Assembly (NCBI GenBank): GCA_026986575.1 | Contig: JALSOH010000006.1 | Location: forward strand, 416,001-480,000 | DNA: 64,000 nucleotides | Source: Thermoproteota archaeon | Lineage (GTDB): Archaea; Korarchaeota; Korarchaeia; Korarchaeales; Korarchaeaceae | Direction of reading: 5' to 3' | In this document: piece by piece, positions 1-64,000 of the stretch | Position numbering within the stretch: position 1 is the first letter of the stretch | Layout: each line of letters begins with the position of its first letter | Program-made: the position numbers and the translations under genes | Notes under the pieces: model-generated | The model's database searches: none | What the model saw: the letters and a program-made list of their open reading frames with translations, nothing else | Told to the model about the DNA's origin: nothing

Positions 1-327
1 GCAGTCGCGCTCGTTCTGTGGATCGCGTCCGGGTGGAAGGGGATCTCCAACGCCCTAATATACGTGGCCTCCTTTTCGGGATCCTCCCTGCTTAACTCCT
101 CCGTCTACGCGGTGATGCTCCCTGATGCCCCGTCCCACTGGACCTCCGAGACCTTCGGAAGGAACCTGATAGCTGCGATCTTCAGCGTGGAATCGGGTTT
201 CTACTTCTTCCTAGGTCTAGCTCCCCTCTTGCTAGGCTTAAGAGAGGGAAGCATCGTGCTGGGAACATTGGCAGCTGTCTGGCTCGCTGATGCCATCCTG
301 CTAATGATGGGCAGGAGGATCCTATAG
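1..327 (+). CDS. ABC transporter permease, C-terminal part (5' end outside window); paralog of 26805..28292
   Basis: Frame is open from base 1. Hydrophobic protein; LLNSSVYAVMLPDAPSHWTSETFGR aligns with LLNSLTYALLLPKEPSHWSTETFGR in 26805..28292. Confidence 0.8.
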   Translation, partial: AVALVLWIASGWKGISNALIYVASFSGSSLLNSSVYAVMLPDAPSHWTSETFGRNLIAAIFSVESGFYFFLGLAPLLLGLREGSIVLGTLAAVWLADAILLMMGRRIL

Positions 328-384
328 TGAAAGTTTCCTAGGTGCCGAGATTAATTCCGCAGATGTGCACTGTTTCAACTCACG

Positions 385-1023
385 GTGAGCCCTCAATGCG
401 TGGACCACCTGTCTACTGGCATACCAGATCTAGACGAGTTGCTAGGCGGTGGCGTGGAGAGGAACTCATTCACGGAGTTCTATTCCTCCAGCTTCAACGT
501 TCTCAGGCTGCTCTACCACAGGCTCATCCTCTCCTTGGTGGGTAGTGGAGTGATCTCGGTTCATGTCCAAGAATTCTCCGGATTGGATCCCTACCTACTC
601 AGATCCATAGCTAAGAGGCTGGGAGTCGACTGGAATCTGGTGGAGAAGAACTTCAGGATAGCTAGGGGCTTCAAGGTCGAGGATGTGATGGCCTTAGTTG
701 ACACGGTCGCTCACCTGAGCGTCCCCGTGGTGCTGATATTCGATCCCTTCCTCCACGGAGGGGGTCCAGATCTCAGCTGGAAGATCAGGGATCTAATCAA
801 GGGGACTACCGTGGTGTCTATCAACAGGGGCTCAACCCACCCTAGGGGAGGGAGGTACCATTCTCACACGGTCCACGCTCTGATCAGAATGAGTCCGTTG
901 GGAGAGATCGTGAGGGTCGAGCTGGTGAAGCATCCCTCTCTTCCCAGTTCCACGACCTACATCACGATGAGGGAGCTGATGGGAGAATGGGGAGGTCAGC
1001 GCCCACTCTTAGAATGGCTGTGA
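385..1023 (+). CDS. RecA/RadB-like protein with degenerate Walker A (PolB2-operon-type inactive ATPase)
   Basis: LSTGIPDLDELLGGG N-terminal motif; SFTEFYSSSF where GxxGxGKT is expected; DP.L, GG..HSH and LVKHP motifs; PIP-like C-terminus QRPLLEWL. Confidence 0.7.
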   Translation: MSPQCVDHLSTGIPDLDELLGGGVERNSFTEFYSSSFNVLRLLYHRLILSLVGSGVISVHVQEFSGLDPYLLRSIAKRLGVDWNLVEKNFRIARGFKVEDVMALVDTVAHLSVPVVLIFDPFLHGGGPDLSWKIRDLIKGTTVVSINRGSTHPRGGRYHSHTVHALIRMSPLGEIVRVELVKHPSLPSSTTYITMRELMGEWGGQRPLLEWL

Positions 1024-1235
1024 GATGTGAGCTGGAGAGGTTGAGGCGGATCTCCAAAGTGGAGAGGGATCCCGAAATTAGAAGGTCCTTGGAAGAGGTT
1101 CTCAGGGTTGGTGAGAAACTTCTGGACGCTTACTCGGTCGAACCACCCACTGATGCGATGGAGGTAGTGCTGTTAAGTGCCATAGTGGAACTCTTCTCTA
1201 GGTGTCGCGACCTATCGGTCAATGGAACAAATTAG
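987..1235 (+). CDS. Small alpha-helical protein resembling the PolB2-operon accessory family (arCOG07300-like)
   Basis: MGRSAPTLR...E..R...MEVVLLSAIVEL pattern; overlaps the RadB-like gene as in archaeal polB2 operons. Family recalled from memory. Confidence 0.6.
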   Translation: MGRSAPTLRMAVRCELERLRRISKVERDPEIRRSLEEVLRVGEKLLDAYSVEPPTDAMEVVLLSAIVELFSRCRDLSVNGTN

Positions 1236-1521
1236 AACAATAAAATAAATTTATCTTACTTTTAAGTCACGAGACCCGGAAAGTAGGGTAGAGCGATGAG
1301 CGGTGCTGAGGCAGCTGCCATCGTTCTCATAGTCATAGCAGCCCCGATCTTATTACATAATTTAACTTATGATTATTTACTCTCGAGGTGAGAACAGAGG
1401 CCAGCAACATCTTTCTCGCAGTCCTTCACACCTAGGCTTAAGCCAAACCGAAGCAAAAACTGGGCCTAAACAGAAGCCAGCCCCCGACCATGTCACCGCA
1501 GAGGACCCTTAGAGGAGTGAG

Positions 1522-1677
1522 ATGGAGATCTGGTACGATAAGGCGACTGGCGAGTGCGTCAAAGCGGCTTTATACATTCCCGGGGTTGGAAGGATACAGG
1601 TCTTGGATATCCAAGCATGGACTGCTCGTCAAGTGGACCTCTTAAGAGTAGAAGGGGTTCTTGTGGCCTACGTGTGA
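1522..1677 (+). pseudogene. 51-codon ORF, probably a fragment of a decayed exported-protein gene
   Basis: GAGGAGTGA precedes the ATG; reads MEIWYDKATGECVK...; a short signal-peptide-like ORF (MSGAEAAAIVLIVIAAP) starts at about 1297. Confidence 0.3.
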
Positions 1678-1797
1678 TCTTAAGACGTAAAGACGTATTC
1701 AAATACAGGTAGCCTCTAGCGGGACCTAGCTGGCTGAGCCCCTCCTGGAACTAAGAGTTCCCACGAGCGACTCTCATGAATCGTTAAAGATCGTTGG

Positions 1798-4269
1798 ATG
1801 GGGGAATCCAAACGACCGGACCGGAAAGGAAAAAAGGCCTCCATGTATAAACTCAAGGATGGACACATAGAGAGGCTCTCAACTGGAGTCAAGGAGCTAG
1901 ATAGAATACTTGGAGGTGGAATACCGAGGGGCTTCCTCGTGGCAGTCGCGGGAGAGCCAGGGACTGGGAAGACGGTACTTTGCATTCGCTTCTCATGGCA
2001 GGGTATCTTGGACGGTGATAAGGTGATCTACGTGACCACAGAGGAGTCTAGGGAATCAGTAATAAGGCAAGCTGAGACCTTGGGCATGAGGCTGGGCGAT
2101 GCGGTGACAAGAGGGAAGGCAATAGTAATTGACGCTCTCTTGGGGAGCGACAGATGGAGCCTCAGGTCCTTGAACCCCGAGGACATGGTGGAGAAGGTAG
2201 TGGAGGCGAAGAGGGAACTCGGCTATGGGAGGGCGCGACTGGTCATAGACAGCATGAGCGCCTTCTGGCTCGATAAGCCAGCAATGGCCCGCAAGTACTC
2301 CTACTACCTGAAGAAGGTGCTCCATAAGTGGGATTTCACTATTCTGGCCACTACTCAATACGCTATTACGACCTCTATCACCGGTAACCAGCTCGTCGCC
2401 GTGAAGGGAGAGAAGGAAGTGGAAGTGCTACCCATTAGGGAGCTCAGAGAAAAATTCGGGAACTCTTCCTCCAATTTAACATGCCTTTCCTTGAGGAGCG
2501 ACTTGGAGGCTGGGTGGTCTAGGATACTAGCAATAAGCGAGCACGAATCTAGGGAGCCCATCTATAAGATCAGGCTCGAGGGCGGCAGGTCGATTGAGGT
2601 AACGGGAGATCACAGCATATACGTTTGGCGAAACGGAATCGAGGTGATACCCGCTAGGGAGATCAGGGTGGGTGATTTCCTGATATCCCTACGGAGGTTC
2701 GCTGTTCCGGGAATCGGGAAGGCAAAGATAGATGTCGTCTCCTCCTTGATGGATTCCGGCCTGGATCCCTCTCTCATATACCTCAGGGGAGTTGACGACA
2801 TATCCCTGAATGATCCGAGGGTACTGAATGTGATCAGGGCTAAGAAAAGCGGTCACGATACCCTTAGGTACTACTGGCGCGGGCAGAAGGTTCTACCTCT
2901 GGAGGTCCTCCTCTCGGCCGGAGTCACCGGGTTCAGCGCGAGCAAGGTATCGATCGCGTTTAGGAGTGAGAGAGGAAGGGTAATAGTCATGAAGAAGGGA
3001 GTGAAATCTAGTATACAGGTGGACGGAAGGCTGGGGAGGCTTTTAGGGTACTACGTCGCTGAGGGCCATCTGAAGGATAACAAGACAGTCCTGACATTCG
3101 GAAGTCACGAAGTAAGTTACGCAAGGGATGCCGCAGATCTGTTCAAGGAGGTCTTTGGTGTGGACGCCAAGGTAAGAAGCGTGGGATCCAAACTGGTGGT
3201 TGAGGTCGATAGTGCGGTGGTGAGAATGGTCCTAGAGGATATCCTTGGAGTCAAGACAGGAGCTCACGCGAAGGAAGTTCCTCCCTTCATATTCCTAGCT
3301 CCTCGCGATGTAAAGATGAATTTCTTGATAGGGCTGTACAGGGGAGACGGTCACTTGAGGAGGAGTGGGCGGGACTTGACCCTGACGACGGCTAGTGAGA
3401 GGCTCTTAAACGGAGTCATCTTGCTCTTGCTCGAGCAGGGGATCGTTCCACACATATCTAGGAGGGGAAACGCGTATAACCTAGTTATATCCTACGCGGG
3501 CGGCTTGAAGAGGCTCAAGGAGGTCGTTGAGGCCATCCGTCCTGATGTCAGGATGAGGGACGGTCTAACTAGCTCGGCTCTCGAGGGTATACCTAGGGAA
3601 TTACTCGTCGAGATCCTCTCCTCACTGGGTACCCCAAGGAGCGGGACTTACACAAACCTGAACAAGGTGAGGGTCTCCTATTGGAGAGCTAAGAAGTCGC
3701 TGAACTCCGGTCCTGTGAAGAGGTTCTTGGAATTCGTCGATGGTAAAGGAAGCTCCAAGATCAGGAAGGAACTTCGGAGGAAGGGGCTGATCAATGCAAA
3801 TGAGGAGCTCACTGAAAAGGGCCTCAAACTTATGGAGAAGGTAGAAATCGCTAAATCTCTGATGGATTCAGATGTTATGTTCTTGAGGGTCAAGGAGATC
3901 GAAGTGTTGGAGGGACGCCATCCAGTTTACGATGTGGCGGTGGAGGGAGAGCAGAACTTCTTCGCTGGCTTGGGCTGGATACTCTGCCACAATTCAGAGG
4001 CGTTTGGCTTCGGTTTAGAGCATATAGCCGATGGGATCATCAGGTTCAGGAGAGTAGTTAGGGGAGGGAGGCTGAAGAGGTTCCTCTTGGTGGAGAAGAT
4101 GAGACAGACCCCCCATGACCTGAGGATGTATGAAGTGGTGATAGAGCCTAGCAGGGGGATGAGGCTCGTGGGACCCGTGGGTCTGAGAGCTGAAGATTTC
4201 GCACTGCCCCAGAGCGTCACCAAGAGGATACTCGAAGCTAAGAAGAGGTCGGAGGAGGAGCTCTCGTGA
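1798..4269 (+). CDS. Archaeal KaiC-domain RecA-superfamily ATPase interrupted by an intein
   Basis: Walker A GEPGTGKT; YVTTEES; LVIDSMSAFWLDKPAMARKYSY; QYAITT|SEAFGFGLEHIADG after intein removal; EKMRQTPH. Confidence 0.9.
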   Translation: MGESKRPDRKGKKASMYKLKDGHIERLSTGVKELDRILGGGIPRGFLVAVAGEPGTGKTVLCIRFSWQGILDGDKVIYVTTEESRESVIRQAETLGMRLGDAVTRGKAIVIDALLGSDRWSLRSLNPEDMVEKVVEAKRELGYGRARLVIDSMSAFWLDKPAMARKYSYYLKKVLHKWDFTILATTQYAITTSITGNQLVAVKGEKEVEVLPIRELREKFGNSSSNLTCLSLRSDLEAGWSRILAISEHESREPIYKIRLEGGRSIEVTGDHSIYVWRNGIEVIPAREIRVGDFLISLRRFAVPGIGKAKIDVVSSLMDSGLDPSLIYLRGVDDISLNDPRVLNVIRAKKSGHDTLRYYWRGQKVLPLEVLLSAGVTGFSASKVSIAFRSERGRVIVMKKGVKSSIQVDGRLGRLLGYYVAEGHLKDNKTVLTFGSHEVSYARDAADLFKEVFGVDAKVRSVGSKLVVEVDSAVVRMVLEDILGVKTGAHAKEVPPFIFLAPRDVKMNFLIGLYRGDGHLRRSGRDLTLTTASERLLNGVILLLLEQGIVPHISRRGNAYNLVISYAGGLKRLKEVVEAIRPDVRMRDGLTSSALEGIPRELLVEILSSLGTPRSGTYTNLNKVRVSYWRAKKSLNSGPVKRFLEFVDGKGSSKIRKELRRKGLINANEELTEKGLKLMEKVEIAKSLMDSDVMFLRVKEIEVLEGRHPVYDVAVEGEQNFFAGLGWILCHNSEAFGFGLEHIADGIIRFRRVVRGGRLKRFLLVEKMRQTPHDLRMYEVVIEPSRGMRLVGPVGLRAEDFALPQSVTKRILEAKKRSEEELS
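2374..3993 (+). mobile_element. Intein (540 aa) with LAGLIDADG homing endonuclease
   Basis: Starts SITGNQLV; block B VTGDHSIY; endonuclease motifs LLGYYVAEG and FLIGLYRGDG; block F VYDVAVEGEQNF; ends LCHN followed by Ser. Confidence 0.92.
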
Positions 4270-4313
4270 ATCTGGGGGGTGACCGTTTTTTATCGCATCA
4301 CACCACCCTGTAA

Positions 4314-5192
4314 GTGGTGCTTCAGGTGCCGGACCTCTCCAAATACTTAGACGATCACGACGCACAGCTCGTCAGGGAGCACTACTCCAGACCTGACGTT
4401 AAAAGCGAGGTCGTGAGGTTCTCCAGAGGTCGCTGGCTGGCCTTGGCTGGCGAGAGATGGATAAGACACTTCGGTAGGGCGCCTCTCACCATAGACTCCC
4501 TGAAGCTGCCGGGCACCCTGCTGGCCACCGGAACTAGGTCCATCTATGCAACCACATCCGTTTATAGGAGACTCAAATCCCGTGAGGATCCCTACGACGA
4601 CTCCAACGTTGTGGCAGTCACACCTTACCTAGACATCGACAATGAACTAGAGGCCTGGAGGGCGACGATAGAAGCGGCGAGGGCAATAACTGACGAGCTG
4701 GAGAGACTCGGCGTGATCAAGTCGGTCTACATCCTGTGGTCGGGGAACGGAGCTCATGTTAGGGTGCATGAACATGCCCTCTCTAAAGAGTTCAGGGATC
4801 TGGACCACGCTTGGGCTCTCGCCGAGTACCTCAGGATCAGGGTTGAGGTGAGAGTGGCCGAGATAAGGGCGAGACGCGAGGTCCTCGAGATGAAGGTCGA
4901 GAACCAGATCAAACCCCGATCCCTCTTCACGGTCCCGCTTAGTCTGCATCGAGGAATAGATCGAGTTGCGGTCTGCTTCAAGCCTGAAAGCCTAGATGAC
5001 TTCGATCCATCTTGGACCTCACCGAACGATTTCAGGCACGACCTCTCTTGGGATGACCACGAGGTTGGGGAGGCGGATGAGGCCTCCAAAGTCGCTATGG
5101 AAGTAGTGGGCGGATATCCAATAAGGAGGAGCTGGAAGAGGAAGGAACCCCCAGTGGATGAGATGGTGAGGAGGTGGAATGACCTTGACTGA
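4314..5192 (+). CDS. Archaeo-eukaryotic primase (AEP) superfamily protein
   Basis: Motif I YLDID, motif II WSGNGAHV, then R.LF..PLSLH. Short, standalone protein. Confidence 0.7.
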   Translation: MVLQVPDLSKYLDDHDAQLVREHYSRPDVKSEVVRFSRGRWLALAGERWIRHFGRAPLTIDSLKLPGTLLATGTRSIYATTSVYRRLKSREDPYDDSNVVAVTPYLDIDNELEAWRATIEAARAITDELERLGVIKSVYILWSGNGAHVRVHEHALSKEFRDLDHAWALAEYLRIRVEVRVAEIRARREVLEMKVENQIKPRSLFTVPLSLHRGIDRVAVCFKPESLDDFDPSWTSPNDFRHDLSWDDHEVGEADEASKVAMEVVGGYPIRRSWKRKEPPVDEMVRRWNDLD

Positions 5193-5565
5193 CAGGGAAA
5201 AAGCCATCGTCGTATCTCTGATACTTCAAGGAAGGGTGGAAGAAGCTTTGGAACTCGTATGCTCCGCCTACGGGAAGGTGCCTCCCAAGGTGAAGGTCGG
5301 CAGGGTGAAGGGACACGACAAGGCCCTGGCAGTATATGATGCTAAGAGGGAAACGATCTTCGTTTCTAGAGGAGATCTACTCAGGAATCCCTTCATAATC
5401 CTGCATGAGACCTATCATCACATCAGGATGTTCGCTGGAAGGCATAGGGGTACGGAAAAGCACGCTGACAGATTCGCCCAGTCGTTCTTAGAAGCCTACT
5501 GCCATGTGGTTGGGAGCGAGATGGGATACCAACCTCCTTGGTGCCGGGCCTTGGGATCTACTTGA
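5179..5565 (+). CDS. Small HEXXH zinc metallopeptidase-like protein (ImmA/IrrE-like)
   Basis: ILHETYHH followed by E..ADRFA; overlaps the AEP gene. Confidence 0.6.
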   Translation: MTLTDREKAIVVSLILQGRVEEALELVCSAYGKVPPKVKVGRVKGHDKALAVYDAKRETIFVSRGDLLRNPFIILHETYHHIRMFAGRHRGTEKHADRFAQSFLEAYCHVVGSEMGYQPPWCRALGST

Positions 5566-5624
5566 GGTGTAAAGTCGTAAACCGATAGTCGTATCATCTT
5601 TTTCTCCTCGAGAGGTAGGAACCA

Positions 5625-6860
5625 ATGATGAGGTACCTCCTCCCCGCACTACTCTTAACGCTCTTAATTGTGATGGGCTCGGTCCGAGCCGATCCGGAGA
5701 CCAATACTCCCGAGACGAGCCCCCAAAGACAACTGGCAGATGTCTGGTCAGACAGGGGAGGGAAGGGACTCAACGTCAGCTGTGGGCACTACAGGGTTGG
5801 GGAGGAGGTGACTCTTTACTTCCAAGTCTCCAAAGTGATGTACATAGAGCTTTATATCATAAGGCCCGACGGGAGCAAGATCAGGCTCATGAACATCTCC
5901 ATGACTGGTCCAGGGGTCGTGTACAAGACACCACCCATACTCCTGATAGATGAGGGTCCTAGGACCGTCCAGCTCGTGGGAGCTAGGAGCCATCAAGTCC
6001 TCGACTCCTGCAACTTCTACGTGACGAAGGAAGTGGTGGGTGGAGACGTGTGGACCGACGAAGGTGGGAGGGGGCGTGGGACTCCCGGTGGGACCTTTCC
6101 CCCACTGAAACCTATCAGGGTCGCGCTTAGAATCAACTCCACCGCTGAAGTCGAGCTTAGGGCCATCACATCTAGGGGAGAGCAGGTGCTCTTCAAGGGT
6201 AAACTAGAGGCCAACGAGGTGAGGTACGTTTACTTGGAAGCCCTTCAGGAGGGTGTGATCACGCTGAAACTACTGCACGATGGCAAGGAGCTCGACACCT
6301 GCCGCCTCCTCATCACCCTACCGGTCGAGGAGAACCCCCCTATACTGGAGGTTAATGGGATCTCAGTGTCCGGTCTCACTGTGACTGTGAACGGAAAGGT
6401 GGAACCGGGGACCCCTAACGCGACAGTTATCCTCCGATGGATGTGGGGGGACGGAACCGAGGACGAAGGTGAATTTCCCAAGTCCCACACGTACAGCAAG
6501 GGAGGCAAGTACACGATAACCGTAATAGCAGAGCAGAGCGATGGTCTCTCATCCAATTTCACCTATACCATCCAAGTGAGCTCTCCTGAAACCGCGACCG
6601 AGGTGAAGGGGGAGTCAGGGGCGATGGAGACTTCCACAAGCAGTCGACCCCTAATACCCCCCACTATCACTAGGGTGATCACCGTAACGCCTGAACGCAT
6701 CGAAACTTCCTCATCACCCTATCCGGCGCTGTCGTTCCTTCTGGGATCGGTAGTTACGGTATTCTCCTTCCTGATAATCTCGCGCCTCTTGAGGAGGCAG
6801 GACACGGGAGAGGGGATGCCTGGGTCGGGCCAAGGTGACACGGGAGCAGGTGAAGATTAA
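5625..6860 (+). CDS. Cell-surface protein: signal peptide, two Ig-like repeats, PKD domain, C-terminal TM anchor
   Basis: Hydrophobic N-terminus; repeats DVWSDRGGKG and DVWTDEGGRG; PKD motif WMWGDGT...SHTYSKGGKYTITV; S/T-rich linker and TM helix. Confidence 0.8.
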   Translation: MMRYLLPALLLTLLIVMGSVRADPETNTPETSPQRQLADVWSDRGGKGLNVSCGHYRVGEEVTLYFQVSKVMYIELYIIRPDGSKIRLMNISMTGPGVVYKTPPILLIDEGPRTVQLVGARSHQVLDSCNFYVTKEVVGGDVWTDEGGRGRGTPGGTFPPLKPIRVALRINSTAEVELRAITSRGEQVLFKGKLEANEVRYVYLEALQEGVITLKLLHDGKELDTCRLLITLPVEENPPILEVNGISVSGLTVTVNGKVEPGTPNATVILRWMWGDGTEDEGEFPKSHTYSKGGKYTITVIAEQSDGLSSNFTYTIQVSSPETATEVKGESGAMETSTSSRPLIPPTITRVITVTPERIETSSSPYPALSFLLGSVVTVFSFLIISRLLRRQDTGEGMPGSGQGDTGAGED

Positions 6861-6876
6861 TATCTTCTACCGTATT

Positions 6877-7290
6877 ATGACGCGGATAATAGTGAAGGAC
6901 GTATTCGAGATAGGTTACCGGTACCTGATGCCCTTCCTCAGGGCCACCCTAGTTAGGATGCTCGTGGAAAGAGGGTTGAGCGAGGTTAAGATTGCTTCCA
7001 TACTCGTCATGACCCAGTCAGCGGTTTCACGCTACGCCAACATGAAGAGAGGCAGCGTGGTGGATCTCTCGAATAGGAAGGATGTGATGGAGAGGGTCCA
7101 GTCGTTGGCCAGCAGGATAGTCGAGGAGGAGCTGGACCCCTTCACGATTCAGATGGAGCTGACGAAGATAGCCCTTTATTCGTTGGCCAAGGGTTATGTC
7201 TGTGAATTTCACGAGAAGATAGATCCGAGGATAGATCCGGACAAGTGCAACGTCTGTAAAACGTTGTTTAAAGAGTTTGTCACTTTATAA
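6877..7290 (+). CDS. HTH transcriptional regulator (COG2522-like) with C-terminal Cys/His motif
   Basis: GLSEVKIASILVMTQSAVSRY...KRG HTH; CEFH...CNVC. Start taken at ATG 6877. Confidence 0.8.
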   Translation: MTRIIVKDVFEIGYRYLMPFLRATLVRMLVERGLSEVKIASILVMTQSAVSRYANMKRGSVVDLSNRKDVMERVQSLASRIVEEELDPFTIQMELTKIALYSLAKGYVCEFHEKIDPRIDPDKCNVCKTLFKEFVTL

Positions 7291-7473
7291 GTTGATTATT
7301 TTTGCTCCCCATGGTGTACTGGTTTTCATCACAGTTCAGCGCTTCCAGCGATATATTGAGGATGCGTTGAAACCCAACTGATAAAAAGGATATCGATATC
7401 TTATAAGAGGCCCGGTCGGCCCGTGATAGGGCCCGGGTGACCCAACCAACTCGCCCCCGTCCAGGCCGCTTAT

Positions 7474-9498
7474 TCAACCACAAGGGCGATTTAACTCTTT
7501 CTCATTTATTATCTCCAGAGCCCGTTCAACAGCTCCCATTCCATATTTCCCATCAGGTGCCCTCTCGTAGGCTACCACTCTATCTGACTCCCCCTCTGGA
7601 ACTATGAAGTCCAGATCCTGGGATGCAGGTTGTAGATTGGTTTCCAGTGAAATGAACTCGTCGCTCCACTTGAATCCCCTCCCGAACCTCCTGTCAGCGA
7701 ATATGAAATAGATAGCTGGACTAGTGAATTCTCTCCTGTAATTGTCCAGCAGGGGAAGTTGGATCTCGAACTTCTCCTTCCACTTTGCGTAAATGCCAAC
7801 CACTCCGATGGATAGGAGCCACTTAGGCAGTTTAGCTGATCTCCACCTAAGATCGTATCTCCCCTTGCCAGTTCTGACCCTGACAACTGGGTTCGGTTTT
7901 GATCCAGATCTCTCCCTCATTTCGTAGACGAGGGACTCCATGAGATCAGAGTACCATACCTTGAGCTCGTGTTGTTTCGATATCGCCATAACCGTGGACG
8001 CCACCTTCATGAGAGGTAGTGATAGCTCCTCACCGTCATCTGATGCCGAACTAACCCTTACTGTGGAGGTCAGATAGATTTTAGGGACTTCAAACCGCTG
8101 ATCTCCTCTTTCTATAGCCGTGAACTTCCTGTGAAATTCTTTGTCAGCGCAAGGGGAGATGTAAGAGGTGAAGAAATCAGCTCTTTTGCTCTTAGCCACT
8201 TCTAAAAAGGGAGGCAGGTTTTCCTTTCCATTCCTCAGGTTCAAACCATTTGAAAAGACACTTGAGATCTCTCTCCTCGCCCATGGCAGGTCCACATTGA
8301 AGAAGATCCCATGGGAGCCGTATCTCCTAGCTAGCCTGCCCAGCCTCTGGACCACTTTCATAACGCTCATTGAGTTCACCGAGACCATGGAGGCGGGATA
8401 CACGTCCAGATCCTCAAGCTCTATTCCCACTTCACCCACACTGGTCATCAAGATCGTGTCGGCCCCTTCTATCCGCTCAATATATCTCTCCCACAGCTTC
8501 CTAGGCATCTGAGAGTGGAGAATGACGGACTCCCCTCCTAATCTCTCTTGGAGGGATACAAGCATGTTAACGCTGTCAGCGTAGATTATCCGGGGAGCCT
8601 CCAACTCATTAACCAGTTCAACCAATCCCTCGAAATCGGAACGACCAAACGAGATGAGCTTATCCCCGGCCTCTCTATCTACTAGCTCCAGATTCCTCCT
8701 CTCTAGCGGGACAGACCTATTGATCACTCTAGTTCCAAACAGGTCCTCGAGCGAGCGAAGAGCCCTCTCTATGGAAAGAGGATCCATCGTGGCGCTTATG
8801 AAGAGGAGGAAAGTAGGCCCGCTCAGGGGTGCCGATATCTTCCATCTACCTATTTCTAGGAGAAGTGTCAGGAGCCTCACGAAGCTCTTGCCCGTGTAGA
8901 AGTGGGGCTCATCTATTATGTAGAGGTCCACCTCCGCAAGCCCTGAGATCAAGTTGAAAGGGGTTATCCTATCTCCTATCCCCAAGCTAGATGATCTTCT
9001 GACTGCTAGCGATGCCAGCATCTGCGGATTGGTGAGAACTAACCTCATCTCCTCCTTCAACTTGGAGAAAGCTCTCATCACTCTTTCAGCCTTGTCCTCA
9101 CGATTCATATCCCCTCTTATCTCGATGACCTCCACATCGCCTAGGGCATCCCTCATACCCCTATAGAGATCCAACGATCTCCCTCCCATCTGAGAGGCTA
9201 GGAACTTGGTAGGCGCTATGTAGACCGAGTTTAACTTGCTCAATCCCAATGAGAGCTGCTTTGCCACGGCTGCAGCGGCGATTAGGGAAAGGTGGCTCTT
9301 TCCAGCCCCAGTGTCTGCTGACACGTAGAGGGGGATGACGGAGTTGCTTTCCCTGACCTCCTCGGACAGTCTCAAGATTTCTGCCAGCACCTCATGCTGT
9401 GACTTGGTTAGAGAGAGGCTCAATCCCCCGTAATTTCTCTCGAGAAACTCCCTTCTCAGCGGAGGCTCCCAGTAGGCTCCCAACTCCCTGTAGGCCAA
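7474..9498 (-). CDS. cas3: Cas3' helicase without HD domain (type I-D style)
   Basis: ADTGAGKS, YIAPTKFL, IIDEPHFY, SAT, TSVGEVGIE, QRLGRLAR; no N-terminal HD domain; last gene of the effector operon. Confidence 0.85.
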   Translation of the reverse strand: MAYRELGAYWEPPLRREFLERNYGGLSLSLTKSQHEVLAEILRLSEEVRESNSVIPLYVSADTGAGKSHLSLIAAAAVAKQLSLGLSKLNSVYIAPTKFLASQMGGRSLDLYRGMRDALGDVEVIEIRGDMNREDKAERVMRAFSKLKEEMRLVLTNPQMLASLAVRRSSSLGIGDRITPFNLISGLAEVDLYIIDEPHFYTGKSFVRLLTLLLEIGRWKISAPLSGPTFLLFISATMDPLSIERALRSLEDLFGTRVINRSVPLERRNLELVDREAGDKLISFGRSDFEGLVELVNELEAPRIIYADSVNMLVSLQERLGGESVILHSQMPRKLWERYIERIEGADTILMTSVGEVGIELEDLDVYPASMVSVNSMSVMKVVQRLGRLARRYGSHGIFFNVDLPWARREISSVFSNGLNLRNGKENLPPFLEVAKSKRADFFTSYISPCADKEFHRKFTAIERGDQRFEVPKIYLTSTVRVSSASDDGEELSLPLMKVASTVMAISKQHELKVWYSDLMESLVYEMRERSGSKPNPVVRVRTGKGRYDLRWRSAKLPKWLLSIGVVGIYAKWKEKFEIQLPLLDNYRREFTSPAIYFIFADRRFGRGFKWSDEFISLETNLQPASQDLDFIVPEGESDRVVAYERAPDGKYGMGAVERALEIINEKELNRPCG

Positions 9499-10364
9499 GA
9501 GAGGTCCCCCTCAGTCACTAAGTAAGTTTCACCATCCATCACGGCGTAGTACCCAGATGAAGCTTCGAACTCTCCCCAAACAGCAGGTATCACCTCGGCC
9601 TTGGGTTGATACCCCTTCATCCTCTGGAAGATCTTCATCGTTCCAACGGGTCTGAGACCGTTCTCCTCGAGGCACTCGCTCACACCCTCCCCACACAAGA
9701 GCGGTTGTATGAGCCTACCCCTTACCTTATCGCCGACCCTCACGAGTTTGACCTTCTTCACCACAATGGGATGCATCTTGCCCCTGAAGGAGTGCTTGGC
9801 ACCGAATCCGAATTCCCTCATGGCGCTCTCCAATAAAATGAGGGCCCTCTCCAGTTCGTTCCTATCGTATGATAGTAGGGAGAATCTCCAGATGGCTCCA
9901 GGTGCCCAGAAGTAGTGTACGGTGTAGTTGATTACCCTCCTAGTGAGGTCTGAGTCAAGCCCGAATAACTGGTACCCGTACACCTTTAAGGGACCCATCC
10001 CAGCCCTCTTTATCGTGCCTAATGCCGTCGCAGTTCCATCCAAGATTACGTTGAAGTCCTCCCTGATCACCTTGCTTGATCTGAGCATGACCCCATCAGT
10101 CACGCCAACACGGGGTAACTTGCGCGACAGGAGTGTGCTATATTCCATGCCTATCTCGCTTTTGGAATTCACCCACCTGTTGTAGTAAGAGTAGAAGTTC
10201 TCCCCTTGGACGCTCATCACGACCCTCAGCATGGCTCCGGCCACTGCCGTCCTATAAATGAATCCCCCAGGCCTGAAGACATTCACCTTCATGGTGGTCT
10301 GGGTGGAGCACACGGGCTCGACATTAACGGCCCTTATGAAATAGAGATAGGGCTGGGAGGTCAA
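9456..10364 (-). CDS. cas5: Cas5-group RAMP (Csc1 position), divergent
   Basis: YRTAVAGAM helix and Gly-rich loop GFGAKHSFRG; lies between cas7 and cas3. Confidence 0.65.
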   Translation of the reverse strand: MTSQPYLYFIRAVNVEPVCSTQTTMKVNVFRPGGFIYRTAVAGAMLRVVMSVQGENFYSYYNRWVNSKSEIGMEYSTLLSRKLPRVGVTDGVMLRSSKVIREDFNVILDGTATALGTIKRAGMGPLKVYGYQLFGLDSDLTRRVINYTVHYFWAPGAIWRFSLLSYDRNELERALILLESAMREFGFGAKHSFRGKMHPIVVKKVKLVRVGDKVRGRLIQPLLCGEGVSECLEENGLRPVGTMKIFQRMKGYQPKAEVIPAVWGEFEASSGYYAVMDGETYLVTEGDLSWPTGSWEPTGSLR

Positions 10365-11677
10365 CCGATTCCCCCCTCTCTCCCCCTTTTCTTCTGCTGT
10401 TGGGGAGCGAGATCCTTTATTGCATCATTATAGTTATTCCTGGCCCTCTTCGGCTTTCCCAGAAAATCTATAACCGAGGCAGCGTGTTCCACGAGCAGCC
10501 TGAACGCGTCATCCCTCTCCAAGAGGGACATCCCCTCACTCATGTAGTCTTCGAGCCTTTTTATCGCCTTCTCCCCTACATACCTTACCAGCACCGACTT
10601 CTCTCCTAACTTAGCCACGCATATTCCCCTACAATCGCCTACGACGTCGAAGAATGTGGCCTTATATCCAGCTTCTGGGTCCCTTACATCTATGGGCATC
10701 GACGGAGGCGGTGGATTTGCTAGATAACCCTCTACTGAGAAGACCTCATCCACGACTATCAGAGGGATACCCTCCTTCACACAGTGATCCCAAACGCCGG
10801 CGCCCGATGAGGTCTTGGCCCCCTTCCTGACATCTTTCACGAGATGCTCGTAGGCGAGCATGGCCAGCTCCAGTTTGGTAGGATTGAAGAGAGTTGTCTT
10901 GAAATATCCAGGCCCTTTGAACATGTACTCTACGAAGAACATCATTTCCTCACTAGTTCCCCCCTCCTGAGTCGTGCCAGCCCTAGGAACCCTGTTCCTC
11001 ACGATCTTCTCCAGTAGTGAGGGCTCGAGTATCCGACTGCCGGCAGGCAGGCCCAGCTCCTTCGCAGCTGACTTCACCGTGAAGTAAGTCTTGAAGTCGG
11101 TCTCCTTGTACTTCTTCTCCCAGTTGACCGGAACGGCTCCCTGCGTGGCGGTTGAGGCGGCAGCCCCCTCAGCTATGCAAGCTGGGCAAACCCCGCATGG
11201 ATCAAGAGGGGTGCAAGAGGCCATCTTCATCACCACATTCCAAAGAGCCCTCTTAGCTGCGTCGTCCTCTAGAATATCATTGGCGACCTCCTCCACTATC
11301 TTCAAGTACTCCTTGGCCTCCCTCCCACTCTTGTCATTGGCTATGGCATCTAGAAATGGGTGCATGATCCTTCGGAGCGTCTCCCTGAAGAAGCTCTCCC
11401 TGACGTAGTTGAACTTGGTGGCCCTTATCCTCGCCCTAGAATCGAACTCGTACTTTCCGTCCTTCTCGTAGAGGAAGGGTTCCAGATCTGTTACTGCTTC
11501 GTTTATTTCCAACCTCTCATTACCTGAAAAGGCCCTATCGAACTGTATGCATCCCCATACTCTCACAGCCGGTATGGAAGGGAGTAACCCTATCTCCCTT
11601 CCGAGGCCGGACGGTACCTTCGAGAGGATGTCCGGCAACTCGCCGGGATCGCTCACAACCTCCCACTTGAACTCCAT
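10361..11677 (-). CDS. cas7: Cas7 backbone subunit, Csc2-like (438 aa)
   Basis: Zn motif CTPLDPCGVCPAC...G, RNRV, and GAKTSSGAG matching the Csc2 GA.xSR.G loop. Confidence 0.75.
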   Translation of the reverse strand: MEFKWEVVSDPGELPDILSKVPSGLGREIGLLPSIPAVRVWGCIQFDRAFSGNERLEINEAVTDLEPFLYEKDGKYEFDSRARIRATKFNYVRESFFRETLRRIMHPFLDAIANDKSGREAKEYLKIVEEVANDILEDDAAKRALWNVVMKMASCTPLDPCGVCPACIAEGAAASTATQGAVPVNWEKKYKETDFKTYFTVKSAAKELGLPAGSRILEPSLLEKIVRNRVPRAGTTQEGGTSEEMMFFVEYMFKGPGYFKTTLFNPTKLELAMLAYEHLVKDVRKGAKTSSGAGVWDHCVKEGIPLIVVDEVFSVEGYLANPPPPSMPIDVRDPEAGYKATFFDVVGDCRGICVAKLGEKSVLVRYVGEKAIKRLEDYMSEGMSLLERDDAFRLLVEHAASVIDFLGKPKRARNNYNDAIKDLAPQQQKKRGREGGIG

Positions 11678-11694
11678 AAAACCACCTCCTTATA

Positions 11695-12273
11695 CTAATC
11701 ACTTAAACCGGCCTGAAACGGGAGAGGAACAGGAGAGGAGTTAGAACCAGCTTGACTCTGACTGGAACATCCCAAGCCCCTCTTGGAGCTGTCAAACAGA
11801 GAACTGAGCCTACCGTCCCAGCCGAAGTGCACGTAGATGTATGAGACGTCTCTAACCCCCATGATCCCTATCACCACCTTCCTCGCCCTTTCAGATCGAT
11901 TTGATAGCTCCTTCACGAGAACATCAGTTAACTTAGCCAGCGACTTTTCCGCCACGCAGCTGATCGACCCCCTCAGCTTTGACCTTATCTTATCCATGGC
12001 GTAATTCAGGAACTTACCAGAGTAGTTCTTCAAGGTCCTTACTGGGTCTAGCTTGGGATCAACGCAGGAGGCGAATCTCATGAAGAGTGAAAATTTCTCC
12101 GTCTGACTGCTGTCACTGCCCAGCAGGTTGGCGCTTCTTGACACCAAGAAGAGCAAGGCTCCCAGCGTAAAGGATATCTCCTCGCTTTCCAACTCTCCCA
12201 AGGATTTGAGCCTCCTCTCCAGCTCCTCGAACGAGGACGGGATGATCTCAACCCCACTTAGGCCCTCACCCAT
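11695..12273 (-). CDS. Putative separately encoded Cas11-like small subunit
   Basis: 192-aa, helix-rich ORF overlapping the stop of the large subunit by 8 bp and preceding cas7. Assigned by position only. Confidence 0.5.
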   Translation of the reverse strand: MGEGLSGVEIIPSSFEELERRLKSLGELESEEISFTLGALLFLVSRSANLLGSDSSQTEKFSLFMRFASCVDPKLDPVRTLKNYSGKFLNYAMDKIRSKLRGSISCVAEKSLAKLTDVLVKELSNRSERARKVVIGIMGVRDVSYIYVHFGWDGRLSSLFDSSKRGLGCSSQSQAGSNSSPVPLPFQAGLSD

Positions 12274-14257
12274 TTTTGTTCAGCACCTCCCTGACCATCC
12301 TCAATGCCCCCAGCTCCCGAGACTCTCGCAAGTATTCCACGAGATCCATGAACTTCTCGAGCGTCAACCCCTTGGGAATCTTACCATCCATCTCCTTCAG
12401 TAGGATGGCCCCTATCTGAGCCCTGTCACCTTCCAACTTATGAACCATCCCTTCAGGCTTCAATCCCAGGTTTCTGAGCTTCTTGATGGATTTCCCTATT
12501 CTCTCCAGCAATTCAACGTAGTCCTCCGGATCCCACACCCCCCTCACGAGGATGTGGTCCCAGACCTGTCCCGGAGACATGGGCCCGTTCCCGATTCTCA
12601 GCCCCCATTCGAACTTGTAAGTCACGCGACCACAGGGAAGAACCACCTTCTCCTCCCCTAGCCCTTCCATCAAATCTGAGAGGAGAGAATTTAGCTCCCC
12701 CAAGAGATCCTCTCCTCTCGATTTCATGAGGGAAACCATGACGCTCAATCCGTACCTCCTGAAATCCCTCGAAGTGAAGGATGATCTGAGTTTAGAGAGC
12801 ATAAGTTCCCTGAGGTAGTAGGAGAATACCTCGACAACTAGGGGGTCCGTGTCCCCCGAGCAAGGAGGTGAAGTGATCTCCATGATCCTCTCGGTCCCGT
12901 AGAGAACGAAGGTCACTGGGACACCGCTATCATAGGAGCTCCTGCTGAAGAGCCAGAGGCATGTCGGGCAGAGGGGTCTATCGTTATGCTCAAGTCTGCC
13001 CTTGTAGTTGTAAATGCTATCGGATACGGCCCTCAGGTAACCTAGCTGCATGCTCTTCTCGAGAGTTACCATTTCACCGCTTAATCCCCTTGAGACTCCC
13101 TCACTATCGCCTAGATATTCCCTCAGCTCCTTTGTGTCCAGTACTTTAGCCATCGGCCTTCCGCAGGAGTAGCAGGGAAAGCCTTTATCCGTAGGAACAG
13201 GCCTGAAACCAGAGTGCAAGGCGTCTACCAGGGCATCCCTGAGCCTTACATCGAAGTTTTCCTTCCCCGCCACAAGGTTTATCTTCCAGTGACGGAGCGT
13301 TACTAGGTCCTCGAGTATATTGTTGGGAACGTTACTGAACTCCTTTCTCAAATTGAATTCCTCTTCAGGAGCTCCCAACCAGACGGCTACAATGATTGAG
13401 CTATTATCTTCTACCACCGAGCCCCTCAGGAGGGATAAACCGCCCCACTCGGTTCTCACTATTTCCTTGTCAACGATCTTCCTCAATGAATCATAGAAAC
13501 CTAAGAAAGCAGATACAACTGCCGTGGGCCTGGCTTCAAATAATGCGCGGTTGAGGGATAGAGAGATGACATGTATCGCCGGCTCACCCACCATCTGCTG
13601 GAGTGATCTTATCATCTCCACAATCTCGGTCACATCCGATTTGAAGGAGGGACCTCCCTCCCAAGCTGATGCTATGGAGTCAGCAACCCTCAAGCTCATG
13701 GAGTGGGCCTTGGCTAGGGGGATGGGATCTGGAAGGGGACATCCGATCTCATCAAAGAAGGAACCCAATGCCTCGGCAACCATTTCTATCTTCTCGGGCG
13801 TCCTCATTCCCTCATGAGATGCGTTAGCAGCTCTCAACACGTTCTCAATTATGGAGCCTTCCACCTCCCTCAGGAGGTCCCGTACCGAGCTCGGTAGGAT
13901 CGCCATCTCCTCATCCAGCAAGGATGACATGAGCAACCTTAGGGCCTCCTTATTCCTCTCCACATCCAAATTGCCGTGTCCATCGAACCTTCTCATTGCA
14001 TCCATATCTCTGACCATGTCCTCCGGCACAAACAGCTTATCGTAATCGTGGTAAAGGCTCTCCAAGAAGACTAGATCGCTGTAGGAATCCAGCAGCTCTT
14101 GGCCCATACCGCATTCCTTCGCGTGACGGGCGATCACGTATTGAGAGGGAAGGTTAAATATGGTTCTGAGGGTGTATACAGCTATCCCATGCTCGTAGAA
14201 GGTCTGGGTATTCCTTCCCCACTTACCCAGATTGGCCCTAATCATCGCCGGGGGCAT
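12266..14257 (-). CDS. cas10d: Cas10d-like large subunit with N-terminal HD nuclease and Zn finger (663 aa, short)
   Basis: QTFYEH...LYHDYDKL...H...SHEG...VADSIAS HD motifs; CYSC...CPTC; no GGDD; first gene of the effector operon. Confidence 0.75.
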   Translation of the reverse strand: MPPAMIRANLGKWGRNTQTFYEHGIAVYTLRTIFNLPSQYVIARHAKECGMGQELLDSYSDLVFLESLYHDYDKLFVPEDMVRDMDAMRRFDGHGNLDVERNKEALRLLMSSLLDEEMAILPSSVRDLLREVEGSIIENVLRAANASHEGMRTPEKIEMVAEALGSFFDEIGCPLPDPIPLAKAHSMSLRVADSIASAWEGGPSFKSDVTEIVEMIRSLQQMVGEPAIHVISLSLNRALFEARPTAVVSAFLGFYDSLRKIVDKEIVRTEWGGLSLLRGSVVEDNSSIIVAVWLGAPEEEFNLRKEFSNVPNNILEDLVTLRHWKINLVAGKENFDVRLRDALVDALHSGFRPVPTDKGFPCYSCGRPMAKVLDTKELREYLGDSEGVSRGLSGEMVTLEKSMQLGYLRAVSDSIYNYKGRLEHNDRPLCPTCLWLFSRSSYDSGVPVTFVLYGTERIMEITSPPCSGDTDPLVVEVFSYYLRELMLSKLRSSFTSRDFRRYGLSVMVSLMKSRGEDLLGELNSLLSDLMEGLGEEKVVLPCGRVTYKFEWGLRIGNGPMSPGQVWDHILVRGVWDPEDYVELLERIGKSIKKLRNLGLKPEGMVHKLEGDRAQIGAILLKEMDGKIPKGLTLEKFMDLVEYLRESRELGALRMVREVLNKNG

Positions 14258-14300
14258 CCAATCACCCTACTATCAGCTATTATAAGATTTTGATGCATTT

Positions 14301-14328
14301 GTTTCAAAAAATGGGGGGGAGATGAAAC
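14301..14328. promoter_or_regulatory. Inverted repeat GTTTCA-N16-TGAAAC just upstream of the effector operon TATA-like box
   Basis: gtttca aaaaatgggggggaga tgaaac; the same half-sites and spacing recur at 18406-18433. Confidence 0.6.
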
Positions 14329-14557
14329 GCTCGACAAACGATCCTCCCTCACTGAGGGATGGGCTTCGGACTGGGAGGGAACTTCGGTCCCATGGTCTCA
14401 CTAATAGCTTTAATGAGGTTCCTGGAAAATCAAAGTTCCCTGACAGCTTAATTCTCTAAATTAACGGATGATGGGACTCTAGAGATCATTAAAATCTACG
14501 GGATCGCTATTTCAATTGGGCGGATATTTATTAAAATCGGGAACCTCCAAGCCCAGA

Positions 14558-16084
14558 ATGCGCCTCCTGAAACGCCTTCTCTCTGAGATCAGGAGAGCTT
14601 CTTCGATCATGAGAGTGGATCCCCTGAGATCATCACCTAGGGAGGTGATGCTTGAAAACTTCGATCCAACCCCTGGCTACAGGTACGGGGTTGCTACCTC
14701 TGAAGGTAGGATGAGGATCTCCTCCAAGCTCAGCGACGAGCTCATAGAGTTAGTTATCAGGAGAGAGGCTTTTATACATCTCTTACCCGAAGGAGAGGGT
14801 GAGCTCCCCCAGATAATTGACCTGGCTTGGGCATACTCAGAACCCCCTGAAGACCTGTGGAAATCATGCTACTCAGCTCCAAAGTACGCCATGTTCCAGA
14901 ACTATGAGCCTTTCAAGATGTTCTATACCCTGCCAAGCAGGAAAAAGAGAATGGAAGCCTTAAGGCGTATTTTACTGGCTGTCAGGTCTCTCTCATCCCA
15001 AAGGGCATTGGATTTCCCTAGATACCATTATATCCTGAGGAGGATGCTTGCTCCCTTCTTTAAACCTACTCCAGCCGATAACAAGATGTTAAAGGTGCTC
15101 AAAAAGGACCCGTATGCCAGCAGGGACAAGTTGAGGAGGGAGACCGGTCTAAGCCCGGCATCGATATCTAGGAGTTTGAGCAGGCTGAGAGACATGGGAT
15201 TCATCTCCGGTCCTGCCAATGTTGACCTGAGCAAGTTGGGGCTACTTACGCTGGTCGTGACCTTTCCCAACAGAAGGGAACTAAGGGATTCCTTAATGAC
15301 CTTCCCCTTCACATACAGGGTGTTTGAACCAGTCTCAAGGGATGTGGACGCTCACGCTTTTCTGCTGATACCCAGGGAGGCCCTCAATTACATGGAATCT
15401 CTTGAGGAAATGGGACTTGGTGTGTATCAGGTGATCAAGCAGAAATTCATCCTGAACCTCTCACCCCCTAAGAATCCCATGGAGCTCCTGCTTGAGGCCC
15501 TTCAGGAGGAGCATGCCGATGTGGAATCAGGAATTGAGGTGAGCTGGCCCAAGAGAAAGATCAGTAGGGAGGATTTAAGGGTCTTGAACGTAGCTCTACT
15601 GAAAGGGGAGGTTAAGCCGTCCCATTTGAAGGAGATTGGCGTCTCTTCCCCGAGATACAAGCTCAGGAAACTCAAGGAGGAAGGGATCTTATCCCATTTC
15701 TACACTCTAGGCGTACCTCCTGCTGGTGATGACCTCCTCCTAAGGTTGGAGCTTGAGGAAAACCAGTTCAGGAGATTGGTCGAGGCTATAGGGAAGGTAT
15801 CCACCGTTATAGCTGCTTACATACGGGGTTCCTCATGGGAGGGGTCCATGGGGAGCCTCCTACCCAAGGATTATCTCAGGGGGAGGCTGGTCAGGGGGCT
15901 GAAACTTCTGCTGGGGGATAGGCTCATTTTGGCAGAGGATGCTATAGATTATTTGGGCGAGTGGACCATTCCCTTGCACCTATGGGATGAGGAGAAGCAG
16001 AGGTTCATGTGGGAGGATGATCTGAGCCTGCTACTCACTAGGATCAGGTTGGCCGTCAGGGAAGGCGTCTTGGGATTTTCTTAG
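14558..16084 (+). CDS. Large winged-helix protein with two Lrp/AsnC-like HTH units
   Basis: DPYASRDKLRRETGLSPASISRSLSRLRDMG...VDLSKLGL; second unit ISREDLRVL...YKLRKLKEEGIL; N-terminal REAFIH segment. Confidence 0.65.
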   Translation: MRLLKRLLSEIRRASSIMRVDPLRSSPREVMLENFDPTPGYRYGVATSEGRMRISSKLSDELIELVIRREAFIHLLPEGEGELPQIIDLAWAYSEPPEDLWKSCYSAPKYAMFQNYEPFKMFYTLPSRKKRMEALRRILLAVRSLSSQRALDFPRYHYILRRMLAPFFKPTPADNKMLKVLKKDPYASRDKLRRETGLSPASISRSLSRLRDMGFISGPANVDLSKLGLLTLVVTFPNRRELRDSLMTFPFTYRVFEPVSRDVDAHAFLLIPREALNYMESLEEMGLGVYQVIKQKFILNLSPPKNPMELLLEALQEEHADVESGIEVSWPKRKISREDLRVLNVALLKGEVKPSHLKEIGVSSPRYKLRKLKEEGILSHFYTLGVPPAGDDLLLRLELEENQFRRLVEAIGKVSTVIAAYIRGSSWEGSMGSLLPKDYLRGRLVRGLKLLLGDRLILAEDAIDYLGEWTIPLHLWDEEKQRFMWEDDLSLLLTRIRLAVREGVLGFS

Positions 16085-17492
16085 AGATCAGGGATTTGAG
16101 CCAGTTAACGTAATCACTGTCCACATCTGGGAGATATATACTCACTTCAGGATGACCACTGCCCTCCCTTTTGGCCAGCTCCGCGCGCACGAGGCCCTCC
16201 CTCATCAGGGCTTCCATGACCCTCCTCCTGCTTAGTATCCCCCTAGGATTCGAGAACCTGCCCCCAAGAAGGACCTCAATCTCCTCGACGGAAAGGCCCT
16301 TCTCCCTCTTCCTATCACTTATCTTCTTGGACAGGGATTTTTCGCACTCCTCTCCGGGATTGTATTCAGAGCACAGCCTCCTGCTCACTATCCTAGCAAA
16401 AATCTTTGAGCCTTTATAATCGGAGTCTAGGGCGTCCTTCATGCAAAGCATGGTGAGGACGAGAGCCTCCAAGTCTGAAAGCAAAGGGGTCCTGAACATA
16501 GGTGTTCTAAGCCCCAGCCTCGACATGGTCAGAAGAACCCTGTGGAGATCCTTGATTCTGACGCCAGAGAGGAACTCCCCGTGTATATATGAGTATGCCT
16601 CGTACCCCCTCCTTATTTCTGACTTGAAGGGCTCTGACAACCTCTTATAGGCGGAGTACATCCTCCTAGAAGGATAGAGGATCTTTGATGTCCAGAGGTC
16701 CGGGTTGAGATACACCAGACCCACGAACGCAGCCCAAGAATCCGATTCTTCTCTCCAGAGAGATGGGTTCGTGTAGAAAACCTTCTGCCCGAGTACGATG
16801 TCCGCCGCCATACGGAGTATCCGCCTCATCTTCCTCCTAGTATCCCTGTGAACACTCCCTGATTTCACCAATTGAGTTAGAAAGCCGTCCTTTGAGACTA
16901 AAGTTATATCCTTATATCTTAGCGGTTTCGATGGAAGAGGAACTTCTTTAAACGGAGATATTAGCTTCTCAGCGTCTCTCCTTCTGACATGGGCCAAAGA
17001 TCCCTCTAGGACGTAAATTTCAGTGTAAAAATTGGATGACCTGCTGCCCGGTAGGTCTGACAGCTTTCTATTCAGATATCCTCTAAAAGCATGAGAAAGG
17101 ATTCTCCATCTGGATATCAGGCTATCTAAATTCATATTTTTTCTGAGGAAAACGTTAACGGCCAATCTTACTGAAAAGAGCCCAAAGGAGTAGGAGTGCT
17201 CCATAAGGATTGGCAGCTCCGGTGAGGGAAGGCCCACGCGGTTGGGATCCAAACTGAAACCCTCCTCCAAGTTTACCTCATTGCCGCTCAGCCGCCTCAC
17301 TTTCCTCTCCACCAAGAAGCCTGCACACGGGAATTCCGGCCCGGGATTTCCATCTCTCAACTCCTTACTCTTGACGGCTCTACCCACCCCTCTCACGTCG
17401 TCCTTGGTCAAGGAGAGACATACCTCAGCAATTCTACTCATCATCCCACTTGGGTCAACCTTGTAGAACCTAGGCCTGAGACCAGCTCTCAT
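16056..17492 (-). CDS. Uncharacterised 478-aa protein with C-terminal winged helix, downstream of cas6
   Basis: GLSVEEIEVLL...VMEALMREGLV...GSGHP...IY fits a wHTH; starts 23 bp after the cas6 stop on the same strand. Confidence 0.6.
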   Translation of the reverse strand: MRAGLRPRFYKVDPSGMMSRIAEVCLSLTKDDVRGVGRAVKSKELRDGNPGPEFPCAGFLVERKVRRLSGNEVNLEEGFSLDPNRVGLPSPELPILMEHSYSFGLFSVRLAVNVFLRKNMNLDSLISRWRILSHAFRGYLNRKLSDLPGSRSSNFYTEIYVLEGSLAHVRRRDAEKLISPFKEVPLPSKPLRYKDITLVSKDGFLTQLVKSGSVHRDTRRKMRRILRMAADIVLGQKVFYTNPSLWREESDSWAAFVGLVYLNPDLWTSKILYPSRRMYSAYKRLSEPFKSEIRRGYEAYSYIHGEFLSGVRIKDLHRVLLTMSRLGLRTPMFRTPLLSDLEALVLTMLCMKDALDSDYKGSKIFARIVSRRLCSEYNPGEECEKSLSKKISDRKREKGLSVEEIEVLLGGRFSNPRGILSRRRVMEALMREGLVRAELAKREGSGHPEVSIYLPDVDSDYVNWLKSLISKKIPRRLP

Positions 17493-17515
17493 TAAAGTTA
17501 GAAGGACCTTCCTTA

Positions 17516-18352
17516 TCAGGCGGATCCCCTCTTCGATCTTCCCTTGCGATGAGGGTGCAATCTCACTGCCACCACGCCGAAACCCATGGTCGTCCTCCTC
17601 CCAAGCCCCGAGAACTCGGCAAATCTCATTAAAGCTGCAGCCATCCTCCCAACGTAGGCATCCAGCCTTCTCATGCTGTAAGAGAGCCTTCCCAGCCAGC
17701 TCTCCCTAACGACTCTCTCATCGCCGAACCACAGCTCCACCACGGCTTCCTTGAACCAAGTGGGATTTTCGGGCTCGGCTAGGTAGAGGTGCCTCACTAG
17801 TGTACCGGGGAGTCTAAGTTCCTCCGGCGCATTCGAGTTCCAGGCCTCGAATGGCCTCTCAAGTACGTGAGGCAGGGGCGGAGGGAACTCCTTGTCAAGT
17901 ATGGTGTTTGTGATGAGCTTGAAAATAACTCTCCTCGCTACCGGAGACCTGAGGAGGAGGTTCTCGTAATCCTTCCTTCCTATCTTAACTTCAGCTACCT
18001 CCAGTGGGACACCATTAACCTCGAGGTCGGCCTTTAGTATTCCCTCGACCAGAGGATCAACGAACTCATCTCTCAGGAGTTTAAAGGTAGCCCTTACTTC
18101 TCCCCCCTTGGGGACCGAGGCGTACCTTCCCCTAACGAACTCCCTAGCGGTCGTGAGCCTGGTTACCGAGTAGGGAGCACCCATTCCGAGAGAGGAACTG
18201 AGATCATGTAACTTCCTCGATAGATCCTTAGACTCAGCCGATAATGATCTGAAAAGCATGGATTGCACCAGTCTTCCTGAAGAAGGAAGTTCATACAGCA
18301 ATCTATCACTGGCCAGTAGGTAAGCTGTAATCATCGCGGGCAATTGACCCAC
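17516..18352 (-). CDS. cas6: Cas6 crRNA-processing endoribonuclease
   Basis: PYSVT segment and C-terminal Gly loop AEFSGLGRRTTMGFG. The ORF is open to 18442; the start is more likely GTG 18352 or ATG 18334. Confidence 0.9.
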   Translation of the reverse strand: MGQLPAMITAYLLASDRLLYELPSSGRLVQSMLFRSLSAESKDLSRKLHDLSSSLGMGAPYSVTRLTTAREFVRGRYASVPKGGEVRATFKLLRDEFVDPLVEGILKADLEVNGVPLEVAEVKIGRKDYENLLLRSPVARRVIFKLITNTILDKEFPPPLPHVLERPFEAWNSNAPEELRLPGTLVRHLYLAEPENPTWFKEAVVELWFGDERVVRESWLGRLSYSMRRLDAYVGRMAAALMRFAEFSGLGRRTTMGFGVVAVRLHPHRKGRSKRGSA

Positions 18353-18405
18353 CCTAATGGCTCCGTGATGTAGTTCGACTAATGCATAAAAAGTATTGTT
18401 CCATT

Positions 18406-18433
18406 GTTTCAAAAAGGACCGCAATCTTGAAAC
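18406..18433. promoter_or_regulatory. Inverted repeat GTTTCA-N16-TGAAAC in the divergent cas6 / nuclease-operon promoter
   Basis: gtttca aaaaggaccgcaatct tgaaac in an AT-rich intergenic stretch. Confidence 0.6.
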
Positions 18434-18477
18434 TATTGACAAATTACCTCTTTTTATTCACCGAAGGTAATCGAGAG

Positions 18478-19770
18478 ATGGCCATCCCAGAGACACTCGC
18501 CTCGGTCCTCAATGAGAAATTCAACTCCCTTAGCTTGGTTGAGAGGAGGAAGAGGGATCTCCTAGACCTAGCTGAGGGAATGCTGAAAGAGATAGCCACA
18601 TCGTTGGGAAGTGATGGGAGAAGGATAAAATACGTGAAGAAGGGGATCCTTCTCGATGACAGATACCTGATCTTCCTCGCGGAGAAGATGGACTCCATCC
18701 TGATAGAGAAGCTGAGCGCGAGGTACAGTCCCGAGGAGATGTTTCTCATCTGCTGGTATTCAACGGAATCGGCTGTTAGCCTCGCTAGGGAACGAAGGGC
18801 CAGTCTACTCATTCTATCCAGATCCCAAGTTCTGAGCACGGATACTGAGTTCTCCAAGGCCATACTGAAGCTCTGGGAGGAGAAAGGATTCTATTTAGAA
18901 TATTTCAGGAGTCTAAGCTCTGAGGAAAACATTTTCGATCAAGAGACCTTTTTCCTTGCGGAACTCATCGCTCTCAGGGAGTTCTACAGAGAAGAGGTGT
19001 CGAAAAATCTAGATTCCAAGGTCATTGAACTACTTGACGACTTGGAGGAAATGGTGTTGAAAGAGGAAGATGAAACCGAAATTAATAGACTCCTCATCGC
19101 CATACTAGAGGCCTATCCAGCGAAGATAGATGAGAGGAACTCGGCCAAGCCTGGCAAACCGGATGTAATAGCATACTCACCACTTTGGACCTTATTTGAA
19201 CTAAAGAACGAGGAAGCAAATAGGTCTCACGTAGATCAGGCCAGAAAATATGCCAGTGAGTATAGAGGAACCTCTAGATCTCCCTTAGGCGTACCTTGGA
19301 GGACCGTCTTGATAGCGACCGAGGTTTCCCCTGATGTCCACTCCTATGCGCTCAAGAAAGGCATTAGGACTATGACTTGGGGGGTTCTGATAGGCTTTTT
19401 GAGGGATGTATACTCGAAAGGAGTGCCGCTGGAGCTTCTGAGGGACTCACTTGATAGCACCGATCCACAAAACACCTTGGTTTCCCGGGTGGACGATTAC
19501 CTTGAGGCATTGAGGGCCCGAGCTGAATTGCTTAAGGAGATCCTCTCTGTGAACGGAATTGACAGGAGAGAATTGGATAGGATAGTGGCATCGAAAGACT
19601 ATCCGTGGATCGGAGAGCTGGAGGAGATGATTCACGAGCTATCTGGTCCTTTAATCGGTTTCTTAGTCGTAGAAGAGGACCTAATCTCCTACAGAGGGCC
19701 CCATTCCATTAGCAGGGCCCTCAGGGCTCTCGGCTATTTAGGGGGTATGGTAAATGATGGACTCTGGTAG
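18478..19770 (+). CDS. PD-(D/E)XK restriction-endonuclease-like protein (Mrr/NucS-like) with C-terminal wHTH
   Basis: GKPDVIA...FELK...VDQARKY...TVLIA; a degenerate copy of the same fold is suggested at the N-terminus (MFLICWYSTESAVSLARE). Start taken at ATG 18478. Confidence 0.75.
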   Translation: MAIPETLASVLNEKFNSLSLVERRKRDLLDLAEGMLKEIATSLGSDGRRIKYVKKGILLDDRYLIFLAEKMDSILIEKLSARYSPEEMFLICWYSTESAVSLARERRASLLILSRSQVLSTDTEFSKAILKLWEEKGFYLEYFRSLSSEENIFDQETFFLAELIALREFYREEVSKNLDSKVIELLDDLEEMVLKEEDETEINRLLIAILEAYPAKIDERNSAKPGKPDVIAYSPLWTLFELKNEEANRSHVDQARKYASEYRGTSRSPLGVPWRTVLIATEVSPDVHSYALKKGIRTMTWGVLIGFLRDVYSKGVPLELLRDSLDSTDPQNTLVSRVDDYLEALRARAELLKEILSVNGIDRRELDRIVASKDYPWIGELEEMIHELSGPLIGFLVVEEDLISYRGPHSISRALRALGYLGGMVNDGLW

Positions 19771-20464
19771 TGTGTACATCCCCTCCTACACGTACCCCGG
19801 CCTAGATGTGATCTACCGTGTGAGGGAAGAGGCCAAGGGTATAACAGCTAGACGAATCTCTAAAAGGCTCAATGTGAAGGAATGGAAGGTGAAATCAGCT
19901 CTGGGTATTCTCAGGGTTATGGGACTGATTAGGTCAGAAAGGAAGGGTGGAAGGACGGTCTACACATCTCAGGGAAACGGGTTGACGGAGGCCTACGCTG
20001 GAACCTTCTTCAGGGCTCTTCTGAGGCTTGAGGAAGCTAAGACCTTGGATCTGATAATAAAGGATCTCTGGCCCCGTGATAAGAGAGCGACAGCCCGCAA
20101 GAGGGCCACTTACCTGTTAGCGATGGGGAGGGATCTGGACCTTATAGAACGAAAAGATGGGACCTACACCCTCTCTCCAGTTGGCTTGAGATTGTCTGTT
20201 GCAAGGGCTCTGGAGGAGATCTACGCCATGGAATTGGGTGGGAAGCTTGGAGACTTTGTGAGTCTAACAAAGATCCTGAGCAGACTATCTGAATGGGGGA
20301 TGAAAAGGAAGACAGCCAAGAGGGCCATAATCTCGGCTCTTGAGGAGCTGGAAGCGGACCTCACACCATCCCCGAATCTCTCCTCCAAAGTGAGGAGGGA
20401 CGGTATAATGACGGAAAGGGGATACCTCTACTACCTCACCCTCTGGAACTGGAGGTGGAGGTGA
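19754..20464 (+). CDS. Tandem winged-helix DNA-binding protein
   Basis: ITARRISKRLNVKEWKVKSALGILRVMGLI...Y and ATYLLAMGRDLDLIERKDGTYTLSPVG; overlaps the upstream gene. Confidence 0.7.
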   Translation: MMDSGSVYIPSYTYPGLDVIYRVREEAKGITARRISKRLNVKEWKVKSALGILRVMGLIRSERKGGRTVYTSQGNGLTEAYAGTFFRALLRLEEAKTLDLIIKDLWPRDKRATARKRATYLLAMGRDLDLIERKDGTYTLSPVGLRLSVARALEEIYAMELGGKLGDFVSLTKILSRLSEWGMKRKTAKRAIISALEELEADLTPSPNLSSKVRRDGIMTERGYLYYLTLWNWRWR

Positions 20465-20465
20465 A

Positions 20466-21836
20466 ATGGCCGACTACAGGAAGTACGGCCTCATCAGGAA
20501 CCCCTTCCCTCTGCACGGTTCCTTTCCCTTGGACGACAAATACGAGGAGAGATACGCCAAGCTTCTGATAGGAAGAGATAATCTGAAGGAGTTGCTAAGG
20601 AAGAAACTGGAGAACCTTAGAGCCGGTGAGTCCTCTGCTGTTTTACTTTTACTCGGAGATTATGGCACCGGGAAGACTCACTGCCTGAAGTTCATGCAGC
20701 ATTGGGCTATAAGAAAGTATAGGAACATAATTCCCCTGTACTTCAAGGGTCTCCCCGGGCCGAAAATGAGAGACCTTCTCAGAACCTTCTTAGACTCTTT
20801 GGAAGGGATCTTGGGAAGAGACTACCTGATGAAACTTGCATCAGAATCCCTTAACGTCGAGAGGAGCGGTCTAGTGGATACCAAGAACTTCCTGTTGGCC
20901 CTGGCCTCCAAGAACAGGAGCAAGGTCATCCCGGCCCTCAGGTGGGCCAAGGGTTACGGGCTATCCGATCAGATGAGGGAGAAACTTGGTCTCGTATCGG
21001 ACCTTGATGAATCAGTCGCTAGGGACGTTCTCTCGACCCTCCTAGAGATTATATGGGAGGTGAGGGGTACCAAGACACTGCTTCTAATAGATGAAGTTGA
21101 GGAATTGCTCAAATATGACCAGGAGGATCTTTACGACTTCTATTCCGGTCTCAGAAACCTCATAGACACGGTCTCCACGGGAATGATGATGGTCCTAGCT
21201 TCTACACCCTCCCTACTAAGGGACGAGGAGAAGGGCATCGCAGCTCTAAACCCAGCTTTGAATAGCAGGATCTCGGACGAAAACACCATTATCCTCTCGC
21301 CCCTTGACTCCATAGGAATAAGGGCCATGATAATCTCTTATCTCAGGGAGTTCAGGATACCCAGCGTTAAGAAGCTTATGAGCACATACCCCTTCACTGA
21401 GGAGGCCATCAACCTGATCGCTGATCTGAGCAGGGGAATACCAAGAAACGCCCTGATGCTCGCGAGCATAGCTCTGAGGGAGGCCCTATCCAAGGGAAAG
21501 AAGCAGATAGATGACGCATTCATCAGAACGATCCTAGAGCTAAGGAAGGATGAGTTAGCAGACTTCTTATTGGAATTTAAAGGTGAGGGAGAGGAAAGAA
21601 GAGATTTCAAGGAGAAACCAGTTGGACCAGCTCCTGTGGACGAGAGGACGGCTCTGAAGGTGAAGGTGATCAAAATATTGGAGGAACTCGGCGGAGTGTC
21701 CCCGAGATCTAGGATCCAGCAGAGAGTCAAGGAGATCTCCAGAAAGAAGTTCTACAGGTTGCTCGAGGAGATGAGAGATGAGGGAATGATTGATCTGATC
21801 AAGGTAAGGGGAGGGTACAGGGTGGTCCTCAAATGA
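20466..21836 (+). CDS. AAA+ ATPase (BrxD/DUF2791- or Cdc6/ExeA-like) with C-terminal wHTH
   Basis: YGLIRNPF; Walker A GDYGTGKT; Walker B LLIDEVE; GLRNLID; YPF; GIPR; C-terminal HTH. Stop overlaps the cas1 start (ATGA). Confidence 0.85.
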   Translation: MADYRKYGLIRNPFPLHGSFPLDDKYEERYAKLLIGRDNLKELLRKKLENLRAGESSAVLLLLGDYGTGKTHCLKFMQHWAIRKYRNIIPLYFKGLPGPKMRDLLRTFLDSLEGILGRDYLMKLASESLNVERSGLVDTKNFLLALASKNRSKVIPALRWAKGYGLSDQMREKLGLVSDLDESVARDVLSTLLEIIWEVRGTKTLLLIDEVEELLKYDQEDLYDFYSGLRNLIDTVSTGMMMVLASTPSLLRDEEKGIAALNPALNSRISDENTIILSPLDSIGIRAMIISYLREFRIPSVKKLMSTYPFTEEAINLIADLSRGIPRNALMLASIALREALSKGKKQIDDAFIRTILELRKDELADFLLEFKGEGEERRDFKEKPVGPAPVDERTALKVKVIKILEELGGVSPRSRIQQRVKEISRKKFYRLLEEMRDEGMIDLIKVRGGYRVVLK

Positions 21837-22849
21837 AGAAAGTGCTCGTGGTGGATCTACCTGGTGTGGGGCTCAGGCTCACTGAGGAGAGGCTGGTCAT
21901 GGCGAGCAGGGGCAGGAGAGAGGAGGTACCCATCAGCGACCTAGAGGAGGTCCGTATCTCCCCAAGGGTATCCCTATCATCCGATGTCCTGATTTCCCTG
22001 ATGGAGAAGGGTGTACTGGTTACTCTGGTGGACGAGAAAGGAGATCCAAGGGGAATAGTGGTAGTTCCCACCTTCGGAGGTACGGTCAGGACTAGAAGGG
22101 AGCAGCTCCTTAGTTACTATGATAAGAGAGGACTCAAGCTAGCCAAGAGCTTCGTGGAGGCCGCGACCCTCTTCAGGACGTGGGTCCTTAGGAAGCTCTC
22201 TATTAGCAGGCCCGAGAAATCGGAGAAGCTGTTATCATTGAAGGAAGATGTAGAATCAGTCGTACCTAGCATTAGAGCTCTCGATGGTTCTAACGTGGAC
22301 GAGGTTCGAGGCGAGCTTATGGCCTTGGAGGGCACGGCCTCATCCAAGTACTTCGAGGCCCTCTCCTTGGTCATCTCGGGGGAATTCTTCTCCGGTACGA
22401 GGACTAGGAGACCTCCTAGAGACCCGCTCAATGCCGCCATAAGCTATGGAAACTCCCTTATATATACAGAAACTTTGAAGTGCATCATATTCTCCGGACT
22501 GGATCCCTTCGCAGGTTTCCTACATGTGGATAGGCCGGGGAGATTCTCCCTAGCCCTAGACCTGGCCGAGGAGTTCATAGTTTATGCCTCCCATTGGCCA
22601 GTCATAACACTCTTCTCCAAGAGAATGATTGGGCGTGAGGACTTCAGGGGTTCGCCAGAGACGGGTGTCTACCTAAACTACGAGGGAAGGGAGAAAGTCT
22701 TCAGGGCTGTCTCATCCACCCTGACGAGGCACGTGAGTTACAGGGGTAAGAAGTGGAGATTGAGGGATCTCATGCTCTTGAGGGCTAGGAACGTCGTCAC
22801 CTTCGTGAGGGGAGAGTCTGATTACGAGGTCTTGGTGCCTTGGGAATGA
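21833..22849 (+). CDS. cas1: CRISPR-associated integrase Cas1
   Basis: LMALEG, RRPPRDPLNAAISYG, GLDPFAGFLH, SLALDLAEEF. Confidence 0.97.
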   Translation: MKKVLVVDLPGVGLRLTEERLVMASRGRREEVPISDLEEVRISPRVSLSSDVLISLMEKGVLVTLVDEKGDPRGIVVVPTFGGTVRTRREQLLSYYDKRGLKLAKSFVEAATLFRTWVLRKLSISRPEKSEKLLSLKEDVESVVPSIRALDGSNVDEVRGELMALEGTASSKYFEALSLVISGEFFSGTRTRRPPRDPLNAAISYGNSLIYTETLKCIIFSGLDPFAGFLHVDRPGRFSLALDLAEEFIVYASHWPVITLFSKRMIGREDFRGSPETGVYLNYEGREKVFRAVSSTLTRHVSYRGKKWRLRDLMLLRARNVVTFVRGESDYEVLVPWE

Positions 22850-23142
22850 TGACACTCGTGATCTACGACATCAGCGACGATGATATCAGGAAATCCGTGG
22901 AGAAGGTATGCAAGAACTATGGACTCAGACACATACAGAGGAGCGCCTTCATCGGCCTCCTATCCAGAGGAGACAGATACAGTCTCTACAAGGAGCTGAA
23001 AAGGCTGCTCTGGGAGGAAAAAGGATCTATACGAATATATGTGATGAATCGGAGGCTCTACAACATGAGGATGTCTGTGGGCGTCTTGGAGGGCTTCGAT
23101 GATGACCCAGAATACGATGAAGAGGTTTATATCAGGCCCTGA
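22846..23142 (+). CDS. cas2: CRISPR-associated Cas2
   Basis: LVIYDISDD, YGLRHIQRSAF; ATGA overlap with cas1. Confidence 0.95.
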   Translation: MMTLVIYDISDDDIRKSVEKVCKNYGLRHIQRSAFIGLLSRGDRYSLYKELKRLLWEEKGSIRIYVMNRRLYNMRMSVGVLEGFDDDPEYDEEVYIRP

Positions 23143-23677
23143 GGTCAGGGCATCCGACCTGAGGCAGTGGTACTATTGCCCACGCTTAATATACTGGAGA
23201 TACACTTTCAGGGCACCTTGGAGGCCAGGTAGAATCACGAAACTTGATGAGAAGCACGATCCCAGCTGGGTGGGGAGGTTGAAGGCCTTCAGTGGCTGTG
23301 AGGTGGAGAGGAACGTGTGCCTTAGATCAAAAACCCTCAACCTAGTGGGATGCATGGATGCCCTCCTGATGTGCGGCGATGAACTCATCCCTTTGGAGAT
23401 GAAGAGAGGAACCATCAGAGATGGGCACGACGTTCAGCTGTGTGCATACGCTATGCTGATAGAGGAGAACTTCGAAGTGAAAGTGACGAGAGGATACCTA
23501 TACTATCCCGGTGAAAAACTGGAGGAAGTTCCTATGGACAACGCGCTGAGAAAGAAGGTCTTGAGGACTTTAGATCTCATCAGGAGAATCCTAGAGGAAG
23601 GCATGATGCCGGAGCCAACGAAGGATAAGTGGAAGTGCAGAGTGTGTGATCACTACACTTATTGTGGCGGTGTCTGA
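23117..23677 (+). CDS. cas4: CRISPR-associated Cas4
   Basis: QWYYCPR, G..D...EMK, QLCAYAML, C-terminal CRVC...C Fe-S cysteines. Confidence 0.95.
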   Translation: MKRFISGPEVRASDLRQWYYCPRLIYWRYTFRAPWRPGRITKLDEKHDPSWVGRLKAFSGCEVERNVCLRSKTLNLVGCMDALLMCGDELIPLEMKRGTIRDGHDVQLCAYAMLIEENFEVKVTRGYLYYPGEKLEEVPMDNALRKKVLRTLDLIRRILEEGMMPEPTKDKWKCRVCDHYTYCGGV

Positions 23678-25755
23678 TCCCCTTTCTTTTCGAGCCCTGA
23701 TTGCTTCGGAGGAGATCGCTAAGTTACTTGAGCAAGCTACGGAGACTTTCAATCTTCGCTCCTTAGGAGCCCTGATTGCTTCTTCAGGCACTCTGTTTTC
23801 TTGTGAAGAGCGATAGAAAAGCTTTCAATCTTCGCTCCTTAGGAGCCCTGATTGCTTCCTCTGTTGTGGCACTAGCATGTGTACATACCCATTCACCTCA
23901 ACTTTCAATCTTCGCTCCTTAGGAGCCCTGATTGCTTCTAGCTTTCTCAAGCTGCTGCCTCAACTGAGATTCCATCTCCAAGATAAGCTTTCAATCTTCG
24001 CTCCTTAGGAGCCCTGATTGCTTCCTGTTGCCGCCCGCCTTCCCTCCCATTTATACACCAAATTCATGAAGCTTTCAATCTTCGCTCCTTAGGAGCCCTG
24101 ATTGCTTCGGGCCACTAGAGGGATGGTGACAGAGTTTCTACCGCCCTTAGCGACGGCTTTCAATCTTCGCTCCTTAGGAGCCCTGATTGCTTCGTTCCGA
24201 GTTTCTAGCTCTAGTTCGCTTCCTTATACGCTTTTCTTTCAATCTTCGCTCCTTAGGAGCCCTGATTGCTTCATCTCAAGAGAGGGGGCTCTAGAGACAG
24301 GAGGTACTTCAGAACTTTCAATCTTCGCTCCTTAGGAGCCCTGATTGCTTCAGGAGTATGCCCGTGCATATGATCAGATCGAGGATGTTGTCGAGTTCAA
24401 GTTGGGTTTGGTCTTTCAATCTTCGCTCCTTAGGAGCCCTGATTGCTTCTCTGCATTTGGAGGGTGACCCCCCCATCTCCCTTCTCTTTCAATCTTCGCT
24501 CCTTAGGAGCCCTGATTGCTTCGAGTTCTCTTAGCTGATTTGATCTTCACCCAAGGAGGTAAGCTTTCAATCTTCGCTCCTTAGGAGCCCTGATTGCTTC
24601 AAGAGGATAGAGCATTATTCTCTCTAGATCTCCCTCCATCTTCTCAGCTTTCAATCTTCGCTCCTTAGGAGCCCTGATTGCTTCGTGTAAGCAAAGATGA
24701 GAGTCTTAGATCTCTTTTTTGGCATGGGTCTTTCAATCTTCGCTCCTTAGGAGCCCTGATTGCTTCAGGGATTACTTTGGGTATCCCTACTTTGATGTGT
24801 CTTTCTTTGGAACCTTTCAATCTTCGCTCCTTAGGAGCCCTGATTGCTTCGGTAAGCTCGACCCAGTCCTCGTCCATGCGATCGAGGTGCAGCTTCTCTT
24901 TCAATCTTCGCTCCTTAGGAGCCCTGATTGCTTCTACAAGCAGAAGAGGTGGCTGACTAAGAAAGAGCTGGCCGAAAGCTTTCAATCTTCGCTCCTTAGG
25001 AGCCCTGATTGCTTCATCTTGACTGGAGGGTGCTCGGCTATCAACCAGATGTCGTGTACTCTTCTTTCAATCTTCGCTCCTTAGGAGCCCTGATTGCTTC
25101 TATAAATCAGCCTTCTTTCGGTGAGGGAGAGATAAAAAGGATTTTCCTTTCAATCTTCGCTCCTTAGGAGCCCTGATTGCTTCGGCCGAAATACAGGATA
25201 AAATAGCGAAAAAGCTCCAGCTAGCGACCTTTCAATCTTCGCTCCTTAGGAGCCCTGATTGCTTCTGCCAGCCTACACATCAGTAGACAGGGAAAGGGGA
25301 TGGGTGTACTCCGACTTTCAATCTTCGCTCCTTAGGAGCCCTGATTGCTTCAAGGCATTCCTCATTGAGATAAAGAGGACTAGGGGAAGCTTTCAATCTT
25401 CGCTCCTTAGGAGCCCTGATTGCTTCAATCGTGAATCTGACCCCGCACAACATATCCGTCTTCGTCGCTGGCTTTCAATCTTCGCTCCTTAGGAGCCCTG
25501 ATTGCTTCGCGAGGAAGGACAGGGGCTACCTCACTCAGTCTCAGAAGGAACTTTCAATCTTCGCTCCTTAGGAGCCCTGATTGCTTCGTACAGAAAAAGT
25601 GTCTCACCGAAGGAGATCATTGTTGTGTTAAGACTTTCAATCTTCGCTCCTTAGGAGCCCTGATTGCTTCGAAGGAGCTGGCTAAGGCCAAAGCTGGTAC
25701 GGTACCCACTCCTCCTGACTTTCAATCTTCGCTCCTTAGGAGCCCTGATTGCTTC
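23671..25755 (-). CRISPR. CRISPR array: 25 identical 37-bp repeats plus one degenerate terminal repeat, 25 spacers of 36-61 nt
   Basis: Plus-strand repeat CTTTCAATCTTCGCTCCTTAGGAGCCCTGATTGCTTC (first intact copy 23746-23782, last 25719-25755). Its reverse complement ends ATTGAAAG. The degenerate copy at 23671-23707 and the AT-rich flank on the right indicate minus-strand transcription. Confidence 0.98.
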
Positions 25756-26040
25756 CGATGCTGGGATATCCTCTTACTAAATAAAGACAACTATCCGCCT
25801 GTTTCACTAATATTATACAGTTATGAAATGTCCTCGTATCTTGCTTGTATATAAAGGGATTATGAGAAGATTAGGGACAAATGCATTTGCCAGTAATGAA
25901 ACAAATAAGGCCACCATAACGTAAAGACTCTATAAATAATCCGAATTAGATTTAATCAATTTTAGTTAATGCTTGGTCTTATTGTTAATTCATTAATTGT
26001 TGAATCCCGTGCAGGAAGATAAAGATTATCTCGCTTTACA
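25756..26040 (-). promoter_or_regulatory. CRISPR leader (AT-rich)
   Basis: AT-rich non-coding stretch next to the intact end of the array; contains GTTTCA-N17-TGAAAT (25801-25829) and an ATGAAACAAAT half-site. Confidence 0.75.
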
Positions 26041-26055
26041 CCTACTAACTAGTCT

Positions 26056-26796
26056 ATGCTCAAGTATGAGAATGTGACCAAAAGCTACGGGGCCGTACAT
26101 GCGCTCAGAGGAGTATCTGTCCATTTTCAACCAAGTAAAATACACGCTATCCTTGGTCCAAACGGTTCGGGCAAGTCTACATTAATGAAAATGGCTATTG
26201 GTCTCGTTAAACCGGATTTGGGGACAGTTAGGGTGTATGGGATAGATCCGGTGGAGGATCCTATATCGGCTAGGAAGATAGTGGGGTACGCTCCCGAGGA
26301 GATAGTGATATACGAGAGCCTCACGCCAGCAGAGTACCTCAGCTTCCTCGGCTACATTTACGGCATCCCGAAGGATGGGCTGGAGATCCGATTGAAGACT
26401 CTGATCAAGATCTTCAAGATGGAGGAGCACATGGGGAAGCTGGGAGGGGAACTCAGCCACGGCAACAGGAGGAAGCTCCTCATCATGTCCGCCCTGATAC
26501 ACGATCCGAAGGTACTCATACTGGACGAGCCCTTCTCTGGACTCGATCCCGAGATAGCGAGAGTTCTGAAGGAGCTAATGAGGAAGTACGCGGAGGAAGG
26601 GAGGATCGTCATCTTCTCCACTCACATACTGGAACTGGCTGAGGCGGTGGCTGACGAGGTCACCATAATGCACTTGGGCGAGGTTGTGGCGAAGGGACCA
26701 ATGGAGGAACTCAGGGGAAAGAAGGACCTCGAAACCTACTTCCTCGAGGTCACGGGCCTAACCTCAGAGCTGGAGGAGTTGTTGAAGGCCCTCTAG
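26056..26796 (+). CDS. ABC transporter ATP-binding protein
   Basis: GPNGSGKS, LSHG, ILDEP, STH. Confidence 0.95.
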   Translation: MLKYENVTKSYGAVHALRGVSVHFQPSKIHAILGPNGSGKSTLMKMAIGLVKPDLGTVRVYGIDPVEDPISARKIVGYAPEEIVIYESLTPAEYLSFLGYIYGIPKDGLEIRLKTLIKIFKMEEHMGKLGGELSHGNRRKLLIMSALIHDPKVLILDEPFSGLDPEIARVLKELMRKYAEEGRIVIFSTHILELAEAVADEVTIMHLGEVVAKGPMEELRGKKDLETYFLEVTGLTSELEELLKAL

Positions 26797-26804
26797 GTGA
26801 TCTC

Positions 26805-28292
26805 ATGTCTTGGCGGAGGATAGCTGAGGTCGTTGCTAGGGAAGCAGCCTACAGGTCGAGGAGGGAGGCTGAAAGGAGCCTCCGCTTCTTCAGGATGAGC
26901 GGAGGGAGCATGCTCAAGTACAACGCGTTCCTCCTCGCTGTGTTTACCTTCATGTCCTCCATGATCGGCCTGAGCGCCTTCAGCGGGCCCGAGGTGGCAT
27001 ATCTAACCCTGATAATGCTGTTCCTGATGGAGATCCTTATGGGAGTGCTATTCATGGCCCTCAACCTCCAAGTACTCGTCTCGGACAGGCTCCTCGATCC
27101 GATATTCCACCTCCCGGTGAGCGAGCCTGAGATAAGGAGGGCGCTCCTCTGGGTGGGCATCTACTGGGGAGGCGCCGCCTTACCCTTCGTCCTGATTCCC
27201 GGGGCTGCCGTGGAGTCCTACCTCTTAAGAGATCCCCTCATCCTGGTGGGGGCGATAATGGGCTCACTCATCGCCTTGGTCCTGTCAATGGCCCTCGGCT
27301 ACTTGGCAGGTTCTCTAGCCACTAGGTACACGAGGAGTCTTAAGGGAAGGGCCGTCTCCACGGTAGTTTGGCTCCTAGTCCTGAGCGTGGGATTCATCAT
27401 GGGCCCCCTTATGGACGCTGTCTCCCAGCTCTACGAGGGCGGAGCCGTTCAAGCTCTGTACATGGTACCCCCGATAAGCTTTGCAGTGATGTTCGAGAGC
27501 TCCGGGGCCCTGTTGTCCTCTCTTCTCCTAGTTCTAGTCTCATATATCCTATTCAGGACTGGTACATCCAGATTCTGGAGGGTGGTCACGAGAGGAGAAG
27601 TCCCCTTGCCCAAGAGACCGGCTAAATGGAGCCTGAGTTTCGGTTTCACTGCCGCCTTAATGAAGGAGGTGAAGATGGCCACTAGGACACCCAGGATCTT
27701 CGCATCCATCATAATGTATTCCTTTATCTTCCCACTCGTCTTTATATTCCCCTTCTTCAGCGAGGGACTGCCACAGGGGTTTTCGGGTTTCCTCGCCCCC
27801 CTGGTCCTCGCGGTAGGGGGTCTCGGTGGCTTCTCCATCCTTTACCTTTACGTGATGGAAGCCTCTGGAGCCAAAACCCTATACTCGCTCCCCCTCACGA
27901 GGGGCAGGGTAGCCTTGGTGAAGTTTTACACATTCCTGACGGTAAACATGCCCGTAGCGATTCTGATAGCGGCAGCGCTCGCTGTGCTAATGCCCAACGG
28001 TGCAATACCCGCCCTCATATATCTGGCAGCCCTCTCCGGATCAGCCCTACTAAATTCACTGACCTACGCTCTTCTCTTACCGAAGGAACCCTCCCACTGG
28101 TCCACCGAGACCTTCGGCAGAACTCTCGTGGCGGTACTCTTCCTGATAGAGGGGATGGCCTACTTCTCCGTGGGAATCGCCTCCCTCTTCCTGCCTAATG
28201 GGCTCCGGGCTACTACTTCCCTCATCACCTTAGCAGCGATCTGGATCGTGGATTCGATCCTCCTCACCGTGAGTGGAAGGAGGGCCTTGTAA
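26805..28292 (+). CDS. ABC-2-type permease
   Basis: Many TM helices in two halves; directly follows the ABC ATPase. Confidence 0.85.
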   Translation: MSWRRIAEVVAREAAYRSRREAERSLRFFRMSGGSMLKYNAFLLAVFTFMSSMIGLSAFSGPEVAYLTLIMLFLMEILMGVLFMALNLQVLVSDRLLDPIFHLPVSEPEIRRALLWVGIYWGGAALPFVLIPGAAVESYLLRDPLILVGAIMGSLIALVLSMALGYLAGSLATRYTRSLKGRAVSTVVWLLVLSVGFIMGPLMDAVSQLYEGGAVQALYMVPPISFAVMFESSGALLSSLLLVLVSYILFRTGTSRFWRVVTRGEVPLPKRPAKWSLSFGFTAALMKEVKMATRTPRIFASIIMYSFIFPLVFIFPFFSEGLPQGFSGFLAPLVLAVGGLGGFSILYLYVMEASGAKTLYSLPLTRGRVALVKFYTFLTVNMPVAILIAAALAVLMPNGAIPALIYLAALSGSALLNSLTYALLLPKEPSHWSTETFGRTLVAVLFLIEGMAYFSVGIASLFLPNGLRATTSLITLAAIWIVDSILLTVSGRRAL

Positions 28293-29679
28293 CTTCCCTC
28301 TCCCCCTTACTCTCCATCTCCGACTCTGAAGAGGGCCAAAGCAGGTCCTCCCTGAGGGAGCCCATCAGGCACACGTATGATATGAAGATCCCCAAGCTCA
28401 TTACCATTAGTGAGGGCTCCACCAAGTAGGTCAGCCAGACGTTCCCGTATGGATTGGGGGAGTAAGGACCGGGCGGGTTCCCGAGCATGTACAGGTTCAC
28501 GGATATGGCCGCTGCACCGAAGCCCAGCAAGGAGAACCATCCTCCTAGCTTGACCCACTTGGACGTCCCTAGGAGGTCGGCGGGCCAGCTCAGGTATATC
28601 AAGAGGACGATGATCCCCCACATGCCCACCAGGATGTGCCAGTGTCCCACGTTGTAGGCCAGCTCGGCCCAATCCCACAGGGGATCTCTGAAGGGTGGGT
28701 TGAAGAAGAGGGGCTTCCTCAAGCTCATGGCTACCAAGGCACCGGGAATCGTGACCGACAGCCACATTATCGCATTACCGGTGAGGAGCCCCCACTTCAA
28801 ACTATCTCCCTTTGCCTTGAGGCTGAGGAGAGTTGTCCCTACCAGCAGGATGAGGGCTGCTGGAGTTATGATCACATGGGCCACCTTTCCGAACGGCCAG
28901 ACGGCGAAGCTAGCCACTGCAGCCATTAGCTGTCCCAGCCATATCAGGTGGAGGGCTAGCCTAGACACCCCCCTCTCTTCCACCCTCAGGAGGCTCACTG
29001 CTACCAGGAAGACCAAGCTAAGGGCTAGGAGAAGCATCGCGTGCTCGTGAGCAGTAAGAGCCCTCCAAAGGGAATCCTCCTCCGCAAGATCGGGATTGAA
29101 CCGCGCCTCGATGAGGGCCTTCAATAAACCCGATCTCCCCTCCATGAAACTGGATCCTAGGTAACCTCCGATCACGGAGCCAGCGAGCATGAGAACGCCA
29201 GATAACCTTAGGTTGGATTCAAGCAGGTTATGGGGATGAAGCCTCAAAACTGTCAGCAATCCGGCTAGGAATATGGCAGCAAGGCCTGTTATGAATAGCC
29301 CATGCCACAGGTGGAAGGATCCGGCGTAGGAGTAAGCGAGCCCCCCTAAAACTGTAAGGACAGAGCCCACGGAGAACAGGTTTATTAAATCATTTCCCAG
29401 TCTCATCCTCGTTATCAAAGGTATCATGGAGGCATAAATGAGTAGAGAGAAGATTGTGTGGTAGATGAAGGTTATCCTGGCTAAGTACTCTTCTCCTTCA
29501 TTTATCGAAATTATCTCAGCCGCCCCTACGCTCTCATTATATCTACTACCTGGGAGGTGAACGGGCAATCCCAAGTGAACCCTCACTTCGGTGAACTGTG
29601 GAGAGAGAATTACTAGAAAGCCTACTACTAGGACCAGTAGTGTCGACGAGAGAGCAATGTGGAAGCGGAGTTCATTCAT
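28264..29679 (-). CDS. Polytopic membrane protein with multiple intramembrane His (possible heme/metal binding)
   Basis: About 12 hydrophobic segments; IYHT, HLWH, AHEH, VAHV and GHWH motifs. Confidence 0.65.
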   Translation of the reverse strand: MNELRFHIALSSTLLVLVVGFLVILSPQFTEVRVHLGLPVHLPGSRYNESVGAAEIISINEGEEYLARITFIYHTIFSLLIYASMIPLITRMRLGNDLINLFSVGSVLTVLGGLAYSYAGSFHLWHGLFITGLAAIFLAGLLTVLRLHPHNLLESNLRLSGVLMLAGSVIGGYLGSSFMEGRSGLLKALIEARFNPDLAEEDSLWRALTAHEHAMLLLALSLVFLVAVSLLRVEERGVSRLALHLIWLGQLMAAVASFAVWPFGKVAHVIITPAALILLVGTTLLSLKAKGDSLKWGLLTGNAIMWLSVTIPGALVAMSLRKPLFFNPPFRDPLWDWAELAYNVGHWHILVGMWGIIVLLIYLSWPADLLGTSKWVKLGGWFSLLGFGAAAISVNLYMLGNPPGPYSPNPYGNVWLTYLVEPSLMVMSLGIFISYVCLMGSLREDLLWPSSESEMESKGEREVTRPSFHSR

Positions 29680-29716
29680 GAGATCCCCCTCTTCTTCCTG
29701 TTCAGACTTATTAACA

Positions 29717-29728
29717 TGACACCTGTCA
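29717..29728. promoter_or_regulatory. Palindrome TGACA-N2-TGTCA upstream of the His-rich membrane gene
   Basis: tgacacctgtca adjoins a TTAATAA box on the minus strand; a second copy is at 30271-30286. Confidence 0.5.
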
Positions 29729-29795
29729 AATTGATGTAAGCTCGATGACCGATACGCTTCGGCGAGTAGTGAATCGAACTATCGGTTTGAACAGA

Positions 29796-30089
29796 TTATC
29801 TCTTGAGGCGATTCTCCAACTCATTCAATACTTCATCAAAATCCTTACCTCTCCTAATGAGATCACCGATCTGGATCACCAATCTTTCTATCTCCGAGAA
29901 CGTACCCTCGTCAAATTTCGTGTTAAGAATATAGTTTATGAGGGCGCCTATCCTCTCCGGATCCCCTGAGATCTCTTGCAGGTTTCTTAGTTCCTCAACT
30001 ATAGCGCTTTCCCTCATCCTTCTGTATTTGTCCTCGCTATCACTTCTCAAAGCTTCCTCCCAAGATTTGAAGAAGCCCATATTCATCAT
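29796..30089 (-). CDS. Hypothetical helical protein
   Basis: 97-aa charged ORF with plausible composition. Confidence 0.55.
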   Translation of the reverse strand: MMNMGFFKSWEEALRSDSEDKYRRMRESAIVEELRNLQEISGDPERIGALINYILNTKFDEGTFSEIERLVIQIGDLIRRGKDFDEVLNELENRLKR

Positions 30090-30242
30090 GAATAGGCGAA
30101 AGCTAGACTTAATAATGTAATCTTAGGCGCGCATTCCTCATGAAAACGAGGCTGGACAAGAATGGAGGTGAGATGATCTCCTGGGGTCCTAGAAAGAAAG
30201 TGTGAGATTACTAACAATATAAACCTGAACCTAGAATTTGAA

Positions 30243-30286
30243 TTAGGTTAACCTAAACTTTAATAGGTAATATGACACATGTCATA
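30243..30286 (+). promoter_or_regulatory. Promoter with two palindromes, TTAGGTTAACCTAA (DtxR/MntR-like) and TATGACA-CA-TGTCATA
   Basis: Perfect 14-bp palindrome at 30243-30256, TTTAATA box, then a 16-bp near-palindrome at 30271-30286 ending at the probable ATG (30287). Confidence 0.6.
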
Positions 30287-31606
30287 ATGATGGCTATGAG
30301 CAGGCAGGAGTGGATGGAGGAGAAGCTTGATCAGGTGAGGGAGATCCTTAAGGAGCTACACAAGGGTGCAGATTTTGAGGAACTCAAAGAGAGGTTCAGG
30401 GAGGTACTTCGCGGCGTATCCCCATGGGAAATACCCTTGGTGGAGCAGGAACTGGTGGCCCAAGGCATCTCTCCCCTTGAGATAGCCGCTCTCTGCGATC
30501 TCCACGTCGCCCTCTTCAGGGAATCTCTTATGGACTCCCGCTTGGAGGGTATCGAACCGGGTCACCCTCTGGACACATTCCTTAGGGAGAACGAGGAGAT
30601 CCTCAAAGACTCTGAGAAGCTCATGCTCTACGCGAACTCCCTCCCCAAGGTAGAGGGAGGCAGCAGGAAGGAGGTGTTCGATCAACTCAGTAAACTCGCC
30701 TCGGAGCTGAGGGGGATAAGGAGGCACTTTGTTCGATTACAGTTCCTTCTCTTCCCCTACATAGAGAGGAGAGGACTAACTGCGGTTCCGAGAGTTCTCT
30801 GGACGAAGCAGGATCAGGTAATGGCAAAGATAAGGAAACTGAACCAGATACTATCCGAGGGGAAGTTGGAGGATGCGGAGTACATATTGGAACTCAGGTC
30901 CCTCTCGGACGAGCTCTCTAGGGCATTGGTGGACATGGTGTTCAGGGAGAACAGGATACTCTATCCGACTGTCAGGATCCTACTGAGCGAGGAAGAGTGG
31001 TCCGCCGTCAAGCTGGAAGAGCCCGAGGTGGGTTACTACAAGGTCGAGCCTAGAGAGGGCTGGGAGCCCAAGGATCCGGTGTACCCTCACGAGGTGGAGT
31101 CGGGCATAACCGAGGAGCAGATATCCCGCATGCCCGAGGAAATGAAGGCTATGACCTCCCTCATGGAAAAAAGGGACGATCACGTACTGGTGAGGGCTGG
31201 CGACTTGGAGCTGAAAAACGGTTACATCTCCCTGAAGGAGATGGACGCCCTCCTGAGGACCTTACCCTTTGAGATAACCTTCGTGGATGCTGATGACAGG
31301 CTCCGCTACTACAATTACAGGCCGGGACTCATATTCTACCGCTCGAGGACGGTGCTGGGGAGAAAGGTGGAACTCTGCCACCCGCCGGGCAGCGTCCACA
31401 TAGTGAAGAAGATCGTGGAGGAGTTCAGAGCGGGCAAGAGGGATGTGGCTGAGTTCTGGATAGATATGGGGGGAAGAAAAGTGTACATAAGGTACTTCCC
31501 CGTCAGGGGGGAGGACGGCGAGTACCTTGGAACGGTGGAGGTGGTTCAGGACATTACCGACATAAAGGGGATAGAAGGGGAGAAGAGACTTCTAGGCGAG
31601 GCCTGA
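30287..31606 (+). CDS. DUF438 / hemerythrin / PAS domain protein
   Basis: EQEL...LCDLH, GHPLDTFLREN, H...LFP, VLW..D, FREN.ILYP; C-terminal PAS (LP.EITFVDADD, CHPP.S). Confidence 0.9.
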   Translation: MMAMSRQEWMEEKLDQVREILKELHKGADFEELKERFREVLRGVSPWEIPLVEQELVAQGISPLEIAALCDLHVALFRESLMDSRLEGIEPGHPLDTFLRENEEILKDSEKLMLYANSLPKVEGGSRKEVFDQLSKLASELRGIRRHFVRLQFLLFPYIERRGLTAVPRVLWTKQDQVMAKIRKLNQILSEGKLEDAEYILELRSLSDELSRALVDMVFRENRILYPTVRILLSEEEWSAVKLEEPEVGYYKVEPREGWEPKDPVYPHEVESGITEEQISRMPEEMKAMTSLMEKRDDHVLVRAGDLELKNGYISLKEMDALLRTLPFEITFVDADDRLRYYNYRPGLIFYRSRTVLGRKVELCHPPGSVHIVKKIVEEFRAGKRDVAEFWIDMGGRKVYIRYFPVRGEDGEYLGTVEVVQDITDIKGIEGEKRLLGEA

Positions 31607-31632
31607 AATCGTGAAAATGCATTGGATGAAGG

Positions 31633-32331
31633 CTACCCCTCCAGATGGGCTCTCCTGCCCGAGACCTCCACATCACATCCTCCTTTCTTCACAGATACGA
31701 TGGCCAGCTCGTTCTCAGCGAGCTCCCTCAGGGAGAGCGATAACGTCCCACAGGAGAGCTTAACCGTGCTCGTCCAGTTCAGGACGTAAATGCCATCCAT
31801 CAATTTGATGTACTTGAGGCCTTGGACGGGCTGCCTCCAGTTGGTAAATATGCCCCTCGTATATATCACCTGGGGAGGGACTAGCCTGTGTTCAGAGCAA
31901 TCTGGGATCTCCACGGATTCATTGGCCACTTTGACCGCAGCGCCCTCAGGCATCCTGAGGAGCAGGACGGGTGTGTGGACGTACATGTCCATGAGCCTCT
32001 TATAGAAGGTCACATTCCTCTCAAGGATTACCTCATCTCCCTCCATTATCTCAATGGGAATCTCCTTCCTGATCTCCACATCAGCGGGGAAGAAAACCCA
32101 ATATCTCAGGAGAGCGTAGCACTCACCGTCGCATGATATCAGAGCGGTCTCGACGGAGGCGCTCCTACTCCCTGAGCTGCACCACCTAGTAAGCAGCTCA
32201 TCCGCTGGAGGCCACGATACGGGGAGCTCCTCAATATCGGCCTTCTTAGGTCCGTTGACCGAGGAGTAGGCTAGGGCGATTAGCAGGAGGGCCGCTGCCA
32301 CCACCAGAACTATCGCAACTGTCCTTATCAT
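31633..32331 (-). CDS. Exported hypothetical protein
   Basis: N-terminal signal or anchor helix; several Cys. Confidence 0.6.
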   Translation of the reverse strand: MIRTVAIVLVVAAALLLIALAYSSVNGPKKADIEELPVSWPPADELLTRWCSSGSRSASVETALISCDGECYALLRYWVFFPADVEIRKEIPIEIMEGDEVILERNVTFYKRLMDMYVHTPVLLLRMPEGAAVKVANESVEIPDCSEHRLVPPQVIYTRGIFTNWRQPVQGLKYIKLMDGIYVLNWTSTVKLSCGTLSLSLRELAENELAIVSVKKGGCDVEVSGRRAHLEG

Positions 32332-32461
32332 GAAACGACCGTGAGGCGCCTCTTACATCAGATAAAAGGCTGGCGCCTCGTCAACCTTAAATTGGTCCTA
32401 CAGGACGATGGCCCTATGACAGGTGACCTCCTTTGGCCCTGATTTAAAGGAGGGTAATCGC

Positions 32462-33634
32462 ATGTCCCCGAATCAGGAGTTCAGAGTGACGCCTTGGGAA
32501 GTCGAGGGGCTAGTGGACTACGACCGCCTGATAAAGGAGTTCGGCACTAAGCCCCTAACTGAGGACCTCATCGAGAAGACGAGGGAGCTCACCAAGAGCG
32601 AACTTCCGCTCTTACTAAGGAGGAGGTTCTTCTTCTCCCACAGGGACTACGACTTGGTGCTGAAGGACTACGAGAAGGGTAGGGGTTTCTTCCTCTATAC
32701 GGGAAGGGGACCCTCCGGTCCGATGCACATAGGACACATAATCCCCTTCTACATGACCAAATGGTTCCAAGAGAAGTTCGGAGTGAACCTCTACATCCAG
32801 ATAACGGACGACGAGAAGTTCGTGTTCAAGCCGGAGCTGAACTTCGAGGAAACGAAGAGGTGGGCCTACGAGAACATCCTAGACATAGCGGCAGTGGGCT
32901 TCGACCCCGACAGAACCTTCATATTTCAAGATAGTGAGTACACCGAGATATACGAGCTGGCTGTCCCCATCTCCAAGAAGATAACGTTCTCCACGGCCAA
33001 GGCCGTGTTCGGATTCACTGAGAGCAGCAAGATAGGGATGATATTCTTCCCTGCAGTTCAGGCGGCCCCGACCTTCTTCGAGAGGAGGAGGTGTCTCATA
33101 CCTGCCGCAATAGATCAGGACCCTTACTGGAGGATCCAGAGGGATGTGGCCGAAAGCTTGGGCTACTACAAGACCGCCGCCATACACGGAAAGTTCTTCC
33201 CGCCTCTCACAGGACTGTCGGGGAAGATGAGCGCCAGCATGCCTGAGACGGCGATATACCTGACAGATGATCCCGAAACGGTGAGGAAGAAGATATGGAA
33301 GTTCGCCTTAACCGGCGGACAAGCGACGGTGCAGGAGCAGAGGGAGAAAGGGGGTAATCCGGAGAAATGCGTGGTCTTCAAGTGGCTCGAGATGTTCTTC
33401 GAGCCCGATGACGAGAAGCTACTGCAGAGGTACGAGGACTGCAAGTCCGGCAAGCTGCTATGCGGGGAGTGCAAGAATTACCTCATAGAGAAGGTGCAGA
33501 GCTTCCTGAAGGAGCATCAGGAGAGGAGGAAGAGGGCCGAGCCATTGGTGAGGCAGTTCAAGTATACGGGGAAGCTGGCCAGGGAGATGTGGGAGCGATC
33601 CATACCCAAAGAGCTGAGAGGAGGAGAGGTATAA
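32462..33634 (+). CDS. trpS: Tryptophan--tRNA ligase
   Basis: YTGRGPS, MHIGH, QITDDEK, AIDQDPY, KMSAS, TGG; C-x23-C-x6-C-x2-C Fe-S-type motif. Confidence 0.96.
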   Translation: MSPNQEFRVTPWEVEGLVDYDRLIKEFGTKPLTEDLIEKTRELTKSELPLLLRRRFFFSHRDYDLVLKDYEKGRGFFLYTGRGPSGPMHIGHIIPFYMTKWFQEKFGVNLYIQITDDEKFVFKPELNFEETKRWAYENILDIAAVGFDPDRTFIFQDSEYTEIYELAVPISKKITFSTAKAVFGFTESSKIGMIFFPAVQAAPTFFERRRCLIPAAIDQDPYWRIQRDVAESLGYYKTAAIHGKFFPPLTGLSGKMSASMPETAIYLTDDPETVRKKIWKFALTGGQATVQEQREKGGNPEKCVVFKWLEMFFEPDDEKLLQRYEDCKSGKLLCGECKNYLIEKVQSFLKEHQERRKRAEPLVRQFKYTGKLAREMWERSIPKELRGGEV

Positions 33635-33828
33635 GACTCAACCCCTTCATCACCAAGTGCAGGTGCTTCTAGAGGGGCCGCTGTTAGCAGTACCACGACG
33701 ATATTAGAGTGCTCTTGCTTTAATTAGACTCGAAGTGCTCAGTTCAAGCGTAAACGCGGTGTACGGTAACTAGAAGACGGAAACCAGAAAGACGCTTGCT
33801 TACAGCAATCTGTTCCCCGGCAAAGGGA

Positions 33829-33901
33829 TGGCAGGGGGCATGAACGAGCTCTGAGCTCGCTCCTTCACAGCAAACGGCTGGCACCTCTATGCCCCCTGCC
33901 A
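33829..33901. other. GC-rich branched stem-loop in a 480-bp intergenic region
   Basis: Perfect 13-bp arms TGGCAGGGGGCAT / ATGCCCCCTGCCA enclose CGAGCTC-T-GAGCTCG and CAGC-aaacg-GCTG. Confidence 0.5.
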
Positions 33902-34118
33902 CTCGGCCTAGCTTCTCCTCCATTTTTAAGCGTATCTTATCCGAACCTAGGGGTCCTACCACTGAGCCTCCCGGCCTACACTTATTCCCTGCATTGCTGG
34001 CATCGCCCCCTCAGCAAGTCAAATCTCGATCCAATGAAGGTAGGTCTGAATCGAGTTAGAGGCGCCGCGAAGAAAGAGATGTGAGACATGTCCATAGGGG
34101 GGTTGGACATCAGCATAT

Positions 34119-34379
34119 TCAGTCCAGCAAACCGAAGATCAGGTAAGAGAAGAGCAAAAACACCAAAAATGCCCTGAGAAGCTCATCTCCCCTCTCCTCG
34201 TACTCTATTGCGAAGATGTGAAGGAACCACGACATCGAGCCCATTATGATCAGGAGAAAGCTAAGTAGGCCAGCTAGTGAGGTCCAAAGGGAGAGATCAG
34301 GGTGCTCCAAAGCAAATCTCCCGATTGCTATTCCCATAGGCACCAGAAAGGAGCCCATGAAGGGAAGCCACTTCCTCAT
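34119..34379 (-). CDS. Small membrane protein
   Basis: Three hydrophobic segments in 86 aa. Confidence 0.6.
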   Translation of the reverse strand: MRKWLPFMGSFLVPMGIAIGRFALEHPDLSLWTSLAGLLSFLLIIMGSMSWFLHIFAIEYEERGDELLRAFLVFLLFSYLIFGLLD

Positions 34380-34437
34380 CCTGCACTCATAAATACCTCT
34401 GGATTACCATAATAAGGATCTCCGACCTAAAACTCTG

Positions 34438-35061
34438 ATGCAAATCAAAGCAGTAATAATCGACTTAGACCAGACCCTACTCCACACCCTACATAGATTT
34501 CATACCGTTTTCAGCAAGATGATCGGCGATCTGGAATGGGATGATTTCATCAGGCTTTTCAGGGAAGACAGGCTGGATGAACTCATAGAAGGAGACAGGG
34601 CTCTATTCTGGGAGGAGTTCACCAGAAGATTCGCAAAGATAAGGCATCCTGATGACAGGCCCGTTGAAGGGGCGAGGGATGTGCTGGAGAGGCTGTCCAA
34701 GAAATATCTTATAGTGGTAACTACCGGAAGGAGAGTACCTTCGGGGGAGGTCTGGAAGGAGCTGGAGGAGTTTGGCCTGTCCCCTTACGTCCACGATGTC
34801 CGGACGTTACTGGGGTATGATGGCGTGTGGCACAGGGATGTCCTCCTTAGAAGGATACTCAAGGATTACGGTCTGTCCCCAGATGAGGTGGTGTTCGTAG
34901 GAGATTACTGGGTAGACATGGACTCTGCCAAGAGGGCCGGGATAAGGGCGATAGCTGTAAGGACAGGACTGGAGCCGGATGAGAGGCTCCTGAGGCACGG
35001 GGCGTTGGTTATCATCGATGGCATATGGGAGCTGCCCAAGATATTGGAGCGCCTTATTTAA
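34438..35061 (+). CDS. HAD-superfamily phosphatase
   Basis: DLDQTL, VVTT, FVGD...D...AG. Confidence 0.9.
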   Translation: MQIKAVIIDLDQTLLHTLHRFHTVFSKMIGDLEWDDFIRLFREDRLDELIEGDRALFWEEFTRRFAKIRHPDDRPVEGARDVLERLSKKYLIVVTTGRRVPSGEVWKELEEFGLSPYVHDVRTLLGYDGVWHRDVLLRRILKDYGLSPDEVVFVGDYWVDMDSAKRAGIRAIAVRTGLEPDERLLRHGALVIIDGIWELPKILERLI

Positions 35062-35354
35062 ACGGATGAGAGGTAGGGGGTCAGAGGAACCGGGTGCATC
35101 TCATCCAATCTCTCCTCTCAATTCCAATCTATCTTAATCACGTTTTGCTACCCAATTTTCAGACATTCCATTCATTACTGTAGTGAATTTCAATTTTTTC
35201 GCGGGTACCATTAAACCTGATATACTCTTCACTTCATCGATAAAAACGAGATGGGAACTCCTGTAAACTAAGGAATTAGAAATTCCTGCGGATCTAAGTG
35301 TGATTACAAAAAAGATTTAAAAAAGAAGGATAGATGCGATCCGGATGACTTCTC

Positions 35355-38300
35355 ATGCATTTTGATATGCACACACGTGCTCGCATCCTTTCCTCCCCCA
35401 GTCATCACGGTAAGACGCTATTCTCGATTCTGATTTGTATGCTATTAGTCCTGCAAATTACATCTACCTCACTTGTACCGATAATGGCACTTCCTCGGCC
35501 GGTCCTGTCAACTGACATATTGAATTACAATCCATTCCTTGGGAAAGTAGCTACTTTGTGCCTCACTCCCTCCAACAGCGGAGATCAAAATGGATTCAGG
35601 CCAGTTATAGAGATCGTGGTTCCTGTGAACCTGACGTTTCAAGGGGCAACTTTCCTAGAACTGCCAGTGGAGTACGACAGCTACTTGATTCCCTCCTCTG
35701 GGGGCCTCACCTACAACATTGGTCGCTACTCGAGGACCGTAACCGGACAGCCAGGGGCTGAGGTCGTCGTCCTGATGCCGCCCATAAACAATATACCAGC
35801 GGGGGAGCGGATCCCTCCAATTTGCGTCGATCTCTTGGTGACGGATGATGCGGTCATAGGTAAGGATCATTTGGTCAATTCCACCCTCATTTTCGCCTAC
35901 GGAACCGATCCCCTTGACAATCCCAGCGTGGATCCGCCCGAGGTGAGCTACCCTCTGCAGGTCACCGTGACTCCATCCCTGATCAGGGTCAGGAAGGGCC
36001 TGAGTGGAATATGGTCGGCTGATGTGGTCCCGACGGGTCCCAATTACGCCTTCAATTACACGATCATCGTTTCCATGGCCGGAGTTGAGTTCGCGCGCGC
36101 CGCGCGCTACGGGGGCGGGGACTTCAATCCGCCGTTCGGGAGGGGAAGGACTTGGGGCTACATAAAGTTCTGGGCATATGTAGAGGAAGAGTATAGCTCC
36201 ACTGTGCCCAGTGGTGATCAGGAGATCGATTCTGGGGATGTGTTGAGTAACGAAGTTACCATGACATCGGAGTACTCGGGCACATCCACAGTTCCCCCAG
36301 ATATAGGGCGCACCACATCCCTTACTATAAAGAGGCCGTGGATCGAGAAGAGGATAGCATACTTGAATGGAGCATCTCCACCAAGCCCTGTGTATGTCAA
36401 GGCAGGCGATACCGTGACCTATGAACTCAAGGTGTACATATCCACAGCTAACGCCGATGAGTTGGAGATAAAGGACATGATCCCCCTGCCGGTGTTCAGG
36501 GTCGATTACAACAGGTACGGGCAGACCCCCCTTCACGGATGGTCAGCCCCCGACGACCACGATACCACCGCCTCCGGGGCAGTGGGCCATAGGCAGCGAG
36601 GACAACGTGACCTCCGTCACGGGGATACAGCCTACCCTATCTGTGGATGACACCGCGAACGAATTGGTGTTCAGGTACGGAGGCCCGATCCACTCCGGGA
36701 ACAACACGCTTCTGGTGGTGGACATACTCTACATCCTGACGGCCACGGACGAGCCCTACGATGATCTCCTTGACTTGGCGAACTTGGTCACCATGAGCTA
36801 CGGCAACTCATTCAATGTGCCTACTCCTAGTTCCTCTTATACGTTGATCATCACTAACTCCCCAAGCCTGACCCTGAGCAAGGAGGTGGTGGCCTCTACT
36901 CAGGAAGCCATAGATAACGGTGATCTTTCGGGGGCCGATGCTGGAGATACCGTCACCTTCCAGGTGAAAGTGACTAACGAGGGCCACAGCGACGCTCACG
37001 ATGTGGTGATAAAGGATGAGGTACAGCCTCCCGGCGCAGGCTACCTACAAGACCTCCAGAACTTACATGTTTACGATTGCGACGGAGCTACCGAGTGGAA
37101 TCCCTCCTCAACTTACACCCTCACGGTGAGCCCTTCATATACTAACCCTGAGGAGATCATTCTCTCACTGAACGATAATGTTGTCCTGCCTCCGGACTCG
37201 TGCGTAGTGCTGAGGTACGATCTCACCCTCACCCAGAGCGTGTATCCTCTCCAAGACCTCATTAACAACGGGAGCATCACAAGCTACTCCTCCGTTGATG
37301 GAGGGGAGAACTTCGTCGATCCCAACGACCCTCCAACGGACGATGCCAAAGTCGCTGTGGCGCAGCCATCCATCGAGAAGTACCTTGAATCGACCGATCA
37401 GAGCTTCACGCCAGACGATATCCTTGCTGTGGGTGAGGAAGCGGTCTTCGGAATAAGGGTGACACTGCCTGGGGGGACCACGTCGGGTCTCATCATTAAC
37501 GATACGTTGCCGGAGGGCTTCACCTACGACGGGTCGGTGGAGCTGGATTCTACAGGATTCGGAGGTAGCCTGCCCTCTTACTCCGTTAACTACGATCCTA
37601 GCTCGAGGAACGTCACCTTAACCTTCTCCGGAGATGTGATCGTTAATAACAACAACGATGCGGGGGACAACTCCTTCCTGACAAAGGTGCACTCCAGAGT
37701 GGACAAGGACGCGGGCTGGACGCCATCTGCTAGCACTTGGACTAGGACCAACAGGGTCAGCATGGACTGGAACGGGAACCCCGGGCCTGAACTAACGTCC
37801 ACCTACGACGTGGAGGTGGCGACCCGAAGGTTACCGCCACCAAGGCGTTCTTCAACGAGGATTATTCCAGCATATCGAGCAAGGACGGGGGAGACAAGGT
37901 GATAATGAGGGTTAAGATAGTGAGCGAGGGAGCAGCGGATGCTTTCGACATCGAAGTCACCGACACCCTAACTGACATTCACGCAGATCTGGGGACACTT
38001 CAGGAGGTGACCCGGACCGTTCCGCCGGACACGACCGTCTCTTGGAGCATCTCATCGGGGAGCTTGGTTATCGAGGTGGACAGGCCGAGGAACATCACCG
38101 CCTCTCTCCGACAGGAAGGTCACGATAGACTTCTCCTTCAACTTGAATGATACGGTGGAAGCTGGAGAGACCTATCAAAACACCCTGAATTACGAGTATA
38201 CCACCTTACCGGGACTCAGCGATTACGAGAAGACCTTCACCGGAACGTACACGGCTGATTTGAAGATAAAGGACCCGGAGCTGGTGAAGGAGGTCCAGTC

Positions 38301-41300
38301 CACATCTAATCTCGATACCTCAGGTGATGACTTGGCCATAGGGGAGGAGGTCATGTTCCGCATCAAGATAACCCTGCCTGAAGGGGACATTCAGGACATG
38401 GTGTTGGAGGATACGTGGCCCCAAGGCTTCGGCTACCTGATTCACGAGATAGATAGCACCACATTAAACGGGAACCTGCCTACTCCAACGGTGAACGTGG
38501 ATGAGGTGAACAGGAAGCTGACGTTGAGTTTTAGCGGTGTAACGCATGTGAACGCGGACAACGATCCCAGCAACGATTACTTCTACGTAACTCTAGCTCT
38601 GAAGGTGCTGGATGATCCCAGCAATGTGGGATACCCGAGTAAGGGGGAGAAGGTAAACCAAGTCTCCCTGTCTTGGGATGGAGGCAAGCAGGTAACTGCC
38701 CAGAAGGAAGTGTACGTGGTAGAGCCCCACCTCGTCCTGTCTAAGGCCTTCAACGTCACGGTCGCTGACGCTGGCGACTGGGTTGAGGTTACTTTAACTC
38801 TCACTAACAACGGGCAGAGCCCAGCCTACGAGGTGAACGTTTCTGACGTGCTCGATGACGATGTGTTTGATCTCAACACAGTTACAGAGGTCTTGACGCC
38901 AGCTGGCTTCACATACGACTTCAATTCTGGCACTGGTGAGGTGAGCTACTCTGGTGACCGGATAGATGTAGGGGAGACCCTCACTTTCAGGTTCGCCGCG
39001 AAGCTGAGGGACGACGTGACTGCCCTCTCCAGCTATAACAACGTGGCCGAGGCGGAGGGGAGCAGCATGCCTGGCCATTTGGACGGGGAGAGGATCTACT
39101 CCGCTGAGGGTTCGGCCACGCTGGACATTGGCGAGGCGGTCCTGACCAAGCAGCTGGTCGACACCAGCGAGCCCACCACGACTGACAGCAAGGTGACGAT
39201 AGGAGAGATAATGATCTACAATTTGACGACATCCGTACCGGAGGGTGCTATCAAAAACCTGACCTTCTACGATATACTGCCGAGCAACTCAAACGTTCTG
39301 ATGTCATTCATGAACGCGAACATCACCACCAACAAGGGAGGGGTATCCAGCAGTGAGGTCACGCTCACTCCGGGCTCTTGGACCGAGATCACCCCAACTC
39401 AGACGGGCAACGTGTTAGCCTTCTACTTGGGCGACGTTACAAACACCAACGACGACGCGAAACAGGAGACCATAACTGTCCGGGTGAAGCTCCTCGTGCT
39501 CAATCTGGCTGAGAATCGGGCCGGTAGCCAGCTGGTCGATTCCTTCAAGATAGGGTACACCAATGCCTCCAACGATTACGTTTACAGCGAAGAGGTACAG
39601 CACACTCTGACCGTCGTTGAACCCCAGCTCTGGTCGGTCCTGACCGCGGACCCGGTAACGGTAGGTTGGAGCGGGGACGAGGTCGTGCTCCACATCAACG
39701 TGACCAACTTGGACACATCGACCTCGAGCCCAGCCTACGATCTGAATATATTATCACCACTCCCTCCCGAGTTCTCCGATCTCCAAGTGATGAGCATCGA
39801 CTCGTCCAACGCTGGCTCTATAACAGACTCATCCACTTCCGGCGAACTGAAACTGCGCTCCTCGTACCTCCAGCCCGGAGGATGGATCAACGTGACCTTC
39901 AGGGTGGTGCTCCAACCCAATGCGATCTTCGGTCAGAAGATAGAGATAGAGGCCTGCGCCAACGGTACAACCACCCCCGGAGATAGGGGAAGCTGGAACG
40001 AGATCCCCGGTGATCCGGGAGATCAGAATGGGGAGAGGATCGGGAACGGGGTCTCGCCCAATGACATAAGGGCTTGTGATCCAGCTTCTATCACGGTCGG
40101 TACGCCCAACGTGGAGAAGGATGTCCTCGCTCCCAAGGTGAGATACGCTCCAGGGGATCAGGTTAGGTACCAGATAACGATTGGTACCCCGAAGGGATCC
40201 ACCAGCGATCTGAAGGTCACTGACACACTAGCAGAGGGCCTCCTCTACTCCAATGATCTGGATGTGGAGGTGCCGAGTGGGGTTACATTCTCCAACACGC
40301 CAGGAGAATCACCACCCTTCTTCTCTCACACGGACACAGGAACCACCGAGATCCTGGTTTTCGATTTCGGCTCATTTACCAACTCGAATAGCGGTGGGGT
40401 GAACACCTACATAAGGTTCAGCGCCACCGTGGAGGACCATCCGAGCAATGTGGATGGGACGACCCTGAGCAACGAGGCGCTCCTAACCTACTTGGACAGC
40501 GACTCCAACGAGAAGGACGTGGGCCCCGCGACCGTAACCATCACGGTTGGGGAGCCGGAGCTGAGCGATCTCAGCAAGATCAGCCTATCCGACCTGAGGG
40601 GAGGACAGGTGAGCTGGTTCCTGCTCCGTTTCCGCAACTCCGGGAGCACAACTGCCTACGACACGAATGTCACTGATGTACTACCTCCAGAGCTCAAGGG
40701 AGATGTTCCGGAGGTCAGCTACGTGAAGGTAGGGGACAGGACCCTATCCCAGAGTGATTACGATCTCGATTACTACGAGACCAACGGTACTCTCAAGATC
40801 CACCTCATCACGCCTAGCGACGATTCGAGCGCGAGGATAGAGCCTGGTGAGCTGGTGGAAATAAAGATAGGTGCTAAGGCCCTCCCCCACGTTCCACTGA
40901 GCTACGGAGCGGTGAACTCCTTCGCCGTGAGCTACTCATCCAGACCGGGTGCTCCTGATGGGGAGAGGACCTACTCCACAGGACCGGCAAGCGCGACAGT
41001 CTACTCCCAAGACCCCGAGGTCAGCAAGGTGGTCCTCTCCACCGAGACGCCACCACCGGATCCAAACGATCCGACGAGAAGCAGGGCCAGAGTTGACGAG
41101 ACCATCATGTACAACGTCACCTTCAGGATGCCTCAAGGCACTTGGGCGGAGGATGTGGAGTTCCACGATACGATACCTGATGGCCTTGAGGTGATAAACG
41201 CCACGGCCAGAGGGATAAATGCGACGGGCCTCGTAACGGGAACGACCAGCATCACGGAGAGTGGTGGGAGGTATACGGTCACCGCTGCCTTCGGCAAGCT

Positions 41301-43116
41301 GGTTGATGCGGAGGTTAACGTCACGATATACGCTCGCGTGAAATACTACTACTCAGGCGGGTCGCCTGTGAGGGCCGGCGATGTGCTAATTGATGGCAAC
41401 GAGTCGAACCCCAGCTACTACTCTTGGAGCAACGGGGTCGAGACGAAGAGCGAGTACAGCAACGAGGTGACTACAGAGATAGTCAAGAGCGAGGCGAACC
41501 TGACTATTAGCAAGTCCTTTGATCCCAAACTACTGAGGTTCGGGGATGTCACGATAACCACCATAACTATCGCGAACGAAGGCAACGGGACCGTCTACCA
41601 GACCGTCCTCAGAGATGTGTTCTGCGACAGCTTCGAGTTCTTGAATGCAAGCGTGACGCCGATCGACGTCTCTGGAAACGTGATAACTTGGGAGATAGGT
41701 GAGTTGAGGCCGGGAGAGGAATGGACGGTCTCTGTAGCCTTTAAACTCTCAGCCTGCAGCTGCTTCAACAATAACGCCACAGTTTCCTACGTGAATCCCG
41801 GAGATCCATTCACCACGGAGGGGAGGAAGGCTCGGGACGATGTGAATGTGGTCGAGGAGCTGGACTTCGTCAATATGGCTGAACCGGAGTACCTTAAGCC
41901 AGGTGGTGCGGTCGGATTCAAGCTGCTAGTCCACAATCCCACGTGCACGGTGATCGAGAAGCTCAACTTCACCGACGAGCTGCCTGAGGGTCTCACATAC
42001 GTAAGCGGGAGTTCGAAGCTGAACGGAACTAGCGTGGATGATCCCAGCATATCCGATGGGGATCTGATCTGGAACACATCGCTCACCCTGAACCCCGGTG
42101 AGTCCTACCTCATGGAGTTCTCCGCTGAACTCTCTCCAGGTGCCAGTGGGGAGCTGACGGACTTGGGAGGCGTACTTGGGATCGGCAAGAATGGAATCGT
42201 GAGGGTGAACGACACGGCCTCAGTGACCGTTAGGGGAGAGAAGGGGGGTGTCCTGTTCTATAAAAGGGCCAGCCTAAGGGAAGTCAGCACTAACGGCACG
42301 GTCAAGTTCACTATAACGATCAAAAATGAATGGAACATCCCCATCGTGGATGTTGAGGTGTGGGACATACTTCCGTGCTGTATGACCTTTGAGAGAAGCT
42401 CTCCCGGATACCCCGAACCTGAGCATCCGAGCGAACTTCCACCGGGGACTGGGGTCATAAAAGTGACTAAGTTACCGGGGAGAGAGGTGGAGAGATTCAA
42501 AGGAGACAGGATACTCAAGTGGCACATAGATTCCATAGATCCCGGCGAGACAGTCACAATAGAGTTCGAGGCGAGGGTAAGGTACCCAGGATTATTGAAG
42601 AACACAGCTAAGGTGTTCTACAGGACCGAAGGCGGCCTTAAAGGTACAGGAAGATCCGATGTCCTGATTCTCGGCTACTCCTCACCTAAACTCGTGAAGA
42701 CTAGTAACTCTAGTTCTGAGGCAGGAATTAAGGGCGTTAATGAATTCAGCGGGAGCCACTCGATCTCAGAAGAAGTGAAGCGCTCTATAGGAAATGAGAG
42801 CAAAGAGGTATTGGTCACTACCTCAGAGCCGAGCTATACTAAGACGAAAGCCCCGACTGGGACCGAAGCTAAGGAGGCGGGCAAGAAGACTGAAACTAAA
42901 CCAAAATACACAACATCTTCAAGTGCTGAGGAGGCCCAGACTACTACCGAAAGTACCCCTGAGGTCACAACTGTCTCCAAGTCTCCCATGGATGAACTCA
43001 AGGGGACATTGCCCGCGATGGCTGGATTGGCATTCCTGCTCATTGTTGTACTTTTCCTATACTCGATGAGAAAGAGGACAAGGAGAAGGGGGGATTCGGT
43101 AGCTAGGATCCGGTAG
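35355..43116 (+). pseudogene. Giant DUF11/isopeptide-repeat surface protein (~2,590 codons) broken by at least three frameshifts
   Basis: Four consecutive ORFs (35355-36650, 36607-37902, 37899-38150, 38143-43116) share K...GD.V.F...N.G...A...DxLP.G repeats. The signal peptide is in the first and the TM anchor in the last. Frameshifts near 36526-36531, 37820 and 38100. Confidence 0.8.
38143..43116 (+). CDS. Intact 3' portion of the DUF11-repeat surface protein (1657 aa)
   Basis: Multiple DUF11-like repeats, S/T-rich linker, TM helix and basic tail; has no signal peptide of its own. Confidence 0.8.
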   Translation: MNDTVEAGETYQNTLNYEYTTLPGLSDYEKTFTGTYTADLKIKDPELVKEVQSTSNLDTSGDDLAIGEEVMFRIKITLPEGDIQDMVLEDTWPQGFGYLIHEIDSTTLNGNLPTPTVNVDEVNRKLTLSFSGVTHVNADNDPSNDYFYVTLALKVLDDPSNVGYPSKGEKVNQVSLSWDGGKQVTAQKEVYVVEPHLVLSKAFNVTVADAGDWVEVTLTLTNNGQSPAYEVNVSDVLDDDVFDLNTVTEVLTPAGFTYDFNSGTGEVSYSGDRIDVGETLTFRFAAKLRDDVTALSSYNNVAEAEGSSMPGHLDGERIYSAEGSATLDIGEAVLTKQLVDTSEPTTTDSKVTIGEIMIYNLTTSVPEGAIKNLTFYDILPSNSNVLMSFMNANITTNKGGVSSSEVTLTPGSWTEITPTQTGNVLAFYLGDVTNTNDDAKQETITVRVKLLVLNLAENRAGSQLVDSFKIGYTNASNDYVYSEEVQHTLTVVEPQLWSVLTADPVTVGWSGDEVVLHINVTNLDTSTSSPAYDLNILSPLPPEFSDLQVMSIDSSNAGSITDSSTSGELKLRSSYLQPGGWINVTFRVVLQPNAIFGQKIEIEACANGTTTPGDRGSWNEIPGDPGDQNGERIGNGVSPNDIRACDPASITVGTPNVEKDVLAPKVRYAPGDQVRYQITIGTPKGSTSDLKVTDTLAEGLLYSNDLDVEVPSGVTFSNTPGESPPFFSHTDTGTTEILVFDFGSFTNSNSGGVNTYIRFSATVEDHPSNVDGTTLSNEALLTYLDSDSNEKDVGPATVTITVGEPELSDLSKISLSDLRGGQVSWFLLRFRNSGSTTAYDTNVTDVLPPELKGDVPEVSYVKVGDRTLSQSDYDLDYYETNGTLKIHLITPSDDSSARIEPGELVEIKIGAKALPHVPLSYGAVNSFAVSYSSRPGAPDGERTYSTGPASATVYSQDPEVSKVVLSTETPPPDPNDPTRSRARVDETIMYNVTFRMPQGTWAEDVEFHDTIPDGLEVINATARGINATGLVTGTTSITESGGRYTVTAAFGKLVDAEVNVTIYARVKYYYSGGSPVRAGDVLIDGNESNPSYYSWSNGVETKSEYSNEVTTEIVKSEANLTISKSFDPKLLRFGDVTITTITIANEGNGTVYQTVLRDVFCDSFEFLNASVTPIDVSGNVITWEIGELRPGEEWTVSVAFKLSACSCFNNNATVSYVNPGDPFTTEGRKARDDVNVVEELDFVNMAEPEYLKPGGAVGFKLLVHNPTCTVIEKLNFTDELPEGLTYVSGSSKLNGTSVDDPSISDGDLIWNTSLTLNPGESYLMEFSAELSPGASGELTDLGGVLGIGKNGIVRVNDTASVTVRGEKGGVLFYKRASLREVSTNGTVKFTITIKNEWNIPIVDVEVWDILPCCMTFERSSPGYPEPEHPSELPPGTGVIKVTKLPGREVERFKGDRILKWHIDSIDPGETVTIEFEARVRYPGLLKNTAKVFYRTEGGLKGTGRSDVLILGYSSPKLVKTSNSSSEAGIKGVNEFSGSHSISEEVKRSIGNESKEVLVTTSEPSYTKTKAPTGTEAKEAGKKTETKPKYTTSSSAEEAQTTTESTPEVTTVSKSPMDELKGTLPAMAGLAFLLIVVLFLYSMRKRTRRRGDSVARIR

Positions 43117-43484
43117 CTACCTTTCCTCCGTTTTTCTTTTTAGGTAGACGCTGTTATTGAGGAGGATCCTTCCTACTTCCCTTTAAGACAAAGGAGAGAG
43201 GCGACTGAGGAAGCTGCCTATCCTTGCACTGGCGGAGTTTTATAACAGACATGGACTGAATTTGCAAGGTGTGGGTTGAGTTAGTATTCGAGGGATCAGA
43301 TACCCAGTTTTGAAGGCCCTCTCTCCTGTTTTCTACGGAGTACCTCTCCTCTCGTTTAGAGGATATGTAGTTTTTCGCGTAGACAAGATGCTCTTCATAG
43401 TGAGCGCTGACATGACATGGAAACAACTCCTGCAGGGCGATAACCTTATACAACTTTCCCTCATTGACTTAATTGACTTACAAG

Positions 43485-43899
43485 ATGCTAGACGAACAGG
43501 AGTATGATAAATGGATAACTATGGCGAAAAGGACGCTAGAATCAGCGAAGAGAGATCTCTCTGGTGGGGACTATAATTGGGCCTGCTTCAAGTCCCAACA
43601 AGCGGCCGAGTTTGCGGTGAAGGCCCTTCTCTGGGGAATTGGCAGGCCTAAATATGGGCATGTGGTCTATAAACTCGTAGTGGAGCTCGGTAATGTATCT
43701 GAAGAAATTGTAGAAATTTTGTAAGAGGCTTGACAAGTTCTATACAGCTCCTAGATACGCGGACATGTGGAGTGAAGGCGCCCCTTTCGAATATTACTCA
43801 AGAAAAGAGGCAGAGGAGGCAATTTATTATGCAAGAAGGGTACTAAAGTTCGTTGAAGGGAGATGGAAGTCATTGAAAGAAGGAAGAAGGAGAGAATAG
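43485..43899 (+). pseudogene. HEPN domain protein, frameshifted
   Basis: YNWACFKSQQAAE...GH in frame 1; after GAAATTTT (43713-43720) the +1 frame reads CKRLDKFYTAPRYAD...YSRKEAEEAI. Confidence 0.85.
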
Positions 43900-44240
43900 A
43901 ACTTGCTATGGAGTTCGTTAGATCCCTCGAGGAACTGCGTCCTCTCACCGCGATCGTTATAGGATCAACCGCACGGGGATATTTCAATGAATGGAGTGAT
44001 ATCGATGTGGTGATAATCTCGAACAAGTTCCCGGACGACCCCCTCCGGAGATTCGATCTAGTAGAGAAGCCTCTTAGACCAGGCATAGAACCCATTCCTC
44101 TTAGAATGAGCGATCTTCTACGATTGGTTAGGAAAAGGGCGCCTGTGGTAGAGGACATGAGACAAGGGGTCTTCTTGGTGGACGAGCTAGGCGTCAGGAA
44201 GATCTTGGAACAGGTGCATGAGAACGAAAGAGAGAAATAA
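43863..44240 (+). CDS. Minimal nucleotidyltransferase (MNT)
   Basis: GSTARG...SDIDVV; overlaps the HEPN gene. Confidence 0.9.
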   Translation: MEVIERRKKERIELAMEFVRSLEELRPLTAIVIGSTARGYFNEWSDIDVVIISNKFPDDPLRRFDLVEKPLRPGIEPIPLRMSDLLRLVRKRAPVVEDMRQGVFLVDELGVRKILEQVHENEREK

Positions 44241-44308
44241 AGAGATCGGAGAGATGGGATGAATCTGAGGAGCTACCAATGAGATCTAATACCTGTCTGC
44301 TTTGAAGT

Positions 44309-45883
44309 TCAGACGATCTCTAACGAGTACTTCCTCCTTACCGATTCTAAATCCTCCCTTAGCAGCTTCATTGCCCGCGGCAGGTAAGCCATTATATCGC
44401 CTGCGGTCATTCCATCCTCTCCCAGCTCCTCGGCAGCTATATCGCCCGCTAACCCGTGGACGAAGACCCCCATCCTCACCGCCTCCCCTACCTCGAACCC
44501 TATCCCGTACATCGCTGCTACCGTGCCAGTCAGCACGTCTCCAGAGCCAGCGGTCGCCATTCCCGGATTTCCGGTCATATTAAGGTATACCCTGCCGTCT
44601 GGGAAGGCGATGATGCTGTGAGCCCCCTTCAGCACCAAGTAAGTGTTGTACTCGCTGGCAAATCTCCTAGCGACACCCACCTTATCCAAATCTATCTCCG
44701 CCACGCTCAGACCCGTTAGACGGGACATCTCTCCCATGTGGGGGGTTAGCACGGTGGGCGCTGACCTGCTCTTTAGGACCTCTGGATCCCTCGAGATGGC
44801 TGTGAGTCCGTCTCCGTCTATTATGACTGGCCTGTCTATGCGCGATGTCAACTTCCTTATCAGCTCTTGGGTCTCCTCGTTCAGGGAGGTGCCCGGGCCG
44901 AGCGCCACCACATCTATGTCATACCTATCTATGACCTCCAGTATGTAGTCTTCGTTCTCCATGGAGATGGACCCGGCCTTGGTCTCTTTTAGGGGGATGT
45001 ACACAACCTCGCTGGCCTTCGATGCTATGTGGGGTATTATGGACTCGGGAGCCGCGAGCCTAGAGTAACCGCCTCCTGCCCTCATGAACGACAGGGCAGT
45101 GAAGTAAGGAGCCCCGTAATAGTTCCGGGCCCCTGCTACGGTCAGCAGCTTCCCGAAGGTACCCTTATGTCCCCATTTCACCCTCTCCGGTAAGAGTAGG
45201 GGGTCATTCAGTTCCGTCTTCAAGTGGGAGTACATCTCCGGGGGGAAGGATATGTGACACACGTAGAGCCTGCCGCAGTAGTCGTAACCAGGGTAGAGCA
45301 CATTACCAAGCTTGGGCAGGCCGAAGGTGACTGTGTAATCGGCCTTGACCGCGACTCCGTAAACCCTCCCGTCGTCTCCCCCTATACCTGAGGGAATGTC
45401 GACAGCGAACACCACCTTTCCAGAGGAGTTTATGGCCAGGATCGCATCCCTGTATATCCCCCCAACCTCCCTGGCCAGGCCTGTGCCGAAGATACCGTCT
45501 ATCACCGCGTCGGACCACTCCAACCCCTCGATGAGGGACTCTATGCCCTCGTCCCTGACTTTGTGCATCTCCAGACCTATCTTCTCCGCGATCTCGTAGT
45601 TCTTCTTGGCGGAACCCCTGAACTTAGCCGGGTCTCCCACCAAGTAGACCCTGACTTCACCACCATTGGAGTGGAGCTTCCTGGCCACCACAAGAGCATC
45701 TCCACCGTTGTTTCCTGAGCCAGCGACCACCGCGAATCTCTTGCCTCGGACCCCAAGCTCCTTCTCTATCACGAAGAAGAGCGCATTTCCAGCGTTCTCC
45801 ATGAGGAGATCCTGATCGATTCCGTACCTCTCCATGGCGGTGGAATCGAGGACCCTCATCTCCTCCACGGTACTGACCTTCAA
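44309..45883 (-). CDS. nnr: Bifunctional NAD(P)HX epimerase/dehydratase
   Basis: [47 protein letters not shown]. Confidence 0.95.
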
Positions 45884-45957
45884 GGCGACACCCGCGAAAT
45901 AGGAGGGACCTTCAATATTGTGATTTCCATGTCCTTTTAAGGCCCGGTCTCCATTGA

Positions 45958-46884
45958 ATGGGGGATCGCATGCACCTCCGACCCGAAGACACGGAGATGG
46001 AGTTCATTCGCTTCGTGAGGAGCGCTCATCTCAATGCTTACGGAACCCTTTACGGCGGCTGGATGATGAGGTGGATAGTCGACGCCGCATCAACCGTTGC
46101 CGTGAGGCTCGCTAGGGGGCCAGCTGTTCTGGGATACGTGGATGACCTCCATTTCCTCTCCCCGATAATGCCGGGGGAGCTGGCCATCTACAGGGCTAGG
46201 GCTGAACATACCTCCAAGCATAGCATCGTCGTGAGCGTGGAGGTGTGGGCTGAGGATCCAGTATCAGGTGAGAGAAAGCCAGCGACCTTCTCCATGCTCT
46301 CCTATGTGGCGGTGGATGGTAAGGGGAGGCCCAGAGAACTCCCCGTAGGCATAATAGGGACTGAGATGGGGAGGCAATTCTATGAAAACGTCAAGGAGAG
46401 GATAGCTGACAGGGGGCAGAGGGGTCAGGATGTGAATGTGGAGGGCTATGAACTTGTCACGAGCACTTTAGTTAGAGAGGAGCATCTGGTGAACGCGGAC
46501 CTAATGTACGCGGGGTACCTTCTATTCCTCTTGGATGAGGTAGGATCAATAACCGCCCTAAAGTACTCGAGAGGTCCAGCAGTTACTGCCTGCTTGGACA
46601 GGCTTGCCTTCTACACCCCCATGAGGAAGGGGGATGTAGTCCACTTCTACTCCAAGATCACCAAGGTATGGAACACATCCATGGAGATCTCGGTGAAAAC
46701 GCTGGTGGAGAAGCCCGAGGGATTGAGACACGCAACCACCTCTTACATGGTCTTCGTGGCCATGGGGGAGAAGGGACCTAGGAGGATTCCGCCCATGGAA
46801 GACGGCGATCCGGAGGCAGACAGAAGGAGAGAGGAGAGGTTTAGGATACTTCAGAGGATCAGGGAGCTGATGAGCTCACGTTGA
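45958..46884 (+). CDS. Double-hotdog acyl-CoA thioesterase
   Basis: N.YG.LYGG..M...D and N...MYAG...LDE, duplicated. Confidence 0.88.
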
Positions 46885-46955
46885 TGTAGAGGGTGAATAT
46901 TCCCCTCCCATCCATGGAGGCTCCTCCCCAAAGCTCCCGGAGATTCGGCCTCCCT

Positions 46956-48053
46956 CTACGACAATAACTGTTTAATGATGCTGGGCGTCGTCTTCAGTCC
47001 AGAGCCAGTGAGTAAGAGGACGACTCTATCCCCCCGATCCACCCCTCCCATTTCGACCTGCTTCTTGTAGCAGGCGAGGGGAACAGCTGAGGTCGGCTCC
47101 ACGAATATTCCCCTTCTAGCTAGTTGATGGAAGGCATCTGCTATCTCCTCCTCCCCAACTACCTCAACGGACCCTCCCATCTCTCGGAGCTTCTCCACCA
47201 TGAGATCTAGCAGGGGAGGCTTAGTCACGATCAAGGCATCTGCTATTGTCTTCAGCCTCTCAGGTGGAGTGTATGGCTCGCCCCTGAACCTATGATAGAG
47301 CGGAGACACTACCTCGGTCTGACAGGCTACCACCTCAGGGAAAGGACCGCCCAGATGCTTGAGCCCCTCCAAAATACCCAAGAGTCCAGTTCCCGAAGAT
47401 ACCGGGACGTAAATCCTGTCCGGTGGGGTCCAGTTGAGTTGCTCCACTATCTCGTAGGCGAGGGTCCTCATCCCATCCCTGAAGATGGGGTGCCACGCAT
47501 GACCCACGTACACCTTCCCCTGCTCGGACCTCATAGCCTCCTCCGATACCCTCTCTCTACTCCCCTCGACTCTAACCAGCTCGGCCCCGTAGGCCATTAT
47601 CTGATCTATCTTGTGACCAGAGATGCTCGCTGGCACATAGATCCTCGCCTTAATTCTGGCTCTCGCAGCGTAGGCTGCTATGGAAGCTCCGGCATTTCCG
47701 GACGAGTCTTCAGCTATGAACCCTGTAACTCGATCGCGAATAGCCGAGATTATGGTCGACGCCCCTCTATCCTTGAAAGAGCCGGTAGGATTGAGGAAAT
47801 CCATCTTGACGTATACATTGCTCTCAAACCTCAGGAGGGGAGTCCACCCCTCCCCCAAGGTGACAATACTCCGTTTCTCTATGTATGGAAAGAAGTTCAC
47901 ATACCTCCACATGGAGGCAGTATCTACCAAGTCCTCCCTTCTGAATTCCCCCGGCTGCATGGGGATATCGAGCGGAGATCCGCAGTTGCACCTGAACCTG
48001 AGTGGGTCATCGTACTCCCTACCGCAGGAGGGACACCTCGTCACGTACTCCAC
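46956..48053 (-). CDS. thrC: Threonine synthase (PLP-dependent)
   Basis: LGEGWTPL, NPTGSFKDRG, SSGNAG, EPTSA, LTGSGLK. Confidence 0.88.
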   Translation of the reverse strand: MEYVTRCPSCGREYDDPLRFRCNCGSPLDIPMQPGEFRREDLVDTASMWRYVNFFPYIEKRSIVTLGEGWTPLLRFESNVYVKMDFLNPTGSFKDRGASTIISAIRDRVTGFIAEDSSGNAGASIAAYAARARIKARIYVPASISGHKIDQIMAYGAELVRVEGSRERVSEEAMRSEQGKVYVGHAWHPIFRDGMRTLAYEIVEQLNWTPPDRIYVPVSSGTGLLGILEGLKHLGGPFPEVVACQTEVVSPLYHRFRGEPYTPPERLKTIADALIVTKPPLLDLMVEKLREMGGSVEVVGEEEIADAFHQLARRGIFVEPTSAVPLACYKKQVEMGGVDRGDRVVLLLTGSGLKTTPSIIKQLLS

Positions 48054-48320
48054 TCAACCACCCTCCGAGGCCAGCTCTCCCCTCTCCTCCAACTCCTTTG
48101 CTAGCTTTTCCACATCCTCCGGCGATCCGGCAGTGAGCAACACGTAACCGATCCATCCCAGAACCACCAGCAGCACTAATACGATTAAGAGAGCTGTCAG
48201 CTTCAAAGTGAGGGTCGGGATCGGCTCTGGCGCCAGGAAAAGCAGGTAAATATATAGCGCGGCTGCTACGGCAGAGATCACGATCAAGAGGAAACCCAGA
48301 AGTTTCTCCTTCATCTCCAA
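48054..48320 (-). CDS. Small two-TM membrane protein
   Basis: Two hydrophobic helices, WIGY motif, acidic tail. Confidence 0.7.
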   Translation of the reverse strand: MEMKEKLLGFLLIVISAVAAALYIYLLFLAPEPIPTLTLKLTALLIVLVLLVVLGWIGYVLLTAGSPEDVEKLAKELEERGELASEGG

Positions 48321-48407
48321 TCGGAGGGTAAGGAGATCAAGATAATATAACTTTGGGGCCTCTCACCGCAGTGACCTTTAATGTAGAAGGCTTTGAATTC
48401 CTTAGAG

Positions 48408-49031
48408 ATGACATTGTCCGTGGACAGGAAACTCTGGGTCAGAAGGAGGGAAAGCACTCTAGCTGAGCTTAGATCGCATATGGAGGCGGGGAGGGTGGAC
48501 GAGGACGTTATCTCGCTACTTAACATCATAAACTCGCTGGATTACGCCTTCACCACCAGCAGCTGCTCTGGCAGGATTCAGGTGTATGCGGCCAACGAGC
48601 CCGGAGAAAAGTTCGGCATCAGGACCTTGGGGAAGTGGCACTCTCCTATAACTCCAAGAGAATTGACGGAGACGCTGGAAGATAAGGCTGACTCCATATG
48701 GCTTGCAGTCCTCCCCCCTATAGTTCATATAGCGGTCTGCAGCGTGAAGGCGGCCTTCCACCTGCTGGGACTGCTGAGGTCGGCTGGCTTCAAGAGGGCC
48801 GGGATAATCTCCGCATCGGAGGACGGGATCACTTTGGAGGCAATAGGCACCGAGAGGATGGAAGCTCCCCTGAGGCTGTCCGGTGTGGACATCTTCAGGG
48901 AGGATGCGATCCCCTTAATAGTTGAGAGGGCCAACTCACTACTGATCAGGTCGAAGAGGAGGATCCTCAGACTTGAGGAGGTGCTGATGGGTGAGATTGC
49001 CGGAGGCTTGGATAATCTCTGTTGGGAATGA
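48408..49031 (+). CDS. taw3: tRNA(Phe) wyosine-derivative methyltransferase Taw3/TYW3
   Basis: VDEDV..LL..IN, FTTSSCSGRI, KWH, PPIVH, AGFK. Confidence 0.92.
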   Translation: MTLSVDRKLWVRRRESTLAELRSHMEAGRVDEDVISLLNIINSLDYAFTTSSCSGRIQVYAANEPGEKFGIRTLGKWHSPITPRELTETLEDKADSIWLAVLPPIVHIAVCSVKAAFHLLGLLRSAGFKRAGIISASEDGITLEAIGTERMEAPLRLSGVDIFREDAIPLIVERANSLLIRSKRRILRLEEVLMGEIAGGLDNLCWE

Positions 49032-49821
49032 ACTGCTGAACGGTAGGATAGTGAATACGAACCTAAGCTGGCTTGCGAGGAAGCTCACTATAGATGGATA
49101 CCTAGTGAGGGCCGCTATAGCCGTTAGGGACGATTGTAATGACATCGTATGGGCGTTCAGGACCGCTCTTGATAGGGGAGCTGATCTAGTGATCTCCACA
49201 GGTGGGCTGGGTCCCACGTTCGATGACAAGACATCAGAGTGCCTAAGCAAGGCGCTGGGGAGGAGGCATGTGGTGAACGAGGAAGCACTTAGAATGGTGG
49301 AGGAGAAGTACAGGGAGAGAAACCTCCCCATGACAGAGCACAGGGTGAAGATGGCTATGATGCCTGAAGGGGCCGAACCAATAAAGAACGAAGTGGGAAC
49401 GGCACCGGGCATCTTGGTCAGGGAGAGGGACGCGCTGATAATAGTGCTGCCTGGCGTTCCCAAGGAGATGAAGGACATATTCGAGAGGGTTGAACCCCTG
49501 ATCAGGGAGAGGGCTCCTCCCCTCCACTACGTAAGCAAGGACTTGGTGGTGAGAGGAGTGCCAGAATCGGCTGCCGCTCCTCTCATTGAGAGGGTGATGA
49601 AGGAATTCCCTGTCTACATAAAGAGCCACCCTCATGGCCACGAGATCCGAAAGCCCGTGCTGAAGATAAACATCACCGCCTCATCTCCTGAAGGGGATGA
49701 GGCAGAGAGGATCGTGGAAGCAGCGCTGGAAAAGCTTAAGGATCTCCTGATCGAGGAGGGAGGGGAAGTAGAGGGTATAGAGGATGCCGAACAGGGTGAA
49801 GCTGATAGTTCTCGACCTTGA
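48991..49821 (+). CDS. CinA-like molybdopterin-binding-domain protein
   Basis: VGNELLNG...NTN, TGGLGPTFDD, GTAPG, LPGVPKEM. Confidence 0.9.
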   Translation: MRLPEAWIISVGNELLNGRIVNTNLSWLARKLTIDGYLVRAAIAVRDDCNDIVWAFRTALDRGADLVISTGGLGPTFDDKTSECLSKALGRRHVVNEEALRMVEEKYRERNLPMTEHRVKMAMMPEGAEPIKNEVGTAPGILVRERDALIIVLPGVPKEMKDIFERVEPLIRERAPPLHYVSKDLVVRGVPESAAAPLIERVMKEFPVYIKSHPHGHEIRKPVLKINITASSPEGDEAERIVEAALEKLKDLLIEEGGEVEGIEDAEQGEADSSRP

Positions 49822-50281
49822 TCAGGTGCTCTGGGATCATCACGACGCCACCTCCCTCGCCCTTCCCCTCAGGAGGGTCGACGAGAGGACCTTAGTCGAC
49901 GCCTCTGGCGACAAGGTCGTTCTGAGGGAAGGGGTCAGGGACTTCCTGGAGAGGGCCAAGGATAAGGGGATTTACTTATCCACCTGCAGCTGGAACGAGC
50001 CGGATAAGGCAATAGCTGTCCTGAGGACCTTTCAACTTGATCGATACTTCGACCTGCTGATGATAGAGCCCCACCCAGAGAAGGATCGAATGATGGAGAA
50101 GATACTGAATCACTTCACCCCCAAGGGAGTGAAGGAGGAAGAGACGGTATTCGTGGATGATAAGGAGGAGATGCTAGAGAGGGTCAGGAGGAGGTACCCG
50201 AAGATCAGGACCCTCAGGTTTCATCCCGATGGGGATGTGCACAGCTTCCCTGACTTGAAGAGGATAATACTGGGTGAATGA
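49784..50281 (+). CDS. Magnesium-dependent phosphatase-1 (HAD IIIC)
   Basis: DLDQVLW, SWN, EPHPEK, FVDD. Confidence 0.88.
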   Translation: MPNRVKLIVLDLDQVLWDHHDATSLALPLRRVDERTLVDASGDKVVLREGVRDFLERAKDKGIYLSTCSWNEPDKAIAVLRTFQLDRYFDLLMIEPHPEKDRMMEKILNHFTPKGVKEEETVFVDDKEEMLERVRRRYPKIRTLRFHPDGDVHSFPDLKRIILGE

Positions 50282-51407
50282 CATGATTCCCGGCTTCAGG
50301 ATAACGCCATGGGAGGTAAGTGGAGATACGGTAGATTACAACTCGCTGATCTCCCTCTTCGAGCTGGATGTCGTGACGACTGAGGTTAGGAACCTCTTCC
50401 AAGAGGTCTTCGGGGAGGAACACTACCTCATCTCTAGGGGCATATTCTACGCCCATCGCTTCCTTAGGCTCGCTCTTCTGGACCTCAAGTACAACAGAGC
50501 CAAGGTCTACATCTTCACAGGCCGTGGTGCATCGGGCCCGATGCACATAGGCCACCTCATACCAGTGAACCTCGCGAAATGGATGCAGGAGAGGCTAGGT
50601 CTCCACTTCTTCTTCCAGATATCTGACGACGAGAAGTTCGTCCTGAGGCCCGATCTGGGATTGAAACAGGTGAGGAAGTACGCCTTGGGCAACGCTTTGG
50701 ACTTCGTAGCGCTGGGATTCGATGAGAAGAGGACCCACATAATCTGGGACACGCAGGTAGCTTCATGGCTCTATCCTCTCACACTCAAGCTGGCCAAGAG
50801 GATATCTCTGTCCGAGCTAAAGAACTTGGTAAAGATAGACGACTCTTGGAACGTGGGAGTGGCCTTCTACTCCGTAGTGCAGTCGATGCCCGCCCTCATG
50901 ATGGAGATGGAATTGAACGAACCTTACCGCGCCCTTGTACCCATGGCAGTGGATCAGGACCCGCTCATGAGGGTTTCCGTACTCATAGCGGATAAGATGG
51001 GGCTCAGGAAGCCCGGAATGATCCACAGCAAGTTCCTCCTTGGACTTAAGGGAGAGCCCAAGATGGGGACCAGGTATCCCGAGTCAGCCATCTTCCTCAC
51101 CGATCCGCCCGAGGTGGTGAGGGAAAAGATAGAGGGATCCGCCTGTGGTCCTCCGAGGAGGTGCCCAGCCCTGTCCTACCTGAGGGCCTTCGATCCGGAT
51201 GATGAGTCCTTCTTCTCCATATGGGAGGTCTGCTTCAACGATCCGGAGGAGGGATGTAAGCTGGCGAAGAAGAGGGCTATAGAGGTGCTGGTCCCCTTCA
51301 TCGAGGAGCATCAGATGAGGAGGAAGGAGATGAGGGATAAAGTCGACGAGTATCTCATGAAGGAACCTCCCATCCCCTTGGATAAGTCGTTGGATCCGAG
51401 GGACTGA
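50274..51407 (+). CDS. Second, divergent tryptophan--tRNA ligase paralog
   Basis: TPWEV, FTGRGAS, MHIGH, QISDDEK, VDQDP; KMGTR replaces KMSAS. Confidence 0.85.
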   Translation: MNDMIPGFRITPWEVSGDTVDYNSLISLFELDVVTTEVRNLFQEVFGEEHYLISRGIFYAHRFLRLALLDLKYNRAKVYIFTGRGASGPMHIGHLIPVNLAKWMQERLGLHFFFQISDDEKFVLRPDLGLKQVRKYALGNALDFVALGFDEKRTHIIWDTQVASWLYPLTLKLAKRISLSELKNLVKIDDSWNVGVAFYSVVQSMPALMMEMELNEPYRALVPMAVDQDPLMRVSVLIADKMGLRKPGMIHSKFLLGLKGEPKMGTRYPESAIFLTDPPEVVREKIEGSACGPPRRCPALSYLRAFDPDDESFFSIWEVCFNDPEEGCKLAKKRAIEVLVPFIEEHQMRRKEMRDKVDEYLMKEPPIPLDKSLDPRD

Positions 51408-51454
51408 CCGGATAAGGTTAAAGCTCACGACCTCTCTCTTTACTGAGGGTTATC

Positions 51455-52177
51455 ATGAGCGTCGAGATCGTCGAGACCGCGCCGGAGGTAAAGAACCCCA
51501 TTCTCATCTTGGCGGTTCCCGGTGCCGGCCTCGTGAGCATAATAGCGGCCGATCACCTCATCAAGGTCGCTGACCTTAAGGAGGTCGGCAGGATAGATTC
51601 TCCCCTGTTTCCTCCTGTCATAGGCGTGAAGGACGGCGTCGCCATGCACACCGTCAAGATCTACGGGGGAAAGGGGCTGTATGTGGTCAAGGCCGAAGTA
51701 CCCCTCCCCATAGACCCCCTCCTGAAGCTTACAATATCTGTACTGGACTGGATCGCCAGGAAGAGACCCAAGCTAGCGATAGTAATGGGAGGAGTCCCCG
51801 AGGAGGATAGAATAAAGGTGGAGAAGCCTCAGGTAATGGCCGTATTCAGCAGCGAGGAGGCCAAGTCCTTGGCGGAGGGCATGGGTGGTGAGCTGATGAA
51901 GGAGGGGTACTTGAGTGGATACGCGGCCTTCTTCCTCAGGGAAGCTAGCAGGAGGGGAGTTCCGGCTGCGGCCCTCATGGTGCAGAGCTTCGCCGCCTAT
52001 CCAGATCCCGGAGCAGCTGCAGAGGTCCTCAAGGCCATAGAGCCTATCTTGGGCTTCGATGTCGATATAAGCCAGCTGGAAGCCGAATCAGAGACGATAA
52101 GGCTCAAACTGAAGGAACTGATGGCCAAGACCGTCCAGACGGCGAAGGAGGCCCCGGCTCCCATGTATATAGGTTGA
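51455..52177 (+). CDS. PAC2-family proteasome assembly chaperone
   Basis: PGAGLVS.IA, YPDPGAAA, C-terminal MYIG. Confidence 0.88.
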   Translation: MSVEIVETAPEVKNPILILAVPGAGLVSIIAADHLIKVADLKEVGRIDSPLFPPVIGVKDGVAMHTVKIYGGKGLYVVKAEVPLPIDPLLKLTISVLDWIARKRPKLAIVMGGVPEEDRIKVEKPQVMAVFSSEEAKSLAEGMGGELMKEGYLSGYAAFFLREASRRGVPAAALMVQSFAAYPDPGAAAEVLKAIEPILGFDVDISQLEAESETIRLKLKELMAKTVQTAKEAPAPMYIG

Positions 52178-52190
52178 GGGGGGATGCCGT

Positions 52191-52526
52191 ATGGATTGGT
52201 TCTACAGGGAGGTCAGGTGGGGATACTTCTCTGTTAGGGATGTGGAGGAGCCCCTCCACGAGGTCAAGGTTACTAAGGAGGGCGTAGTCATAACAATGGA
52301 CCTTCCCGGGGTGAGGAAGGAGGAGCTCGTCATAAGAGCAAGCGAGGATGCCATTCTGGTGGAGGCCACGTCGAAGGTCGGGGGAGCGACCGTGAGGTAC
52401 AGGAAGCTGATTAGGACCCCGATACCCATAGATCCTGACAGGGTGGTGGCGAGGCTGACCAACGGGATACTCCAGATAGTCGCTCCACCAAAGGAGGTCG
52501 GCTTCAGGAGGGTGAAGGTGGAGTAG
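52191..52526 (+). CDS. Small heat-shock protein (Hsp20 family)
   Basis: MDLPGV.KE, A.L.NGIL. Confidence 0.88.
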   Translation: MDWFYREVRWGYFSVRDVEEPLHEVKVTKEGVVITMDLPGVRKEELVIRASEDAILVEATSKVGGATVRYRKLIRTPIPIDPDRVVARLTNGILQIVAPPKEVGFRRVKVE

Positions 52527-54335
52527 ATGAGGGACATGTTATTCATTGAGGTGGCGAAGTACTACGAGAGGATAGAAGCCACATCCGGCAGGCTAGAGAT
52601 GATAGACTACCTCAAGAAGCTCTTCTTGGAGACTCCTCCGGAGATACTGGATAAAGTGGTCTACCTCACGCTTGGAAGCATAGCTCCCGCCTACGAGGGA
52701 GTCGAGCTCGGGGTAGGGGAGAAGCTCCTCCTCAAGTCCCTCTCGATGGCCACGGGCATATCTCAGAACAAGCTAGAGGCCAAGTATCCAGAGCTGGGTG
52801 ATATAGGGAAGCTGGCCGAGTGGGCCGTGGAGAACAAGGTGGCCCAGTCCTTCTTCACCGAGGACCTCACCGTGAACAGGGTCTTCGACACCCTAAGGAG
52901 GGTAGCAGAGATCGCAGGTGAGAAGGCCCAAGATGCCAAGATAAGGTTGCTAGCCGGACTGTTCAGCGATGCCAAGCCCCTAGAGGCCAGATACATAGCT
53001 AGAGTGGTGACGGAGAGGCTGAGGCTTGGAGTGAGGGACATGACAGTCTTGGACGCCCTAGCGGAAGCCTTCCTCAAGGGGAGGGCCTTCAGGGACAAGT
53101 TAGAGAGGAAGTACAACATCTTCCCCGACATTGGTAGGATAGCGAAGATAGTGGCGGCTAGGGGCTTTGAGGGATTGGAGGAGATCAAACTCACCTTGGG
53201 AATACCTGTCAGGCCCATGTTAGCCCAGAGGCTCAGGTCCGCCCAAGAGATAATGGATAAGATAGGGCCGAGGGTGTACGCGGAATTCAAGTATGATGGG
53301 GAGAGGATGCAGATCCACGTCTGGAAGGATGGAAAGGTCCAGATATTCTCCAGAAGGCTGGAGAACATTACTGAACCTTATCCGGACGTGAGAGAGTTTG
53401 TATCCAAGGCCGTGGAGGGTCACGATGTCGTGCTAGACAGCGAGACCGTGGCAGTGAACCCTGACACTGGAGAGATTCTCCCATTCCAGGAGCTGATGCA
53501 CAGGAGGAGGAAGTACGGCGTGGAGGAGGCGATGAAGACCTATCCAACAGTGACTTACGTGTTCGATGTGCTCTACTTAGACGGTAGAGAGCTTCTAGAC
53601 GAACCGCTCGAGGAGAGGAGGAAGATCCTCCTCAATCTGCTGAAGGAGAACGAGAAAGCAAGGGTAGTCCAGTATGAGGTAGTGGATAACGATGTAGAGG
53701 AGCTGGAGAGGTTCTTCGAGCACGCGGTGGAGATGGGCACCGAAGGGCTAGTGGTGAAGGATCCCAAGTCCCAGTACCAAGCAGGGACTAGAGGATGGTC
53801 TTGGATCAAGCTCAAGAGGAGCTACATAAGTAAGATGGTGGAGCCGGTAGATCTGGTGGTCGTGGGAGCCTTCTGGGGCAAGGGCAAGAGAGCTGGTACC
53901 TACGGCGCCCTCCTCATGGCCGCGTACTCTCCTGAGGAAGATGTGTTCAAGACAGTGTGCAAGATGGGATCCGGCTTCACCGATGAGGAGCTCGCGGAGC
54001 TGCCTAAACTTCTGGAACCTTACAAGATAGAGCACAGGCACCCGAGCGTATTATCTAATTTAGAGGCAGACGTCTGGTTCGTCCCTCAGAAGGTAGCTCA
54101 GGTGCTGGGAGACGAGATAACGCTCAGTCCCACCCACACCTGCGGCTGGGGTAAGGTGAAGAGGAACGCTGGGCTGGCGATAAGGTTCCCTAGGTTCATG
54201 GGATGGAGGGACGATAAGGGACCTCAGGATGCCACGACGGAGGAGGAGATTATCCAGATGTATAAGATGCAGTTAACAACTGTTACAGATATAGAGGAAC
54301 AGAAGTCTTCTATTTCAGAAAAAGATGAAAGATAA
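52527..54335 (+). CDS. lig: ATP-dependent DNA ligase
   Basis: PMLA, EFKYDGER, FSR, FDVLY, EGLVVK, WIKLK, RFPRF...RDDK. Confidence 0.97.
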   Translation: MRDMLFIEVAKYYERIEATSGRLEMIDYLKKLFLETPPEILDKVVYLTLGSIAPAYEGVELGVGEKLLLKSLSMATGISQNKLEAKYPELGDIGKLAEWAVENKVAQSFFTEDLTVNRVFDTLRRVAEIAGEKAQDAKIRLLAGLFSDAKPLEARYIARVVTERLRLGVRDMTVLDALAEAFLKGRAFRDKLERKYNIFPDIGRIAKIVAARGFEGLEEIKLTLGIPVRPMLAQRLRSAQEIMDKIGPRVYAEFKYDGERMQIHVWKDGKVQIFSRRLENITEPYPDVREFVSKAVEGHDVVLDSETVAVNPDTGEILPFQELMHRRRKYGVEEAMKTYPTVTYVFDVLYLDGRELLDEPLEERRKILLNLLKENEKARVVQYEVVDNDVEELERFFEHAVEMGTEGLVVKDPKSQYQAGTRGWSWIKLKRSYISKMVEPVDLVVVGAFWGKGKRAGTYGALLMAAYSPEEDVFKTVCKMGSGFTDEELAELPKLLEPYKIEHRHPSVLSNLEADVWFVPQKVAQVLGDEITLSPTHTCGWGKVKRNAGLAIRFPRFMGWRDDKGPQDATTEEEIIQMYKMQLTTVTDIEEQKSSISEKDER

Positions 54336-54683
54336 TCATTTTATAAACTTTTTGAATCTAGCAAGCCGCTATAGCTTAGCTTGTTTCTAACTAGTTAGTA
54401 GCAACCACTATAGGAAACCCCACCACTTGCTATTATGCCTTCTCTACTGGAATTATCATAGTTGTTTGGAGATGGGATATGTCCATAAGTTAAGATCGCA
54501 TTCCATTGTGAGGATTGAGGGTAACATAGATTGGAGGGATACTCAAATCTTCTGATAAATTCATCTTGTGAGTCCGTAGATAGTGGGGATAGCATTAGGT
54601 AATGCATTTCTCTGGGGGGTTAATGCCGCCACTCAATTGGGTACTGGCCTAATGAAATATTAGCAATGCAAAGACCATCATTT

Positions 54684-54953
54684 TCAGATATCTCTGTAAG
54701 CCTTCTCCCTCCTCTCCACTAGGAGGACATCTACCCTTCTATCCTCCCAAGAGATCTCGTATATAACTCGAATATCTCCTATCCTAGCTCTGTAGGTATC
54801 AAAATATCCCTTGAGCTTCCTGATATCATAATAATCAGCTGGAATTGGGTTTTCCCTTAGGAGGAGAAAGAGCTCCAACACCCTCCTCCTGTAGAAACAA
54901 GGTAACTTTTTCAGTGATTTCTTGGCCCTCCTCGAAACCACGACCCGAAACAT
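54684..54953 (-). CDS. RelE/ParE family toxin
   Basis: RRAKKSLKKL, KLKG, YRARIGDIRVIY, RREKAY. Confidence 0.9.
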   Translation of the reverse strand: MFRVVVSRRAKKSLKKLPCFYRRRVLELFLLLRENPIPADYYDIRKLKGYFDTYRARIGDIRVIYEISWEDRRVDVLLVERREKAYRDI

Positions 54954-55163
54954 TTAATCCTTCATCTCCTCTAGGAGATCCTCTAGCTCCACGAATGATC
55001 CCTTAGCTATTTCCTCCCTAGCTTCCTCAATCACCCTTTTCTCCTCTTCACTCAGCTCCTCTTTTGGAAGAAGCATTGCCCTTAACCTCAGTAACTCCAA
55101 CCTAACTGAGTCTAGCTTCTTGACTAGGAGCTTTAACTGGTCTTCTGTTATCGTGACGCTCAT
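54954..55163 (-). CDS. Putative cognate antitoxin
   Basis: 69-aa acidic ORF (LSEEEK..IEEAREEI..G..V.LEDL) abutting relE. Confidence 0.8.
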   Translation of the reverse strand: MSVTITEDQLKLLVKKLDSVRLELLRLRAMLLPKEELSEEEKRVIEEAREEIAKGSFVELEDLLEEMKD

Positions 55164-55215
55164 CCTTCTTCCTCAATATCAGCGCTAACTCAAATTTAAT
55201 TGTAAACTCTCCCAT

Positions 55216-55443
55216 TTAGGTAGTGCCCTAATGAAATGTTAGCATGTTTGGGCTAGCCCAAACCAGCATTGTCATGTTAGGGCAGTTGCCCTAACTACCG
55301 GATGGAGCACGTATATGCTCAGTTTGGGTATTTACCCATAAAAGTTTATATTATAGTTTGGGCATGCCCAAATTAGCATTTTCTTGCCATATGAAAACAA
55401 TTTGATACTGTGGGCCTATCTTCCATTAAGGCACTGCCTTAAT
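55216..55443. repeat. Cluster of six related short palindromes, with a seventh at 54636-54653
   Basis: TTAGGTAGTGCCCTAA, GTTTGGGCTAGCCCAAAC, GTTAGGGCAGTTGCCCTAAC, TGGGTATTTACCCA, TTTGGGCATGCCCAAA, ATTAAGGCACTGCCTTAAT. Confidence 0.75.
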
Positions 55444-55475
55444 AAAACTTGAACAATGCAAAGATCATCAATTTT

Positions 55476-55700
55476 TCAGATGCCTCGGTAAGCCTTCTCT
55501 CTAGACCCAATGAAGTGAACTACAATCCCCCTTCCAATCTATCGATTATATAACCCTGATCTTCCCCATCTTATCCAGAATGAATCCCTGGTAACCTTTA
55601 AGCCTCCTCAAGTCTAGAGAGTGAGGGATCGAGTTATCCCCTAAGGTCCCCAATATTTCGAGGACCTTTTCCTTGGTCGGGTTTGTCGGCTCCTCAAATG
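55476..55700 (-). pseudogene. Degraded second RelE-like toxin gene
   Basis: KEKVLEILGTLGDNSIP...DLRRLKG...GKIRVI, then stop; an out-of-frame tail HFIGSREKAYRGI parallels ERREKAYRDI of the intact relE. The 5' boundary is approximate. Confidence 0.7.
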
Positions 55701-55763
55701 GTTTAAGAAGCCCCTCAATTACTACAAGGTCCAGCCCCTCCTCTTCTAACCTCTCGAAGTATT

Positions 55764-56099
55764 TCACATTCCCTTGACTAGAGGAAGATTCCGCTCAAGG
55801 GCAGAGGCTCCAACAATCAGATCCCTGAACTCCAATCGAAGTCCTAGCTTACTCAATTTCACGTCCAAGAGTAGGGTCTTCTTGATTATTTCCTGATCGA
55901 GGGGAACGACCTCGTAGAGCGAGTCCAGAACCTCCTTCCACCTTTCCACATCCTTGTCTATGTACGCAAGACCGAACAGGTACTCGTACAGGGTGACCAC
56001 AGGAATGCTCATGTAGTAGGATATGTGTGCGGCCTTCAGCACTCTTTCATCCTTATGCAGCTCTATGAGAGCATCAGTATCTAGTAGGACCTCTTCCAC
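55764..56099 (-). pseudogene. VapC PIN-domain toxin with a frameshift near the C-terminus
   Basis: LLDTD, TLYEY, RDLIVGASAL, LPLV; the expected NVKYFERL continuation lies in another frame at about 55770. Confidence 0.75.
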
Positions 56100-56323
56100 C
56101 AAGTCTCCCTCCCCTCCCGGATTACCTTCCATATCTCCCTTGCTTCATCTTCGGTCAGTATCGTTGATCTCAGAATCCTCTCTATCAGATTCCTCTTTCT
56201 CTCTTCTATCAGGAGATTTATCAATTCATCGTAAGAATCCACCCCTAATTCCTCTTTTAGCCTCCTGAGCCTATCTATCGTCTTCCGAGATAATGTGAGG
56301 GTAGTTCTTCCTGATGAACTCAT
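56081..56323 (-). CDS. VapB-type antitoxin
   Basis: TTLTLSRKT..RL..LK...SYDELI..L, ending REGRETW; overlaps vapC. Start taken at ATG 56323. Confidence 0.8.
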   Translation of the reverse strand: MSSSGRTTLTLSRKTIDRLRRLKEELGVDSYDELINLLIEERKRNLIERILRSTILTEDEAREIWKVIREGRETWWKRSY

Positions 56324-56644
56324 CACGCATAATGAATACATGGCGAATGTATACGTGCCAAGTGGTGGACTAAGGGCCCTCATCTGGAGGAGCGCCGACA
56401 TGGCAGTTGAAAGGAACGCGATCTACGGATCCACCGTTCTTGGACCCTCTAAAGGAAGATTAGCTACTTCACGGGTAAGGTACGTTATACTGCTATGCTC
56501 CAAGAAAATCTTCACAGCGACTAATGGCTGCCCCTTCCTTCTCAATGACATTCTTCTTTGTATCTCCGATCTTACCTAACGGGATCACATGACAAATTAA
56601 ACCTTCATTAAAACATTTATGTGGCTCTCCGTCACATATACCCT

Positions 56645-57382
56645 ATGAAATACACTGCCTCTACCTTCTATTACCACGTTAAGGGATTGAGCGAGTATTT
56701 CGACCTGTTCATAGAGAAGCTCTTCAATCAACTTGCGCTAAATGGAACGGCCATAACCGATAAGTCAACTGAAGGTGAATTGGTTAGAGTTTCCGTGAAA
56801 TACAAGGATGAGAAGGGCAAGCTAGCTGCATCCCCCGTGGGAGACGACATAAAGATACTTTACGAGGTGGAGAGCGGCGGTATACTGAGGAAGGGAGTGT
56901 TCGGCGCTCTGATGGGCGGAGGCTTGGCCAGCTTGGCCAGTAGCCTCCTCGCTGGGGATGTGGACAGCATCAAGAGCGCCTTAGCTGGGGCGGTCGTGGG
57001 AGGAGCTTATGGGATGTTAGACGGCTTCAACACCGCTATGAATGAAGCCACTGACTTCTCACGTCTTCTCGCAGAATGTATCAGAAATGTGGAGCTTGAA
57101 CTCCTCGAGATGAGGAGGCAGGAGGAGGTGGAGGTTGAGTCCCTAGAGGACGAACTTGAGAATGTGTATGCAGACACTGTATCCGTGGGCGATGAGATCC
57201 TCCTGTTGGAGGCGGAGGGAAAGGACGTCTCCAAAGCCAAGGCGAGGTATGAGATCGCCCTGAAGAACTTGGAGGAGGCCAGAGAATCCTTGAAGAAGAG
57301 AGACATCTTGATCGCTAGGGCAAAGATCCGATCAGCCTCCAGAATGGTCGAATTGGCAAGAGAGGAGCTCCAGAAGCTTTAA
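56645..57382 (+). CDS. Hypothetical protein with glycine-zipper hairpin and C-terminal coiled coil
   Basis: GALMGGGLAS...GAVVGGAYG; charged heptad-rich tail. Confidence 0.65.
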   Translation: MKYTASTFYYHVKGLSEYFDLFIEKLFNQLALNGTAITDKSTEGELVRVSVKYKDEKGKLAASPVGDDIKILYEVESGGILRKGVFGALMGGGLASLASSLLAGDVDSIKSALAGAVVGGAYGMLDGFNTAMNEATDFSRLLAECIRNVELELLEMRRQEEVEVESLEDELENVYADTVSVGDEILLLEAEGKDVSKAKARYEIALKNLEEARESLKKRDILIARAKIRSASRMVELAREELQKL

Positions 57383-57440
57383 TAAGCGCGCAATACATCC
57401 TTCCCCCTCAGCTTATCTCTCCCTACCGTGGTTAGCAGCG

Positions 57441-57686
57441 ATGGCCATACGAATGGATGATGTGATCTCGCTCTTGGGTCCCTTCGGTGAGGTCCTCCGG
57501 GTGAAGGAGTCCGACGCCTTCCTACCAGGGACTGGCCCTTCAGATTGCTTAGAGGTCCTGATAAGGCTGAATAGGGGGATCGAGATCTCTAGACTACTAT
57601 CCACGCTGGAATCCGTGGGATACTCGATCGGGCTAGTCAAGCTCAGGGGAAGGAGGCTGAAGTTCGTCCTCTTTGAGAGCAGCTGA
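57441..57686 (+). CDS. Hypothetical protein
   Basis: 81-aa ORF with host-like codon usage. Confidence 0.5.
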   Translation: MAIRMDDVISLLGPFGEVLRVKESDAFLPGTGPSDCLEVLIRLNRGIEISRLLSTLESVGYSIGLVKLRGRRLKFVLFESS

Positions 57687-57752
57687 TATGATCCGGATCT
57701 CAAACGAAGGGTACGTTAAAATCACTGACCCTCATCGAGGCGCGGTGACAGG

Positions 57753-59081
57753 ATGAGGGCAGTTGTCATAGGTGGCGGTCCCGCTGGCATGGCTGCGGCC
57801 AGTAGGATCAGGAAGCACAGGCCTGATAGCGAGATAATAGTCATAGAGAAGACCAAGTACGTGAGCTTCGCTCTCTGCGGTATACCTTATTACGTCGGTG
57901 GGGTCATAAAGTCGCTAGACGATCTCATGTACTACCCTCCGAGCTTCTTCGTCGAGAAGAGGAGGATCAATCTGGAATTGGAGGCCGTTGCCGAGAGGAT
58001 CCTCCCGGCTGAGAGGAAGGTGGTTTACAGGAAGGGGGATGAAGTGAGGGAACTGGAATACGATGTCCTGATCGTCGCCACGGGTGCCAGATCCAAGTCG
58101 CCCCCCATACCGGGTCTAGACAACGAAGGTGTTCTCTCAGCCCATCACTTGGATGAGGGGGAGGAGATAAGGAGGAGGGTCCTCAAGTCGAGGAGAGTGG
58201 CTATTATAGGGGCCGGGCTAAACGGCATGGAGTTCGCGGAGAACATAGCGAGGCTGGGAAAGGAGGTTCACGTCTTCGAGTACTTCGGATGGCCCCTGCC
58301 AAAGGGACTGGATGAGGACATGGGGGAGGTAATGAAGGAGCTTCTCTCCTCAATCGAAGTCAAATTCCATTTCGGAACTCCAGTGAGGGAGGTGAGGCGG
58401 TCAGGAGAGGCCCTGAGGGTTGAGGCTGGAGACTCCTCCATGGATGTCGATTTGGTGCTCGTCTTCGCTGGCGTTGAGCCTAACGTCGAACTACTCAAGG
58501 AGGCGGGAGCGGAAGTGGGTGAGACCGGGGCCATCAAGGTGGACTCCAAGATGAAGACCAACTTGCAGGATGTCTATGCCGCTGGCGATAACGTAGAAGC
58601 AATAAACAGGGTGACAGGGAGGCCCGACTGGATGCCTTTCGCCCAGATAGCCAACAAGATGGGGCTGGTTGCTGGCTCCAACGCTGCTGGGAAGGATACC
58701 GAGTTCCCAGGAGCGGTGAGAACTTGGACGGCTGAGGTATTTGGGATAGAGGTGGCTGGCACGGGCCTCACCGAGAGGGAGGCTAGGGAGAAGGGCTTCG
58801 ATGTGAAGGGGGTGGTGATAAAGGGTAGGAACAAGGCCCATTACATGCCGGGATCCGGCTACCTTTGGGTGAAGCTCGTGGTTAGCGAGGATGGTATAGT
58901 GATGGGCGTCCAAGCCATAGGTAAAGGAGCGTTGGCTAGGGTGAACGTAGCTGCCACTCTCCTCCCGTATAAGCCCAAGAGCAGGGACCTCATATTTGCT
59001 GATGTGGGTTACGCTCCACCGCTCGCTCCAGTGTGGGACCCGATTGTCGTGGCTGGGAGAAAAATAGATCCTGTGTTGTGA
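57753..59081 (+). CDS. CoA-disulfide reductase / NAD(P)H:sulfur oxidoreductase family flavoprotein
   Basis: GGGPAG, SFALCGIPY, ATG, GAGLNG.E, YAAGD, YAPP.APVWDP. Confidence 0.9.
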   Translation: MRAVVIGGGPAGMAAASRIRKHRPDSEIIVIEKTKYVSFALCGIPYYVGGVIKSLDDLMYYPPSFFVEKRRINLELEAVAERILPAERKVVYRKGDEVRELEYDVLIVATGARSKSPPIPGLDNEGVLSAHHLDEGEEIRRRVLKSRRVAIIGAGLNGMEFAENIARLGKEVHVFEYFGWPLPKGLDEDMGEVMKELLSSIEVKFHFGTPVREVRRSGEALRVEAGDSSMDVDLVLVFAGVEPNVELLKEAGAEVGETGAIKVDSKMKTNLQDVYAAGDNVEAINRVTGRPDWMPFAQIANKMGLVAGSNAAGKDTEFPGAVRTWTAEVFGIEVAGTGLTEREAREKGFDVKGVVIKGRNKAHYMPGSGYLWVKLVVSEDGIVMGVQAIGKGALARVNVAATLLPYKPKSRDLIFADVGYAPPLAPVWDPIVVAGRKIDPVL

Positions 59082-59459
59082 TCAGACCAGCCCCTCCTCG
59101 CCCGATTTTTCACCTCTGGGAGGCCTATAAGTCCCAGAGAGGTAGGCGTCGAGTATCTCCCTGACCGTCCTGCCCGTGGCGAACACGGCCCTTATCCCCC
59201 AAGAGGTGAGGCTCCTGAGCACGTCCTCCGGGAGGGATATGGAGATGAGGACCGTCACCCCCATGTGCTTGAGCCATGACGCCAAGCTGGGCCCCCTGTA
59301 AGTGAGGAGTCCCGAGGCGGGATTCCTTATCACCTCGACTTTCTTTATCTCGGAATCCTCCACCGTCACTATCGTGAAGAATGGGGCGTAAGAGGGCTGT
59401 CCAAAGGCTATGGCGTTTAATCCCTCAGGACCCTTCGCGGGAACCGCTATCTTCTCCAA
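59082..59459 (-). CDS. NifB/NifX-family Fe-Mo cluster-binding-like protein
   Basis: KIAVP, APFFTIV, NP, G..L...GV. Confidence 0.8.
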   Translation of the reverse strand: MEKIAVPAKGPEGLNAIAFGQPSYAPFFTIVTVEDSEIKKVEVIRNPASGLLTYRGPSLASWLKHMGVTVLISISLPEDVLRSLTSWGIRAVFATGRTVREILDAYLSGTYRPPRGEKSGEEGLV

Positions 59460-59503
59460 CCCCTCACCCGCCTATACTGCCGATCCCAAAATATAAGGGG
59501 GTA

Positions 59504-60448
59504 TCAGCCGGAGATCCTCTTGAGCTCCTCCAGCTTCATCAGCCTCTCCTTCAGCCTCGGGTGAGTGGAGAACAGGGACATTATCCTCTCGAAGAAGCTC
59601 TCCTCCCTCCCCATGATCGATCTGAGGTCCTCGTCGAGCTCCCTCTGCGTGGGATCAGTTATCATGAGTGCTTTAGCGCTGGCTAGCTGGGCACCCAGCT
59701 TAGGATCGGTGTTCTTGGCTATCTTCACTAGAGCGCGCTGGAGTTTCTCTGCGCCCCTCTTGACGGTAAGCGCCGAGTGGGCGTCTGCGTAGAACTCCCT
59801 CAGCCTGCTGAGCCTCAGGGCCAGGAGGTACAGGAGCCACCCGATCACGGTGAGCGCCACCCCTAGGAGGTAGAGGGATCCGACATTGTCCCTGTCCCTC
59901 GAACCCCCGTACCCGAACATCGATCCCCAGATGAACCATCTGCCTATCTGCAGGAATATCGCAGGGAGGGCGGTAGCGATCATCATCACATGCATGTCTC
60001 CGTGCTTTATGTGTCCTATCTCGTGGCCCAGTACCGCCTCTACCTCCTCCTCGTCCAGTATGTTGAGGAGCCCCTCAGTGACGGCCACGCCGTAACCGAA
60101 GACCGGACTCCCGAAGGCGAAGGCGTTAGGTACCTCGGTGGGCGCGATAAATACCTGAGGCATCCTTTTTAGACCGCTCTCCACTGCAAGCATCTCCACT
60201 ATGGAGTATAGCCATGGCATCTCCTCTCTTCTCACAGGTTTGAGCCTGTACATAGTCCTTATTAGGTAAGGGGATATGAGCCACATGAAGAAGTTGAACA
60301 GCAATGCTAGCACTACTCCTCCGACCAGACCGACACTAGGACCAAGTAAGTAGATGAAAACGAACCCTGAGACCGCTATTATGAGCGAAAGGGTCAGCAC
60401 CATATCTACTCTGAGTCCTAGAAGGGTCATACTCCTCCTTGCACTCAT
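59504..60448 (-). CDS. htpX: Zinc metalloprotease HtpX
   Basis: PNAFAFG, VAVTEGL, HEIGH, SRLREFYAD, FSTHP..ER. Confidence 0.95.
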   Translation of the reverse strand: MSARRSMTLLGLRVDMVLTLSLIIAVSGFVFIYLLGPSVGLVGGVVLALLFNFFMWLISPYLIRTMYRLKPVRREEMPWLYSIVEMLAVESGLKRMPQVFIAPTEVPNAFAFGSPVFGYGVAVTEGLLNILDEEEVEAVLGHEIGHIKHGDMHVMMIATALPAIFLQIGRWFIWGSMFGYGGSRDRDNVGSLYLLGVALTVIGWLLYLLALRLSRLREFYADAHSALTVKRGAEKLQRALVKIAKNTDPKLGAQLASAKALMITDPTQRELDEDLRSIMGREESFFERIMSLFSTHPRLKERLMKLEELKRISG

Positions 60449-60721
60449 ATATTTCCCCTCAGATTGGAGGATAACTGGCTTAATAAGTCTGCACGAGCCG
60501 GACTGCGCAGCTGTTTAGCGTTAGAGATCTCGCGAGGAGGCCTCCTTTCCTAACGATTCACTTCCTTTTTTCGGAGTATCTTGATAATAAAGAATAAATA
60601 CGTAAATTATCAAAAGTATTATTATGATAATTAAGGGATCGAACGTCGCATATTATGGGTCTTACGATCTCCCTAAATAAATTTTTAATATAGCAAATAT
60701 CTAAGGATCCGGGTGATATGA

Positions 60722-61402
60722 ATGCAGGTGCTTCAGGTTTACCTCGCTGAGCTGATCAGGTACATTGTCGAGATGACTCCCAAGCTGCTAGGCGCTATAG
60801 TGATCCTAGTGATAGGGTGGGCCGCTGGCAGGGCCTTCGGGAAGGCGGTCAGCTACGTCCTCGACAAGATAGGCGTTGACGATGCCATAAGGTCCACCTC
60901 GGTGGGTAAGGCCATCGAGGAGAAGACCCACGTTAGCATCGCTACGATCTTCGACATCATCGCTAGGTGGTTCGTCTACCTACTGGCCATAGCTGCAGCT
61001 TCCGACACCCTAGGTATAAGAGCGCTCACCGAGATAGTGGCTTGGATACAGGGCTACCTGCCTCACTTGGCCGCGGGCATTGCCATAATAATAGTGGGCC
61101 TCGTGGCGGGTGACTTCCTCGGGGATCTCATCATAGATGTGAGCAAGAAGCAGGGGGTGGAGTGGGCCGAGATAATAGGGAACCTCTTCAAGTTCATGAT
61201 ATACTTCGTGGTGCTGCTCATAGGCCTAAGGCAGATGATGATAGATGTGACCCTGCTGGAGGAGATAGTCAGGTACTTGGTGCTCGGCGCGGCGATAGGT
61301 TCAGCGGTCGGCATCGGCGTCGCTGTGGGCTGGGGTCTCAAGGACGTCGTGAAGAAGTATGCGGAGGAGAAGTACGAGGAGTACCAGAAGAAGGAGAAGT
61401 GA
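60722..61402 (+). CDS. MscS-associated TM-helix repeat protein
   Basis: PKLLGAIVIL..GW and YLPHLAAG..I repeats; GVAVGWGLKD. Confidence 0.75.
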   Translation: MQVLQVYLAELIRYIVEMTPKLLGAIVILVIGWAAGRAFGKAVSYVLDKIGVDDAIRSTSVGKAIEEKTHVSIATIFDIIARWFVYLLAIAAASDTLGIRALTEIVAWIQGYLPHLAAGIAIIIVGLVAGDFLGDLIIDVSKKQGVEWAEIIGNLFKFMIYFVVLLIGLRQMMIDVTLLEEIVRYLVLGAAIGSAVGIGVAVGWGLKDVVKKYAEEKYEEYQKKEK

Positions 61403-61429
61403 GGGACTCTATCCCCACTCTTTATTTGA

Positions 61430-61714
61430 TCACCTCATTATCCTGAAGTCGTCGAATTCTCCCCTGTAATCCTCCCACCGCACCTCCACCCTCCGCACCC
61501 TCGCAAGGGGCGGACCTTGATGGGCCCACTCAACTATCCTCTCCACTTTTTCCCTCTCTCCCTCGACAACAGCCTCGACGCTCCCATCTGGTAAGTTCCT
61601 CACCCATCCCTTTACTCCAAGCTCCCTCGCAACATCCCTCATGGTCGATCTGAAGAAGACCCCCTGAACCCTCCCATATATACGGAGGTGCGCTCTAGCC
61701 ATCTGGCTGGGCAT
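61430..61714 (-). CDS. acyP: Acylphosphatase
   Basis: [28 protein letters not shown]. Confidence 0.95.
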
Positions 61715-61735
61715 CGAGGGTCTAGGTGGTAATTT

Positions 61736-62101
61736 CTAAAATTCGTTGCCCTCGTAGAACCCAACAATCTTATCAATCAGGGCCTTCAATCCTCTCAGTT
61801 CGGCCATCCCAGCGGCTAAAAATTGCTCTCCAGCTGGAGTCAGCCTGTAAATCTTCTTTCCCCTGGGATCAGAGGGCATGGGTGTGGAGATAACAAGGCC
61901 TGATGCTTCCAGCCTCCCCAAAGTAACGTAAATGAATCCAGGAGGCATGGGAATGCCTGTTATCTCCTCTATCTTCCTCTTCATCTCGTATCCGTGATGG
62001 TAACCCCTGCGTATCATGAGAAGCACCAGCAGGGGGTAGAGCCCTGATATTCCAAGGCCCGGGCCCCCTGCACCTAGGCCCCTTCTCCACCTCTTTCTCA
62101 T
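61736..62101 (-). CDS. PadR-family transcriptional regulator
   Basis: HGYEM, G.IY..L.RLE..GL, KK.YRLTPAG. Confidence 0.9.
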   Translation of the reverse strand: MRKRWRRGLGAGGPGLGISGLYPLLVLLMIRRGYHHGYEMKRKIEEITGIPMPPGFIYVTLGRLEASGLVISTPMPSDPRGKKIYRLTPAGEQFLAAGMAELRGLKALIDKIVGFYEGNEF

Positions 62102-62168
62102 CTCCTCTCAGGGCTCCTAGAAGGTTACATTTTTATAGGTTACTATGTTATCTATGGTGGTGATATAT

Positions 62169-62612
62169 ATGGCGTGGTGGTACGGCTACGGCTGGTGGGG
62201 CCCTGGCTGGGGCTGGAGGAGAGGCTGGGGCAGAGGATGGGGATGGAGGAGAGGAGGCTTCGGATGGGGAGGCTGGGGATGGGGTAGAGGATGGGCTTGG
62301 TGGGTGGCTCCGCAGGTCATCTCCGCTGCGGCCTCTAGGGGATACACTTACATCGGACCCTGCAGGAGCGGCATTGGACCATGGGCATTCTACCTCTCAC
62401 CCAGCGGTCAGGTGGTCCACGCTTGGCAGATCTTCGGATCCGGGATACCGTTCCCAGCTTGGCCATGGACCTATCCGGCCACTACGACACAGCAATCCGT
62501 CACCGCTCCCGTTAGTGAGAAGGAGCAGCTGGAGAGGGAGAGGGAGTACCTGAGGCGGGAGCTACAAGAGATAGAGAGAAGGCTCAAGGAACTGGAAGGT
62601 GGTGAACAGTGA
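62169..62612 (+). CDS. Gly/Trp/Arg-rich DUF5320-like protein
   Basis: GWGWRRGWGRG low-complexity region, YIGPCRSG.GP, C-terminal coiled coil. Confidence 0.7.
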   Translation: MAWWYGYGWWGPGWGWRRGWGRGWGWRRGGFGWGGWGWGRGWAWWVAPQVISAAASRGYTYIGPCRSGIGPWAFYLSPSGQVVHAWQIFGSGIPFPAWPWTYPATTTQQSVTAPVSEKEQLEREREYLRRELQEIERRLKELEGGEQ

Positions 62613-63070
62613 GAATAGCCGTTCCGGTGGACACCTCTGAGGGGCTGAGGTCTAGAGTCTCCTTCCTCTTCGGGAGGGCCCCCTACATAGCCATAGTGGA
62701 GAAGACTGAGGAGGGAGTGAAGGAGGTAAGTGTCGAGAGCAATCCCTACGCTCAGCTCCCTGGAGGCGCCGGACCAGCACTAGCTAACCTCCTGCGGGAA
62801 AGAGGAGTCAGCATCGTGCTGGCCAGTGATGTGGGACCCAATGCGGCCGCTACCCTGGCCAGTGCTGGGATCAGCTGGATACCGGTCCCGGCAGGAGTTA
62901 CCGTTGAGGAGGCCTTGGGATTCTTGACCTCTCAACCACAGATCTCCCCACCAGCACCACCTGCGTATCCCTTTTCAAGCAAAGAAGAGGAGATCAGGTG
63001 GCTGAAGGAGAGAAAGAAGTGGATAGAAAAGAGGCTAAGGGAGATAGAGGAGGCACTCAGCAGATCCTGA
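62609..63070 (+). CDS. NifB/NifX-family protein with DUF5320-like tail
   Basis: RIAVP, FGRAPY, NP...GGAG, GPNA; tail EEEIRWLKERK..IEKRL. Confidence 0.85.
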   Translation: MRIAVPVDTSEGLRSRVSFLFGRAPYIAIVEKTEEGVKEVSVESNPYAQLPGGAGPALANLLRERGVSIVLASDVGPNAAATLASAGISWIPVPAGVTVEEALGFLTSQPQISPPAPPAYPFSSKEEEIRWLKERKKWIEKRLREIEEALSRS

Positions 63071-63098
63071 TCTCAACTCCTCCTTTTTCGATAGCCTC

Positions 63099-63857
63099 TC
63101 AGCTTAAACCCTCACCCTCTTCCTTCTTACTCGTAATACCACTCTTAAGAGCCTCTAGGCTGTTCTTACTGTACGTATAGATTAGTACAGTGGCCACTAT
63201 TCCCAGAATCGTTCCTACTACTCCTAAATTAGGGATCAAGTCCAAGATAACTCCAGCTATGTACAGAATCCCAGCCCATTTGAAGCCAGGGTCCAAGCCC
63301 TCCACCTCAGCGAGCCTCATGATCATTATACCGAAGAGAACGCTCCCTATGATTATTAACACGGCGGCAATTATGATCAGGCCTACTAGCGCGAAAATAG
63401 CTCCGAGTACGCCCCCTAGAGCCTGAGGTCCCATCGACGCACCAGCCCCAGCCAACGAGGCTATGAGGATCAATACACCGATGATTACCACTCCTAGGCC
63501 TGCAAGGGAAATGAGTATACCAGTCCTCCCTATGCCCAGTCTGGAGGGATCGTATTCCTTCAGGTGACCGGTGGCTTTGTAGAATTTGTAGAAGGCTAAG
63601 ATCGCTAGGACCAATACTGCAATTCCCGCAACCACTATCAGGGTCAGTGCGCCTAGGAGCGCAGCCATGCTCCTCACAGGAAACGCCTTGGGACCGGCCA
63701 TTCCAGGAGTCATGAGGCTTGGCATCATGGACATGGCTATGAGCATGACTACGAACGAGAGCGCATACGCAATGAGACTGAACAGTGCCCCGGTCTTGAG
63801 GTCAGATAATCCATTAACTAGGGACTCGTTGACAGGGTAATCGAACGACATAAACAC
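63099..63857 (-). CDS. DUF973-like membrane protein
   Basis: Multiple TM helices; GIG.TG and F..AGILYI motifs. Confidence 0.7.
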   Translation of the reverse strand: MFMSFDYPVNESLVNGLSDLKTGALFSLIAYALSFVVMLIAMSMMPSLMTPGMAGPKAFPVRSMAALLGALTLIVVAGIAVLVLAILAFYKFYKATGHLKEYDPSRLGIGRTGILISLAGLGVVIIGVLILIASLAGAGASMGPQALGGVLGAIFALVGLIIIAAVLIIIGSVLFGIMIMRLAEVEGLDPGFKWAGILYIAGVILDLIPNLGVVGTILGIVATVLIYTYSKNSLEALKSGITSKKEEGEGLS

Positions 63858-63948
63858 CCCGTTTATGGTACGGACAATGCATTTATCCGTTGCTCCCTAG
63901 GCCGGGAGACATGTTTATGGTTTTCATTCAACGGGGAACCTCGGTGAT

Positions 63949-64000
63949 ATGATGAGACTGAAGGTGGCCACCTACAACGTCAACTCCATAAGGTCCAGGT
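63949..64000 (+). CDS. xth: Exodeoxyribonuclease III / AP endonuclease, 5' fragment
   Basis: GGTGA RBS, then MMRLKVATYNVNSIRSR running off the window edge. Confidence 0.8.
   Translation, partial: MMRLKVATYNVNSIRSR

Follow-up and report, generated by a model that had tools for sequence, protein, structure and literature searches.

We identified, on the minus strand at positions 7474-14257 of the window (the whole 64,000-nt stretch of DNA analysed), five co-oriented overlapping genes, confirmed by an ORF check, that are probably the effector module of a class 1 CRISPR-Cas system, complete and apparently functional, in which a type I-D architecture is combined with a type III-like subunit layout. 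The system is a sequence-isolated lineage with the architecture of type I-D and a separate cas11 gene of the kind found in type III; it is very rare and provides a useful test case for the origin of type I from type III. The genes encode a large subunit (12266-14257, 663 aa), a standalone Cas11-like small subunit (11695-12273, 192 aa), a Cas7-like backbone subunit (10361-11677, 438 aa), a Cas5-like RAMP subunit (9456-10364, 302 aa) and an HD-less Cas3' helicase of superfamily 2 (7474-9498, 674 aa), and are adjoined by Cas6, Cas1, Cas2 and Cas4 genes and a 26-repeat CRISPR array. The original prediction had described a 663-aa large subunit with HD domain and zinc finger but no GGDD, an independent 192-aa ORF overlapping its stop by 8 bp in another frame, a 438-aa Cas7 with a CxxxxxCxxCxxC motif, a Cas5 with a GFGAKHSFRG loop and an HD-less Cas3', and all of these features were borne out.

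As modelled by AF2 (pLDDT 86, pTM 0.86), the large subunit comprises an HD nuclease domain (residues ~1-220), a first palm (~225-350), a second palm (~445-585) without GGDD and a C-terminal helical domain (577-663), with a Cys4 zinc finger (C362, C365, C430 and C433) between the palms. This is the domain plan of the Cas10 superfamily minus its GGDD cyclase active site. Foldseek comparison of the model with the PDB returned 40 matches at E<=1e-3, and all matches listed were type III Cas10 proteins (best E 3.1e-6, prob 1.00). In VIA searches, residues 226-663 aligned with III-B Cas10 (Z 9.7, rmsd 5.8, 302 residues aligned), residues 225-663 aligned to Cmr2, Csm1 and III-D Cas10, residues 7-218 matched the HD domain of GppA (Z 8.4), and palm 2 resembled cyclases and Y-family polymerases (Z 7-8). 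Both the HD residues (H23, H70-D71-x-D73-K74, H94, N102, H148, H185 and D193) and the four zinc-finger cysteines were invariant in 12/12 family members, and GGDD or GGDE occurred in none of these 12 sequences, the sole near-match, GGDA at residue 613 in a single member, being unrelated. A hairpin at 540-545, reading LP[CD]xxV, probably occupies the GGDD position in the model. Type I-D likewise has a large subunit with a fused Cas3''-type HD nuclease domain and a Cas10-like core whose cyclase palm is inactivated. The best score for a separate Cas3'' HD elsewhere in the genome (TIGR01596, cas3_HD) was 16.5 bits, against a cut-off of 43.45.

By fold scores, the Cas10 core is at least as near to type III Cas10 (Z 8.8-9.7) as to Synechocystis Cas10d: III-B and III-D Cas10 proteins reached Z 8.2-9.7, and the Cas10d of the I-D Cascade (7sbb_I), which aligned with residues 9-650 of the model (HD domain and core), reached Z 6.8. 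These scores would suit an independent type III offshoot whose likeness to I-D is convergent and which lies outside the I-D branch. So would the type III layout, in which Cas11 (Csm2/Cmr5) has its own gene and the large subunit has a short helical domain at its C-terminus, the lack of a sequence link to Csc1, Csc2 and Csc3, the long spacers (36-61 nt) and, as far as the available part of the source describes them, the existence of type III subtypes with an inactive palm and an active HD domain for which DNA cleavage is predicted (PMC12669027). We nevertheless regard such an origin as rather unlikely, as Z values that differ by 1-3 do not settle the matter for a multidomain model of 663 residues, and other features point to type I. 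The HD motifs run H...HD...H...H...D, with a conserved His upstream of the dyad as in type I (Cas3''), and motif order separates Cas10d from the permuted HD of type III according to the available part of PMC10212523. The dyad also aligns, as does the motif V string (R-x-A/S-D-x-I-A-S), with Cas10d of a canonical I-D locus in a different genus of the same family. Whereas type III loci lack Cas3 and carry several Cas7-group paralogues (Csm3/Csm5 or Cmr1/4/6), this one has a single cas7 gene, a Cas3' helicase kept within the operon in both archaeal and bacterial branches, a Cas1-Cas2-Cas4 module and no GGDD or CARF/SAVED effector, and its gene order (large subunit, small subunit, cas7, cas5, cas3') is identical to cas10d-csc2-csc1-cas3' in the archaeal I-D loci L018 and L020. 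With the rare type III subtypes it has in common an inactive palm, an apparently active HD domain, predicted DNA cleavage, and rarity (archaea and a few bacterial MAGs); in the available part of that description, on which alone the comparison is based, these subtypes, with III-G and III-H among them, appear without adaptation modules and Cas3' goes unmentioned, and III-H has a diverged Cas11 in place of the Cas10 C-terminal domain (PMC12669027).

The preferred reading, an I-D architecture with a separate cas11, draws on the conservation of the split. In type I-D, Cas11d is an in-frame internal translation product of cas10d and there is no separate cas11 gene, whereas here cas11 is a gene of its own, out-of-frame or adjacent. 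The junction reads AAC AAA AAT GGG TGA (ATGGGTGA), with the small-subunit ATG inside the end of the large-subunit gene, so that the two overlap by 8 bp in different frames. All seven related loci with a readable junction, archaeal and bacterial, have a separate small-subunit ORF preceded by a GGAGG-like motif; where the genes overlap, they do so out of frame by 8-17 bp, and in bacterial loci they abut or lie 15 bp apart. Large subunits of the split-bearing members share only 27-36% identity, and among 12 large-subunit homologues (search window 364-1161 aa) the longest had 677 aa and none was fused to the small subunit. The I-D-like variant with a standalone Cas11 that had been proposed is thus supported by the separate ORFs together with an HD domain and Cas10 fold lacking GGDD, and a search of the relatives for one continuous cas10d ORF found none.

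In a metagenome-derived genome, a single out-of-frame overlap might also come from an assembly or sequencing frameshift or from a decaying pseudogene, and to this we give practically no credence: the seven loci derive independently from different genomes or metagenomes, and all retain two ORFs with differing junction sequences, which refutes a frameshift or pseudogene for practical purposes. Moreover, both proteins are conserved, have confident fold models and bind one another in the complex model. A derived split, in which a canonical fused cas10d broke up secondarily when the reading frame changed at the internal start of cas11d, is more plausible, though still doubtful. The summed length of the two proteins (663+192 = 855 aa) fits the canonical archaeal Cas10d ORFs (871 aa in L018 and 840 aa in L020), such an out-of-frame overlap is the trace expected of a single indel at an internal start, and in canonical I-D an internal start with its ribosome binding site already lies at the same place, as stated in the available part of the preprint (bioRxiv 10.1101/2020.04.18.045682). 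However, the split persists at the low identities given above, in bacterial loci without overlap and with no fused member among the 12 homologues; since it is conserved in diverged and bacterial members, any fission would be old. Fission would bear on polarity alone, and is consistent with the mechanism proposed below.

The small subunit was modelled (AF2, pLDDT 87, pTM 0.82) as nine helices over residues 6-166 with a disordered tail. Its best CRISPR match, in keeping with type I-D, was the C-terminal domain of Cas10d (residues 712-844, Z 5.6); a second Cas10d C-terminal match had Z 5.3, other Cas11-type chains and domains Z 4.2-5.2 (chain 9crq_L of the I-A Cascade, Z 4.2) and Cmr5 Z 3.8, and 5 of the 50 matches listed in an unbiased fold search were Cas11-type. 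These values (Z<=5.6) equal those for unrelated helical bundles such as bestrophin (Z 5.7) and lie far under the tool's safe level for helical bundles. A Cas11 fold, as the original prediction would require, is therefore only a candidate assignment: the protein forms a helical bundle and, within CRISPR, best matches the Cas10d C-terminus and Cas11-type chains or domains, but at Z 4.2-5.6 these are tied by unrelated helical proteins.

Modelling of the complex points to the same assignment. The small and large subunits together scored 0.80, compared with 0.00 for the best of three controls, and contacts were 100% concordant in three runs (partner pLDDT at least 88), placing large-subunit residues 611-641 in the C-terminal helices against small-subunit residues 6-11, 31-35 and 139-156. 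Of 80 solved complexes, 58 attained this score mark, as did 2 of 110 mismatched pairs, figures that are only approximate here because own alignments were used. Since solved Cas10-Cas11 complexes exist, the pass may partly mirror resemblance to known assemblies. A gene between the large subunit and cas7 (in 7/7 loci) whose product docks, in the model, on the large-subunit C-terminal domain is what would be expected of Cas11.

Standalone Cas11 and helicase-only Cas3' are shared with type I-A, which is typical of Thermoproteota and whose loci are arranged cas11-cas7-cas5-cas3'. This order, the match of the small subunit to 9crq_L (Z 4.2) and the Csa3-like regulators at the locus could together suggest an I-A-like system, with a Cas3'' HD fused to a Cas8a-type large subunit and a Csa5-like Cas11. 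We find this very improbable. Type I-A has a Cas8a large subunit, Csa5/Cas11a and split Cas3'/Cas3'', whereas the large subunit here has a fused HD domain in place of a separate Cas3'', and its body adopts the two-palm fold of Cas10 and includes a zinc finger (Foldseek E to 3e-6, prob 1.00), which disfavours the I-A assignment. There was also no Cas8a chain among the 50 matches listed in each of two fold searches, and profiles for Csa2, Csa5 and Cas8a matched no protein of the locus.

Cas7 was tentatively assigned by operon position, family alignment and two profile matches. Its motif C155-x5-C161-x2-C164-x2-C167 was invariant in all 19 aligned family sequences, and it carries an RGAKTSSGAG loop. 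Two of the 19 members matched the PADLOC Cas7b model of type I-B (E 2.1e-4 and 2.9e-4) over the C-terminal part of the profile, so that the only profile link is to I-B Cas7b and not to Csc2; searches of Pfam, NCBIfam, PADLOC and PDB sequences were otherwise without match. The family numbers ~20 members in 5.8 billion clusters, and its profile retrieved only the family itself from 1.84 billion representatives. The glycine-rich Cas5 loop GFGAKHSFRG has six residues (G186, G188, H191, F193, R194 and G195) invariant in 6/6 sequences. As leads only, Cas5 Atlas features were nearest to RAMP, Cmr6 and Csm4 clusters (0.91-0.92), and the Atlas model matched a Thermoproteota Cas5 cluster (TM 0.57/0.62) and I-D Cas5/Csc1 (TM 0.57/0.72); matches to the Cmr6 loop were weak (E 0.0095 and E 0.38-0.51).

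Cas3' matched only DEAD, ResIII and Helicase_C in Pfam, with no HD, and its helicase motif I starts near residue 61, leaving no space for an HD domain. A separately encoded, helicase-only Cas3' is a feature of type I-D, and the matches to TIGR03158 (I-D Cas3'; 33 bits, below the cut-off of 69.1) and to the PADLOC model Cas3 CAS-I-D (E 7.6e-10) weakly suggest that the protein is nearest to I-D Cas3'.

Overall, the locus and type I-D have in common an HD nuclease on a cyclase-dead Cas10-like large subunit, the helicase-only Cas3', one cas7 and one cas5, and the presence of cas6, cas1, cas2, cas4 and an array; the I-D reference structures were Cascade (7SBA/7SBB) and crystal structures of Cas10d (6YES/6THH). 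The proteins differ in length, with large subunits of 649-677 aa compared to 840-871 aa in the archaeal I-D comparators, and a Cas7 of 438 aa with an invariant Cys4 cluster compared to 307-325 aa. Sequence membership in the I-D families was not found: Csc3 (TIGR03174), Csc2 (TIGR03157) and Csc1 (TIGR03159) gave no match to locus proteins at E<=0.01, and the large, small and Cas7 proteins showed no I-D link in Pfam, NCBIfam or PADLOC at the same threshold. Canonical I-D genes served as a control: those of a different genus in the same family and those of a different phylum were recognised by Csc2 (74.5 bits in L018, 43.7 bits in L020) and Csc1 (39.7 and 38.6 bits), with Csc3 a poor detector even in these canonical loci (23 bits in L018, none in L020). 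Alignment by hhalign to Cas10d and Csc2 of L018, with single sequences as templates, returned nothing. The expectation that the subunits would fall outside ordinary I-D families thus proved correct, and judged by sequence the lineage is set apart from canonical I-D (Csc3, Csc2 and Csc1).

From these features we infer how complex assembly, DNA targeting and Cas3' recruitment might proceed. At the repeat hairpin, Cas6 would cut the pre-crRNA; the 5' handle would then be capped by Cas5 together with the large subunit, and several Cas7 copies would coat the guide. Copies of the standalone 192-aa Cas11 may form the minor filament, starting on the short helical domain that ends the large subunit. 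Cas11 would be translated from its own start codon with a Shine-Dalgarno-like motif, overlapping or abutting the large-subunit stop, and this separate start could provide the excess of small over large subunits that canonical I-D gains by in-frame internal initiation. After recognition of target DNA, the helicase-only Cas3' would be recruited and the N-terminal HD domain of the large subunit would cut the DNA. Because the Cas10-like palms lack GGDD and would be catalytically dead, no cyclic oligoadenylate signalling is expected.

Among the neighbouring genes, Cas6 (17516-18442, minus strand), the endoribonuclease for crRNA processing, matched PF10040 (E 3e-8), TIGR01877 (E 1e-9) and PADLOC Cas6/Cas6d models, and the adaptation module (21833-23677, plus strand) consists of Cas1 (21833-22849; PADLOC E 4e-69), Cas2 (22840-23142; Pfam E 7e-17) and Cas4 (23099-23677; PADLOC E 3e-38). 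The array (23685-25757, minus strand) contains 25 exact 37-nt repeats and one degenerate terminal copy, with an AT-rich leader past 25757; 24 spacers gave no credible match within the organism's own genome. Read on the minus strand, the repeat has ATTGAAAG at its end and is predicted to fold into a hairpin (-12.6 kcal/mol, z -3.7), which is retained with altered stem bases in the repeat of a relative (locus L006). Divergently oriented from the effector operon is a 522-aa winged-helix regulator (14516-16084, plus strand) with a Csa3/CasR-like HTH, matching HTH_24 in Pfam (E 5e-8) and CasR and Csa3 in PADLOC (E ~1e-6).

The five effector ORFs of the locus (7474–14257, minus strand) overlap or abut their neighbours and encode a large subunit of 663 aa (12266–14257), a small subunit of 192 aa (11695–12273), a Cas7-like protein of 438 aa (10361–11677), a Cas5-like protein of 302 aa (9456–10364), and a Cas3′ of 674 aa (7474–9498). 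A winged-helix regulator (14516–16084) adjoins this operon and, together with Cas6 (17516–18442), Cas1, Cas2, and Cas4 (21833–23677), and a CRISPR array (23685–25757; 25 exact 37-nt repeats plus one degenerate copy, with spacers of 36–61 nt), rounds off a full CRISPR-Cas locus. The parts list and gene order are those of type I-D, whereas the layout of large and small subunit is that of type III. A review (PMC10212523) and a preprint (10.1101/2020.04.18.045682) describe type I-D as a bridge from type III to type I, with cas11 fused onto cas10 en route, and report internal translation of Cas11d as conserved in all Cas10d lineages examined.

The separation of the two subunits is a property of the family. 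In the window, the 663-aa ORF ends in AAT GGG TGA, and the ATG inside this string starts the 192-aa ORF, with GGGAGGTG a few bases upstream; the two ORFs overlap by 8 bp in different frames, as had been described from the sequence. Of 41 genomes searched around the window's genome (its own counted), 5 carry the large subunit, and public collections supplied more loci. Seven distinct loci had a readable junction (the window, L006, L007, L008, which is identical to L026, L013, L027, and L028), and all seven hold separate large and small ORFs with a GGAGG-like motif ahead of each small-subunit start. Overlaps of 8–17 bp are seen in all five loci of archaeal type; of the two loci of bacterial type, one has directly adjoining ORFs (L013, from a Gemmatimonadota MAG) and the other a 15-bp gap (L028). 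A profile of the small-subunit family picks up the small ORFs of both L027 and L028 (E 9e-70 and 4e-32). No fused form was found among 12 large-subunit homologues (649–677 aa) in a search that admitted proteins of 364–1161 aa. The original prediction had raised an assembly frameshift at the junction, which a continuous cas10d ORF in relatives would have betrayed; since two ORFs occur at all seven loci and none of the homologues is fused, we reject a frameshift as the cause of the split and regard it as excluded for practical purposes.

Sequence methods named no family for the large subunit (Pfam, NCBIfam, and PADLOC at E ≤ 0.01). Relaxing PADLOC to E ≤ 10 for all members gave one chance-level match, to RT_UG17 (1 of 12), and single-sequence and profile searches of PDB sequences returned chance-level rows only. 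The AlphaFold2 model built from a 12-sequence alignment (pLDDT 86, pTM 0.86) matched 40 PDB chains in Foldseek at E ≤ 1e-3 (best 3.1e-6), and the matches listed were all Cas10 of type III complexes (Csm1, Cmr2). VIA-align matched residues 226–663 to III-B Cas10 (Z 9.7, rmsd 5.8, 302 residues), residues 7–218 to the HD domain of GppA (Z 8.4), and residues 445–583 to nucleotide cyclases and Y-family polymerases (Z 7–8). The HD residues (H23 ... H70-D71 ... H148 ... H185 ... D193) and four zinc-finger cysteines are invariant in all 12 sequences, and the Cas10 cyclase motif GGDD is absent from all 12; every sequence motif named in the original prediction was present and conserved. Together, the HD-domain match, the Cas10 fold, and the absence of GGDD indicate that the modelled large subunit joins an HD nuclease to a Cas10 core without cyclase activity, the combination that defines Cas10d functionally.

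Judged by fold scores on the predicted structure, type III Cas10 is at least as close to this core as Cas10d: a Foldseek-independent search placed Cas10d from the I-D Cascade of Synechocystis (7sbb_I) at rank 28 (Z 6.8). These scores would suit a family that is an independent offshoot of type III instead of a deep I-D branch. That reading seems unlikely to us. The 7sbb_I alignment takes in 384 residues over model positions 9–650, HD domain and core together. A His conserved ahead of the HD dyad gives the Cas3″-type order, which, according to PMC10212523, sets Cas10d apart from type III with its permuted HD. MAFFT aligns both the HD dyad and the final motif (SLRVADSIAS) with their counterparts in the Cas10d of the canonical I-D locus L018 (final motif LIRASDAIAS).

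The small subunit has no Pfam, NCBIfam, or PADLOC family at E ≤ 0.01, and none of the nine family members in the protein collection carries a Pfam domain. Its model is a nine-helix bundle with a disordered tail (pLDDT 87, pTM 0.82). Foldseek gave no match at E ≤ 0.001, the most probable of its non-significant rows being Sulfolobus Cas10d crystals (probability 0.69 and 0.41), and the top two rows of a second structural comparison were C-terminal residues 712–844 (Z 5.6) and 641–845 (Z 5.3) of Sulfolobus Cas10d, with an I-A Cascade chain at Z 4.2 and Cmr5 at Z 3.8. From an unbiased search of 48,161 chains, 5 of the 50 matches listed are, as we take it from entry titles and chain sizes, Cas11 proteins or Cas11-like domains (Cas10d 712–844, a 121-aa SsoCsm chain, Cas7-11 residues 260–364, a 162-aa Csm chain, and Csm1 658–757). 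Because all of these Z values are low and helical bundles such as bestrophins tie with the Cas11-type matches, the modelled fold suggests Cas11 without settling the matter.

The proposed assignment of the 192-aa protein to Cas11 has two more findings in its favour. Its gene keeps a conserved position between those of the large subunit and Cas7, and a complex model docks it, through the conserved GVRDVSYIYV region (139–156), on C-terminal helices of the large subunit (residues 611–641). The model scored 0.80 (best of three controls, 0.00), with 100% contact agreement across three runs and a partner pLDDT of at least 88. Among 80 solved complexes 58 reach this mark, as do 2 among 110 mismatched pairs; these counts apply only approximately since the alignments used here were our own, and the pass may partly mirror likeness to solved Cas10–Cas11 assemblies. 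The Cas11 identity put forward in the original prediction thus gains from the helical bundle, the Cas10d C-terminal matches, the gene position, and the predicted docking, and stays qualified by low fold scores shared with unrelated bundles. A type I-A reading was rejected.

The Cas7 family is very small: with 8000 candidates scored from a collection of 5.8 billion, 19 clusters reached E ≤ 1e-3, of which 18 were aligned with the query (one 308-aa fragment was left out), and its profile found four proteins among 1.84 billion representatives, all of the same family. Bacterial members include a protein named by its source as Nitrospira and one from a Gemmatimonadota MAG. Cas7 has no Pfam, NCBIfam, or PADLOC family at E ≤ 0.01 and no usable protein match in the Atlas. 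In the relaxed PADLOC scan of all members (E ≤ 10), two of the 19 reached the I-B Cas7b profile (E 2e-4) over the region holding the RGAKTSSGAG loop, the sole sequence link to any Cas7, and not one to Csc2; no other profile was matched. Single-sequence and profile searches of PDB sequences with Cas7 and Cas5 gave chance-level rows only. For Cas5, Atlas features (RAMP, Csm4, and Cmr6 clusters) and Atlas structure (Cas5 clusters including I-D Csc1; TM 0.57 by query, 0.72 by target) provide leads only. Cas3′ consists of helicase domains alone, as predicted, and no separate Cas3″ HD protein reached the cut-off anywhere in the 99.7%-complete genome. The models nearest to Cas3′ are those of I-D Cas3′, with scores well below their cut-off, and in BLASTP it met the canonical I-D Cas3′ of L020 in the helicase motif VI region only (E 0.011).

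Canonical I-D loci known from a different genus within the family (L018) and from another archaeal phylum (L020) provide a direct comparison. Curated models recognize their Csc2 (74.5 and 43.7 bits) and Csc1 (39.7 and 38.6 bits), and canonical I-D Cas3′ scores 121 bits; searches detected Csc3 in 3 of the 43 genomes from the phylum to which the window belongs and canonical Csc2 in 1 of 133 genomes of another archaeal phylum. Both loci run cas10d (871 and 840 aa), csc2, csc1, cas3′, an order identical to that of the window save for its inserted small-subunit gene, and 663 + 192 aa makes 855 aa. The split may be ancestral or may be a secondary fission. Gene order differs in the bacterial locus L013, which opens with the helicase gene; the large-subunit, small-subunit, cas7, and cas5 genes come after it, and Cas6 is encoded close by. 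By hhalign, the family alignments A1 (Cas7), A2 (large subunit), and A3 showed no similarity to Cas10d and Csc2 of L018, a weak test given single-sequence templates. Profiles of Csc3, Csc2, and Csc1 gave the window's proteins no match at E ≤ 0.01, in contrast to the ordinary I-D membership that the original prediction had named as part of an outcome counting against it. In sequence, the effector family stands alone.

We consider it probable, and the likeliest of the readings, that the system works like I-D Cascade: a crRNA-guided complex would recruit Cas3′, and the HD domain would cut DNA, with no signalling involved. A bolder proposal, which we hold to be doubtful, is that the family survives from a stage before the fusion, midway between type III and type I; it would then lie outside every fused Cas10d and deserve a type I subtype of its own rather than a place as an I-D variant. 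At such a stage, Cas10 would already have been cyclase-less, with a type I-order HD and a Cas3′ partner, and cas11 would still have been its own gene. Subtype rank for the family has a modest chance. We found no literature description of an I-D-like system with a separate cas11, and the text of section 7 of PMC12669027 mentions none; that paper or the Science 2023 survey it cites may nevertheless list this family among rare variants.

With I-D parts and an unfused cas11 in one natural system, the fusion step can be tested both phylogenetically (ancestral or secondary) and experimentally (stoichiometry, interference). The system also brings in a compact effector, isolated in sequence and overlooked by current Cas profiles, whose large subunit has 663 aa and whose Cas7 bears a Cys4 cluster; it comes from an archaeal lineage of thermophile type and has relatives in bacteria.

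Read on the minus strand, the array repeat terminates in ATTGAAAG and forms a hairpin (−12.6 kcal/mol, z −3.7); an AT-rich stretch lies beyond position 25757. The L006 array (16352–19113) also has 37-nt repeats, with 5′ GAAGCAAU and 3′ GAAGAUUGAAAG ends identical to those of the window and an altered hairpin that still folds (GGGCUCC...GGAGC against GGCUC...GAGC with a larger loop). Searching 24 spacers against the organism's own genome by BLAST returned short chance matches only. Elsewhere in that genome, contig C7 carries an array of 60 repeat copies, C10 an array of 9 copies beside a Cmr2 (type III-B) gene, and C3 (4 kb) a Cmr2-like fragment with one copy of the window's repeat at the contig end. 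Given these Cmr2 elements and this repeat on other contigs, a type III-B module may share crRNAs with the I-D-like system.

Within the CRISPR locus, ORFs of 462 aa (18382–19770, plus strand) and 478 aa (16056–17492, minus strand) are without family match; L006 and L007 have similar-sized ORFs at these places, a correspondence of position and size alone. Visual inspection of the 462-aa protein shows a PD-(D/E)xK-like string (PDV...ELK...QARKY), backed by no tool, that recalls Cas4/Csa1-type nucleases. A BrxC/BrxD-like AAA ATPase gene (20466–21836, plus strand; Pfam PF10923 E 1e-17, PADLOC BrxD E 2e-14), preceded by a small HTH protein gene, lies immediately before cas1, whose start it overlaps, and L006 has an ORF of comparable size there. 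Outside the CRISPR locus, the window also encodes an 823-aa KaiC-family ATPase (1798–4269, plus strand; Pfam KaiC E 1e-44) split by an intein (Intein_splicing E 2e-20) with a LAGLIDADG homing endonuclease domain (LAGLIDADG_3 E 5e-16), and a very long ORF of 1657 aa (38143–43116, plus strand).
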